In this document: in pieces, positions 1-64,000 of the stretch
How the letters are laid out: every line of letters begins with the position of its first letter
Numbering within the stretch: position 1 is the stretch's first letter
Source of the DNA: Malacoraja senta
Taxonomy: Eukaryota
Length of the DNA stretch: 64,000 bases
Direction: 5' to 3'
Assembly: GCA_038087875.1 (NCBI GenBank)
Contig: CM075988.1
Location: forward strand, 14,758,001-14,822,000
Position numbers and translations under genes: made by a program
The notes under the pieces: model-generated
Told to the model about the DNA's origin: nothing
The model's input: the letters and a program-made list of their open reading frames with translations, nothing else
Database searches by the model: none

Positions 1-40
1 TTCCAATTGTCTTGGACTCACTCTGTTATGACCATGTGAA

Positions 41-131
41 GGTAGACACAAAATGCTGGAGTACCTCAGCGGGACAGGCAGCATCTCCGGAGAGGAGGAA
101 TGAGTGACGTTCTGGGTCGAGACCCTTCTTC
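41..131 (-). repeat. Penelope-derived short repeat (terminal-repeat fragment with degenerate hammerhead core)
   Basis: gtagacacaaaatgctggagta...gtgacgttctgggtcgagacccttcttca is the reverse complement of the sequence that follows the GIY-YIG remnant at 27780-28272. Confidence 0.75.
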
Positions 132-989
132 AAGGTCTATGTGAAAGTTGGTGTGCGATAAAATGCCACAGGTTAAAGGAGTCAGGCATCTTCCACGTCT
201 CAGAACAAAAAGTTCAAGAACTGCAACATAAAGACGCTTGGGGGCGTTCAACGCTTTCCCTCTCACACTCCCTTCCCCTGGTGAGATCACAGATGTATTT
301 GTCCTTGTCATTTGTTGTGGCATTCTTCCACGAGGTGTCCAAGACCAGGTCAAAGATTTGACAAGGTCAGCACTAGAACGAACTTCACAAAGGTTCAACA
401 GCTGTTCAAGATGACACCAGTTGTCACCCTGACTGGTCATTGTTGCTGCATGTCACAGCTCTTCAGGCTGTGAAGGAGAAGAGCAAACTGAATAACTAAA
501 GCAAACAGAATGTTATACTTAACCCAAGATTCACTTGCTGGCTGCCATGGAGATCAACAATAGTTTTTACACCCATGAAGCAAGGCAATTATTTTCTTGC
601 AATGCATTCTCTCGCACGTTGAAGCACAGAACTGTCCCAGTTCCTGTCTTAAACTATCGCTTGCCTGACAGGCTGCATCACTTTGACCAAAGTGTAATCA
701 GTATTGACTCTGTGGCTGCAAGTTTCAACCATTAAACAAAGGTCTCCTTTTGCCTCAAACTCTGGCCGTCACATGTACCCTTGTAAAGTGCACTGTTAGC
801 GCTGGCTCATTAGTTGCAAATGTCAGTGTGCGCTCTGCAGCTGTCCCGATTTGCAATTATAAGCCAGTTATTTGGACTGTATGTTAATTCTACATGTCAT
901 AGAATTAGCACTTCAACAATTCCTGCAGAAAGACCATTACACCAAGTACAGATTTCATACTTGAAAAGGAGTTTTGTAAAGAATCACTC

Positions 990-1490
990 CAATAAGTGAA
1001 GCTTCAGACTCAGAAATCCTATTGCCCTCATTGCTGGGATTCTGCTGTGTGGGCTGCTCACAGGGGGACATGTGCATACACACACACACACCCAAATATC
1101 AGCTGCAGCTATGTAACCATGCACGGAGGAAAAACTCATCTGCCTGAGACTCACGAGTTTTCCAGTGTAGAGTTGTCCAAGATCAATGCCTACCCACCGG
1201 CATGCTGAGTTGCAGGACCACATGGAGAGGGGCACACTGAACCTTGGTGTAGCCACCACAACGACACAAAGGGGAAAAGCCACATTTAAAGGCCATGCCA
1301 CCACAGCACAACGAGAGGCTCAAACCCATTTAAAATACCTTTGGATTCCTTCAGGAATGCATGTGAAGGAAAATTAATGCCATATTCATGTATGGTAATG
1401 TAAATGAAATGACATGGTAGGTATTAAAAAAAATCTTTTTCAGACAAATGTGTTGAGTACTTGCATGTTTTATGAATAAAGTAATATTTT
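990..1490 (+). pseudogene. Decayed Tx1-like LINE 3' end (ORF2 C-terminus and 3'UTR)
   Basis: The fragment HAELQDHMERGTLNLGVATTTTQRGKAT resembles, from memory, the Tx1-clade C-terminus (HSKxQDYVLRDALKLGAAxAKARWGK). It is followed by an AATAAA-containing tail near 1475. Confidence 0.5.
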
Positions 1491-1959
1491 CATAATTGAA
1501 TTTCTCACTATTGCACAGAAAGGTTTGAATTTTAAGTTTGGATCATACTGAACAAGGTTGAAACGTAAGGCCTTGTGTTGTGAATGGGATAGACACCAAC
1601 ATGCTCGTTATGCATGTTGGGCATTAATAACACTAGGACAGGTATTTGATCCCACATCTCCATGTGTTCTCTGCCAAGTACATGCCCCCTTGGACATTAT
1701 CCAACTTAAAATGCATTTGAAGGGAAATCTTTTTGGCTGTATAAAACCAGCACTGAGAGAAATCACATTAACTCTTCCCATTCACGCAGAATACTAAATT
1801 TAGGTCACCTGATAATTATGATTGCTGCATAACATCAGCACTTACTACACTGTTGTTCAGTAAGAGGCCAATATCATGAATTACTTGCACGGTTGAAGCT
1901 AACCTGCTCTCTTTATCTTCCCCTTAAATGGAGCAGCATCGTTTGGCTGGAGAGGAACA

Positions 1960-2442
1960 AGCAAGGTTTCGACAAAAGGAATCCCACTCGCCAAACAGTG
2001 AAGTCGATACAAAGTGTGAGAGTGCATGGCTCTTATTATTGGGCTCAGCACCCGAAGAGAGATTCTTATCAAGAGAAGTAGACAGTTTGGGTCTGAATTT
2101 TTTTAGGGTTCAGAAGAAAGGGGGGGTTGACCTTATTCCAACAGATAAGATCATAATAGTAGAAGTCAAGACTGACAGGGCAGATGTAGAGATGTTTTCA
2201 CTAATGAGAGAAACATGAACAAAGGATAAACTTACAAGATAAGAAACTGATCATTTGCAACAAGGGTGTTGAAGTTTCTTCTCTTAGAGGTGAGTAAATT
2301 ATATGCCACAGAAGGCTGTGGAGGTAGTCAGTGGATATTTTTAAGGCAGAGATAGACAGATTCTTGATTAGTGCAGGTGTCAGGAGTTATGGGGAGAAGG
2401 CAGGAGAATGGGGTTAGGAGGGAGCCATGATTGAATGCCAGA
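1960..2442 (+). mobile_element. Old CR1 LINE 3' fragment, left part (interrupted by the L1)
   Basis: CR1 3' motifs gaaggctgtggagg...gatatttttaaggcagagatagacagattcttgatt...ggagaaggcagg...agccatgattgaat. The tail resumes at 7986 (ggagacttgatgggccgaatgg). Confidence 0.8.
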
Positions 2443-5400
2443 CATTTATCACAAATGGATGATACATTTGGGAAAATGTTATGGATTTTAGTTTTGGAAT
2501 AATATAATCTATGTAAAATTTTAAATTGTATTAAAGTGTGTCTTACATTAATCGAACATTTATGCACGTTTAATAAGTGTTCATTCCACCTTTCCTTTGA
2601 AATTTTAATAGCTAACTCTTGTTCCCAGTCTCTTCTGATACCCTCCGTAGATGGTATTTCTACATTTAAGATAATATTATACAAATATGATATTAAGTTT
2701 GCTGATTCAGCTTTTATCTGCATTGCATCCTCCAATACATCTGCTGGGCTATTATAATGATCTTTTGTATATTTTTTCAAATAGTCGCATATTTGAAAAT
2801 ATTTAAAATATTGATTATTTCCGAGTTTATATTTTATTTGTAGTTGTTGAAATGAAAGTAATTTTCCAGTTTCATATAAGTCACCGAACGTTTTAATTCC
2901 TAGTCTATCCCAATGTGTGAAGGATTTATCTATAGTAGAGGGATTAAACGAAGGGTTATTAACTATGGGAGATAAAAGTGATAAATTTCTTAATTTTAAA
3001 TTTTGTTTTATTTGTTTCCAAATTCGGATTGTACTATGTATGATTGGGTTCTTATTATAATTTATATTATTCAGTTTCATTGGTGAGAGGAGGATCGCTC
3101 CAATGTTTCCAGAGGAGCAATCCTCTTTCTCCATTACAATCCAGTCCACTTGCTGGGCAGAGTTATCCATCAGTTGAATCATATTTTTAATATTTACTGA
3201 CCAATAATAATACATGAAATTAGGTAGTGCTAAACCCCCTAATACTTTAGGTTTATTCAAGTGAGTTTTTTGTATTATATGTGATTTATAGTCCCATATA
3301 AAATTAGTGATATCTGAGTCCAGTTTTTTTTAAACTTCTTTGGTAAGTATATAGGAATCGATTGAAATAGGTACAAAATTTGTGGTAGAAAGATCATTTT
3401 TATTTCATTTATTCGGCCTATTAAAGACATCGGGAGCGTTTTCCAAAATGTAATTAGTGTGTTTAATTTATTAAGTAGGGGATCAAAATTTGCTTTAAAC
3501 ATACCTTGATATGTTCTAGTAATTTCGATTCCCAAGTATTTAAATTTTTCTGTAGCTATTTTAAAAGGGAATTTTAAAAGATGTGTTGAATCTTTCGGTT
3601 TTATTGACATAATTTCACTTTTATTCCAATTTATTCTATATCCAGAAAAAGATCCAAAGTCTTGAATTAAATTTAATATATTTGGTATAGTGATTTGAGG
3701 TTTTGTAATGTACAGTAATATGTCATCCGCGTATAAAGATATTTTATTATTTGAATCTTTAGTATTATACCCATGGATATCAGGGTGTATTCTAATTTTT
3801 TCTGCTAGCGGTTCAATAATAAGAGCAAACAATTGTGGTGATAATGAGCATCCTTGTCTGTTTCCCCTTGATAGTTGGAATTTCGAGGATAATATGTTAT
3901 TAGTTAATATTCTAGCTGTAGGTTTATTATATAATAATTTAATCCATAGAATAAAATTCTCTCCAAGTTGGAATTTTTGTAATACTTTATCCATATAATT
4001 CCATACTACTTGGTCAAATGCTTTTTCAGCATCCAGCGAGATAATTGATAATTCTTGTTCTTCAGATTTGTGTGAGTGCATTATGTTGAGTAAACAAACG
4101 TCTCATATTGTTAGATGAGTATCTCTTAGGGATAAACCCTGTCTGATCTGGGTTTATTAATTTACTAATATATTTACTTAATCTTCTAGCTAATGTTTTC
4201 GCTAATATTTTTTTATCTGTGTTTAACAATGCTATAGCTCTATATGAATCCGGTTCTTCTAAATCTTTGTCTTTCTTATGTATTAGTGTAATCGTTGATT
4301 CCGCTAATGTATCAGGTAGTATTTGTTTTTTTAAAGCATATTGGTAAATTTTTTGTAATCTTGGTATAATTTTATCATAGAAGCTTTTATAAAATTCATT
4401 AGTAAATCCATCAGGACCTGGTGTTTTTCCATTCTTTAATGAGTTTATTGTATCTTCTAATTCCTTAATTGAGATTTGTGCACCCAATTCCTCTTGTTCC
4501 TTCAACTCTAACTTTGGAAGATTACAATTATCCAAAAACTATGTGATTTTATTGGAATCAATTGTCGTTTTAGATGTATACAAATTCTCATAAAATTGCG
4601 CAAATCTTTTATTAATATCCTTCGGTGTGGTTAATAATTCCCCTTTATCTGATTTAATCGTTGGGATAGTATGTTCTTTTTCTCGTTTTTTTAACTGGCT
4701 AGCCAAAAGTTTATGTGGTTTATCCCCAAATTCAAAGTGCTCTTGTTTTGTAATTTGAAAAAGTCTTATAAGTTTGGCTGATAATAATTTATTTAATTCA
4801 AATTTCAAAATTATTATTTTATTATGTTTATCTATTGATGGATCTTTAGCATTATATTTATCCATTTGTCTAATGTTCTTCTAACTGTCTTTGTTCATTC
4901 TTATTCTTTTTATTTTGAAAAGCTTGATATGAAATTATAATACCCCTAATGTATGCTTTAAAAGATTCCCATAATACAGTAGACGATATATCTGGAGTGT
5001 CATTTATTTGAAAAAAGGCATCCATTTGTTCTTTTAAATATATACTCGCTTGTGGATCTTTTAGGATTTGAGAATTAAATCTCCAAAACGATTTATTCTT
5101 AGACATTCCTTCCAATTTTAAAAAGAAAGTTAGTGGAGAATGGTCTGAAATCGAATTTGTATGGTATGTTGGGTTAAAAGTATGAGGGATTAATTTTGTA
5201 TCCAGCAGGAAATAATCTATACGTGAGTATGTTTTGTGTACCATTGAATAAAACGAGTATTCCCTGCCAGTTGGATTAACAATTCTCCAAACATCTGCTA
5301 TATTAGTATTGTTTATGTAAGTATTGAGAAGTTCACCGGTTTTAGATTTCATATTCCCTCTCTGTTTTTGGCTTGATTTATCTAAATACGGATCTAAAAC

Positions 5401-5849
5401 ACAGTTAAAGTCTCCTCCTATTATAACATTTTGATAGTTAGACTCTGCAATTATGTTCAAAATTGTATTTAAAAAATGAGGGTTGTCAAAGTTAGGCGCA
5501 TATATATTTACCAAGGTAATTGGAGTATCATGACTATTAAGTATCTCCCTTCGATGTCTGTTCTGATATTCTTTGCTTTAAATGGTATACCTTTTCTTAT
5601 AATGATTGACGTACCTCTAGATTTCGAAGTAATTGAAGAATGGTATGTTTGACCTATCCATTTCGCCCTCAACCTAGCTTGATCCTGAGATTTTAAATGA
5701 GTTTCTTGTAAGAAGATAATGTCAGAATTGTACAGTTTCAGCTGAGCTAGTATCTTACCCCTTTTAATAGGTTCGTTAATACCTCTTATATTCCAACTAC
5801 AGAATAAGATTCCTCCTAGGTTCTTTTGTTTAGCATCTTGAATAATTAT
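2443..5849 (-). pseudogene. L1 ORF2 (APE endonuclease + reverse transcriptase), multiple frameshifts, cut inside the C-terminal Cys-rich motif
   Basis: EN motifs SWNIRG, FLQETH, NIYAPN, GGDFN, SRIDY, SDHSP. RT motifs PGPDGF, SLDAEKAFD, RQGCSLSP, LYADD, KYLGI. The frame ends at ...SSICDKCL. Split across at least six ORF-track pieces. Confidence 0.92.
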
Positions 5850-6687
5850 AGTACCTTTAAATCTTGTGGTGCATCCATATCCCAGGTCTGTGGGTATTGG
5901 GGGAACTTTTGAATTTCTAAGTTTTGTTGGTATATCCATTTTACGCTTATCCCAAAACACAAAACACAAACATGTGAGTTTATGTGGTAATAATTTTTTT
6001 TTTTTTTAAGTGAAAATACAGTGTCTAATATAGTCGGCACTGTAGCAAGTGGCCCACTTGTAGGTGGGAAAAAACCTTGTTTCGACCTCCATTGTGATGT
6101 TAAACAAATAGCTCCGCTCTCTTGGTTAATCATAACATATTAAAATATTAAAACGGGGCCTCACATTCAAATATATAATACAATTTTACCCTATATATTT
6201 CATTATAACATATCATGTATATATCGCAATTTTAGCTACTAATTATTAAACAGATACTTTTGACTTCAATAATAGTCAACTGTTGGTTGAAGGGGTTAAC
6301 GAGACGTGCCCCTGGGCCTAAGCCAGGTGCTCGTTTCTCATCCCCTCCTCCCACTTATAGATAAGGTTTCAATTTATTAAAAATTCATATTAGTATGTTA
6401 GTTCATTATTTTTTATTTTTTATTTATTTTTTATTTTTGTTAGTATTCTAATCTAACATGAATAACTTATTAAGTTATTAATAGGATAAGTTCTTACAAT
6501 TGGTTTTAATATTATAGTCTATTAACAGAAAACTGCTTCTGGTATATACCATCCCCTTCTGTTCAGCTGTTTACTCATTTTGAACAGAAAGTGTCCTTGA
6601 TTCAAAATTCCATAGATAACAGTCCAGCCACCCCCAGACAAAGCATTACTTGGAATGGTTCAGTCTGCCAAAACCCCCATTTGATTT

Positions 6688-7785
6688 CTATTTTTCAACG
6701 ATACTTTGGGCATATTTGAACGCATCTTCAGGCTTTGCAAATGACTTTTCAGAACCCTTGAAAGAAATACGCATTTTAGCTGGATAAATAACCCCGTATC
6801 TGATCCCTTCTTTCCCTCTTAAAAGATCCTTAACCTTCTCGAATTTGTTTCTTTTTTGCACAATTTCATACGGGTAGTCCCTGAATATCCTAATAATGTC
6901 ATTGTCCACCCGCAGCTGCATTCCGTATTTGATTTTGCTCATAACATCTTCCAGTTCTAAAATATCCCGAAATTTCACAATAATATGACGTGGATGAATT
7001 TTTCCCGCACCAGATCTCTGTTTAAATCTTGGAACACGATGAGCCACTTCGATTTTCGGCTCTTTGGAAAGATTAAGCAGTTGTTTAAGTAAGCCCATGG
7101 CAAACTCACGAACATCCTCCCCCTCGGCTCCCTCTGAGACTCCAAGAATTCTCAAATTCTGGCGTCCAGAGCGAGCTTCCAGGTCCAGGCATTTCTCTGA
7201 GACTTTCCCCAGTTGAATCACCATCTGTAGTGAAGTTTGTTCATTTTTTTGCTTCATTTGCTCATGTTCTTGCCTCATTTTCGCCATGTCTTCAACCACT
7301 CGAGCCGTATTTTTCTCCAATTCCGTAATTGTGCGCATACTTGCAGCTACTGTTTCAAGCACAGCCGTGAACCTGTCCGTAGTAGTTTCATCCATCTTGT
7401 CCATTCTCCCCGATAGTCCATCTTTCACATCATCAATTTGTTTATTTATAATGTCCAGTGAATCAATCACCTTCTGATTACTAGCATCATTACCAGCATT
7501 TGAATCCTTCATCATCTTTTCCATTTTTTCCATCATATTTCGCATATTTTCCATCAGAGTTTTATTTTCATTCAAAATCTCATCTTTCATATCTTTCATA
7601 TCATTCACAGATTTCTTCAAGTCATCAAACTCTTTGTCCTTACCAGACTCTGTCTTAGATCTTGTATTCATTTCTGCAGCCACTTCAAAAACTTCAGAGG
7701 TAACTTCTCCTTCAGACTTCTTCTGGTTTCTCAGCAGCTTTTTCACTGATCTCTGAGGGCTCTTGGCTGGAGACAGTTTACTCAT
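6688..7785 (-). CDS. L1 ORF1p (coiled coil, RRM and CTD; RNA-binding chaperone), 365 aa, open
   Basis: Long heptad-rich coiled coil followed by LEARSGRQNLRILGVSEG, IEVAHR, PRHIIVKF, IRIFRDY and YPAKMRI, typical of vertebrate L1 ORF1p. Confidence 0.9.
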   Translation of the reverse strand: MSKLSPAKSPQRSVKKLLRNQKKSEGEVTSEVFEVAAEMNTRSKTESGKDKEFDDLKKSVNDMKDMKDEILNENKTLMENMRNMMEKMEKMMKDSNAGNDASNQKVIDSLDIINKQIDDVKDGLSGRMDKMDETTTDRFTAVLETVAASMRTITELEKNTARVVEDMAKMRQEHEQMKQKNEQTSLQMVIQLGKVSEKCLDLEARSGRQNLRILGVSEGAEGEDVREFAMGLLKQLLNLSKEPKIEVAHRVPRFKQRSGAGKIHPRHIIVKFRDILELEDVMSKIKYGMQLRVDNDIIRIFRDYPYEIVQKRNKFEKVKDLLRGKEGIRYGVIYPAKMRISFKGSEKSFAKPEDAFKYAQSIVEK

Positions 7786-7978
7786 TTAAAAGGCTTTAAA
7801 CCACCGTTTAAAACATTGCGCTTACTGATGACGTCATCAGCCCGGCGACGAGAAGCTCCGGTAAGGTTTTTTAATCCAGTCCCGATTTATGGACCCGTTT
7901 TACACGATAAATCGTGAAATTTTTCGGGAGCGGAGCTAGGTGCACGTCTGTTAGTCCAACATGGCGCCACCGGAGGTC
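7786..7978 (-). promoter_or_regulatory. L1 5'UTR / putative internal Pol II promoter (CpG-rich, CRE palindrome, YY1-like site)
   Basis: ctgaTGACGTCAtcag is a perfect 16-bp palindrome at 7825-7840. CAACATGGCG (YY1-like) lies at 7957-7966, near the element's 5' end. Confidence 0.6.
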
Positions 7979-8479
7979 TGCCAGAGGAGACTTGATGGGC
8001 CGAATGGACTAGTTCTTCTCCTATCACATGACCTAAAATGTCAAATTACCTTCCCCAGAGGGTGATGGAAGTCTAGATCACTAGAACGTTTAGTGTAAAG
8101 ATCAAGGAATTGAGAGTTATGGAGAACTGGCACAAAGCATAAATCAGCCACGATCATAATGAATGGCAGGACAGGCTGGAGCCCAGTGGCCGATTCTGGG
8201 TCCTTTTTTTGTTGGGGGGGTTTTTGGAGCCGGGTCACTGGGAGGAGATAGACCAGCTGGTCAAGGCGGAAATGTAATGGAGTGTTGCTCGATACTCATT
8301 GGCCTCAAAGGAGCAGTCAAAGTCAGCAAATGGACCTGAAAATAGTAGGAGATGACATATATTAAAACCAAGAGCAGCATTAGTCTCAGCTCCTACTCAA
8401 TACACACTCCCTCACCGAGCACAATTACTCCAATCTTACAGGTGGAAATGATGGATATTTCACTCGTGTAAAAGTGCAA

Positions 8480-9230
8480 ATGGATGCATTTTGGGAAGTT
8501 AAACCAGAGCAGAACAAACACAGTGATTGGCAGGGCCTTGAGTGCTGTTGAACAGAGAGATACCTTGGGGTCGAAGTACATAAACCCCTGAAAGTGGCAA
8601 CACAGGTAGGCCGTGTGAAGGTGTATGGTATGCTTGCCTTTATTGACTGTGACATTGAATGAAGGAGTTGAACATGTATTGCAGTTATGCAAAATGTTGG
8701 TTAAACTGAACTTGGAGCATTGTGTGCATTTCTGGTCACCGCACCACATGAAGGATGTGATTGACCTAGAAAAGGGTAAAGAAGATTCAAAAGGATGTTG
8801 GCTGGACAAGAGGGCTTAAGTTGTAAGGAGAGATGTTACAGGCTGGGACTCTTTTCCCTGGAGCAAAAGAAAGCAGAGGGGTGACCGTAGAGGTTTCCAA
8901 ATTTATTTTGGACTGTGGATAGAGTTTCTGTCCTTTCCCCCCCCCCCCCCCATTGTCGACAAGTCCAAAACAAGAGCAAAACAAGTTGGCAGAAGGAGAG
9001 AGGGGAAAGATTTTAAAGAGGTCTGGGGAATAGTCATTTTGGCACTGAGGGTAAATGGGTCAGCCTGGCAGAAGAAATGGTAGAGCCAGATACAATCGCA
9101 ATGTTTAAAAATACGTGGACAAGTACATGGATAGGAAGGGTTTAGAAGGATATGGGCCCAATGCAGGCAAAAGTGTTTAGGCTCTGCATGGAGAGTTGGG
9201 CCAAAGGGCCTGTCTCTGTGCTGTGTTACT
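8480..9230 (+). mobile_element. Old CR1 LINE 3' fragment
   Basis: Degenerate ORF2 end (LQLCKMLVKLNLEHCVHFWSPHHMKDV, compare [21 protein letters not shown]) and CR1/HE1-type tail ttgggccaaagggcctgtctctgtgctg. Confidence 0.75.
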
Positions 9231-9909
9231 AAAAATCTATAAATGTGTAGATTCATAGTAATACAGCACAGAAACAGGCCAAAGATACAATGCAAGCTGC
9301 TGGAGAAACAGCAACTTCCAATCATTTCTTTAAGAGAGATGCTGGAAACATGTATTCCTATTGTGTGTGTTTTGCTTATTGCAACTAACAAGTAGAAAGG
9401 AACAATGGCCCTAGGTTGTGCTGGCTATAATTGTACAGACATATGCTTTAAATAGACACTTTGCCCATTTAACTTATTGTGCATAGAACTGAAAACACCC
9501 GACTGAAGCAGAGGAGAGTTTCATTAAAGTGTTAATTTGAAAGCTGCCCACCCACCAATTCCTAAAATTGCACTGTGTTGAATACTTAATTGTATCTTAA
9601 ACCAGTGAAACAGTTTAGATGGGATTTAAGGAAAAGGACACTGACATGTTCATTACTTAACTGCTTTTATCTTTCTCCAACATTTATTAGTGCTCATCTT
9701 ATTGCCCCCCCCCCCCCCCCGCCCCCAGCCAAGGTGTTTGGAAGAGGAGAACCTCACGTGTTGGGCCAGGTAGATGCTGTGTTGAGCAGTTTAACCCACA
9801 CAAATGGCCATTGTAAAGCTCAATGTAGTATAGTGCTGCATCCTTTGATGAAAGTATTACGGCAGCTCCAGTACAGCATTGTCTGGCAATCCAGTAGCAA
9901 TGACGATCA

Positions 9910-10020
9910 AAGATAGACACAAAATGCTGGGGTAACTCAGCGGGACAGGCAGCATCTCTGGAGAGAAGGAATGGGTGACGTTCGGGTCGAGACCCTTCTT
10001 CAGACTCCCTTCTCCGACTC
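9910..10020 (-). mobile_element. Penelope-derived short element with 14-bp TSD (1 mismatch)
   Basis: agcaatgacgatca (9896-9909) and agcaatgatgatca (10021-10034). Minus strand reads agtCTGAAGAagggtctcgacccGAAcgtc. Confidence 0.8.
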
Positions 10021-10639
10021 AGCAATGATGATCAGCTACATTCTGCAACTAGTCCAAAGTGACCATGCAGTGCTACAGTATACAAGCAGCACACTTCCAT
10101 TATGTTCATTTAAATCTACTTCTTCTGGCTTAAACTGCCCCCAAAGGAAACTTCCAAACCAAATCTTGGAACAAAAATAATATATTTTCAATTACGCTAT
10201 TTATACCTGTCAATGAAGAGGATTTATTTTCAATCCCATTGTGTTTTATGGACATTGACTACGCCATCAATAGATGCATTGCAAGAATTGCTTGCAAGAT
10301 CTGACTGCTCTTAAACAATGCCTAACTTTTAAATTATAAAACAATAGCTCATTGAATAAATTTACACACTGATTAAAATCAATAACGTTGCTTTCAATTC
10401 CTTTCCTGCTCCAGGAAAATAAGGCTCATCAAGCAAATTGAAATGGATCAGTGATTTAAACGCATTGTCACTATTATTGGCACTTGGAATATCATCTCTT
10501 TGGTTTCACTACTGAGCCGTGACAAGACTGCTTCTAATGGAAAGATGTTCTTCAGTCACAGTTGACTCAAATTGACATAGCTCAGCTGCCTCTTTCATTG
10601 AACAGTGTCCATGTGGCAGTTTTCATGTGCAATGTGTAT

Positions 10640-11050
10640 GCGAGTACTCAGGGAGGGGTAGCATCTCTGGTGTGGGACATGTTGTGCTCCATTGTGAGTA
10701 GTTCATCCACCTTTGATCCCCACCTGGCATCCAGCTCTCACCTGTGGCTCCAAGAAGCTGTTGGCATGTGGCAGTGGTCACACCCTGGAAAACCGATCTG
10801 TCTGACGGGCTAAACCAGGTGAGGGTGGCCGATGGGTCTCGAACCCTTGGCGAGGTTAGGGGCTTGCTCAGCCCAGCGTGCGAAATCTGTTCTGGTGGAT
10901 TGGGCGGAGGAAACCAACTGAAGAGTACGACGGCCAGGAAGGCGGTTCGGTAGCGCACTGGGGAGTGCTAAGGGCATGTCAAAGCACGAAAGACATGGGC
11001 ACAGCAGCCAAGAGAGTTTCCAGCCACTGGAATCCAGCTCATGTGGCCGA
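10640..11050 (+). mobile_element. RTE-clade LINE 5'UTR-like fragment
   Basis: GC-rich island. ccccacctggcatccagctctcacctgtggctccaagaagctg...gggctaaaccaggtgaggg resembles vertebrate RTE 5' regions as I recall them (not database-checked). No ORF follows. Confidence 0.55.
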
Positions 11051-13408
11051 GAGCCTCTCCACCTTAATCTCTCCCACACACAGATTTATGCTATCGTCGT
11101 TTATGAGGGGTCACCACTAATGCAATGCACTTTCTATCTATGGAGTTGGCATGCCTACTCTGGATGTTATCACTGCGCATCCTCAAAAAATCATCATTAA
11201 TGAATCCTGCACACTCACCAAGGTTAAAAGATGAGCATCACACATACATTTGGCTGAAAGGTCAATGAGGAGTGGTCCTGACCAGAGGTATTGCCGGCCC
11301 TTTTTCTCCAGAGATGCTGGCTGGCCCGCTGAGTTACTCCAGCACTTTGCATCTATCTTTAGCATTTTAGATAGGTCTTTCCATGTTTGAGGGAAGCTAA
11401 AGAGATTTTAACATAACACTTCTACAGATCACATTATCCAATATATTTTTTTAATTAAACTGCTAATTGGAACATTCTTTAAAGAATATTACAGATGGTG
11501 TTTATACGTTGCGAGTCAAAAGATGGGGAATAAGTCATTGAATCATTAATTTTGCATTTGGGCGATATTACGGCTTTGTCTGATAATCTCTTGGAAAAGC
11601 TGCCAATCACCGTACACAGAAGCTAAAGTTAATGAGCAATGTGATTGTGAATCTGAGGAACACAGAACATTATGGTATTATTTTCAAATTAATGCTAGAA
11701 TCTGGCTAAATAGAATACTTGAAATTCAAATTCAAAACACTTAAACAAAATAAAATGTAACCCAAGACCTAAAATTGTTTGTACTCATTTTACATTCTTT
11801 CACAATTCTAAACAAATACAGATGATAAACATATTTTTCATCTCAAATACATCTCCAGGATTGCAAATAATGGAAGTTTTTTTTTTTTCTCTTAACAGCT
11901 TTATTTAATTTTGTTGTGTGTATTATTGTCATTTGTACAGAGGTACAGTGAAAAGCTTTAGTTTGTATGTTGTCCAAACAAAGAAAAGACTATACAATAT
12001 GTGACCGATTATAATCTAGCCATCCACAGTGTACAGACAAGAAGCAACATTCCCCAGAAGAATGCAGCTGGATGCATGGGTTTTGCTGAAATTCTCTCAG
12101 TATCCATGTGCATCCAAAATTGAAAGCAATCGTCAGCCATGACTGCAGAGACCACAGCAACAGACTCCAAGCAACACAAGATAAATTTACCTATGTCTTC
12201 CCATCAAGGAGCATGACCCCAAAATGTCCACAAAACACAAGCTGTGGGGTGGACCAGGCCCAGAGGACGTGCACACTGTGAAATTGGGGTGAGCTTCCAC
12301 AGTTTTGTTAGCATTGTAGTTGTTAAGCCATTCACTCCTTGTCAAAATGAGACTAGCAAAGCAAAGTTTGCTGCTTTGACATCAGCTGAGAGCATCCAGA
12401 AAATCGATCTGAGCAGCCCGTTTTTCTTTGAAGCCCTATGGAGAAAGAGAGAATGCTACTATGAAAACCAATGTAGCAGATGTATCGTAGACCTTTGTTT
12501 AAAGTGTTGGCTTTAAGCTAGCTTGTTTTTCCCTTAAAACTGAGCCACTTAAGAACAGTGCGGAAACCTTCCTGAAAATAATGACATTATTCATTAAATA
12601 AAGACATCAGTCCATCATATAATTAGATTCTAATATTCCAGTTAATGTGTAATTGAAGGCAAGCATTAGTTTAATAAATGTTCTGGACAAGGTTGATTGA
12701 CTCTTCTCCTGTTGGGTTGTTGATGGATTTGATGTACTGGTAGTATTTTGGTTGAGGTTAATAAGGTTTGACAACATCACATGAGCATTAATAAAAACAG
12801 GTGCAGCTTAAAATATTTTGAAGTGATCTTTGATATGAAGGACAGTATCAGAAATGACATGCTGAAATTCAGATACTTTTTCCAACATTTTGGCTGCTCA
12901 TCACATTGTTCCCGCAAGATGGTCTGTGGCTTTCCTGCATCCAAACACAAAAATGGTCCAGATGAGCCAACAACTGAAGCATTGTGACTGAAACACTCCA
13001 AAGCTTTGCCAGCCACCCCGAGCTTTGCAACTGGTCAAAGCTGGAAGAATCACATTCCATATCTCGAGAACCACCTCTCAGCAAGGGAGGATGTCAAAAG
13101 GGGAAAATTCACCATCGCCTACAGTGCACCAACATGGTCTTCTGCTAACTGAGGGGCATATATCTGAAGACCAAAACCTGCAACTCTGACCCGGTGCCAC
13201 GATCAGTACAACAGGCCTAAGGCCAAGTCAACACTCTTTTTAACAGCTTTGAGTTTGAAGGGTACAAAATGGTGTCAGAAATATGGTGACTCTTGTGTAC
13301 TGCCTCAATGCAATTTACTATTCCTACACTCTTGTACTTGAATATCATCGTGCTTATGTGTAGTGTGACTTTTACTGAACTGTATGCAAAACATTCACTG
13401 TACCTATG

Positions 13409-13611
13409 TGTAGATGAGATATGCATGTGCCTTTAACATAGTGACCTCACACCCACTAACCACTCCCCATATCACAAGTATAACTACAACCTCCACACCC
13501 ACAGATCGCTCTCTAGTTCCTGTGACAGACCACGTACAGCTAGTGCAATGTATAATGTCCAGTATGAATAAAGATAGTAAAGTAACGATGTCTCGATATC
13601 AATCCTTTACA
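13409..13611 (+). repeat. 5' LTR (203 bp)
   Basis: tgtagatgag...cctttaca, with AATAAA near 13567; identical by eye to the 3' LTR. Confidence 0.97.
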
Positions 13612-13619
13612 TGGTGTCA
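13612..13619 (+). promoter_or_regulatory. Primer-binding site (TGGTGTCA, compatible with a tRNA-Leu 3' end)
   Basis: TGG directly after the LTR's terminal CA. The 8-nt match is to the ...UGACACCA acceptor end of tRNA-Leu(CAA/CAG); the match beyond 8 nt is weak. Confidence 0.6.
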
Positions 13620-13702
13620 AATAACGTACCTTGCGCCTCCCGTTTATCGGTTTATCATTTAATTTTGACCCAGTTTTTGTTTCCCCCCCTAACTGTTTTG
13701 TT

Positions 13703-16700
13703 ATGGCCTCTTCTGCCCGTAAGCCCGATGCGCTCGTTTTCGATTTCGACATCGCCCTTCGATGGGACATATTCAAACGCGACTTTGAACACTATTTCAC
13801 GATTGCCCATCCTGGCGCCACCGACGCTCTCAAAGCCTCGCTGCTTCTCAACTTGGCTGGTCCCAACGCCTTGACTCGCTCGGACTTCTTCGTCTACGCT
13901 CCTGGAGAATCAGCTCGGGACCCGGCATGTCTGTTGGCTAAGTTTGACGCTATTTGTGACATTCCTACTAATTGTATTTTAGAACGTTTTAAACTGTTCG
14001 CGCGGCGTCAGCTCCCTGGGGAATCGGCTGAGAACTATGTCATTGCGCTGCGGGACCTGGGCAGGCGCTGCCGCCTCGAGACGTGGACCCCCGATAATGT
14101 CATCAGGGACCTACTGGTTTACGGTCTCCGTGATGAGAAGCTCAGGTCCGAACTACTTCGCAAGCCGGATCTGACCTTGGCCGATGCAATGCACGCTACT
14201 CGCTTAGCCGACGCTGTTTCCGCGGCGGCGCCGCCGGCTGAACAGGCGATCAACTTTGCCAGCACTCCTAGCTATCCCATGAATGCACCCCAGTCGCGAC
14301 CCCCGGTGTCGCTCGCTGCTCGAGGGGGACGCGCCCCGGGGTTCGGTGGTGCCACAAGGGGAGACACCCAGCAAAGGTGCCCTAATTGCAACTTCACATC
14401 TCATCAGTTCAATGTGTGCCCTGCGCTGGGAAAGTACTGCAAATCCTGTAATAAGTTGAACCATTTTGCTGCAGCCTGTCGTTCCCGTGGGAAGCCTGTC
14501 GCTGCTCGAAGGCAAAATTTAAACAACCTTCTACAGTCGGATAATGATCTCAGCTCCCAGCACTATTCCGATGAACATTCTGTTCCTACATCCAACTCCT
14601 CTCAGGCAGAAACCAGCTTGTTTACTGTGGTGAACGCACCTGCTATGATAACGGATCCTTCTGTGCAAGTCACTGTGAACAACTCGACCTTCACGGCCAA
14701 AATCGACACTGGGGCGGTTACCAATGTTATGTCAACATCTCTTTTCAACCAGATAAGGACTAATGAGAAGATATTTTCTCAGAGCTCAAATCTGCATGCC
14801 TACGGTGGGGAGATCCTTACTCCTGTGGGCAAGGCCACACTACACTGTAAGATACTGAAGGCCACTCGGCCCCTCACCTTCTTTCTCCTCAATCGAAGTT
14901 GCGTTCCCCTGCTGGGGATCCAGGCATGCCAGGAAATGGGACTGGTGTCCTTCCACCGGGACATCCACCACGTGGCCGAGTATCCTGACCGCTTTGATGA
15001 TAAGCTAGGCAAACTACCCTGCAGCTACAAGATTGAAGTGGACCATAAGATCGTTCCTGTGGTCCATGCTCCTCACCGTATTTCCTTCGCCATGAGGGAC
15101 AAAGTGGAGGCGACCCTACACAGTATGGTACAAATGGGCGTCCTAAAGGCGGTCGTCGAGCCCACCAGCTGGGTCTCTTCCATGGTTGTTGCTGCTAAAA
15201 AGGACATGAGTGAGATACGCATCTGCATCAACCCCAGAGACCTCAACCTGGCCATTCGGCGCCCTCACTACCCTATGAGAACGGTGGAAGACGTCGCTGC
15301 ACGGGTTGGTCCAGCAACGGTCTTTTCGGTTCTCGATGCCAAGAGTTCATTCTGGCAGATACCACTGGACGAGCGGTCGTCCATTTTGACAACCTTCGCC
15401 ACCCCCTACGGAAGGTTTCGGTTCCTCCGAATGCCCTTCGGAATCAACTCTGCCAGCGAGGTATTCCAGCGAACCATGGAACAGTTGTTTTCAGATCTGC
15501 CTTGCGCCATAATTGTTGACGACATCCTCGTTTACGGTAAGGATGTTGCCGAACACGATGTCAACCTCCGCCTGATCCTGGACCGGGCCAGGCAAATCAA
15601 CTTGAAACTGAACCCCAAGAAGTGCCGATTCCGCGTCTCGGAGGTCACCTATGTTGGACACGTATTCACCGCTGAGGGGCTGAAGCCTGACCCGCAGAAA
15701 ACGACTGCCATCTCAGGTATGCCTCCTCCTATTAACGTGGCAGGCCTGCAACGCTTTCTCGGCTTGGTAAACTACCTGGGGAAGTTCATCCCCGACCTAA
15801 GCGAGCTCAGCGCTCCCCTGAGGGATCTGATCAAAAAGGACACTTCCTGGCTTTGGTTACCCAATCATCAGAAGGCATTTGACATTCTTAAGTCTAAACT
15901 GATCAGCACACCCACGCTCAAGTTCTTTGACCTGCGGCATCCCATTGTCCTCACCTGCGACGCCTCTCAATTCGGACTCGGTGCCGCCTGCCTCCAGGTC
16001 CATGACGGCCTGCAGATGCCTGTCTCATTCGCGTCCCGCACCATGACCGCCACCGAACAGCACTACGCGCAGATTGAGAAGGAGCTACTGGCCGTGCTGT
16101 TTGCCTGCTCCAAATTCCGGGACTACATCGTGGGCAACACTTTCACCGTTGAAACTGACCATCAACCACTTGTTACCATCCTCAACAAACCGATCCATGT
16201 GGCCTCATCACGTCTGCAGCGCATGCTGCTGCAGCTCCAGCGTTTCACGTTCACGGTGGTTTATCGTAAGGGGAAGGACATGTTCGTAGCCGACACGTTG
16301 TCTCGCGCCCCGCTGACGTCCACTGCTCGCCACCAATACGAAACGTCCGAGTTACTAGTACTACGATTGAACTTCGTCCCCTCGCCACAGATGAAATCCC
16401 TGGTTGAACACACTACCAACGACCCTGCCCTGCAACAGCTGTCTGCCGTCATCCGGCAGGGCTGGCCTGACCGTCGCTCGGCACTGCCGGCTGGAGCCGT
16501 GCCCTACTTCCTGATTCGGGACGAGCTCGTATTGCACGACGGCGTGGTGGTGAAGGGTCACAAAGTGGTCGTGCCCGCGGCGCTGCACGACCACTATTTT
16601 CAGGTCGCACACCGCGGTCACACTGGGGCCGAAGCCACTTTGTCTCTCGCCAAGGCACAGTTCTATTGGCCGGATATGGCAAAGTACATCCGGGAGAGGG

Positions 16701-17854
16701 TCTCATCGTGTTCCACCTGCAACAGCCGCGCCCCCCATCAGCAGCGTCAGCCGCTTCTACAGCAGCCCGCGCCCGGACTGCCCTGGATGGCGCTCGCCAC
16801 AGACATTTTCGAGTGGCGGGGCAAACATTTCCTGGTACTCGTTGACTTCTACTCCAGCTGGTTTGCGGTTGACCGGCTGCCTTCCGTGACCTCTTCGGCC
16901 GTCATCGACAGGTTGGACCCTCACTTTAGCACTTTTGGCCCCCCGGCGAGCCTGCAGTCGGACAATGGCAGCCAGTTCACGAGCTCCGAGTTTAAAGCGT
17001 TCGCTTCCAGATGGAACTTTCGCCATTTCACAAGCAGCCCGGAGTACCCGCAAAGCAACGGTTTGGCCGAGCGCGCGGTACGCAGTGCTAAGCACCTGTT
17101 GGAACAGTGTGGTGGCATTAACTCCGACTTCCACCTGGCCCTCCTCAGCCTTCGGAACATCTCCCGCGACCCTGCCATGGGTTCACCTGCTCAGCGGCTC
17201 CTGTCTCGCGCTACCAGGCTCCCACTCCCGGTGGCCCAGCGATCCCTCATACCCTCGGTCCTTCCACCTGCGGCGGTTCAGAAACGGATTGCCTTCAGGC
17301 AAGACGTCCAAAAGCGGTCCCATGACAGGTCCTGCCACCCGCTGCCGCCCCTCTTCCCCGGTCAAGTAGTCCGTATGCAGACCACTCCCGGTCACTCCAA
17401 GCTCGCTACTGTCGTCGGCTCTGCGGGGTCGCCCAGGTCCTATTTCGTCGACTACGCTGGGACCATTTACCGACGGTCTCGCCAGCACCTTCGGCTCGTC
17501 CACGAGCCGCGTCCTCCTCCCGCCGATCCCTTTGCTCCCCCGCTGCCTGTTTCCCGTCCGGCCGTTGCCCTGCCCGTGATTCCCTGCATGCCTCGCTCTG
17601 CTCCTCCTTCGCCCCCTCCGCTCCAACACACTCCGACTAGTCCTCGGACGCCTCCCCGCGCTCCCCCCGGTCCCGGCCCCGCATCCCCTCCGGTTTCGGT
17701 GCCGCGATCTCTTCCGTTTCCTCCCGTTTCTCCCTTTCAGGTTCGTCTGTCCCCGCTGGTGCCTCTTCCTCCTCCAGGAAGGGTGGATGGCGAGACGCGA
17801 ACCCGGGCGGGACGTCTGGTCAAACCGCCTGACCGCTATGGCGATGTTGCCTAG
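13703..17854 (+). CDS. Gag-Pol polyprotein (Gag with two Cys/His knuckles, protease, RT, RNase H, integrase), 1383 aa from first ATG
   Basis: Zn knuckles CPNCNFTSH..CKSCNKLNHFAAAC; protease IDTGA; RT LDAKSSFWQ/RMPFG/IVDD; RNase H CDAS/EKELLAV/TDHQPL/ADTLSR; integrase HRGH..CSTC, TDIF/SDNG/NGLAER; Pro-rich tail ending RTRAGRLVKPPDRY. Confidence 0.95.
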   Translation: MASSARKPDALVFDFDIALRWDIFKRDFEHYFTIAHPGATDALKASLLLNLAGPNALTRSDFFVYAPGESARDPACLLAKFDAICDIPTNCILERFKLFARRQLPGESAENYVIALRDLGRRCRLETWTPDNVIRDLLVYGLRDEKLRSELLRKPDLTLADAMHATRLADAVSAAAPPAEQAINFASTPSYPMNAPQSRPPVSLAARGGRAPGFGGATRGDTQQRCPNCNFTSHQFNVCPALGKYCKSCNKLNHFAAACRSRGKPVAARRQNLNNLLQSDNDLSSQHYSDEHSVPTSNSSQAETSLFTVVNAPAMITDPSVQVTVNNSTFTAKIDTGAVTNVMSTSLFNQIRTNEKIFSQSSNLHAYGGEILTPVGKATLHCKILKATRPLTFFLLNRSCVPLLGIQACQEMGLVSFHRDIHHVAEYPDRFDDKLGKLPCSYKIEVDHKIVPVVHAPHRISFAMRDKVEATLHSMVQMGVLKAVVEPTSWVSSMVVAAKKDMSEIRICINPRDLNLAIRRPHYPMRTVEDVAARVGPATVFSVLDAKSSFWQIPLDERSSILTTFATPYGRFRFLRMPFGINSASEVFQRTMEQLFSDLPCAIIVDDILVYGKDVAEHDVNLRLILDRARQINLKLNPKKCRFRVSEVTYVGHVFTAEGLKPDPQKTTAISGMPPPINVAGLQRFLGLVNYLGKFIPDLSELSAPLRDLIKKDTSWLWLPNHQKAFDILKSKLISTPTLKFFDLRHPIVLTCDASQFGLGAACLQVHDGLQMPVSFASRTMTATEQHYAQIEKELLAVLFACSKFRDYIVGNTFTVETDHQPLVTILNKPIHVASSRLQRMLLQLQRFTFTVVYRKGKDMFVADTLSRAPLTSTARHQYETSELLVLRLNFVPSPQMKSLVEHTTNDPALQQLSAVIRQGWPDRRSALPAGAVPYFLIRDELVLHDGVVVKGHKVVVPAALHDHYFQVAHRGHTGAEATLSLAKAQFYWPDMAKYIRERVSSCSTCNSRAPHQQRQPLLQQPAPGLPWMALATDIFEWRGKHFLVLVDFYSSWFAVDRLPSVTSSAVIDRLDPHFSTFGPPASLQSDNGSQFTSSEFKAFASRWNFRHFTSSPEYPQSNGLAERAVRSAKHLLEQCGGINSDFHLALLSLRNISRDPAMGSPAQRLLSRATRLPLPVAQRSLIPSVLPPAAVQKRIAFRQDVQKRSHDRSCHPLPPLFPGQVVRMQTTPGHSKLATVVGSAGSPRSYFVDYAGTIYRRSRQHLRLVHEPRPPPADPFAPPLPVSRPAVALPVIPCMPRSAPPSPPPLQHTPTSPRTPPRAPPGPGPASPPVSVPRSLPFPPVSPFQVRLSPLVPLPPPGRVDGETRTRAGRLVKPPDRYGDVA

Positions 17855-17923
17855 CTATCCTAGCGCATGAGCCGTGGTCGCCATGTCACCTTTGTATTTG
17901 CCTGTCGTTTCGGGGAGGAAGGA

Positions 17924-18126
17924 TGTAGATGAGATATGCATGTGCCTTTAACATAGTGACCTCACACCCACTAACCACTCCCCATATCACAAGTATAACT
18001 ACAACCTCCACACCCACAGATCGCTCTCTAGTTCCTGTGACAGACCACGTACAGCTAGTGCAATGTATAATGTCCAGTATGAATAAAGATAGTAAAGTAA
18101 CGATGTCTCGATATCAATCCTTTACA
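17924..18126 (+). repeat. 3' LTR (203 bp)
   Basis: Preceded by the polypurine tract and followed by TSD ctatg. Confidence 0.97.
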
Positions 18127-18149
18127 CTATGTGACAATGAAGTACCACT

Positions 18150-18300
18150 GATGGACCTCATGGTATGCCAAGACGTTGTCATCCCTGCCCTCCTATATAC
18201 TTGTGACAACCTACTGCAGGCACTTCAAAGCACAAGTATCAAACCACAATAGTTCCTTCACAAAATAATCCAAATCCAGTCTCCCTTCTTCAAACTAATA
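18150..18300 (+). pseudogene. Old RTE-like LINE ORF fragment
   Basis: LMVCQDVVIPALLYTCD resembles the RTE post-RT motif VYxAVVxPxLLYxCETW. Confidence 0.55.
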
Positions 18301-18340
18301 ATCAGATAAACATCGAGGATCTTGTGAAAACCAAGAGTGT

Positions 18341-18470
18341 TCTGAAGAAGGGTTCTGACCCAAAATGTCACATGTTCCTTTTCTTCAGATATGCTGCCTG
18401 TCCCATTGAGTTACTCCAGCATTTTGTGTATATCTTCAGTATAAAGCAGTATCTGCAGTTCCTTCCCACA
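18341..18470 (+). repeat. Penelope-derived short repeat
   Basis: ctgaagaagggttctgacccaaaatgtcac...gagttactccagcattttgtg. Confidence 0.7.
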
Positions 18471-19676
18471 CATTCAATGACTTCAAGAGTAGACTGCAAG
18501 CTCCCAATTGGCTCTTCTAACTCTCAGTGGGGGAAACATGGCCTGTGCATACCACAAATCCAGTGCCAATAAACCAGATCAGACCAGAGGACATTCTTAG
18601 CAACTTAATTTTCAATAACAGAAGTAACCAGTACAGTCAGTGCTGGAGATAAACAGAGCTCTTTGGCCTCCTCCAAAAAAGGAGTGATATCTCTGCCTCC
18701 AGTTAGATCGTCTCAAAGCAAGGACCATGATCATAAGAAGGAATCAACTGTTCTACATTGAGGCAATTGAGAGAAGAAATGTCTTTGCTCGGCGAGCGAG
18801 TGGAATCTTCAGGGTTCTCTATTCAAGGGGGCTTTGGAGAGTCTGTTACTTATGTGAAACATAGAAAGGGAGAGTTTTATATATTAAGGAAATCTCACGT
18901 TAGTGAGATGAATGGTCAGCCCTGATATTATTGAATACTAGGGCAGACATGAAGAACTGAATGGCGAGCTGCCAGTTTTATTTCTCATTTCCACTTTAAT
19001 CATTGGAACCTTCATGTGCATTGATTATGGAGTCTGACTTTCTGTCAATTAGCAGCCAAAGGCTTACTGCCCCCATGTCAGCAGAACTGGTTGAGAATCC
19101 TTGCATTCAGGAGTGAGTTAAGTGGAAGATTTGCATCTCATTTGTGGAATTGCTTATGTACCAACAATTACCAGGTGCATTTGTAAATACAACTCAACTA
19201 AAAGGGTACATATTCTGGGCTTTGCAGCAATGACTCTGGTTGTGTGATGAATGCCACCTCTCCTTCGATTTTTCACACAGCGATGCATCAATCCTCACGT
19301 TTGTTTCTCACCCGACCCGAGTTGAAACAAGCATACAGAGTTTTAATTTGATAGATTAAATGGCAATTAAGGCAATTTATTTATTTTACCAACCATTTGT
19401 AATGTTCCCCAAGAATCCTCAGATGGGAGGCAGAGACTAATAAGAACACACATCTCCATTTTTATGAGCGCATTTAACATTTATTCTCAAGGAATACAAC
19501 ATAATTGAATATATTTAGTGTCCATCATAATTTTTTGAAACACACTGGAGGCATTCTGTCTGTGTATTAATAATTGTTGAACACAGTGGATTAATGGCAA
19601 TTGAGTATTGAAAAAAAAATTGACTGGGGAAAAAGGAAGCTGTTTGGAATTGTAAAGCAGACCTGACAGTTGAAAC

Positions 19677-19743
19677 AGCTGGAGAAACTCAGCGGGTGAG
19701 GCAGCATCTATGGAGCGAAGGAAATAGGCAACGTTTCGGGTCG
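19677..19743 (-). repeat. Penelope-derived fragment abutting the CR1 5' end
   Basis: gctggagaaactcagcgggtgaggcagcatct...aacgtttcgggtcg. Confidence 0.7.
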
Positions 19744-19753
19744 CATATCACAT

Positions 19754-22314
19754 TGTAGCCCGGATGTAGGGTGTAAGTTGCAGCAGGAGTTAAAACTGGC
19801 ATGTAACAAAGGTAATGCCACTGTGGTGATGGGGGATGTCAATATGCAGGTAGACTGGGAAAACCAGGTTGGTTCAGGACCCCAAGAAAGAGAGTTTGTA
19901 GAGTGCCTCCGAGATGGATTCTTAGAGCAGCTTGTAATGGAGCCGACCAGAGAAAAGGCAATTCTGGATTTAGTGTTGTCCAATGAACCAGATATGATAA
20001 GAGAACTCGAGGTAAAGGAACCGCTTGGAGGTAGTGATCATAATATGATTAGTTTTAACCTGCAATTTGAGAAGGAGAACGTTAAATCGGAAGTGGCAGT
20101 GATGCAGTTGAACAAAGGGGACTATGAAGGCATGAGAGGGGAGCTGGCCAAAGTAGACTGGAAAGGGATCCTAGCAGGAATGACGGTGGAACAGCAATGG
20201 CAGGAATTTCTGGGCATAATCCGGGAGACGCAGGATCATTTCATTTCAAAAAGGAAGAAAGATTCTAAGGGGAGTAGGAGGCAACCGTGGCTGACAAGAG
20301 AAGTTAGGGATAGAATAAAACTAAAAGAAAAGATGTATAACACAGCAAAGAGTAGCCGGAAGCCAGAGGATTGGGAAACTTTCATAGGACAACAGAAGGA
20401 AACAAAACGGGCAATACGGGCTGAAAAGATGAAGTACGAGGGGAAGCCAGGAATATAAAGGACAGTAAAAGCTTCTTTAGATATGTTAAGGGAAAAAGAG
20501 TAGCAAAGTCAAATGTGGGTCCCTTGAAGGCAGACACGGGTGAAATTATTATGGGCAACAAGGAAATGGCGGAAGAGTTGAATAGGTACTTCGGATCTGT
20601 CTTCACTAAGGATGACACAAACAATCTCCCAGATGTACTGGAGGACAGAGGATCTAAGGGGGTAGTGGAACTGAAAGAAATTTTCATTAGGCGAGAAATA
20701 GTATTGGGTAGACTAATGGGACTGAAGGATGATAAATCCCCTGGGCCTGATGGTCTGCATCCCAGGGTCCTCAGGGAGGTGGCTCTAGAAATAGTGGATG
20801 CATTGGTGATCATTTTCCAATGTTCAATAGATTCAGGATCAGTTCCTGTGGATTGGAGGATAGCTAATGTTATCCCACTTTTCAAGAAAGGAGCGAGAGA
20901 GAAAACGGGGAATTACAGACCAGTTAGTCTGACCGGTGGTGGGAAAGATGCTGGAGTCAATTATTAAAGAGGTAATAATGGGGCATTTGGATAGCAGTAA
21001 AAGGATTAGTCCAAGTCAACATGGATTTATGAAAGGGAAATCATGCTTGACTAATCTTCTGGAATTTTTTGAGGATGTGACAAGTAAAATGGATGAAGGG
21101 GTGCCAGTGGATGTAGTGTATCTAGACTTTCAGAAAGCCTTTGATAAGGTCCCGCACGGGGAACTGGTGACTAAAATCAGAGCACATGGTATTGGGGGTA
21201 GGGTGTTGACATGGATAGAAAATTGGTTGGCAGACCGGAAGCAAAGAGTAGGAGTGAACGGGTCCTTTTCAGAATGGCAGGCAGTGGCGAGTGGAGTGCC
21301 GCAAGGCTCGGTGTTGGGGCCGCAACTGATTACCATATATATTAATGATTTGGAAGAGGGAATTAGGAGCAACACTAGCAAGTTTGCAGATGACACAAAG
21401 CTGGGTGGCAGTGTGAACTGTGAAGAGGATGTTAGGAGGTTGCAGGGTGACCTGGACAGGTTGAGTGAGTGGGCAGATGCGTGGCAGATGCAGTATAATA
21501 TAGATAAATGTGAGCTTATCTACTTTGGCAGCAAAAACAAGGGGGCAGATTATTATCTCAATGGAGTTAGGTTAGGTAAGGGGGAGGTACAGCGAAACCT
21601 GGGTGTCCTTGTACACTGGTCACTGAAAGTTGGCGTGCAGGTACAGCAGGCAGTGAAGAAAGCTAATGGAATGTTGGCCTTCATAACAAGAGGATTTCAG
21701 TATAGGAGTAAAGAGGTTCTTCTGCAGTTGTATAGGGCTCTGGTGAGACCACATCTGGGGTATTGCGTACAGTTTTGGTCTCCTAATTTGAGGAAGGACA
21801 TCCTTGTGATTGAGGCAGTGCAGCGTAGGTTCACGAGATTGATCCCTGGGATGGCGGGACTGTCATATGAGGAAAGATTGAAAAGACTAGGCTTGTATTT
21901 ACTGGAGTTTAGAAAGATGAGGGGGTCGATCTTATAGAAACATATAAAATTATAAAAGGACTGGACAAGCTACAGTAGATGCAGGAAAAATGTTCCCAAT
22001 GTTGGGCGAGTCCAGAACCAGGGGCCACAGTCTTAGAATAAAGGGGAGGTCATTTAAGACTGAGGTGACAAAAAACGTTTTCACCCAGAGAGTTGTGAAT
22101 TTATGGAATTCCCTGCCACAGAGGGCAGTGGAGGCCAAATCACTGGATGGATTTAAGAGAGAGTTAGATAGAGCTCTGGGGGCTAGTGGAGTCAATGGAT
22201 ATGGGGAGAAGGCAGGCACGGGTTATTGATAGGGGACGATCAGCCATGATCACAATGAATGGCGGTGCTGGCTCGAAGGGCCGAATGGCCTCCTCCTGCA
22301 CCTATTTTCTATGT
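19754..22314 (+). mobile_element. Young 5'-truncated CR1 LINE (partial EN, RT, 3'UTR); ORF2 broken by about 3 frameshifts
   Basis: MGDVN, LDLVL, GSDHN, SPGPDGLHP, NYRPVSLT, YLDFQKAFDKV, GVPQGSVLGP, KFADDTK, RTRGHS; tail ...gaatggcctcctcctgcacctattttctatgt. Confidence 0.95.
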
Positions 22315-22351
22315 AACAATCCCAGCTCAACGCTTGACTTGCACATGTGAT

Positions 22352-22578
22352 AGAAACAAGGAACTGCAGATGTGGTTTATACCAAAGATAGACACAAAGT
22401 GCTGGAGTAACTCAGCGGGTTAGGCAGCATCTCTGGAGAACATGGATAGGTGACGATTCAGGTCGGGAACCTTCTTCAGATCAGTCTGAAGATGGATCCA
22501 AACCCAATACATCACCCATCTTTTTCACCAGAGATGCTGCCTGACCCGCTGAGTTACTCCAGCACTTTGTGTCTATCT
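22352..22578. mobile_element. Fold-back (head-to-head) Penelope-derived mini-element with perfect 14-bp TSD
   Basis: cttgcacatgtgat at 22338-22351 and 22579-22592. Inverted arms meet at cttcttcagatcagtctgaaga. Confidence 0.85.
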
Positions 22579-23735
22579 CTTGCACATGTGATGATCACTA
22601 AAAACTGGAGTTGTTGTTTGTTCTTGAGTACCAGTGGAATGCAGTATTACATATCCCATCCCAATAAAAATTAAAGTCAGGTACACAGAAAAATCTGAAA
22701 CAGTAAGTCAGACTGTCAAATGGCACTCACATTGAAGAATTATCACCATGCAACAGATACTTTTGGACTGTGTATAATATAACTGTGGCTCACTTTCAAA
22801 TTACATTATGGAGAAAGCATTATCACAGTGCCATCAATACATAAAACATGCAGTTAATGTTTTGACAGCATTACAGCTGAGTAATGGCTAGGTTGTCTCA
22901 GTAAGCCGAAACCTTGGGCTTCTGGTGTGACCTTACTGCTATTACAGAATGTAAAATCATTCTAGTTTTGTAACCATGGGTTATTTATCTTATTCCAAGC
23001 AGAAATCTTTTCATCCAAGTTGTCATGATGCTTTGTGGCAACTTTTCATTTCAGAGCAATATTGATGAGATGGCCCAAAACCAAAGTGCAGTGTTTGCAG
23101 CACCCATGAAGCAAGCAATTACCCCAATGGTTTTAGCAGATATGACCTCCAGTGCAATGAAGCAAACTAAAATGATGTGCGTTACCAATGCTTGTAGCAT
23201 ATTCCACAATATTAAAATATTAAAAGGTTATTGGGACCCATAAGAGAACTTGATAGATTATTTATTGATTTATTTATTTTAAACCTGCATTTGCTGCAAT
23301 TCTGAAAATAGAAAATGTTGCAAACACTCAGCAGGTTAGGCAACTTCTGAGGAAAGAGGAACAGTTCATATTTTGGGTCTGGTAACTTTTGTCAATCCTG
23401 GATATGAAACATTAACTGTTGCTCTTTCAATTGAAGTACATGGTGAAAATATAGCCAAACATTTCTTTCATGTGGTTGCAAACTTGAAACCTACACTGTT
23501 ATCTATTAATTCACAAATTAAATTTTGGACACACGGCAAGTTAGAATGGACTAATCTATTCTATTCCCCACATTTGATTTTTGAACAATCTGTAATTATT
23601 TCCTGGGTCCATATCAATTGCCAAGTAATGTTCCTCAGTACTCTCAGGAGAGAAAAATCAAGTACTACTTCTGATGGATGCAGATTATTACTCTCATAAT
23701 CTTGGTTAGAATGTAATTGTCCAAATATTTCTTTA

Positions 23736-25535
23736 AGGGTCTGTCTCACTGCGCGAGTTGACCCACGAGTGACCCCGAGTGAAAGACTCGTGGTTGCGTA
23801 CGAGACTACAAGTTTATGATCCAGAGTTTAACCGAGTTCCCACGGGTATGTCTAAGTTTGCCGTGTACTTCTCATTTCTGCGATGTTCCAAGTTCGTCTC
23901 CCGAGTGTACCAAGTTCCTCTCCCGTTAATCTTGAGGCAACAATGTATATCGAAGTGTTGAAAAATTATCACATGTTCAAAAAATGATGTCATGCCAGCC
24001 AAAGAACGTAGAGACTATTGTGTTTGCTGCATGTGTTCTGCACAACCTGATCCATATCAGAGGTGCAGCTTCAGGATCAGCAACAGCCATGCAGGACGGT
24101 GACTTAGTGGACAGTCAAACAGGGAGAATAACACTAGGTGCATGGAGGAGTGGTACAAACGACGAGACTTTGGTGCCACTGCAGTGTTTTCGAGGTAACA
24201 CGGGGACCAACAGTGCAAAAGAGCAGAGAGACCATCTCTGCTCCTACTATAATTCAGAATTGGGCAGTGTGCCGTGGCAGGACAGCTTATTTTGAGCGGC
24301 TGCCGACCACAGGTACATCACTGCATGAGGAGAGCCCACATGCAGAAAAATCCAGTTAATTTCATGTTTAGTTTAAATCCTGCTGACTTTTCTTTGTTTA
24401 ACTTTAAGTGTGGATTTTATTTTTTATTGTGGTGTAAAAGTAATTTCATTGCATCTGTCTTTCCTTTAAAACGTGGTTATCATGCATCTGCTTATCTGAT
24501 TGTAGATCTCAAAACTTGTCATTTAGCGCATTGCATTGTATCTTTTATTGCCTGAATTTAGACGTGCATTTCTCAGCTGAATTAGTATATAGTGGAAATA
24601 CTTTTATTTGTGCTTCATTTGTTGATTTTCATGTATGAGCCCTTTTTCAGACCACTGTGTTGTTTGCTGTGGTGCTCCTTTTCTCAATATGTGCAAAAAA
24701 GCGTTTTTTATATTGAACAAGATGAATAAAGACTTTGTTTCACATTCACCGTGCTGTTTGTCTTATTTTCTGATCTACTGAGAGGGGACAATTTTAAACA
24801 TTTAAAAAGCACAGCATACGAGGCAGCTGAGTCCTTAAATCTCACAAATGATTGTGAGAATCAAGATGTGAATATATTTTGCCTTCCTCTATTTTGTGTT
24901 TTATGATGAAAGGAATATTACATTCAAGTCATGAGACTTTGTAGTGATATTAAAATGAAGACTTCCAGACATCAATTTGATCTTGATAGCAAAGAACTCT
25001 CTTTTATTGTGCAATGAAGTAAACAAAGTGAGAATCAAACGGATCAGCAAAAAGCTTTTCAACACAACACAACACAACACAAATTTATATATAAGCTTCA
25101 AGCAATTTTTTCTTTTCAACCCACTCTGTCACCTTATCAATAACTTGCTTACCTTTGTTAAGCAGAATTTGTCTTTAAAAAGTCTAAGTAACTGATATTT
25201 CTGTCCCTGATTATTGTTTCTAAAAAGAGTTCCCACGGTAGAATCACGAGTCACAAAGTTAAACGCACGGGCCACTACGTTCTTACAACGAGTTTAAAAT
25301 GTTTCAAATTTTAACCTCAAGAGTACATTTTACTCGTGGAAAAGTTCAAACATGTTTGAACTTTTGCAAGAGTTAACAAGTTTCACGTGTACCTCCCGTT
25401 AGCGCCAAGAGTCGCTAAGTTGCGTCCACGAGTTCCGACGTTCCCGCTACGTTAATTGTACGTGATTACCATGAGTTAAATTTGTTTTAAACTCGGGGTC
25501 ACTCGTGGGTCAACTCGCACAGTGAGACAGCCCTT
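23736..25535 (+). mobile_element. Internally deleted PIF/Harbinger DNA transposon
   Basis: TIRs of about 45 bp (agggtctgtctcactgcgcgagttgacccacgagtgaccccgagt and its complement at the right end). TTA TSD at 23733-23735 and 25536-25538. CpG-rich subterminal cgagt repeats and a transposase remnant. Confidence 0.92.
23984..24295 (+). pseudogene. Harbinger (DDE_Tnp_4 / HARBI1-like) transposase C-terminal remnant
   Basis: IVFAACVLHNLI...AKEQRDHLCSYYNSELGSVPWQ* matches the characteristic Harbinger transposase end. AATAAA lies downstream near 24725. Confidence 0.85.
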
Positions 25536-25823
25536 TTAGGCTGCAGTAAAATGAGTATCAAACAATAGATCACTTCATCTGCACAATTGAAAGAGAACAG
25601 AGTTAAAATATCTTGTTCCTTTTTTATCCCATTCCAAACAAAAATATAGGAAGCGTCGCTGTATAAAATTTCTGCCTGTCTCTCCAACAACTGATGAAGC
25701 ATTCCTGCAAGCAAATAATATTCAAATACGGTCATAATCTCCATTGAATGGTCTCCGAATGAACAATATCTTCCTAGATTGCATTTTGTTTGAAAATATT
25801 TTTGAAGGGGTCGATAAGAGCCA

Positions 25824-26275
25824 CTCATTTATAGTTAAAAAATCAATCGTAACATTAAATTAACAGAGGAAGAAGAGTGAAACTCATTTAAAGTTTATAC
25901 AAAGGGTTTGTAGAAAAGTCAATGCACTGCAATATATTTCAGCAAAATGTTGGCCATTCAAAATGAAGCATCAGCTAACAATGTCCAATTAGTCTCGTGT
26001 TTTTATTTTTTAAATTAAGATTTTTGCTCAACTAAAAATATACAGATTACAGAAGGACTTGCACCAGATCAAATTATATACAGATTAAATTTGTGGATGT
26101 TGGTCATCATATTGGACATTATTAACCAAGGCTTCACTTTACATGGCCAACAGTCCATTGAAATATATTGCAATGCATTGACTTTTCTACAAACCCTTGT
26201 ATGAACTTTAAATGAGGTTCACTGTCCCTCCTATGATAAATTACTGTCACTATTGACCATTTAACTATTAATGAG
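25824..26275. repeat. Long imperfect inverted repeat (arms ~165 bp, spacer ~120 bp), family unknown
   Basis: Arms at 25824-25989 and 26111-26275. The core aagggtttgtagaaaagtcaatgcactgcaatatatttca matches its partner at 39 of 40 positions. Confidence 0.85.
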
Positions 26276-26337
26276 CGTTCCTCACACAGATCTTCACAGC
26301 CTGTTTATGCCCAGACAACCCTGGAGATAAAGGCAAG

Positions 26338-26545
26338 AGAAGGAACTTCAGATGCTAGTTCATACCGAAGATAGACACAAAATGCTGGAGCAACTCAGTG
26401 GGTCAGGCAGCATCTCTGCAGTTCAGTTTTTGAACTGAGGGGCTCCAACATGAAACGACACCTATACTTTTTCTCCAGAGGCGCGTTACTCTAGCATTTT
26501 GTGTCTATCTTTGGTATAAACCAGCATCTGCAGTTCCTTCCTGTA
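26338..26545. repeat. Fold-back Penelope-derived mini-element (older, no clear TSD)
   Basis: aaggaacttcagatgct...gatagacacaaaatgct pairs with agcattttgtgtctatc...agcatctgcagttcctt. Confidence 0.75.
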
Positions 26546-27779
26546 CATTTTGTCTGCTCCATAGTGAAAGCTCCTCAAAATACTTTGAAGACGTTCCCTC
26601 TTCTCTCCAACAGTTCTGCAACACCTTCACTCACTGCATCTCCTCTGTGATTCCTACAGGATGAACTGACTTCATTAGCTGCAAAGTGCTTGAACATGCA
26701 GAGATCATGAAAAGGTTTCATATAAATATATAATTATTTATTCATCCAATTTTTGGTGAGATTAGCTTGCAATATTAATTATCCATCTCATAATAAGTGA
26801 GGCCCAATGAATTTGATGCTGTGTGGGAAATTGTTCACAATTTTTCCCTACCTTGTAGTTCAAGTTTTGAGGTTAATCCTGTCATTAAACATTGTTTGGA
26901 GCTTTATCTCCACAACATGAGGAAAAGAAGTAGTTTCAGAAAAAGACACACTGATTAAATTCCAGTTGACAATTCTCAGCTGCCAACATTTCTTAAATTG
27001 TACAGTTTTAGATAAGTTGAAAGCCTAACATCATTTGGCAGTCAACTTTCTATTGACTGGGCTTGTGCAAGTGATCCCACTACATACTGGGAATTAAAGC
27101 TTTCTGATCAGATATGTTCCACCCTAATTGATATCTATATTCCATTTATTTCAAAATTGACATCCTCCCGAAATTAAAGGCCACATTAGACTTTGGCTGA
27201 AGCAGCAGAGATATATAATAATTCAGAGCACGCTTGCTGCCAGCAAAAAATGAACAGAATCCTTAAGTTCATGTACTGCAAAGAACAGCCATTAACAGAA
27301 AACATGCTTGCAATAGGTAACATTCCTTTCTCAGCCACTTTCTTAATTTGATCACATTTCATCTGCGATTCCAATTTTGTAATTAATAGCGAGAGATTGT
27401 CAAGGGATTGCTAATTATTTTGGTTTCCTAGTAAAACATTCCATAAGCTGCTAATTACAATTTACTTAACCTGCTTGTTTTTGTGACTAGTTGAAATTCA
27501 TAGGCAAAAAAATGCAGAAATAATTGTGTGAATTAAAATTTCAGGATATCAGTGATGCCAAAACCACATAGAATATAGCCTGCAAATTCCAATCATATTG
27601 CATTTATAATATGTTCTAAGTATTTGTCCTTTGGGGTTTACATCATTATTTTCTGTGATAGAGGAATTTTTTTTGCAGTGATCTAGAGGCTACTATTTGG
27701 CCCATCAAGGCAATGCTCACTTGCCAAGCATAGACTTTTCGCCAAATACTTACATTTGATCTGCGGAGGCCTTTTTGAT

Positions 27780-28272
27780 CTTGCAGTTGCTGACTATTTT
27801 AACTCCTCTTCCCATTCTGATATTTCTGTCCTCGACTCCTTCTGCTGCCAGTGGGCCGCAAACAAACCAGAGGAACAGCACTTCATATTCCACTTGGGCA
27901 GCTTACAACCCAATGGTGTGAATGTTGAAATCTCCAATTTTAGGTGCCAATTAACCGACCAACCCCTTCTGCCTGCATTCCTTCCTCTAGCTTCACAATT
28001 TGTATCTCTTCTGTCTCACACCTAATCTTTTCATATCTGGCCTTGGTCCAACCATCTGCCTATCAAACCCACCCCTCAGCTGTATCCACCTATTACTTGC
28101 CAGGCTTTGCCCTGTGTCCCCCGCTCTTCCAGCTTTCTCTCCCCGCCACAATCAGTCTGAAGAAGGATCCCAATCAAAAACAACACCTATCATGTTCTCC
28201 AGAGCCTGACCAGCTGAGTTACTCCAGCACTTTGTATCTTTTTTGTTAAGCAGCATCTGTAGCTCCTTGTTC
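27780..28272 (+). mobile_element. Penelope-like element 3' end (GIY-YIG endonuclease C-terminus and terminal repeat)
   Basis: EEQHFIFHLGSLQPNGVNVEISNF is typical of the PLE GIY-YIG end. It is followed by a pyrimidine-rich UTR and cagtctgaagaagga...gagttactccagcac. Confidence 0.85.
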
Positions 28273-28914
28273 CCAGTTTCAGAATAATCTTCTTCCTCTC
28301 CCTGCAACCCATTCTCTCTCATTTGCCCATCAATTTCATCCAATTGTCTTCACACATTAAGAGTATTTTACATTTCATTAAGACCAACTAACCAACCAGC
28401 TGGGTTGTTGGATGTGGAAACCGAAGTACCTAAAGGAGAATGTGCAAACTCCACACAGACAGCACCTTGAGGTCAAGGTTTGAACCGGGTCGCAAACACC
28501 ACGGATCTTGTGTATTTCTTCTGTGAATCCTGCAGGGGCTGGGCTGTGAATAACAAATATGTAGGTACATATGATGTAGGTACAGGCTCCAGTATAATCA
28601 TGCCATGTTCTTAGCAGTGAGATCATCATGCTAGGTCTGTTTTTCGACTGGTCAGGGACCAGTGCTATTAACATCAAGTTGTTGCCACGAACACAGCTCT
28701 CAATAAAGGCTAATGATTAGGATAAAAAGCAAGAATAACTCCAGAACAGATTGTGATCATGCCTGACACGTGAAGATCAACATCAACCAATCCACCGCAT
28801 GATTTAGGTGATCTTAGACTCGATTTGGAAATGCAGTAAGGGAAAGAGTTGTCATGTACAACTGCCGACCCAAGTACAGATAAAATATTCATGCCAAATT
28901 TTGTCCATGTAAAG

Positions 28915-29360
28915 AACAATCCAGCACAGGAACGGGCCCTTCAGCCACAATGTTTGTGCCAAACATGATACAGAGTTAAACTGATTTTATCTGCCTGTAC
29001 ATAATCAATATCATCATATTCCTTGAACTTCCATGTGCCCATTTAAAAGCCTTTTAAACGCCACTGCCATATCTGCCTCCAATACCACTCCTGGCAGTGC
29101 GTTCCAGGTCCCTGCTCTCTAAAAATAAACTTGCCCTGGACATCTCCATTCAACTTCCCCCCTCTCACCTTATAACTATGTCCTCTAGTGTTAGACATTT
29201 CCACCCTGAGAAAAATGTTCTGATCGTCTATCTGATCTATGCTTCTCAAATTTTTATATACTTCTATCATTTCCCCTCAACTTCCGACATTCCAGAGAAA
29301 ACAAACCACGTCTATCCAACCTCTCCTTGTAGCTGAAACCCTCTCATTCAGGTAGCATTC
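28915..29360 (-). mobile_element. Old CR1 3' fragment
   Basis: MIEVYKNLRSIDQID...SNTRGHSYKVRG on the minus strand. Confidence 0.8.
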
Positions 29361-29739
29361 TGACAAAATGGATCTTTATAAAGTGAGAATTCTGGACATT
29401 GATAAACAAATTCTACCTCAATGATCCTGTTGAAAAAAATGTTCAACCTCTAAAAGGTTACCTTATAAACAATTGGCTCAGTGTTAGAATGACATTTCCA
29501 TTCAACTCGTTTATAGAAAGTAGGCACAGAAAACGTTATTTACAACGTAAAGGCCACTCGAAATTACTTAATAGACATGTGTGTTTGTTATAATTAGAAA
29601 ATCCAGCAGCCAAATATTCCAAAGTGCCAAGTTCCCAGATGCAGCAATATGAAAGAGATCCGTTCTGAGACTTCTGTATTATGCATTTGTTAGGGCATGT
29701 TGCACTGTGCAATCTATTGCATCTGGGTAGAGAGGAAAT

Positions 29740-29855
29740 TAAGATGGGATCTCATCATCCAAAACATGTGCACTACCAACAGTGCAGTGTACCCTCAGTA
29801 CTGCACTGAAATGGAAGTTTGAATTAGTCAGGCTGGGGCCTGAACTCACACCACT
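29740..29855 (-). repeat. Possible DeuSINE (SacSINE1/AmnSINE1-like) remnant
   Basis: acagtgcagtgtaccctcagtactgcactg resembles, from memory, the Deu-SINE motif gacagtgcagcactccctcagtactgcactg. Confidence 0.45.
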
Positions 29856-30251
29856 GTCCCTGCAGATCCACATACCTTGAAAGGAGAAAACCCAATGAAC
29901 CAAGGCATAGAACAGTACATCACTGGAATAGGTCATTCAGTCCAGAATGTCTGTTCTAAACATGATGGCAAATATAACTAATCCTGCACATGATCCATTT
30001 CCCTCCTGTCACTGCATATTCATGTGCCCATCTAAAGGTCTTTTAAACGCTGCTATCGTATCTGCTTCCACTCCCAGAAGAGCATTCCAGGCATGTAACA
30101 CTCTCAATGTAAAAACAGCTTGTGCTGCACATTTCCTTTAAACATGCCCCTCTGACCTTAAAACTACGCCCTCTCGTGTTTATCGTTTCCATTATTGGAA
30201 AAGGGTTCCGACTGTAATTTTCTCCATGTAATTGCTTCGCCAGTAAATTTA

Positions 30252-30555
30252 GCCTTTACTTGAGACTTGAGATGCAGTGCGGAAACAGGTTCTTCAGCCC
30301 TCCGAGTCTGTGCCAACAAGCGTTCATGCTGTACACTAGCTCTATCCTACACATTAGGAACAATTTATAATTTTTACCAAAGCTAATGAACCAACAAACC
30401 TGCACGTCTTTGGAATGTGGGAGGAAACCGGAGCACCCGGAGAAAACCCATGCAGTCACAGGGAGAACGCACAAACAATACCCATAGTCAGGATCGAACC
30501 CGGGTCCCTGGCGCTGGATGGGAGCAACTCACCCGCTGCGCCACCATGCCACCCC
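30252..30555 (-). mobile_element. HE1-like tRNA-derived (V-)SINE
   Basis: Minus strand shows A-box tggcgcagcgg, B-box ggttcgatcc, V-domain gggttttctccgggtgctccggtttcctcccacattccaaagac and a CR1-like tail. Confidence 0.85.
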
Positions 30556-31349
30556 TGAAAATGGAAACTGCAGAAGGAAAGTGAGCATCACTGCAAAACC
30601 AAGATTTTCCATAATGCTAATTCCTGTGATGCTAGATAATCCCATTAAATCTCTCTTATAGACAAGAGAGCGGCCTGTTCAATATTTAGAATTTACATAT
30701 CTATACTTAAATTGAGAGACTAAACATAAATCAACAGAAATAAATGACACGGAATGCTAAATCCTACTTAATCCTAGAAATTATATTTTCTAAAGATGTA
30801 GCAGTTACGCACCAATAATCACTTTATTAAATTCATTTTCAAAAGAGTATTTGCTTAACAGAGACATATTAATTTTTGGAATGAATAATGATTATTTGCA
30901 CGAAGAGATGCATTTCTTAGTGTTAGATAATGTTGTTTATGTAAAATATGAGAAAAGTAATCAAAAGAGGAAAATGAACATTGTTCAGTTAATGTTTTGG
31001 CTCATATATCATTTCTCTGGAGACAGATTAGTTGTAGTCCTTTAAAATGCTGAATGTCTCCAAAGGCAAAGGCATTTATAAAAGAGGATTCAGATGATCA
31101 TAATCAGTGACAAATTTACCCCCTTCAAACAGGGGTAGTGGAGGGGATAAATTATGATCACCGAGGACACTGACAGTGTTGCCAAAAATTATAATCGGAT
31201 AAATTAGGATCTGGGGAGTCAATGTCAATAATGCTTATTCAACAAACTCCAACATTTTATAACATAACATGAGACTTGGAGGGGAATCTAGAAGTGGTGG
31301 TGTTCCCATTGGTTTGTTGCAGTTGTTCCCCTGGGTAAAGTCAGGGCTT

Positions 31350-31603
31350 TGTTTAGTTTAGAGATACAGCATGGAAACAGGCCATCCAGCCCGCCGATCA
31401 CACTTTCACATTAGTTCAATGTGATCCCACTTCCTACACATTTGGGCCAATTAACCAACAAACCCACACATCTTTGCGATACAGGAGGAAACCCATGCGG
31501 TCACAGGAAGATCGTGCAAACTCCACACGGGAAACATCCAAGGTCAGAATCAAACCCAGGTCTCTGGTGATGTGAGGTAGCTACTCTATCGGCTGTGGCA
31601 CCC
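31350..31603 (-). mobile_element. HE1-like SINE (diverged)
   Basis: tttagtttagagatacagcatggaaacaggcc...aaactccacac...ggtcagaatcaaacccagg. Confidence 0.7.
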
Positions 31604-32154
31604 TGTTTCGGAGGTGATGCCAGTGTAGCACCTTAGATGGAAGACTTCAAAGTCCAAGAATAACTAGTAGCATCACCACTGACCGACCAGCCCAAATAAT
31701 ATAGCTATTAGACTGATAAAACAGGTTACATTTATGCAATTTAATCATGGGCATCTTGTGGCAGCTAACTTGAATGGCAATTCCCTCTATCAGTGACATA
31801 GGCCTGCTACTGCTTAAAATATTGACAAGATGCAGTGGAGAAATTAGCCAAAAAAAGCCTGCGATCTTTACCACAATAGAAGGACATGGGGCAGTAGACA
31901 CAGTGGGGGATCTAGAGGTGGCATTCTTCGCCCAAGTCACTCACCATCTTGACATGGAAGTGCATCACTGTTGCCTTTACTTTATCATCATTGGATCCAA
32001 ATACAGATTCTCCTTCACTGGTTTGTGGAGTACCTTCACCACTAATTGCAAAAATCAAGCTTTCCCAGGCAATCCCCCCACCCTACCCCACCCCAAGTGC
32101 GCTGTTAGTGAAATAATTATTTTTAGAGGGCTGGGTGGGTTTCCTCCTACATGA

Positions 32155-32470
32155 CAGCATGGTGGCACAGCGGTAGAGTTGCTGCCTCACAAGCGAATGC
32201 AGCGCCGGAGATCCGGGTTCGAACCTGACTATGGGTGCTGTCTGAACGGAATTTGTACTTTCTCCCTGTGAGCTGTGTGGGTTTTCTCCGAGATCTTCGG
32301 TTTCCTCCCACACTCCAAAGACGTACAGGTATGTAGGTTGATTGGCTTGGTAAATGTTAAAAAATGTCCCTAGTGGGTATAGGATAGTGTTAATGTGCGG
32401 AGATCGCTGGTCGGCGCGGAGCCGGTGGGCCAAACGGGCCTGTTTCCACGCTGTATCTCTAAACTTAACT
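32155..32470 (+). mobile_element. HE1-like SINE, full length
   Basis: A-box tggcacagcgg, B-box ggttcgaacc, V-domain, tail gggcctgtttccacgctgtatctctaaac. Confidence 0.9.
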
Positions 32471-33564
32471 AACATAAGTAGTGCCATTACATCTTTGATT
32501 AAGAAGACATTATTTTTCCAACTTTAATCTTGGTTGGTCACTGATATTGTTTGATTTCAATTGTATACACAGTAAGTGACGTACAGTGGATGTCTGCCGT
32601 CCATTGGAATTATTCTAATTTCTGGTGACATTTTATACAACAAACTGACACCAACCTTCTTTTAATATGCGACTATGCAATCTACCCCAAACAGAGAGTG
32701 CTACCCTGCAGTTCTGATTACTTGGTTATTTTTTTAAATTGTCATATTCACTATTAATTTGCTAGTAAATGCTGAGGCAAAGAAATTATTCATACACAAT
32801 AAGTGCTAATGCTCCAGGGAATATTGAGGAATAGAGAGACCATAGTGTACAAGTCTAAGAATCCCTGCAGATGGCAGAATAGGTAAATAAAAGACAGATA
32901 TGAAAGCACACAGAATATTTGCCTTCTTTGCCTTGATCCTGCACAGAGTGTGGGGTCAAGGAGTTATGGGATGACTTGTCTGCACCAACCAGTACCCTTT
33001 CAAAGCATATTTGTCAAAGGCATTGCTAAAACTCATGTAGGCAATGTCCACCATTCTGCCCTCATCAATTCTATTGCTGGTCTTTAAAAAAAAATTCCCA
33101 TGCATAAAACCATGCTGACTATTTTCTACGATAATTCTACTCTACATTTTTAAAACATTTTCTATACTTGTTGTATTTCTGACATATCTGTATCGGTTTC
33201 TTTTCAGAGAGAGTTTTGCCATTTCTTTACTCATCCATGGCAGCTATTACAGCAGCAAGTACAAACCAAAAATATTTCATTGGTTTTGAAAGACATTATA
33301 AATGCAGCTGCCTTCTCCCCCGAATGTTAGTACAGGCCATTTCTGCTGCCAGGCTGTGGTAGTCTGCATTCAAACACATCGGCATTTCAAAGATGATACA
33401 TTCCTGCTTTGAGCATTACCCATTACAACACTGATGCGATTATCGGTCCTCAGGCTCAAATCATTTTGCCTCCAAGTGACATTGTTAAACATTTTCCTTC
33501 TCTCCGCAGCATATGTTCTTTTCACAGCAATTGGAGACGAGAGAAAAATATAAATCAGAGTAAT

Positions 33565-33895
33565 ACAGCACAGAAAACAAGCCCTTTGGCATAACAAGTC
33601 CATGACAACCAAGCACATACTTATACAAATCCAATTTCTTTTTTTGCCCACATTCCTCATCAATTCCCATAAGATACTGCCCTTCATATACACTCTAGGG
33701 CAATTTACACTGGTCAATTTACCTTAACAACCCACATATCTTTGTGATACGAGAGGAAACCAGAGCACCAGAGGAAACCCAGGTGGTCACTTGGATAATG
33801 TGCTTGTTAACCCAGATGGCCCTGAAGGTCCAGATTGGACCAGAATCTCTGGAGCTGCGAGGCAGCAACTCTACCCCCTGCACCACTGAACCACC
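33565..33895 (-). mobile_element. HE1-like SINE (diverged)
   Basis: gaggaaaccagagcaccagaggaaaccc...gaggcagcaactctacc. Confidence 0.7.
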
Positions 33896-34463
33896 AAAAT
33901 GGTGTATCCATGATTTCACCCTTGATGCCTCATGACAACATTCCAGAAATCTACTATTCTGATCACTGCACCAAGATATCACGAGTTACTTTATTAAGGA
34001 CATCAGAGGCAAGATAAAAGGGAATTGAATATCAAGTCCTCTGTTGCAGAACATTGAAAAGACACATATTTAATAATGGTGGCATGGGTTTTATTATCAT
34101 TTCTGCATAGCTGTACTACTGCTAGAACTCTGCTGTGACTTCCAAGTTGTTATCCCTCACTGGGCTATCTAGGAAGCTTGCCAAGATGGACAAGTTAGAT
34201 ATAGTAGAAGAACCACAACCCATCCAGTGAAATGCAGATTGCAAGGATGCAGGAAAGGAAAATAAGTTGCATTATTTCCATATTCTGTGCTGTGTTTACT
34301 ATTTACAATTATTTAAATATTTAATCTTATTTAATATTTCTTTATAAAGATCATTTGCAGATTTCAGAGACATTCACATGCAGCTGACAAAGCAGTGGGT
34401 ACAAGATTGTCGGCTTTTTAAGAAAAACAGCATGGAAACAGGCCCTTTGGCCCATTGATTCGG

Positions 34464-35878
34464 CTCCTCCTCCTCCTCCTCCTCCTCCTCCTCCTCCTCC
34501 TCCTCCTCCTCCTCCTCCTCCTCCTCCTCCTCCTCCTCCTCCTCCTCCTCCTCCTCCTCCTCCTCCTCCTCCTCCTCCTCCTCCACCTCCTCCTCCTCCT
34601 CCTCCTCCTCCTCCTCCTCCTCCTCCTCCTCCTCCTCCTCCTCCTCCTCCTCCTCCTCCTCCTCCTCCTCCTCCTCCTCCTCCTCCTCCTCCTCCTCCTC
34701 CTCCTCCTCCTCCTCCTCCTCCTCCTCCTCCTCCTCCTCCTCCTCCTCCTCCTCCTCCTCCTCCTCCTCCTCCTCCTCCTCCTCCTCCTCCTCCTCCTCC
34801 TCCTCCTCCTCCTCCTCCTCCTCCTCCTCCTCCTCCTCCTCCTCCTCCTCCTCCTCCTCCTCCTCCTCCTCCTCCTCCTCCTCCTCCTCCTCCTCCTCCT
34901 CCTCCTCCTCCTCCTCCTCCTCCTCCTCCTCCTCCTCCTCCTCCTCCTCCTCCTCCTCCTCCTCCTCCTCCTCCTCCTCCTCCTCCTCCTCCTCCTCCTC
35001 CTCCTCCTCCTCCTCCTCCTCCTCCTCCTCCTCCTCCTCCTCCTCCTCCTCCTCCTCCTCCTCCTCCTCCTCCTCCTCCTCCTCCTCCTCCTCTCCTCCT
35101 CCTCCTCCTCCTCCTCCTCCTCCTCCTCCTCCTCCTCCTCCTCCTCCTCCTCCTCCTCCTCCTCCTCCTCCTCCTCCTCCTCCTCCTCCTCCTCCTCCTC
35201 CTCCTCCTCCTCCTCCTCCTCCTCCTCCTCCTCCTCCTCCTCCTCCTCCTCCTCCTCCTCCTCCTCCTCCTCCTCCTCCTCCTCCTCCTCCTCCTCCTCC
35301 TCCTCCTCCTCCTCCTCCTCCTCCTCCTCCTCCTCCTCCTCCTCCTCCTCCTCCTCCTCCTCCTCCTCCTCCTCCTCCTCCTCCTCCTCCTCCTCCTCCT
35401 CCTCCTCCTCCTCCTCCTCCTCCTCCTCCTCCTCCTCCTCCTCCTCCTCCTCCTCCTCCTCCTCCTCCTCCTCCTCCTCCTCCTCCTCCTCCTCCTCCTC
35501 CTCCTCCTCCTCCTCCTCCTCCTCCTCCTCCTCCTCCTCCTCCTCCTCCTCCTCCTCCTCCTCCTCCTCCTCCTCCTCCTCCTCCTCCTCCTCCTCCTCC
35601 TCCTCCTCCTCCTCCTCCTCCTCCTCCTCCTCCTCCTCCTCCTCCTCCTCCTCCTCCTCCTCCTCCTCCTCCTCCTCCTCCTCCTCCTCCTCCTCCTCCT
35701 CCTCCTCCTCCTCCTCCTCCTCCTCCTCCTCCTCCTCCTCCTCCTCCTCCTCCTCCTCCTCCTCCTCCTCCTCCTCCTCCTCCTCCTCCTCCTCCTCCTC
35801 CTCCTCCTCCTCCTCCTCCTCCTCCTCCTCCTCCTCCTCCTCCTCCTCCTCCTCCTCCTCCTCCTCCTCCTCCTCCTC
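34464..35878. repeat. (CCT)n/(AGG)n microsatellite, ~1415 bp (~470 units)
   Basis: Pure tract apart from one substitution (A at 34585) and one phase slip near 35092. Confidence 0.98.
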
Positions 35879-37411
35879 GAAGTGAAGCAGAGTTGGAATA
35901 AAGACAGGAAAATGTATTGGGGCAATGATCGTACCAGTAGCAATGCAATAGGAAAAGATAAAGCCTGCAGGAATATAATCAAAAATGTTACTGCGTATCA
36001 TCTAATGTGTTTTGTTTTAAAGTTGGAGATAAAGGCATTTTGTGCAGAACCTAATCTTAAAACTGAGCAAGTTTGCAAAGATGGCCTCACATCATTTCTG
36101 ATGCCTGTGGCATGGAATTCGACAAAGTAAAATGTGGGAGAGGAGCCAACTTTACCTTGGAAATCGAAGTATTGGTACAAGTAAGAAACAGCAGCTGATG
36201 CATCAAAAGACTTTAAAAAAATATTTGAATTCACCACAATTCGTGCAAAAAGATGATTCTCCAAGTCAATACCGTGGCGTTCCAGAAGGAACAACTGTGA
36301 ATTGAAGTTCAATTAATTAAGGTCGAGAGTTGAAACATCCAAAAACACATTACAAATTAACTCAACAATATGTATTGTTGTTAAACTCAACTATCTTGTT
36401 GAACAATGCAAACAGGGGAAAAAAGATGAATATGTGCTCTTCTACGACCACACAATGCAGTAGTTGAGCTCTTAGTTCGTTATCATTACCATCAGATCCT
36501 TCGTATGCCCTTTACCATATTAAAATGAAAAATTAAAAACAAATGTTTAAGCCTATTACAAACATCCAGCAGCAAGTCCTGACAATTCTTCCATCTCAAG
36601 GTTCTGCGGCTGCTCATAAACTATTTAAGCTTTGCTCTCATGGTTTATAATACCATCAGAATCGGTCAATTGAATTATTGCCTTGTAACTTACTGCCAGC
36701 CATCTATTATCCTTTATATAATTTCACTCCTGGTTGGGTTTTACAGATGGCATCTTCGCATAACAGCAGCCATTACATAGAACAAATTACAGAATTTATA
36801 TAAAATCAATGTTACATGACAACAAAAAGGTGCTGATCAAGTAACAAGCTTGGTTTCAGTAGATGGTAATGAAATTAGTTTGGCACTGCCCTGCTCACTC
36901 ACATGGTGGCTATTAAGTTAGAAATTATACCCATATGTTTATCTTATGATCAGAATGGCGAATAGTGTGCATTAGTGCCATTAGAGTAGAGATCAAAGTT
37001 AATAGAAAAACATGGACATGTTCCCGAAATTCCTCAAAAATTCTCGAGAGGTGGAAATTCGTCCCTGGTCATTAGAATTAAATTGGCACCATGACATTGC
37101 TCAACAACTGTAACCTCTAACATGCTGCTCAATTGACTTCAACCATTTCTCAAAAGACTGCCGCTATTACATCCAAGTTAGATTGCTGTAGATTGAAGTT
37201 CCACCAGCCATCAAACATAAACATCTACCGACCAAGTGCTACATGGCATCTTCCAGATGGAACAGCAAATTTGCTTGCTCGCAAGCGGTTACAAGAGATA
37301 TAACTAGACTAATTTTGATAAAGGATAGGAAAGGTTTTCCTTCCTTTTAGCCTATGTTAATCTTTCAATTATCCTCAAGTTTCTGAAATTTGGCCCCTTT
37401 GCCAACGTGAT

Positions 37412-37582
37412 ATACCGAAGGTAGACACAAAGTGCTAGAGCAACTCAGCGGGTCAGGCAGCATCTCTGGAGAACAAGGATGGGTGACGTGGTCCGAAGAA
37501 GTGTCCCGACCCAAAACCTCACCCATCCTTTTTCCCCCAGAGATGCTGTCTCACAAACAGAGTTACTCCAGCACTTTGTCCC
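37412..37582. repeat. Fold-back Penelope-derived mini-element
   Basis: gacacaaagtgctagagcaactc...ggatgggtgacg joined to gtccgaagaagtgtcccgacccaaaacctcacccatcc...gagttactccagcactttgt. Confidence 0.75.
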
Positions 37583-37858
37583 CCTTTGTGAATGGCTATG
37601 TTTTCAACATTTTAAAAATTGTCTTGTCTTCAAAAGTATTTAATTGTCTATGAAGTGTTTTGAGATGTTCTGAATAGTATTTGAAAGGTACTAATTGAGC
37701 CCAAAAGAGTAATCAATGCAAGTGGTCAGAGCTGGAATTAGATTTCTTGTGAACCTTTGCTGCAAGCAGAAACACTCAAGAACACTAGCATTTCCAAATT
37801 AAATTTCTGAACATTGTTCAAGATATCCTAGGTATAAACTATCAAAAATTTTGATTAG

Positions 37859-38044
37859 GAAAGAATCGCAGATGCTGGTTTAAATCAAAGGTAGACACAA
37901 AATGCTGGAGTAACTCCGCGGGACAGGCAGCATCTCTGGAGAGAAGGAATGTCTGAAGGATCTTGACCCAAATCGTCACCCATTCCTTCTCTCCAGAGAT
38001 GATGCCTGTCTCGGCGAGTTACTCCAGCATTTTGTGTCTACCAG
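37859..38044. mobile_element. Fold-back Penelope-derived mini-element with 13-bp TSD
   Basis: aaattttgattag at 37846-37858 and 38045-38057. Inverted arms of about 60 bp at 37890-37950 and 37982-38042. Confidence 0.85.
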
Positions 38045-39256
38045 AAATTTTGATTAGTTCTGCTGAAGGTGAAGTTTTCCACCAGCTGGCCAGACCTGTA
38101 TAATTACCCAAATAGATAATGATTACATTACCCAAGTATTTGTAAACCATTTTGTTGTACACAAAATGACTCAACTGCAATTATTCCCATTGCAATCCAA
38201 AGTAATTCACTATGTGAAACGCTTCATTAAAAGCATGAAAAGGAATTGTTTAAGTCTAAAAGTTCTCTCATTAAAATGCCTCGAGAAAATTAAAATGTCG
38301 TCATGTGTTCACCAAAATAAAATGCAGTCTTGTAAAACCAATGATAAAATAATCTACATTGCCGAGTGCACACATGATCAACTGGTCTCAAGGCTCTGCC
38401 AAGAGTACTTCATAAGAAAGGTAACAAAAGCTGAAGCTTTCAATTGATGATAAATCATTGACCTGTAAAAGGAAATGTGTACAGAGGCAAGATGATGCAC
38501 AAATGGGATGTAGCAATAATGTGCTTTTTTTTTTAAACTGGCAGACTAGCAATGAGCTGCAAGCATCAAACTTTTACTCCAAATATTAATGACCTGGGTA
38601 ATGGAATTGATGGCCACATATCCAAATGTGCCACCAAAAATACAGGTAATAAATACAGCAGTACAGATGAAAGATTACATTTACATATATTAAATGATAC
38701 CAAAATTAAAATTTACCAAAAGTAAATTCAATGATACCAAAATTACAACAAAGGTAGCTTAATTTTGGGCATCCATTTTGGAATAAAGAAATTATAGAAG
38801 TTTGAAATAGTGGAAATGCAGTAAAACTTAGAAATCTACATAGTACCAAACTACATTGGATATTTCCCGTCATCTTTAAGCTATGTATTATGACCTCTAC
38901 ATTAGTCGAAAAATCACAACAATATGAAAGTGAAGTGAATATGAAGGCAAAGAAACAATAAGCAGCATTGCAGGATTTGAAACAGTCGCTAATTAGTTCA
39001 TCATTCCTTGTACATTCTGATGCAGTGAAGCAGTGGTTACTCAATGTGCTATGTCTGCTTGTAGCATTGGTGCTGTTGTGATGCAATGTGGTGAATGCAG
39101 ATGAGTGGCTAATTCTGCATCAGTCTCATGTGATGTCAAGATGTCACATTATTACTGTATCACAAAGTTAAGTACCTAGATTGGTATGAATATTTACCAA
39201 TCGTAAAGAGGAACAGTGTATTGATCATAATCCTACTGAGCCAGGTCACTACTGTC

Positions 39257-39562
39257 TTAGTTTAGTTTAGAGATACAGTGCACAAAAAAAAACCAGGCCC
39301 TTCGGCCCACTTAGTATGTGCCGACCAGCGATCCCTGCACACTAACACTATCCGACACACACTAGGGACAATTAAAAATGTTACCGAGCCAATCAGCCTA
39401 CAAATCTGTACATATTTGGAATGTGGGAAGAAACCGGAGCACCTGGAGAAAACCCACGGAGGTCCCGGGTTGTACGTACAAACTCCGTACAGACAGCATC
39501 GTAGTCAGGATTGACCCAGGTCTCTGGCGCTGGAAGGCAGCAACTCTACCTCTGTGCCACCT
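39257..39562 (-). mobile_element. HE1-like SINE
   Basis: Same family as 32155-32470, in reverse orientation. Confidence 0.85.
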
Positions 39563-41529
39563 ATGACTTCTTTGTAAGTTAGTACTTACACCCGTTACTT
39601 CATTATCGTGGTTTGAGATATCAGTACATGGGTGCAAGAAAAGATACGCTTTAATCTCTAGATATAATAATATATGCTTTGATCTCTAGATATAATAAGA
39701 TATAGTATGAACTCTGATGCAGCAGGGAAGCAGGTGGATACAGAAGAAATAAATCAATTTTCACATAAAATAAGATAGTAGATGAACTTGGAAAAGGTTA
39801 CAGGAACAGTCAACATCATCCCTGCACAGAAAACCAAATTACCTACAGAGTATCTGGTGCAGATAATCGTTTCTTCTGCACAGAGGGAAATACATTTGTG
39901 ATCAATGCAATTGATCAGCAAATCATTCCAAAAATGCTGTGGGGCCAAAGTAGAAAAATAAAGACACATTAGCTTGGGGAAGCAGCCAATGACAGCCATT
40001 TAGAACTGACAGCAGAATTGTTTATGGAAGCAACTTTATATTTTCTAATTGAATACATTGGGAAGAACGACATTACACTTATGACTTAGAAGGTGAAGAA
40101 CATTTTTGTAGCATTGTAGAATTGGTGATCAATTTCTTCAATGCCAATTTCGGCTCAAGCCATGCATGCCAACAAGAGGTTACTATTTAAACAAAGTTGC
40201 TTTCTAGTGGGCCCTTGCTGAGCAAGGAGGAAAAAGAGACCTTTAAAATCAGACTTGCTCCGTAGTCCCACACCTCTCTGAATACCTGCGCCATAATCTC
40301 CAAACTTACAACTTTAGTTTTGTTCCATGTATCTTTCTGGGAAATTAGCATAGATTTTCCTCCGGTACAGTATATCCGTTCAAGGTGGTGCTGCCAAAAC
40401 CACTTTACAATACCTTTCCATCACTGTAGTCCTACAAGATTAAACTGTAGGTTCTGAACTATTCCGCGTTGATGCTCTTTTTCATGGCACGACAACACTT
40501 TAGTTGGAATAATTTTCTATTTACAATCAGGCCAGCATTTGTGCTATTATGGCAAGTTATAGAATTTACTCTGCAAAATACTTTTCATATGTGGATTTTC
40601 TCCAGATTGGATCCTGCTTTCATTAGTGGCAGCAATTATTTTCTTCTCAAATTATACTCCCTTGGAATTATTATATTGCTCTGGATAACTGGATCTACCT
40701 TACCCAACATACGCACTTTTCCTTACATTTTTCTCCAGTTCATTGTAACTACCAGTTTACCATTACCCAAAAACGTAGGCACAAATGATGGTCATTTGTA
40801 CGAAACCGAGAAATGGGCAATATAGACGGTACTAAAATGTACTGACAAAACATTCATTACAAAAACAATTAAAATGTGCTGGATCAATGGTGTGAGGATG
40901 TGTGGAATTGGTTAATTATCTCAGAATTTTCATGATTGGAACAAATGATCTTACCCAAGACTATTATGCCTCCACAAAGATCTCCGTTCACTAAAGCAAC
41001 CATAAAGAATGGGATTCAGGTACCAGAAGAGTGGAGCTCCAAACCTCATTAGTTATGTGACAGCATTGCTGTTTCTTGGACAACTTTCAGATGAGCAAAG
41101 AGCACAAACTGCACTGTTTAAAGGTGTATTACAGTGCAGCCAGCAGGCTCAACTTAAAATGGAAGCGGGGTTTGGCTTCAACCTGATTAAAAGGGAATGC
41201 TCCCGTCATGCCAAAGAATACTTGTCATCAATTTTTTCCCCCAACTAAAGCCTGTCCAGATCCAACTTAGGCTGCTCAAGAGAAGTGGAAGATGTGAGAA
41301 ATCCAAAAGGTAGCATCTTGCCATTCCTCAATTTCAAGTGGGAAGGACTGAATTTCTGCCAATCATGCTCAATGGAGCACAGATTCCTGACTCAATATCT
41401 TCTCCCATTTCCTGCCCTCTGCCAATTTATACCCCTTCCTTTCACCCTGGTATTTGGTCCAGACTGTGTGTAAACAAAGAGGCAGCCACGTAAGATCCAT
41501 CTTCCAATAGTTGATCTTGATTAGATAGG

Positions 41530-42045
41530 CTGTTAAGTCAAGTGTTTTATTGTCATATGTTCCGGATGGGACAATTAAATTCTTACTTGCTGCAGCACAA
41601 CATAATATGTGAATAAATAAATATAGTACAATTCAGGGGAAAGAGAATAAAAAGAAAAAGTTCAATAAATAACAAATAATAATAGTCTTTTACAGTTCAG
41701 AGCTCAGAGCTTATTTGTTGTTGTGTTTAATAGCCTGCTGGCTGTGGGGAAAAAGCTGTTCCTGAACCTGGATGTTACAGTTTTCAGACTCCTGTACCTT
41801 CTTCCTGATGGCAATGGTGAGATGAGTGTGTGGCCAGGATGGTGTGGGTCCTTGATGATTTTGGCTGCCTTCGAGGCAGCGACTACGATAGATCCCTTCG
41901 ATGGTGGGGAGGTCAAAGCCGGTGATGGACTGGGCAGTGGTCACAACTTTTTGTAGTCTTTTTCACTCCTGGACATTCAAGTTGCCGAACCAGGCCACGA
42001 TGCAACCAATCAGAATGCTCTCTACCGTGCACCGGTAGAAGTTTA
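41530..42045 (-). mobile_element. Rex1/Babar-like LINE 3' fragment
   Basis: AQSITGFDLPTIEGIYRSRCL / AAKIIKDPHHPGHTLISPLPSGRRYRSLKTVTSRFRNSFFP..RLLN; tail gacaataaaacacttgac. Confidence 0.8.
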
Positions 42046-44284
42046 ATATTCTGTTCTAAATGCACGTATGCTTGCATTAATGGCCACAAAGATAAGTAAC
42101 CACAAGCCTGTGGTAATTATCCAGTTGCAGCATTCGTCCAATTCTTCTTTGTTGAAATCAATGAGGAAAATGCTGTGTTACAGCTATAACCAAACTAAGC
42201 CAATTTGTTCTAATATTGGTTTGCTTCATCAATAGTGGAAAAAGTTTCAGATCATGATACAAATATTTCTGAGGTTAACCACATATTATAACAGAAATTC
42301 TGAAATATCCAGACAATGCTTTCAGAAGAGATATTCAGTTCCTCCACAGAGTAGCCCCGTGTAAGTGGAGTCTGCATGAAAATTAATGCACTGGATTGAA
42401 TTTGCTAAGCTTGCCCTCGAATTCCACAACCAGCCACAAACAGTAGAGCCAGTTCAACAGGCCGTATGGACTGCTCCCACTTATTTTGGCCTTTGGTGCT
42501 TATGGTAAAATAAATTACATTGTAACCTGTTCCCAGCTGTCCACATCTTGTGGATTAGAGAGAAGTAAAAGAAATACAGATACATTGGAACTCAATTCAT
42601 AAAGTTTCAGTAAAATAGGAAATTAAATTCCTGGTATAACCAATTCCAAAACAGAAAGTAGATAAAGCAAACTATTGCTGATATATATATCTTCCCTGAA
42701 CAGCAAGAGATAACCCCAAGGTGTACTGATTTTTCTAAATCTGCCAATTATACCATATCAGCAAATCAATTATTTATGCCTTTTTAAAAAAAAGTGTTAA
42801 TAGCAGAAGATGTGTCCCAAATCAGACACTCATTTTTTATCTTCACTGTTATATAAATTGCACAATTTAGTTTGAACAGTCACATTTTAACTACAGTATT
42901 ACATATCAATCTCAAAATATTAATCATACACTAGGTGCAGAACCTCACCCATTCTGACCTCTGTACAGCATTCAGCAGCAAATACATATTCTGTCATTGT
43001 TAATTAAAAACTGGGCAAGAGATTAGCGCAACAATTCCAGAACATTGCCTGTTGTTCATTCAAGTTTTTCCGCAGGGTCAAGTGGAACATTAGAATTGGA
43101 TCGCAAATTATTACAGTATCTGTTAATCTGATGTGTCTGCATCAGATTACATATTGTACTGATAAATCATCTCTTGACAATCATCACAAAAAAAATTACA
43201 ATCGTACAACTAATTGCTGAATATATCAACATTGTCTAATCAATTATCTATATAAGCAAGATTTCCAATTGTGCTCCAAGGAATATAATTCCACTTGTGA
43301 TATGTGCAGTTGCAATATTTATTTCAATGCAAAAGATACACAAACAAACATCTCATAACATGGCCATTATTAATTTTGAATAAACCAATTTGTATTCATA
43401 CCTTGCTCTGTGCCTCAGTTACGAGGACAAGAATCACCTACAGGTACCAACCAAACCTATACTTGACTTCCGCAGACAGGCGATGGTTTTGGAATCTAGT
43501 CAAGCATGCACTCTTATCTGCACCTGTTTAAGATTAAGGCTAATTAACTTTAAATTAAGCCATTAAAGGATTACCCCCATAGCACTGGCCAATCTAATTG
43601 GTGTGAACTAGGGAGCAAAACTAATATATAGTCATACATAATTAAACACTTGCCATGTGACAACATGAAGAAGGAATTGGCAATTTGACCGTAATTCAAG
43701 GATAGCTCTGTTGGTTAGGAATTAATCTCATTAATTGATCTTTAGATAAAGATAAATGTTTGTTCATTGGTTTCTCAATACAGGGAATCATATTTAATAT
43801 TTTAATCCCATCATTTACAAATAAATGTGACATTGGTCAAATGCACTGATGAGTGGGTGAAAGATGAGCATAGCAATTAGCATTAGGTTTGTGCACCTGA
43901 CTTACCCAACTTATTCATTGGAAAATTTGTGCTACGTTGTGCATGACATGATTGCTTCCAACAGGGTCACCGAGAGGGTGATTAAGGGGCAAATCAATCG
44001 CATATTTAGACATTGCTTCCACTCTCTGGATCATTCTCAACATTAAACTGAGTGAAAATCCATGTATTGCATTCCTATACATTATCATCAGCCCTTATTA
44101 ATAGTCTAATTGTCTCTCGTGAAGAATAAAGACGTGTTTGCTCCTTCTCAACAGGAATCAATCTCTCTTATTTAAAGCATTTGACGCAGAATGAATTCGA
44201 TTTTTGGGAGGAGATTTATTCAGCAGGTTTGTTACCCATAAGAAAAAATACTCAGCACAGTTCATTTAATGTTTTAGACCATCA

Positions 44285-44650
44285 CACACAGAAGCAGAAT
44301 TAGGCCGTTTGGCCAATTGAGTTATGGCTGATCTATTATTTCCCTTTCAACCCCATTCTCCTGCCTTCTGACATTTGCCTTTGATGCCCATACTAGTCAA
44401 AAACGTATCAATCAAAAAAACGCCCAAAGACTTGACCTCCATAGCTGCCTGTGACAAAGAATCCACAGATTCACCATGCTCTGGCTAAACAAATTCCTCC
44501 TCATCTCCATTTTACAGGTATGTCCTTTTATTCTGAGGCTGTGCCCTCTGGTCCTGGACTCTCCAATTATTGGAAACATCCTCTGCACATCCACTCTATC
44601 CAGGCCTTTCATTATTCGGTAGGTTTCAATGAAATCCTCCCTCATCCTCT
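44285..44650 (-). mobile_element. CR1 3' fragment
   Basis: MREDFIETYRIMKGLDRVDVQRMFP..ESRTRGHSLRIKG. Confidence 0.85.
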
Positions 44651-45455
44651 AACCCAATGCTCTCTCTGGTGTAGAATAGTGGTTCTCTTCAAACACCAGC
44701 AAAAGTACAACTGCAGTTATTGCCTTTAGTGTCCATGAGAATATTTAGCAAGAAAAAAAACCAATTATCCTTTAAAATGGATGGAGCAATAGTCCTATCT
44801 ATTGAAAGATATGAACATAAGGGTAATTGAATCCATAAAGACAATTTAAAAAGTTGCTGGAGTCTCCAGCCAAATATAACTACTTTTGATATCATCTTCT
44901 TGTCTCTTCTTGTCTCAAGCAAGTTCTTGGTTGAAAGGCAGCAGCTTCGTTTTTCTGCATCTGGTCATCATTTGAGTCTGGGCAACTTCCTGGGAGACGA
45001 CATGATCTATTTAATTAGCAGATCCCAAACTTGTAAAATTACTGTCATAATCATACATAAATCTGAATTTTATTTTCCAAGTCTGTTGAATTCAATTAGT
45101 ACTTTTGTAGTAGAAACTGCGGATGATGGGATATTTCTCCGTTGCTTAAAATTAATCGTAAAAAAGAAACTGCTATTTATAATGGTATTGATTTGTTATT
45201 ATGACCTGTACTACGATACAGTGAAAATGTTTATGTGCGTGTTATTCAGTCAAATCATGTCATACACGAGTACAAACATTCACAAGTGGAGCAGTTAGTG
45301 CAAAGAGGAAAATAACCAGAGTGCAGAATATTGTGGTACAGTGTCACAATGGAGGAACTCAGTGGGTCAAACTTAAGAGGCTGTCCCACTTGGGCGATCT
45401 AATTGGCGAGTTTAGAAGTGTTTAGGAGAGTTTGAAAAAATGTCATGTTGAAGAC

Positions 45456-47353
45456 TTTGAGTGCAGGTCGGACAAAGCAGCAGTGAGAACCACTGTTGGC
45501 TGAACTTGGTGAGTCTTGAGTGCAGGTTTAAAAAGAGGGCAAACAGCATTTTAGCAGTCTTTCAGTGCAGGTCGGACAAAGCACATACTTCCAAGCTCAT
45601 CAGAGGAAGGAAGGTTAGGAGTGAGTGTAGGGATTGGCTGAACAATTAGATTGGAAGATTGGTAAATTGGACAATTAGGCAATTTAGCATCTGATATAAG
45701 CAAGACTTGCTCAAGGGGGTGCAGCCCTGTCGAGGGGAATGCCCTGTGAGAAAAGTGCGAGTTTTTGGCTGCTAGTCTTCGGCGAGGAGGCTGAGGGAGG
45801 ACGCCACACCAAACGCTAGAGAGGGAGAGACGAAAGAAGGAAATGTCAAGCAAACTGATTCAGTGTGATGCTTGTGGGAGGTCAAGGACACTGCTGGTGC
45901 CTCTGGCTGCTCCAAATGTGAGAAGTGCATCCAGGTACAGCTCCCTGAAGGACCGTGTTGGGGAACTGGAGAAGCAAGTGGATGACCTCGGGTTCATCCG
46001 AGAAACTGAGTCGTTCCTCGACAAGTCCTACAGTAAGATTGTTACACCTAAGGTACTGGAAGAGAGAAGGTGGGTGACGGTGAGAAAGGGAGGGAAACAT
46101 GGAATGCAAAGGTCTCCGGGTGTTGTACCTCTTGGGGACAGGTTCACCCACTTAGAAGCTGTCAGGACAGAAGACGTTAACAGACTGAGAGGCAGACTGG
46201 CTTGCGAAGCAAAAAGGGCTGTTGAGCCAAAACCAAAGAGGCCGACGTCAGGCAACGCCATGGTAGTTAGAGACTCCATTGTGAGAGGTACGGACAGGGG
46301 TTTCTGCAGCAACAGATGGGATTCGAGGATGTTGTGCTGCCTCCCTGATGCCAGGATCTAGGATGTCACAGACGGAGTGCAGAAAATCCTCAAGGGTGAA
46401 GGTGAACAGTCGGAAGTGATAGTGCATGTCGGCACAAACGATGTCGGAAAGAAGGGGAATATTCTGAAGCGTGACTTTAGAGAGCTCGGAAAAATGCTGA
46501 AAAGCAGGACCTCCAGGGTGGTTATCTCCGGTTTGCTTCCAGTTCCTCGTGCTGGCGAGAGAAGGAACAGGGAGATACAGGACCTCAAGGGGCCGGGTTA
46601 TTATCTCAATGGGGTTAGGTTAGGTAAGGGGGAGGTGCAGCGAGACACCGGTCACTGAAAGTTGGCTTACAGGTACAGCAGGCAGTGAAGAAAGCTAATG
46701 GAATGTTGGCCTTCAAAACAAGAGGATTTCAGTATAGGAGTAAAGAGGTTCTTCTGCAGTTGTATAGGGCTCTGGTGAAGCCACATCTGGAGTATTGTGT
46801 ACAGCTTTGGTCTCCTAATTTGAGGAAGGACATCCTTGTGATTGAGGTAGTTCAGCGTAGGTTCACGAGATTGATCCCTGGGATGGCGGGACTGTCATAT
46901 GAGGAAAGAATGAAAAGACTAGGCTTGTATTCACTAGAGTTTAGAAGGATGAGGGAGGATCTTATAGAAACATATAAAATTATAAAAGGACTGGGACAAG
47001 CTAGATGCAGGAAAAATGTTCCCAATGTTGGGTGAGTCCAGATCCAGGGGCCACAGTCTTAGAATAAAGGGGAAGCCATTTAAGACTGAGGTGAGAAAAA
47101 CCTTTTTCACCCAGAAAGTTGTGAATTTGCGGAATTCCCTGCCACAGAGGGCAGTGGAGGCCAAGTCACTGGATGGATTTAAGAGAGAGTTAGATAGAGC
47201 TCTAGGGGCTAGTGGAATCAAGGGATATGGGGAGAAGGCAGGCACGGGATATTGATTGGGGACGATCAGCCATGATCACAATGAATGGCGGTGCTGGCTC
47301 GTAGGGCTGAATGGCCTCCTCCTGCACCTATTTTCTATGTTTCTATGTTTCTA
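45456..47353 (+). mobile_element. CR1 LINE with 5'UTR, ORF1 and 3' end, but most of ORF2 deleted; 7-bp TSD TGAAGAC
   Basis: tgaagac at 45449-45455 and 47354-47360; tail (tttctatg)x3. The 3' ~770 bp is near-identical to 21538-22314. Confidence 0.9.
45843..46585 (+). pseudogene. CR1 ORF1 (Zn-finger, coiled coil, SGNH esterase domain), disrupted
   Basis: QCDAC, KDRVGELEKQVDDL, VVRDSIVRG (GDS block I mutated), CLPDARI, VIVHVGTND (block III), VVISGLLPVP; frameshifts and an in-frame stop. Confidence 0.85.
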
Positions 47354-48477
47354 TGAAGACCTCCTTCGACTATGTAGAAAACCTCCTTCGACCTCCATCG
47401 ACTATGTTGAAGACTAGCTTCGACTAGCTACGACTAAATTCGGGAAAATTGGACACCGAATAGTGGAGAGTGAAGACGACCTCCTACGATCTCCTTCGAC
47501 CTCCCTTTGACTATGATGAAAACTACCTTCGACTACCTTCGACTACCTTCAACTACCCTTGATAACCTACGACTAACATGCCGACCTACTACGACCTACT
47601 ACGACTAAACCTACGAGTAAAAAAAGTATCGATTTTTTCCCCATGGCGACCTTTTTTTACTCGCGGGCATTTTTCGACCTAGCTGAGGCCTCGAGTACAC
47701 GGGGACTACTCTTGAGCATGAAGGAGAGTTACAAAGACCTCCTACGACCTCGTGTCGACCATGCTGCGAGTATGAGTCGAGGGCAAACTTGCCAGAACTC
47801 ACGGATTAGGTCGCCCAAGTGGGACGACAGCCCCTTAAGAAGGGTGCCAATCCAAAGCATCATCTGTCTATTAACCTGTTTGACATGCTGAGTTCCTGCA
47901 GCAGTCTGTTTTTTTATCCAAAATTCCAGCATCTGCCGTCTCTTGTCTCTCCATAAAATGATCTGTTTAATTGCATTCTCTTCACTAAATGTAACTGTAT
48001 TCCTAGAGTCATGGAGTCAAAATGTTGTACAGCAAGAAACAGGAGCCTCAGCCATCCTGTCCATGCTGCCCACCTCCACTGATCCCATTTCATATCACTT
48101 GATCCATAGTCTTCTATGCCTTGGCAATTCAAGTGCTCATCTGGATACTACATAAACGTGGATGCTTCCAGATACCTCTTAAATGGCTACATCTAAATAC
48201 CTCTGAACTTCTTCCTTCTGGCTTTCTCTATCACCTTCCCTGGGGCTTCAATTTCTATCACTTATTTCTGACTGAAACACTACACCAGAATCGCAGTGGG
48301 AATCGAACTGCTAGTTCTCAGTCAAACCTCCACTCGATTTCCATTTAGCTGCTTCTGTGAACCTGTAATGACCGGTAACTTATTACCCACAGATCTCTCT
48401 GTGCTGTGCTATTATCACACTCAAGGACAAAAAGAAAATGCTCGAAATCTGAAATGAAATCCATTTGAGGAAGACAA

Positions 48478-48712
48478 GTTCGATCCTGAACTTGAGCTGA
48501 ACTGTGACCAGTGGGATTTCTATGGTTGCTCCGATTTCCTTTCACAGCCCAAAGACGTACGGATTTGTAAATTGGTCTTTCTAAATTGCCCCCAATGTAA
48601 CAAGAAGTGGATGACAAATTGGGATAACATAAGCGAGTGAGAACGGGTGATCAACGGTTGGCATGGATGCGGTAGGCCAAGGATCCTGTTTCCATGCTTA
48701 TTCTAAACTAAG
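48478..48712 (+). mobile_element. HE1-like SINE fragment (diverged)
   Basis: gttcgatcctga...ttcacagcccaaagacgtac...cctgtttccatgct. Confidence 0.6.
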
Positions 48713-50148
48713 CATGATTTGTGATGTCTGGCCTGGCATAATAACATTACACTTCTTCACATCAAATAGTTTCTGATGTTTTCAAATAGGAGTTTAAATT
48801 TAATCTCGTAATTGCCAATACAAGCATCTATCTTTTATATCAATGGGAAATTTAACAATAGTATTATCGATAAATTTTAAAGAATGTTAAAAAAAAATAG
48901 TGAACTCTTTTGATAACTGAACTTTTCTATTTATGTAATTCTGATCTATTTTGCTATTTTTTCCACAAAATCATGTTTTCAGTCTTCCATGACACACTAT
49001 TATAATCTTTATTCAGCCTGAAATGTTAGCTTTCTCATTTCAGATGCTATCTGACCTGCTGAGTATTTATAGTATTTTCTGTTTTTATTTATCATTACAT
49101 ATCATCTTCACAGGAATTTCACTTGCTGACCAGCTATTTCATCAAAGAAATCAGCCCATTGCATAAAAGCAGATATTTCACCTCATGTATCTGAGCAAAC
49201 GACTGATGTTAACTTGAGGAAAACCTTCAAGATCTACGATGCATAACATCTGGCCTGAAGCACTGTTCCATCCGGCCTACTCCATTCCCACTGCTCCAAA
49301 GCTTTTGGATGAGTGAGCATCCAAAAGACCCAGCATGGTTACTTTTTGATGACCTTCATGATGGCCTCAATTTTGCATAACAACCAGGTTCCCCAAGCCA
49401 GACCCTAATCAATGAAGTTCTGTAAAACTGTAAAACTATTTTACCTGTCCCCAGTTAGAACTTACTGTTGATAACATTCAAAATATTCCAAAATAATTAA
49501 AAGAATATAAAACTAAAGGTATGAATAATTAGAATACTAGATTTTAAGAAAACTCAGCAAATTGAAAAAAAATTGTTATTTTAATTAATTCAGAAGATGC
49601 AAATCATTTGAAACTTGCTCTTTTCCCCCAGAGCTTTTATCATCCTTTGAAACAAATAAACCAGCCTCAGGCATGAGTTCTAAGATTTACCAGTTTAATT
49701 ACGAAGAGTCACAGATTCATGAGAGACAACACAAAAGCGTGCCCTTCAGCCCATCGTTTCCACACCAACCATTAACTAATTATGTAATGAACCCATTGTT
49801 TCTTCTCTCTTTATTTGCTTAAATTCTCTCAATATTCTACCACTCATCTACACACTTGGTGCATTTCACAATGGCCAATTAATCTACCAACCCACGTGAC
49901 TATGGGGTGTGGAAGGAAACGAGAGCACCCGAAAAATACCCATGTAGTTATAGGGAGAGCATGGAAACTACATGGTCACGATCAAACTAGGGTCCTCTGG
50001 TGTTGTAAGGCTGTGAGGTCTCAACTAGCTGTGTCACCGTGATCAGAACAGTTTCAGAGTGTCAACCTGGTTCTCTCCATGAAAACATTTGTTTAGTTTC
50101 TCCTTTTGGAAAAAAAAGGCACCAAGCTCACCAACTATATGTTCAAAG

Positions 50149-50455
50149 GTAGACACAAAAAGCGGGACAGGCAGCATCTCTGGAGAGAAAGAATAGGTGA
50201 CGTTATGAGTCAAGACCCTTCTTCAGACTGATGTCAGGGGAGTGGGCGGTACAGAGATAGAATGTAGTCGGGGCAGTAAGACTGGTCGGAGAACTGGGAA
50301 AGGAGGGTATGGAGAGAGAGGGAAAGCAAGGGCTACTTGTAGTTAGAGAAGTCAGTGTTCATACCGCTGGGGTGTAAACTACCCAAGCGAAATATGCGGT
50401 GCTATTCGTCCAATTTTCGCTGGGCCTCAATCTGACAATGGAGGAGGCCAATGTT
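50149..50455 (-). mobile_element. Penelope-like element 3' end with 12-bp TSD
   Basis: Minus strand encodes a degenerate GIY-YIG end (IFRLGSLHPSGMNTDFSN). atatgttcaaag at 50137-50148 and 50462-50473. Confidence 0.8.
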
Positions 50456-51754
50456 CAAACAATATGTTCAAAGTAACCAATGCTCCACCATCATTCAATT
50501 GGGATCCAGGGCTGCTTTTGCTATCCTTCTATTTAAATTTCTAAAAACTGCCAATTAGAACCAGAGGCAAGAGTATATTTTCAAGAGTATGCACCAAGTT
50601 GTATCATGATGGTTAAGTTGTTTTCTCTTTACTTGCGGCTTATGACCTAAAAAATGACATGGCAAGAAGGTGATTGCTTTGTGTTGCAAGCTTAATCTTG
50701 TACAAAAATCAATAGCCATCACCTGAGGAAAACACACATTTGGAACATGGAAAGATGAATCCTGTTCAGGTGAAATCATTGTTGTAAAGCTGGTGCAGTG
50801 AGTATTCTAGGCCCTGTGAAATGGGTCAAAGTGCCAACATAACTCTGAGAATGTAATGTTTCTATCTTAACAGAAGATGCAGCAGGCCTCTGACCATACT
50901 CAGTAATTCCTTCTAATGAAGGATTAAGTACAGGAAACGAAGCTCCATCTGACCAACTTAAACAATATCTTGGCTAAACATGACAAAATAATCATCATAA
51001 AATGGAAGGGAATATTGAAATTAATTTCCAGATGTCTATAGTAAGCAAGGCTGTGGTTTCCTCAATTACACTATTCATTCTTCAAACATTTACTGATGTT
51101 AATCTTTCCCCCTAACAACTTAATTCCAGGCACCTACACCTATATTTGTAGGATCCATGATATTGTGAATATTTAGTGATGCCCAAAATACCATAATTAT
51201 CTTTAAGGCCCTTTTAGGCACAATATCTAGTTGAGCATACAGGAACTGTAATGAGCAGACTGCTATTTATCTAGGCCCAGGAGCAAATGCAATACACAAA
51301 GGGACAAGAAGCCATCATTAGGTAATCAAATCTCCATTAATTCATCCTCATAATTTGAATTACAACTGTGAATATATATAAACATTATTTTATCGCACTG
51401 AATAAATTATTACACCATTGTACATTAAAAACAAAATCGCTAATGTCGAACCCGAGGCTAAATCAGGGATTTTTTTCTGCACACCAACAGACAACTTGCA
51501 TTGTTGTTTAAGACATCTTCATCTGGCTGTCACACCAGTGATGAATGAATGGAGTTACGCACTGTCAAAGACACTGCATTTAAAGGGAGTCTTAATGGCA
51601 ACTGAAACATAATGAAGGCTTCATCAAAAAGCTATGCAATCATCATGGAGAGGGTTTTAATGTACATAAAGGTACATGTAGCTTATAGGCCCCCGACCTA
51701 TGTGCAGCCCATACATACGAACAAGCATTTGGGAGACCTGTAGGTTGGAGTTGG

Positions 51755-51925
51755 CACCACCTTCAGCCCCACTGGCTCCACCTCTTCCTTTTTTCTTCCC
51801 GCCCACCCCCCCCCCCACCCCTCACATCAGTCTGAAGAAGGGTTTCTACCCTAAACGTTGCCTATTTCCTTCCCTCCATAGATGGTGCCAACACCCGCTG
51901 AGTTTCTCCAGCATTTTTGTCTACA
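51755..51925 (+). repeat. Penelope terminal-repeat fragment
   Basis: atcagtctgaagaagggtttctaccctaaacgttgcc...gctgagtttctccagcatttttgtctac. Confidence 0.75.
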
Positions 51926-52199
51926 TACAGTAAAATACTGTCCACTTAACTTCATATCGACATAGGAAAAAGTCAGAGACTATTATAAATGTGTTATAAC
52001 AGTGATTTTTTTTAAAAAAGGCAAAGATTGTCAGGCAAAGTCACAAAGGGTCCTGACCTAAAATTGAAAGGTCCGGACCTACATCTATTCATGTTCTCCA
52101 GAGATGCTGCCTGACCAGCTGAGTTACTCAGGGCAAGTCAATGTTGTTTTGTGAAATAGGGAATCACGTTTGACCAGTTACTGGAGGTTTATTAAATCT

Positions 52200-53300
52200 T
52201 GGAGATTTGCTTGAAGTATTGAAGTTTCATGAAGCTATTTTTTCAAAGGTCACATCATGTTTAATGTGGAAATCTGTGCTGAGGGAGATAACACAGTGGC
52301 ATGAATGGAAGGTTGCTGGCTAAGAAATAAAATGGAGAGCAGGCAAAGAGAGGACATTTTCTTTTTGACAATTTATACAATTAACTTCAATGAAGGTACC
52401 AAAGTTGTATGGTAAATTTTCCAACCAAACAGAGATGGATAGGAAAGTAAGTTGTGGGGAGAAAGAAGAGGTCTACAAATGGAGGAGGATCTGGTAAATG
52501 AATAAATATATGGGAATCGCGAGTTGTATATCTTGGCAGGTAATGTAAATGTTATTAGAATGGTGAGAGTGCAGAACATTAAGATGCATAGGGATACAGA
52601 ATTTCAGTGCTGGTCACATATTGCTAACATGTAGGTACAGAAAATATTTAGGAGAGCCAATGGAGGATTGTTGTTTATCGTGAATGGAACTGTTTTTATT
52701 TTTTAATTAGGGAGGTAGGTTATTCTATGGTAATACAGAGTATTGACTACTGTATTTGGAGTACACTGCACAGAATTGTTCTTATTTAAGGAGGGATGTT
52801 AATGCATTGGAAACAGTTTGATGCAAGTTTATGAGACTAATGCCTGAAGTAAACAAATTGTCTTGCATGGAAAGGTTGAACAGTCTTCCTTGTGCTTGCT
52901 GGAGTTTAAAAGTGTTGGAGAAATGTAATTGAAACATATAAACCCTGAGAGCTCTTGGCAGGATGAATGTGGTGAAGGTGTTTCCTCTTGTGGGGCAATC
53001 TAGAACTAGAGACCATTGTTTAAAATTAAGGGGTCACCATTCAAACGGGGATCAAATTATTATTTTTCCTTCACCGAGGTTTATGTGTTTTTTGGTATTC
53101 TCTTACTCAAAGGACAATGGAAGCAGGGTCTTTGAATAATATTAAGGAAGATGTACATGGATAATTACAAAGCAAGCTGGTAAAAGGTTACCATAGGTAG
53201 CTAGGAATGCAGATTTGAGGATACAATTCGATAGCCCATGATCTTAGTAAATGGAGGATAAGGTTTTGAAGGACTAAGTGCTCTACTGCTGGTCCTAATA
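52200..53300 (+). mobile_element. Highly decayed CR1 ORF2/3'UTR
   Basis: Scattered CR1 motifs (atttggagtacactgcacag, tctagaactagagaccattgtttaaaattaagggg) and a tail. Confidence 0.65.
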
Positions 53301-53356
53301 CCTTGTAGCTGACAAAATCCATATATATATATATATACATTTCGTCAGCTACAAGG
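53301..53356. mobile_element. 56-bp TA-flanked micro-MITE-like palindrome
   Basis: ccttgtagctgacaaaat and atttcgtcagctacaagg form an 18-bp inverted repeat (1 mismatch) around (TA)n, with TA on both sides. Confidence 0.6.
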
Positions 53357-54111
53357 TACTTTGGAACATGATGAAAAACTAAGTGCAACCAAGTATTCCT
53401 GTTTTTATTTATTTAAAAGCAGCCCAAGTATGTTATGTTTCATATGTCTTTGAACAACTAGAATTTAAAGCTATTTAAATTTTAAAATAATTAAACTTTA
53501 GATTACAATAATATGTTAAGATTTCTCTCATGCTGCCAAGAGCCTTGATAAGTTAAAAAAAAAATAAGGTAGAAATGAAGGCCTATATTAAACAGTAGAA
53601 GTCAGCAATTCATTTTAGGTGATTGTAAATTCTGGATGATGTGTGGGAATAGAGGTGGAGAAAACTAGGAATGGAATACATTGCAATAACTTCCGAAATG
53701 AAAACTGTTTTCAATATGGTTTTGTCTTACAGGAACAAAGGCTTGGCACTATTGCTAGTAAAATAAAGAAGAAAATAATCAAAGTTGTTTTAAATTGCTT
53801 TAAAATTGAAGTGTTGCTTCCACAAACCGATATAGAATAGATGAAAAAAGTACAGATTCAATTCCCAGTCTGTGCTGAGTTAACTGTCCTTCGTCAGTCC
53901 GATTGCTTTTGTTTCAATTGGATTCAGCGTCATCTCATCTGGTTGTGGAAAATTGATTGAAGTTCCCACTCAGCATCGGGCAACCCATCCAGACAAGCTC
54001 ATTAGAGGATGTTCATGGATGATGCACATCACAAGGGCATTGCTGGCTACAAGGGCACCATATTCCAAAGAAACAGCTACACCACCCAAGTCTTGTTTGA
54101 TGGGAAGATTG

Positions 54112-54414
54112 GTTTAATTTAGTTTAGAAATATAGCGTGAAAACAGGCCCTTCGGCCCGCCGAGTCCATGCTGACCAGCAATCCCCACACACTAACGCTA
54201 TCCTACACACACTAGGGACAATTTACACATACACCAAGCCAATTGACCTACATACCAGTATGTCTTTGGAGTATGGGAGGAAACTGGAGATCTCGGAAAA
54301 CCCCCACGCAGTCACGGGAAGAACGTACAAACTCCATATAGATAACACCCGTAGTCGGGATCGAACCCGGGTCTCCAGCGCTGCAAGGGCTGCAAGGCAG
54401 CAATTCTACCGCTG
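54112..54414 (-). mobile_element. HE1-like SINE
   Basis: aaacaggcccttcggccc...gtagtcgggatcgaacccgggtc...ggcagcaattctaccgctg. Confidence 0.85.
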
Positions 54415-54552
54415 AGTTGAGAAAGGAAAAAAATGAGCAAGCTAAACGAAAGATGAAATTTTATAACGAAGCACCTTCTCAGAGCAAAACAAGAAAAATC
54501 TAAGTTTAACCAGCATAAAGTAACACTCACCCCATTATGTTCTGGGGTGGTG

Positions 54553-54680
54553 ACACAAAGAACTGAAGATGCTGGATACCTATGTAGAGCACAAAGTGTT
54601 GGAGTAATTCAGAAGGTCAGGTAGCATCTCTGAAGGACATGGATTAGTGACGTTTTGGGTCGAGAACCTTTTACGGACTC
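54553..54680 (-). repeat. Penelope-derived short repeat
   Basis: cacaaagtgttggagtaattcag...gtgacgttttgggtcgagaacc. Confidence 0.65.
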
Positions 54681-54956
54681 TGGGGCGAGCTAATTTCATG
54701 CTGGGAGTGCTGACAATTTCTAATCACAATAATATTAACAGGGCACTAGGAACTTTTGATGGAAAGGTATTCCAAACTGCAGTACTTATTTCACAAGCAT
54801 CATTATGTTCTACACCCATATGTTTTGCTCATATGTTAAATATGAATATATCACATTGCTTTCTCTCTTCGAAAACAAACGTGTTGAACATTCTTCACAT
54901 GTATATACAGTCACCAAGATTCAATCTATTGATTGGGTTCCTAAGTCAATTCTAAC

Positions 54957-55260
54957 GTGGCACAGTGGCGCAGCTAATAGAGCTGCTGCCTCACAGTGCC
55001 AGAAACATGGGTTCAATCCTGACCCCGGGTGCTCTCTTTGTGGATGTTGCATGTTCTTCCTATGACTGCATGGGTTTCCTTCAGGTGCTCTGGTTTCCTC
55101 CCACATCTGAATGACATGCAGGTTTGCAAGTTAATTGGTCTCCACAAATTATCCCTAGTGTTTAAGGAGTGGATGAGAAAGTGGGATAACATAGAACTAG
55201 TATGAACGGGTCGACATGGACTTGGTGGGCTGAAGGGCCTGTTTCCATGCTGCATCTCAA
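54957..55260 (+). mobile_element. HE1-like SINE
   Basis: ggcacagtggcgcagc...gggttcaatcctgacc...ggtttcctcccacat...gggcctgtttccatgctg. Confidence 0.85.
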
Positions 55261-55429
55261 TAAAAAAATTCTACCTCCTCAGCTGGGTACTTGTCTCTGA
55301 CATTGTATCTAGTCCTTAAACAGCAGAACTTGCAACTTCCTGGGTTAACTCATTGCTGTGTGGCTTTTAAACTGTTATTGAAATACTGTAGTTCTATGTA
55401 AATGCTGAATATATCTTTGCAATTTCCTC

Positions 55430-55950
55430 CTATATTTTGTGTAGTTCTGGTCACCCCACTATAGGAACTATGTGAAGGCTTTGGAGAGGGATAAGAAAGT
55501 GTTAGCCTAAATTGGATTGGAATATATTAGCTATGAGAAGAAATTGAACACACTTGGATTGTTTTCTGAGGAGCATTGGAGGCTAAGAGGCATCCTGAAA
55601 GAAGTATATTAAATGAGAGACACAGACAGGGTAGATAGTCAGTCTTTTTCCCAAGGTGGATACGGCAGACATTAGAGGGAATAGATTTAAGGTGAGAGGG
55701 GGAAATTTCAAAGGAGATTTGTGGTGTAATATCTTTACAGAGGGAATGTTAGATGCCTGCAATGCCTTACCACCGGAGGTGGTAGCAGATACATTGGCAT
55801 GTTTAAGAGGCATTTAGATAGACGTATGAACAGGCAGAGCATAGAGCGATGTAGATGACAAACAAGCATATGAAATTAGTTTAGATTACCAAAATGGTCG
55901 GCGCAGACATGATGAGCAAAAGGGCCTGATCCTGTGCTGTATTGTTCTAA
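55430..55950 (+). mobile_element. Old CR1 3' fragment
   Basis: gttctggtcaccccactatagga...agagggaatagatttaaggtgagagggg...aagggcctg. Confidence 0.75.
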
Positions 55951-56919
55951 CGTCACCATCCAATCTTTAACCAACAGAGTCAGTGTGCAGTGAGGTTCAG
56001 CACAGCTACTGGCAATGCCTAATGCTCACCGCTGTGGCACTGAATCTGTCCCCATGCTTTCAAAACCTCCCCTGACTAAATCTTCGGATCAATTGATTTT
56101 ATTCTGATCTCATAGAAACCACACCAGCTCAAGATGCTTACTTATATTTACACACGGTGATGTAATTACTTGCTATACTCTTTTAATTTATCTTCATATT
56201 ATACACAAGTAGAACACACCAAGCCCAGCTAAAACCTGAAAAGTTCTGATTGGGAGAAGATTAATACGCAAATGAAAAGTGCTTGCATATGACAGATTTT
56301 GAAGTACTGGAATGTTCTTTGAAGGTTAATATCTTTTCATCTCATCATTTGGATTATAGACAGAGCATGGAGATTTATTTGTGCTGATGCCCATAACATT
56401 AGACATTAAACTTTTCTTGTGATTCAGTATTCCGTTCAGTTGATGGTTTGCTAAACCAGGAACTGAAAATGTCTCTTCTTGAGATATACAATAATGGCTC
56501 ATGAAAGGTTAATTAGCCTGTGGTGGGCTCTTAAATGCTAGCGCTCGGCAAGAGAACAAAGCAACTGGCAACCTAAATGAGGAGGAAATTGAGACAGTTG
56601 GGAATGTGGTGCACACATCCTGAGTTGAACAGTTCCCTGCAGGCTGTCACTTCCACAAACAATGCTGACTTTAGGGAATCACAGAGAAAGTGAGGCTGCC
56701 TGGCACACCACAACATCCTCTCTGACACCATCATCGGAGGCTGCAGGTTTACGGAATAGCCGTCTGATGGACTAAGACTGGTACATCAACAGATCGGCCC
56801 CATAATCTGGGAAGTGAAGGCAGATCGATTCCAAATCTTATGCTGACATAAAAAGGTATATGTACAACAAACGTGGAACCTGTTAACAGACTGTTTAAGG
56901 GGTGACACAGTGGCATAGC

Positions 56920-57170
56920 GGTAGAGCTGCTGCCTTACAGTGCCGGAAACCCAGACTCGATCCTGACTGCGGGTGCTGTCTGTACAGAGTTTGAACGTTT
57001 TCCCTGTGACCGTGTAGGTTTTCTCTCCGGTTTCCATCCATGCTTCAAAGATGTACAGGTTTATAGGTTAATTAGCTTCAGTAAAAAAAAAAGTAAATAG
57101 CTCCTTGGGGTAGGATAGGACTCGGTGGGCCAAAGATCCGGTTTCTACGCTGTATCGCTAAAGTCTAAAG
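56920..57170 (+). mobile_element. HE1-like SINE
   Basis: cacagtggcatagcggtagagctgctgccttacag...tcgatcctgactgcgggtgctgtctgtac. Confidence 0.8.
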
Positions 57171-58629
57171 TACAAATGTCTAAGAGACTGAGAAAAGAGC
57201 TGTACACAAATATCTCAATACTAGGCCTGGACATTTATAAGAAAAGCACCTCATTTGTATAGGATCTGTACCAATCTACACAAAGAAAACATCAATTTGA
57301 GCTCAATCAACAATGAATGCAATTCGCTGTCATTTGATTAGTTGTTCTCGGCACCTGAGGAGAAGGTACAGGAAAGAACTGATCTTTTTCACAACACCTC
57401 CTTAATTATTCACACACATTGGTAAATTCTCCAATTACCAATAAAACTAGTTGAGGTACAGCCAGATTTAATCCAGTGGACATCTTGGATGCTGCCAACC
57501 ATCGGTGCAGGCTCTCAAATGCAGAGCACACAAGTTAACCAGTTCAACTGTGCTTTAGTGGTGGACTGAAGCAGAAGGCAGAATGAGCCTAAGTTTTATT
57601 AGCATTTGCGGGTAATAGAAGTGAATGAAGTTTAATTTACTTTGCCAGATGAGTACGGATAATGGCTTTAACAAAATAGCACCACTGCTGAGCAGACACA
57701 ATCCACCTTAATATTCTCTTCTTTAAATTGCTGAGTTCAAAGCAAAGAGAGAAATCAGAGAAGCCATTCTCGCAAAGGCATTACAATAATAATTAAGTGG
57801 TACGGGGATCATTTGATCATTCAAACATGAAAGATGGGCTCATGTAACGTGAGTGACATAATTACAAGGAGATTTTCCAGCAAAGTTGCTGCTTGTTCGA
57901 AGATAACATAAAATAGATGCAACATTGGTCCAAAAGAAAACTTTTCAATGTTCCAGAGGAACTGTTCTGTTGAGCCATAACATATTAGCACTCTGTGACC
58001 AGCTGTGATTTGAGAATTAAAATTTGTGCATAACCTAATCTATCACAGCAGATTGTGTGATGTTTATCTCCATTTGCTCAGGTCATGACCACAGATGCCC
58101 ATGAGAAATACCTATGGGTAAAACTGAGAATATTTTCCATCACTTTCTCAATCACAAATAAAAGCAGGAATTGGGGGATACACATTTCTACAGAGGGGTT
58201 TTAATTAGGTGCAATTAGCACAGAATCAGTACTTTTTTACTCGGTATTCTGATTGTAAAGACTAACATGAATGCTAATCTGTGTTGAATGAAAAGCAATT
58301 GGGATGTTAACAATGTACTAAAATGTAATATCGGCTAAACAAATTTTCTTTCTCTGATAGTTAGTGTGGGTGGTTTTGACTGCCAAAAGATAACCATTTT
58401 CAAAATAATATATTTTTGAAGAACATTTCTGTCATTTCATCTACTTTTATTCATTTACTCATTTATCTACTTTTATTTATGAAGGTCTAAACCTCCAGTG
58501 TTCTGTTCAAGATTTAAAACAATAATTACAAACAACGTTTTGTTTTGCTCCCTGGTTTGTTGTCTGTGATTGTCTCCTGCATCAACTTAACGATTCACTA
58601 TCCTTGATACCTCAGATCCCCTCTAGTTA

Positions 58630-58958
58630 AAGCCCTGTCCCACGGTACGAGTTCATTCCAAGAGCTCTCCCGAGTTTTAAAAAATCAAACTCGTGGTGAG
58701 CACGGAGAATGAACGTAGCGGGTACGTCGGAGCTCGGGGAAGTCTCTTAGCGGCTCGTAACGCTAACGGCAGGTACTCGGGAAGACTCGCTAACGGCAGG
58801 TAAGCACGGGAAGACTCATGAAGATTCTTCAACATGTTGAAAAATGTCCACGAGAGCCCCGAGTACCAACGAGTGGCCATTACCGTAAATCTCCGAGTTC
58901 GAATCAGGGCAAACTCGGGAGAGCTCTTGGAATGAACTCGTACCGTGGGACAGGGCTT
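58630..58958. mobile_element. Young PIF/Harbinger MITE (329 bp)
   Basis: Perfect TIRs of about 47 bp (aagccctgtcccacggtacgagttcattccaagagctctcccgagtt...). TTA TSD at 58627-58629 and 58959-58961. Interior is CpG-rich, with a ~27-bp tandem repeat. Confidence 0.93.
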
Positions 58959-59060
58959 TTACCACAGATCAAAACCCAGGTCAGAATAAAGGAAACTAAA
59001 GTTCTCTAAACTTGCCACTCAATACAAAAGCCCACCCATTATAGCTCTTCCAGACTACCT

Positions 59061-60068
59061 TTTAGTTTAGTTTAGTGATAGAGCGTGGAATCAGGCCCTT
59101 CAGCCCACTGAGTCCACTCCGACCAGCGATCCCCATAAACGAACACTATCTTACACACACGAGACACAATTTACAATTATACCATGCCAATTAACCCACA
59201 AATTTGTATGTCTTGGGAGTGTGGGAGGAAACCAGAGATCCCGAAGAAAATCCACACAGGTCACGGGGAGAACGTACAAACTCTATACAGACAATGTAAA
59301 TTCCGGTTCTAGACTTACCCCCTTAGTCTGGTTTAGTCAAACACTAAGTCAAACTCTGGTTCCAAAACCTTACTTTATTGAAGAACAAACTGCAGGGATG
59401 GTTGCTGATCCACCCGCGCAAGACAACAATATCTCTTGCAAACAGAACAGAAGTCACATTCAACCGACACACCCCAAAGAATTACACACCATCTTATACC
59501 CTTCCAAACTAAGGGCATGACATTCCTTGAGGGAGGCATCCCCTACAAACCATATTAATTATAACAGTACATAATTGACAGTTCCCTAACCCAATAACAT
59601 AATCTTATATACATTGTATTAGAAAGTTGCTTCTAGAAGGAAGCAAACATAGCAACATGTGCCCTGAGACTCAGACAGTTCCTCCAAGGCTCAACAGTTT
59701 GACCAATCATCAATTAACAAGATGACCATCTCGCAACATTATTTATACTATGTATATCTGGTTTGCAGTGACCCAATCAGTTCCATGCAATTTACACCTT
59801 ATTGTAAGAATCTGCAGATGTCCCATTCTTTCCCTGCAGCTCTTATCTAGGCCACAGACAAACTGGCACCGTTCAGCAGCTTGTCCCAGTCCTGCAAAAG
59901 CACATTTAACCTGACCAAAATGGCCTAGCAGCACAGAAGCCTTTACTCAATTTTAATGTCCTGGCAGCTCCAATTTGGCCAGGATCAACAACAGCACCCG
60001 TAGTCAGGATCGGAGCCAGGTCCCCGACGCTGTAAGGCAGCCATTCAACCGCTGTGCCAACGTGCTGC
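59061..60068 (-). mobile_element. HE1-like SINE split in two (59061-59294 and 59991-60068) by a ~700-bp insert
   Basis: ...aaactctatacagacaa and acagcacccgtagtcaggatcgg rejoin to the sequence seen in the other copies. Confidence 0.8.
59295..59990 (-). mobile_element. Probable solo LTR (696 bp)
   Basis: TGT...ACA termini and 4-bp flanks acaa/acag. Minus strand has AATAAA at 59374-59379 and a TATA-like GGTATAAG near 59493-59500. Confidence 0.7.
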
Positions 60069-60837
60069 CATTTTGTTGTTACGGCAAGCAACTTGCAAAT
60101 GCTGACAAGATGTAAGATTGGGGTAAACACAAGGACTATAAATTATTTTAAGAATTTATTTGAAGGCCGTGTTTTTGGTCAAATTGAATTGAAAAAGCAA
60201 AAATCATAAATAACTTTTAGCGGTGTTTGGATGAGCAGTTAATTTTTCCTAGATAATAAGCCTGAATCAGCAATGACACACAAATTAGGAAGAACTATAA
60301 CATTTCATAAGCACAACTTGCTAAATTGGACAATTAGATCTGAGCGTATAATTCACAAGGAACCAAATTCAGCAAGATGCAAATTCTTGCACAAGGCAAA
60401 CAGGAACATCATGAGAAAGCCAGATTAAATTGGTTCTAAATCAAAGGTGATCCATAATGGCTGTAGAATATATCATGCATCTGTTACCATATTGTTTGCT
60501 CCATGAACACAAATTGGTCAGAATTATAACTACTGTTCTTTTTTTTCTCTTCCCTCAATTATACCTTCATTATAGTTGATACATGTCTCGTTGCTGTTGT
60601 TTACAGCACCATTCGTCCTCATAGCCCTGTTACTAGTAGGATGTTATCTTCGGAGCAACAACTAACGTTCATCAGAGGGTTTGCAATGCGAACCCAATGG
60701 CAGGTCTCCAACAGAATAAAGATGAGGCGATCAGATGGATTAAAGGAAGAGAACTTCCCTTGTACTTCAGGTATGAAACAGCCTTTAACCTCGTCCAAAA
60801 ACCATCTTCAGAATTATTTGCACCATTTGACAACAGC

Positions 60838-61133
60838 AGCACCGTGGGACAGCGGTAGAATTGCTGCCTTACAGCGCCAGAGACCCGGGTTCAATCCTGA
60901 CTACGGGTGCTGTCTGTATGGCGTTTGTTCTCCACGTGACCACATGGGTTTTCCCCAGGTGCTCCGGTTTCCTCCTACACAAAGATGTACAGGTTTGTAG
61001 GTTAATTGGCTTTGGTAAAAATGATAAATTGTCCTTAGTGTGTAGGATAGTGCTAATGTATGGGGATCGCTAGTCGGCGCGGACTCAGTGGGTTGAAAGG
61101 CCTGCTTTTGTGCGGTATCTCTAGACTAAACTG
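60838..61133 (+). mobile_element. HE1-like SINE
   Basis: B-box gggttcaatcc, V-domain ggtgctccggtttcctcc, tail tatctctagactaaactgaac. Confidence 0.85.
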
Positions 61134-61689
61134 AACAGTTCAGCAAGGAACTTGTTTAAGAGTTACGTTGCCTCTTAAAGCTTAACCACAGAAAATGTTG
61201 TTACAACTGAGCCAGTTCTGTAAATATCAATTACTTAGCGAACTTATATAGCCAGATCCTTCTAAGCAAGCACTGGAAGCATTTGCCAAATCACTCATCA
61301 GTTTACCAGTGCATGAAACAATGGAAAGAAATATGTTTAGAGAGGTAGCACGTCATTCATGGACTTAGTGATAACTAACCCATTGTTTGAATAATCAAAT
61401 GCATCAGATTGATGTACACAGGATATTTACTGCAGCCCCATTGAATCGTGAAATTGTTAGACAGGCAAAAATCAAACAACTAATCTCAGGCTCCCACTGT
61501 AGTTATCAGCATTGCCTTTAAAGTTACACTTCTTTCATCATTTATTTTTGGGGGGGGGGGTGACGGCATTGCTGATAAGGTAAGCATTTTTACCCGTTCC
61601 AAGTGCCCTTGAGAAGGTGGAGGAGAGTCCTCCCCATGAACCATTGCTGTCCTATTGGTGAAGGCTTTCTTATTGTGCTAATAATATTT

Positions 61690-61865
61690 GAAAACACTGG
61701 AAAAAAAACAGCAGATTGGCCAACATCTGTGGAAGGAGATGACATTTCAGGTTGGAGAACTTCATCAGAAGGAAGAACCTTTGCTTTCCACACACCTGTC
61801 TGACCTGTTGAGTGTTTCTGACATACTCTGTTTTTATTTCAAATTTCCAGCATCTGCAGTTTTTT
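61690..61865. repeat. Older Penelope-derived fold-back remnant
   Basis: Minus strand 61741-61768 reads CTGATGAagttctccaacctGAAAtgtc; right arm tgacctgttgagtgtttc...ccagcatctgcag. Confidence 0.55.
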
Positions 61866-61912
61866 CCTATTACAAATAAAAAGCACAACCCTTTAAGAAC
61901 TAATATAGGACA

Positions 61913-63036
61913 CAGGGACGTGCGGTCAGGGGAGGCAGGGGAGGCAGAGCCTCACCTGTCATACTCCCAATGAAAATAGCAGTTAAGAAAAGTACTGAAA
62001 AATAATAATAAAATAAAATAAATATAAAGATGTTTCCACTGATCTGCGTTATAAATGTCATTTCTATATGAATCCAATCATTTTTTATAGTCGAAATCGC
62101 CAAATTTGCGCAGCTCAGCAGCAAATACAGGGAGAGATGGGAGGTGAGGCAGCGACGAGCTGAGCCTCCCCTCTGATTGTGCAACCCCTCAGAAACTGAA
62201 TGAAGCGTGGGCAATAAGCGTGTGCCTGTTACTATCTCTATGTATGTCACCAATGTAATGTATGTAAACCTCTTCATTACATGTCCTCACCTTCCATAGT
62301 CCAGGTAACTTATTTCACATATAAATATATTAAATTTGTGCTCGCTGGTCTCATCATAAAACTGCAATGGAAAAGCTCCAGGGGAGGCAGCGATCATGTC
62401 TGCCTCACAAGGGGGCGTGTCTTAAGCCCAGTGGAGGAAGAACGAGCGTCAATTACGTAAGCTCAGCTCACGTAATTGACGCGGCCTCGCTCTCCCTCCA
62501 TGCTAGATAGCTTCAGCAGCGGCGACGCTGACTGGTAGGTTGATTCCAAAGATACTCCTCTAGTATCTTTGGTTGATTCGTTGATTTGTAGCGGCCGATT
62601 CGGAGGCTCTGGGCCGCTGAGAGCTCCCAATTGGGCCCCACGCTGGAGTAATCTACTCTCGGCTCGGGACCCCGGCATCCACTCCCACCGCCGGCCCTCT
62701 CCCTCCCTTCTCTCCTTCCCTTCCCTCCCTCCCTTCGCTCCTTCCATCCCTCCTTCCTCTCGTTATTTTCCCTTCTCTCCTTCCCTCCCTTCTTTCTCTC
62801 CTTCCCCCCCTCCTTTCTCTACTTCCCTCCCTCCCTTCCTCCCTTCTGTCCCTCCCTCCCTCCCTTCCTCCCTTCTCTCCTTTCCTCCCAGACACTTCAC
62901 GCACAGACAACTAACACACACATATCACGCGCAGACAACTAACACACACACAACTAAAACACACACACACACAACTAAGTTAGGATGGGGTAGAAGCCAG
63001 TGCCTCCCCAGTGATTGACCTCACCGCACGTCACTG
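61913..63036. mobile_element. Non-autonomous hAT DNA transposon (1124 bp) with perfect 8-bp TSD
   Basis: TIR cagggacgtgcggtcagg and cctcaccgcacgtcactg (16 of 18 match). ataggaca at 61905-61912 and 63037-63044. Repeated gaggcag motifs; internal CT-rich and CA-rich simple repeats. Confidence 0.9.
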
Positions 63037-63305
63037 ATAGGACATAGATTTGAGAGGGGGAGGGGATTTAATAGTAACCTGTGGAGCAATTTTTTTAAAC
63101 AAAGGGTGGTGGGTATGTAGAATGAGCTGAAGGAGGAGGTAGTTAAGGCAGGTACTATCACAATGTTTAAGAAACATTTGGATAATATAGGTTTAGAGGA
63201 ATATGGGCCAAACACAGGCAGGCAGGACCAGTGTAGATGGGGATGATGGTCGGCGTGGGCAAGTTGAGCTGGAGGACCTGTTTCCATGCTGTTTGACATT
63301 ATGAT
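63037..63305 (+). mobile_element. CR1 3' fragment (target of the hAT insertion)
   Basis: ggacatagatttgagagggg...caaagggtggtgggtatgt...gacctgtttccatgctg. Confidence 0.75.
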
Positions 63306-64000
63306 TCTAATATTATAGCAACTTATCCCATTCATCCATTGCACCTTCTGCACTTACTGATGGAGCTCAAATAATGAGTCACTGAGCTTGCTACATCCGG
63401 CAAAGTCAGCATCCCTCTCTGGTGCTCAGTGGATTGCCGAGGCACAGTAATATCATCTCAATGTTGCCAGCATTAGTGACCAGTCCAACCATTAGCACTT
63501 AATACAATTAGAAAGATCAGTCCTGGTATGTTATACTTTGTAAGATTAAAGGGCATTTTAAGAAGCCTTCGAAAAGTAATGAATAATGAGAAGAATGCAT
63601 CCATACATCCTAAAAGAGTTTTTCACAAAATGTTTTAGATTCAAAATTCTAAACTTCAATCTAAATCTGAAAGAAATTAATATCTTGTAAGTTTAAATTT
63701 CCTTAATTGGCATTGACTGAAAGAATTGTGTTCATAAAGTATACAAACAATGTTTCTCCTGAAAATAGGAGAGTAATTTTTCACGACGCAAAAAAAACAT
63801 AAAGAGGATTTGATCAAAATGGTATGATGGTGCTCTGAAAAATATCACCATTGAACTTTGAACTATTGGTCAGAATGATGAATTAGACAGAGAGGGGTTG
63901 GTTTGCAGCTCAGTGAACCTTCTCTAATGGCCTGAAACACTTTGGGTTTAAGAAACAGCAAAGTTGCTGAGTGTAATATTATCTTGTAGGGCTGCACAAT

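What the first reader, a model, noticed from the sequence alone, without database searches (positions are those of the whole stretch)
22338..22592. Fold-back Penelope mini-elements: self-complementary ~200-bp units centred on a hammerhead core, with long TSDs
Seen: at least four or five head-to-head units (22352-22578, 26338-26545, 37412-37582, 37859-38044, probably 61690-61865). They are made only of the terminal repeat that follows the GIY-YIG remnant at 27780-28272. In each, the inversion point lies at or within ~30 nt of the CTGAAGA..GAAACGTC core. Two have clean TSDs around the whole palindrome (14 bp cttgcacatgtgat; 13 bp aaattttgattag), so each palindrome appears to be one insertion event. 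Established: PLEs often show inverted truncated terminal repeats. Inference: a stereotyped two-ended priming mechanism, or a distinct non-autonomous family, is seeding the genome with 60-100 bp hairpins that would form dsRNA if transcribed.
Basis: partly seen in the sequence, partly recalled or inferred. Interest (0 to 1): 0.7.

Follow-up and report, generated by a model that had tools for sequence, protein, structure and literature searches.

The report
Fold-back stubs of Penelope-like retrotransposons
These short hairpin-shaped insertions are real, but they are cut-short copies of a known kind of jumping gene, laid down in the inverted-end pattern already described for it; the one less ordinary detail is that most copies stop at the same spot.

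Summary
Five of 18 loci of a batoid-type Penelope-like (PLE) terminal repeat are head-to-head pairs. U1 (14 bp) and U4 (13 bp) have exact target-site duplications (TSDs), U3 a probable one, U2 and U5 none; U5 no longer folds. (1) At least one arm of each pair carries an extension, about 30 nt in four pairs: the known PLE 'tail'. (2) Single, non-inverted copies also have 13-16 bp TSDs. (3) The inner end at the hammerhead edge is family-wide (13 of 23 pieces), not special to fold-backs. All five junctions differ and no intact ribozyme core survives, so a separate non-autonomous family is not supported. Best reading: dead-on-arrival insertions in which both nicked target strands primed reverse transcription at the two known internal start sites and the short cDNAs were joined. 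Inverted pLTR, tail, TSD, opposite-strand hammerhead pairs and siRNA from Penelope inverted repeats are all published, and this scan reported the same thing twice on other DNA. The sharp common 5' end, at an initiator-like or splice-acceptor-like TCAG/T, is the testable remainder. Expression, editing and empty sites are untested.

The parts
22338..22351 (.). U1 left TSD, 14 bp
   Evidence: exact repeat of 22579-22592
22352..22480 (-). U1 left arm, PLE repeat positions 0 to about +130, with the tail at 22352-22385
22480..22578 (+). U1 right arm, positions -5 to +95, no tail; decayed hammerhead core
22579..22592 (.). U1 right TSD
26339..26421 (-). U2 left arm, +42 to +124, with tail
26423..26548 (+). 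U2 right arm, about -4 to +133, with tail and a 15-nt internal deletion; no TSD found
27723..27944 (+). C-terminal remnant of a PLE GIY-YIG endonuclease
   Evidence: 44% over 79 aa to P0010, whose matching domain carries the GIY-YIG and CCHH motifs
27945..28272 (+). pyrimidine-rich stretch, then the terminal repeat with decayed hammerhead core (28157 on) and tail
37394..37410 (.). U3 probable left TSD (17 bp; right copy 37581-37591 lacks 6 bp)
   Evidence: probable only
37411..37489 (-). U3 left arm, +24 to +102, short part of the tail
37490..37580 (+). U3 right arm, from about -1 (to -10 through microhomology) to about +88
37846..37858 (.). U4 left TSD, 13 bp exact
37859..37951 (-). U4 left arm, +32 to +125, with tail
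37951..38044 (+). U4 right arm, -1 to +92, no tail
38045..38057 (.). U4 right TSD
61690..61769 (-). U5 left arm, older subfamily, from position 0, no tail
   Evidence: leave-out profile E 5e-5
61770..61868 (+). U5 right arm, from about +30, with tail; no TSD, no hairpin
50149..50457 (-). single non-inverted copy: second endonuclease C-terminus plus repeat ending at about +93, inside a 16-bp TSD with one mismatch (50133-50148, 50458-50473)
9910..10020 (-). single copy, -2 to +95, preceded by a duplicate of its first 14 or so bases, inside a 14-bp TSD with one mismatch (9896-9909, 10021-10034)
52044..52127 (+). single copy, +6 to +72, probable 13-bp TSD with two mismatches
38..132 (-). single copy, +2 to +95, degenerate flanking repeat (p=0.04)
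18341..18475 (+). single copy, 0 to about +133, with tail
54552..54680 (-). single copy, about -2 to +128, with tail; 7-bp flanking repeat (p=0.02)

Best explanation
The units are dead-on-arrival insertions of an endonuclease-positive Penelope-like element of skates and rays (Neptune-type by its relatives), cut down to the terminal repeat. Shown here: each is a head-to-head pair of that repeat, the outer ends fall at two preferred sites about 30-38 nt apart (about +95 and +125 to +133), and one TSD brackets the pair in U1 and U4. Inferred: the element's protein nicks both target strands 13-16 bp apart; each 3' end primes a minus-strand cDNA on the element RNA, usually one at the outer (tail) site and one at the inner site; one cDNA runs to the common stop at the 5' edge of the hammerhead, the other stops there or 24-42 nt earlier; the two cDNA ends are joined, with little or no microhomology, and filled in. 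If only one strand is primed, a single copy with the same ends and TSD results. [quoted passage not shown] The units need no function and probably do not move again.
For: Repeat directly follows an endonuclease C-terminus at two independent loci; relatives come from Hypanus, Leucoraja and Rhinoraja and show GIY-YIG, CCHH and a Cys-rich linker. 3' ends: 10 of 23 pieces at or near +95, 10 at +124 to +133, 3 elsewhere, like the two RT start sites that define the tail in PMC11167929, where the protein nicks and extends both strands and is modelled as a dimer. In U1, U3, U4 and roughly U5 each arm has sequence the other lacks, which copying one arm from the other cannot give. Arms agree at 10 of 10 subfamily sites, 1 of 24 pairings. 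Single copies have TSDs of the same size. Published structure: inverted, shorter pLTR with tail inside an 8-10 bp TSD (PMC3846280).
Against: Only five pairs, from one window. Arms are not clearly more alike overall than other pairings (rank 4 of 24; within 0.77-0.92 against mean 0.79, p=0.035). U1 arms match at 53 of 55 outer but only 27 of 39 inner positions (p=0.0006), though the inner part is more variable family-wide (57 of 428 against 41 of 681). U2 and U5 lack a TSD, and U2's right arm contains its left arm, which snap-back would also give. The in vitro work is on a Poseidon-clade element and did not show joined products.
Confidence: 0.65

Rival explanations
1. Self-priming or snap-back: one strand folds back at a small palindrome (TCAG-T-CTGA at -4 to +4, or ACGT at +24 to +27) and copies itself; the endonuclease later trims one end, leaving a one-sided tail.
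For: Proposed for PLE inverted junctions in PMC3846280; PMC8557442 ascribes the tail to endonuclease resolution. U1's junction sits on TCAG/CTGA and U3's short arm ends on ACGT. U2's right arm contains its left arm.
Against: In U3, U4 and U5 the arm that reaches further 5' is the one without the tail, so extra trimming is needed. Single copies end at the same two 3' sites with no fold-back.
Confidence: 0.15
2. Each unit is what is left of a full insertion (inverted pLTR, pLTR, ORF, pLTR) after recombination between the two direct pLTRs removed the ORF, as with solo LTRs.
For: Gives the same structure, keeps the TSD, and would put the direct arm's 5' end at a fixed place. Solo pLTRs ascribed to recombination or deletion are noted in PMC3846280. 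Could explain U1's inner and outer difference.
Against: The shared repeat is only about 100 bp; 0 of 18 loci are full length and the 2 with ORF remains are plain 5' truncations.
Confidence: 0.12
3. A non-autonomous family: the palindrome, or the -2 to +95/+125 monomer, is transcribed from its own start and mobilised in trans (retrozyme-like or SINE-like).
For: 13 of 23 pieces share a 5' end. PLE-derived retrozyme monomers and non-autonomous Chlamys elements exist.
Against: 5 of 5 fold-back junctions differ; U1-U4 carry four different subfamily states; no tandem copies; no intact core.
Confidence: 0.07
4. Independent adjacent insertions or assembly fold-back artefacts.
For: U2 and U5 have no TSD; U3's arms are only 77% alike.
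Against: 0 of 200,000 random placements give five head-to-head pairs; one TSD brackets both arms in U1 and U4; arms are diverged and asymmetric, unlike a read chimera.
Confidence: 0.01

Closest known systems
Canonical endonuclease-positive PLE insertion unit with inverted pLTR and tail (Adineta Pen2a, PMC3846280; general scheme in PMC8557442 Fig. 2 legend)
   Same: Head-to-head inverted, shorter copy of the terminal repeat; 30-40 nt tail on one end; one TSD round the whole unit; small palindromes at the junction.
   Different: Here the unit is only the two repeats, with no ORF or second direct pLTR; TSDs are 13-16 bp against 8-10 bp in Adineta.
PAc (Poseidon of Anolis) in vitro mechanism, PMC11167929
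   Same: Both strands nicked and extended; two internal RT start sites bounding the tail, 111-118 nt into an ORF that starts in hammerhead stem II, a similar distance from the core as the outer ends here.
   Different: Other clade; joined head-to-head products and a fixed 5' stop were not reported in the three of four parts of the text read.
Minimal hammerhead motifs of metazoan PLEs, PMC4209133
   Same: CUGAnGA, extra base, stem II, GAAA, palindromic ACGU; mostly single dispersed motifs; pairs on opposite strands 100-700 bp apart reported in Schistosoma; high sequence variability.
   Different: Pairs here abut; no intact core remains; that paper gives no TSDs or junctions in the parts read.
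Non-LTR retrozymes (bioRxiv 10.64898/2026.07.22.740005)
   Same: Short, non-coding, pLTR-derived, hammerhead-bearing, with dispersed monomers.
   Different: Defined by head-to-tail tandem units with complete ribozymes; none here.
L1 twin priming (recalled, no call)
   Same: Both target strands prime cDNA; inversion inside one TSD.
   Different: L1 inversions join two non-overlapping parts of one RNA; here the arms copy the same stretch, so two RNAs or two passes are needed.

Membership tests
Endonuclease-positive PLE | C-terminal GIY-YIG endonuclease with CCHH motif next to the terminal repeat | tested here: met
   Two C-terminal remnants lead into the repeat; 44% identity to P0010. The GIY/YIG and cysteine motifs are seen only in relatives, which score Pfam GIY-YIG below cut-off (E 0.001-0.008, 3 of 10 proteins). 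The remnant itself has no Pfam hit.
Endonuclease-positive PLE | Telomerase-like RT in the same ORF | tested here: inconclusive
   No RT-bearing copy in the window or among longer proteins (a weak search).
Endonuclease-positive PLE | Minimal hammerhead motif in the pLTR | tested here: met
   Core layout in alignments; 2 matches within 3 mismatches, 0 expected. Met as a decayed motif only: 0 intact cores, no Rfam hit.
Endonuclease-positive PLE | Optional 30-40 nt tail at one end | tested here: met
   10 of 23 pieces run on about 30-38 nt; one-sided in U1, U4, U5, short in U3, two-sided in U2.
Endonuclease-positive PLE | Inverted 5'-truncated copy at the 5' end, variable-length TSD round the unit | tested here: met
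   5 of 18 loci inverted; TSD clear in 2 of 5, probable in 1.
Endonuclease-positive PLE | Partial tandem forming direct pLTRs | tested here: inconclusive
   No tandem or full-length copy among 18 loci; no genome held.
Neptune clade | CX2-5CxxC linker before the endonuclease; RT phylogeny | tested here: inconclusive
   Linker present in relatives P0023 and P0010 (definition), not in the window; no RT for a tree.
Non-LTR retrozyme | At least two head-to-tail units, each with a complete hammerhead | tested here: not met
   0 tandem pairs, 0 intact cores.
Non-autonomous family (MITE- or SINE-like) | Many copies with the same ends and the same interior | tested here: not met
   5 of 5 centres differ; window only, so low power.
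Hairpin-RNA source (siRNA or A-to-I substrate) | Transcription across both arms with editing or small RNAs | not tested
   Only folding was computed.

The most novel reading that the evidence does not exclude
The common inner end marks the true 5' end of the PLE template RNA: transcripts start at an initiator-like TCAGTCT just before the hammerhead, RT starts internally 95 or 125-133 nt downstream and runs off, giving a PLE counterpart of retroviral strong-stop DNA. Fold-backs are two such cDNAs, primed from the two target strands by a dimer and possibly on two different RNAs (U1's discordant inner arms). At 5 such units in this 64-kb window, batoid genomes would hold a very large record of this intermediate, enough to settle how PLE inverted repeats and tails form.
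Probability: 0.3. Interest if true: 0.55.

Novelty: new member of a known kind. Interest (0 to 1): 0.3.

Why it matters
How PLEs make their inverted ends and tails is still called undefined in PMC8557442. These minimal insertions hold both primed ends and the join within 200 bp, so a genome-wide collection would test two-ended priming against self-priming cheaply. They are also dense (5 in 64 kb here) and four fold into 55-95 bp stems, so they could feed editing or small-RNA pathways if transcribed; Penelope inverted repeats are already reported to yield siRNA in Drosophila (PMC3681739). As objects they are ordinary PLE debris.

Tried and rejected
No whole genome is held, so no genome-wide count. 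Rfam: 0 hits. Protein atlas and word-based homologue searches gave nothing usable; the HMMER search of representatives did (its top hit P0002, 6458 aa at 29% identity, was set aside unexamined as a likely compositional match). Run search: 24 rows, no RNA holder listed, which says nothing on expression; 23 rows hold part of the stretch, but none was laid, so they are not used. Laying contigs of related organisms gave no result, so empty sites and orthologues remain open. Motif scans: 1 match in metagenome contigs, unrelated beyond the 20 bases, 0 in viral contigs. A-to-G excess as a trace of edited templates: not seen (inner A>G 9 of 131, T>C 6 of 99; outer 4 of 118, 7 of 205). Ribozyme cleavage as the cause of the short arm's end (expected +29): ends at +32 and about +30 fit, +24, +42 and 0 do not; not supported. 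TSD searches round 27723-28272 and 51810-51926 found none. Two weak profile hits (10646-10672, 45350-45371; E 0.38 and 0.08) were dropped before all counts. E-values are circular, since the profile was built from these copies; leave-out runs are. Host-gene context was not established: of 32 long frames scanned, only retroelement domains were hit. PMC4860704 was not held; Fig. S2 of PMC11167929, which maps genomic insertion ends and may bear on the 5' stop, is a picture and gave no text; the bioRxiv supplements were not seen.

Full report
Setting. The window is repeat-rich animal DNA with L1-like, Gypsy-like and other LINE remains; no genome is held for it. Proteins most like the endonuclease remnant come from skates and stingrays, so the host is probably a batoid (inference). 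Positions below count from the C of CTGAAGA as +1 and are good to a few bases.

Census. BLAST and a profile search find 25 pieces of the repeat and none in the reversed control. Two weak hits were dropped, leaving 23 pieces at 18 loci: 13 singles and 5 adjacent pairs. All 5 pairs are head-to-head; 0 of 200,000 random placements gave five. U1-U4 fold into long hairpins (z -9.6 to -19.6). U5 does not, but both its arms are recovered by a profile built without them (E 5e-5); with young copies only, just the left arm is (E 0.004). It is an old pair from an older subfamily.

TSDs. Against 583 random positions (maximum score 7.25), U1 (14 bp exact) and U4 (13 bp exact, 16 with one mismatch) are clear; U3 is borderline (p=0.03; 17 bp with a 6-bp gap); U2 and U5 have none. 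Singles have them too: 16 bp with one mismatch round 50149-50457, 14 bp with one mismatch round 9910-10020, a probable 13 bp with two mismatches round 52044-52127, and weaker repeats at two more (p=0.02 and 0.04). For the other 8 of 13 singles none was found above chance. Long TSDs belong to the family, not to the fold-backs.

Identity. The repeat follows an endonuclease C-terminus at 27723-27944 and, independently, at 50339-50452. The HMMER search returned 30 proteins; among five printed, P0023 and P0010 show the Cys-rich linker, the GIY/YIG motifs with two cysteines between them and the two histidines, which PMC8557442 gives as marks of PLE endonucleases, the linker pointing to Neptune or Nematis (passages). 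Pfam GIY-YIG hits are below cut-off, in 3 of 10 proteins scanned. No RT was found, so the clade is not proven. The repeat has the layout of the minimal PLE hammerhead (PMC4209133, parts 1-2 of 4 read), but no intact core survives and Rfam finds nothing.

Outer ends. Ten of 23 pieces end at or near +95, ten at +124 to +133, three elsewhere. The extra 30-38 nt is on one arm in U1, U4 and U5, partly in U3, and on both in U2. This is the PLE tail: optional, 30-40 bp, often at one end (PMC8557442 passages; PMC3846280, parts 1-4 of 5 read). PMC11167929 (parts 1-3 of 4 read) shows in vitro that the tail lies between two internal RT start sites and that the protein nicks and extends both strands.

Inner ends. 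In every pair one arm reaches about -5 to +2 (U2 and U3 possibly to -12 and -10 through microhomology); the other stops at 0, +42, +24, +32 or about +30. Singles stop at the same place: in all, 13 of 23 pieces start between about -5 and +6, several pinned by a TSD; four arms start at +24 to +42, three pieces at about +2 to +18, and three run further upstream. Under any steadily falling length distribution this pile-up has p of 0.0007 to 0.012, with the bin chosen after seeing the data. Caveat: the upstream stretch is low in complexity and differs between subfamilies, so unpinned ends could be alignment limits. The site reads TCAG/TCTG: it fits an initiator consensus (recalled), a splice acceptor after a pyrimidine tract (an intron ends at the hammerhead in Drosophila Penelope), and a 4-bp palindrome. 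I cannot tell these apart.

Are the arms one event? At three subfamily sites the arms agree in 10 of 10 scored cases, U1-U4 show four different states, and only the true pairing of 24 is fully concordant (sites chosen by eye and partly linked). Against this, whole-arm identity ranks the true pairing 4th of 24, and U1's arms match at 53 of 55 outer but 27 of 39 inner positions. The inner, hammerhead part is about twice as variable across 16 copies even without CpG and polymorphic columns, in line with the variability noted in PMC4209133.

Mechanism. Shown: orientation, two outer ends, a shared inner end, one TSD for two of the pairs. Inferred: staggered nicks 13-16 bp apart, a cDNA primed from each, and joining of the two cDNA ends. 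In U1, U3, U4 and roughly U5 each arm holds sequence the other lacks, which plain snap-back cannot make; U2 fits either. Self-priming, proposed in PMC3846280, and recombination between direct pLTRs remain rivals. A self-propagating family is unlikely, since all five centres differ. I put 0.85 on 'truncated PLE insertions of the known pattern' and 0.65 on that together with two-ended priming.

What is known. Inverted, shorter pLTR plus tail inside one TSD: PMC3846280, PMC8557442, PMC8969392 (passages) and PMC2377424 (passages). Opposite-strand hammerhead pairs 100-700 bp apart: PMC4209133. siRNA from Penelope inverted repeats: PMC3681739 (passages). PLE-derived retrozymes are tandem (bioRxiv 10.64898/2026.07.22.740005, part 1 of 5 and passages) and do not fit. 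PMC6431247 (passages) added nothing. Nine searches showed no paper on ORF-less fold-back pLTR pairs in cartilaginous fish or on a fixed 5' stop; the library lacks most subscription papers, and Repbase and Dfam could not be checked. Two earlier notes of this scan describe the same kind of unit in other genomes; they are unchecked notes and not independent support.

Verdict. The shared 5' stop and the arm asymmetry make the PLE mechanism testable genome-wide, which earns modest interest: 0.3.

Noticed in passing
window 25824-26275: A different inverted-repeat element just left of U2: about 450 bp with arms of roughly 165 bp, 80-84% complementary; MITE-like, family not identified.
   Followed up: no
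window 58621-58967: Another inverted repeat, 57-bp arms 95% complementary, 233 nt apart; probably a young MITE-like element.
   Followed up: no
window 13625-17854 (+): Uninterrupted 1409-codon frame with RT, RNase H and integrase domains in Gypsy order: a young LTR retrotransposon.
   Followed up: no
window 2328-7785 (-) and 19700-22310 (+): Two LINE remains: an L1-like one on the minus strand, and one that appears to end about 25 bp left of U1's TSD (CR1-like by recall).
   Followed up: no
window 34464-35878: A nearly perfect run of 472 CTC triplets; unusually long, possibly inflated in assembly.
   Followed up: no
window 10007-10020 (-): The single copy at 9910-10020 begins with a near-duplicate of its own first 14 bases, between the TSD and the element, as if synthesis reached the common 5' stop twice.
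   Followed up: partly
window 11264-11300 (+): By eye, the hammerhead part of this single copy differs from its relatives by about six A-to-G changes in 35 bases; no such excess family-wide.
   Followed up: partly
proteins P0003, P0010, P0015, P0019, P0023: Public gene models of skates and rays, among them a neuromedin-U receptor and a 'mucin-2', carry this PLE endonuclease end fused at the C-terminus; probably annotation errors, possibly exonisation.
   Followed up: no
window 9207-9280, 53299-53358, 25329-25376: Three short abutting palindromes (24-33 bp arms) unrelated to the PLE repeat.
   Followed up: no
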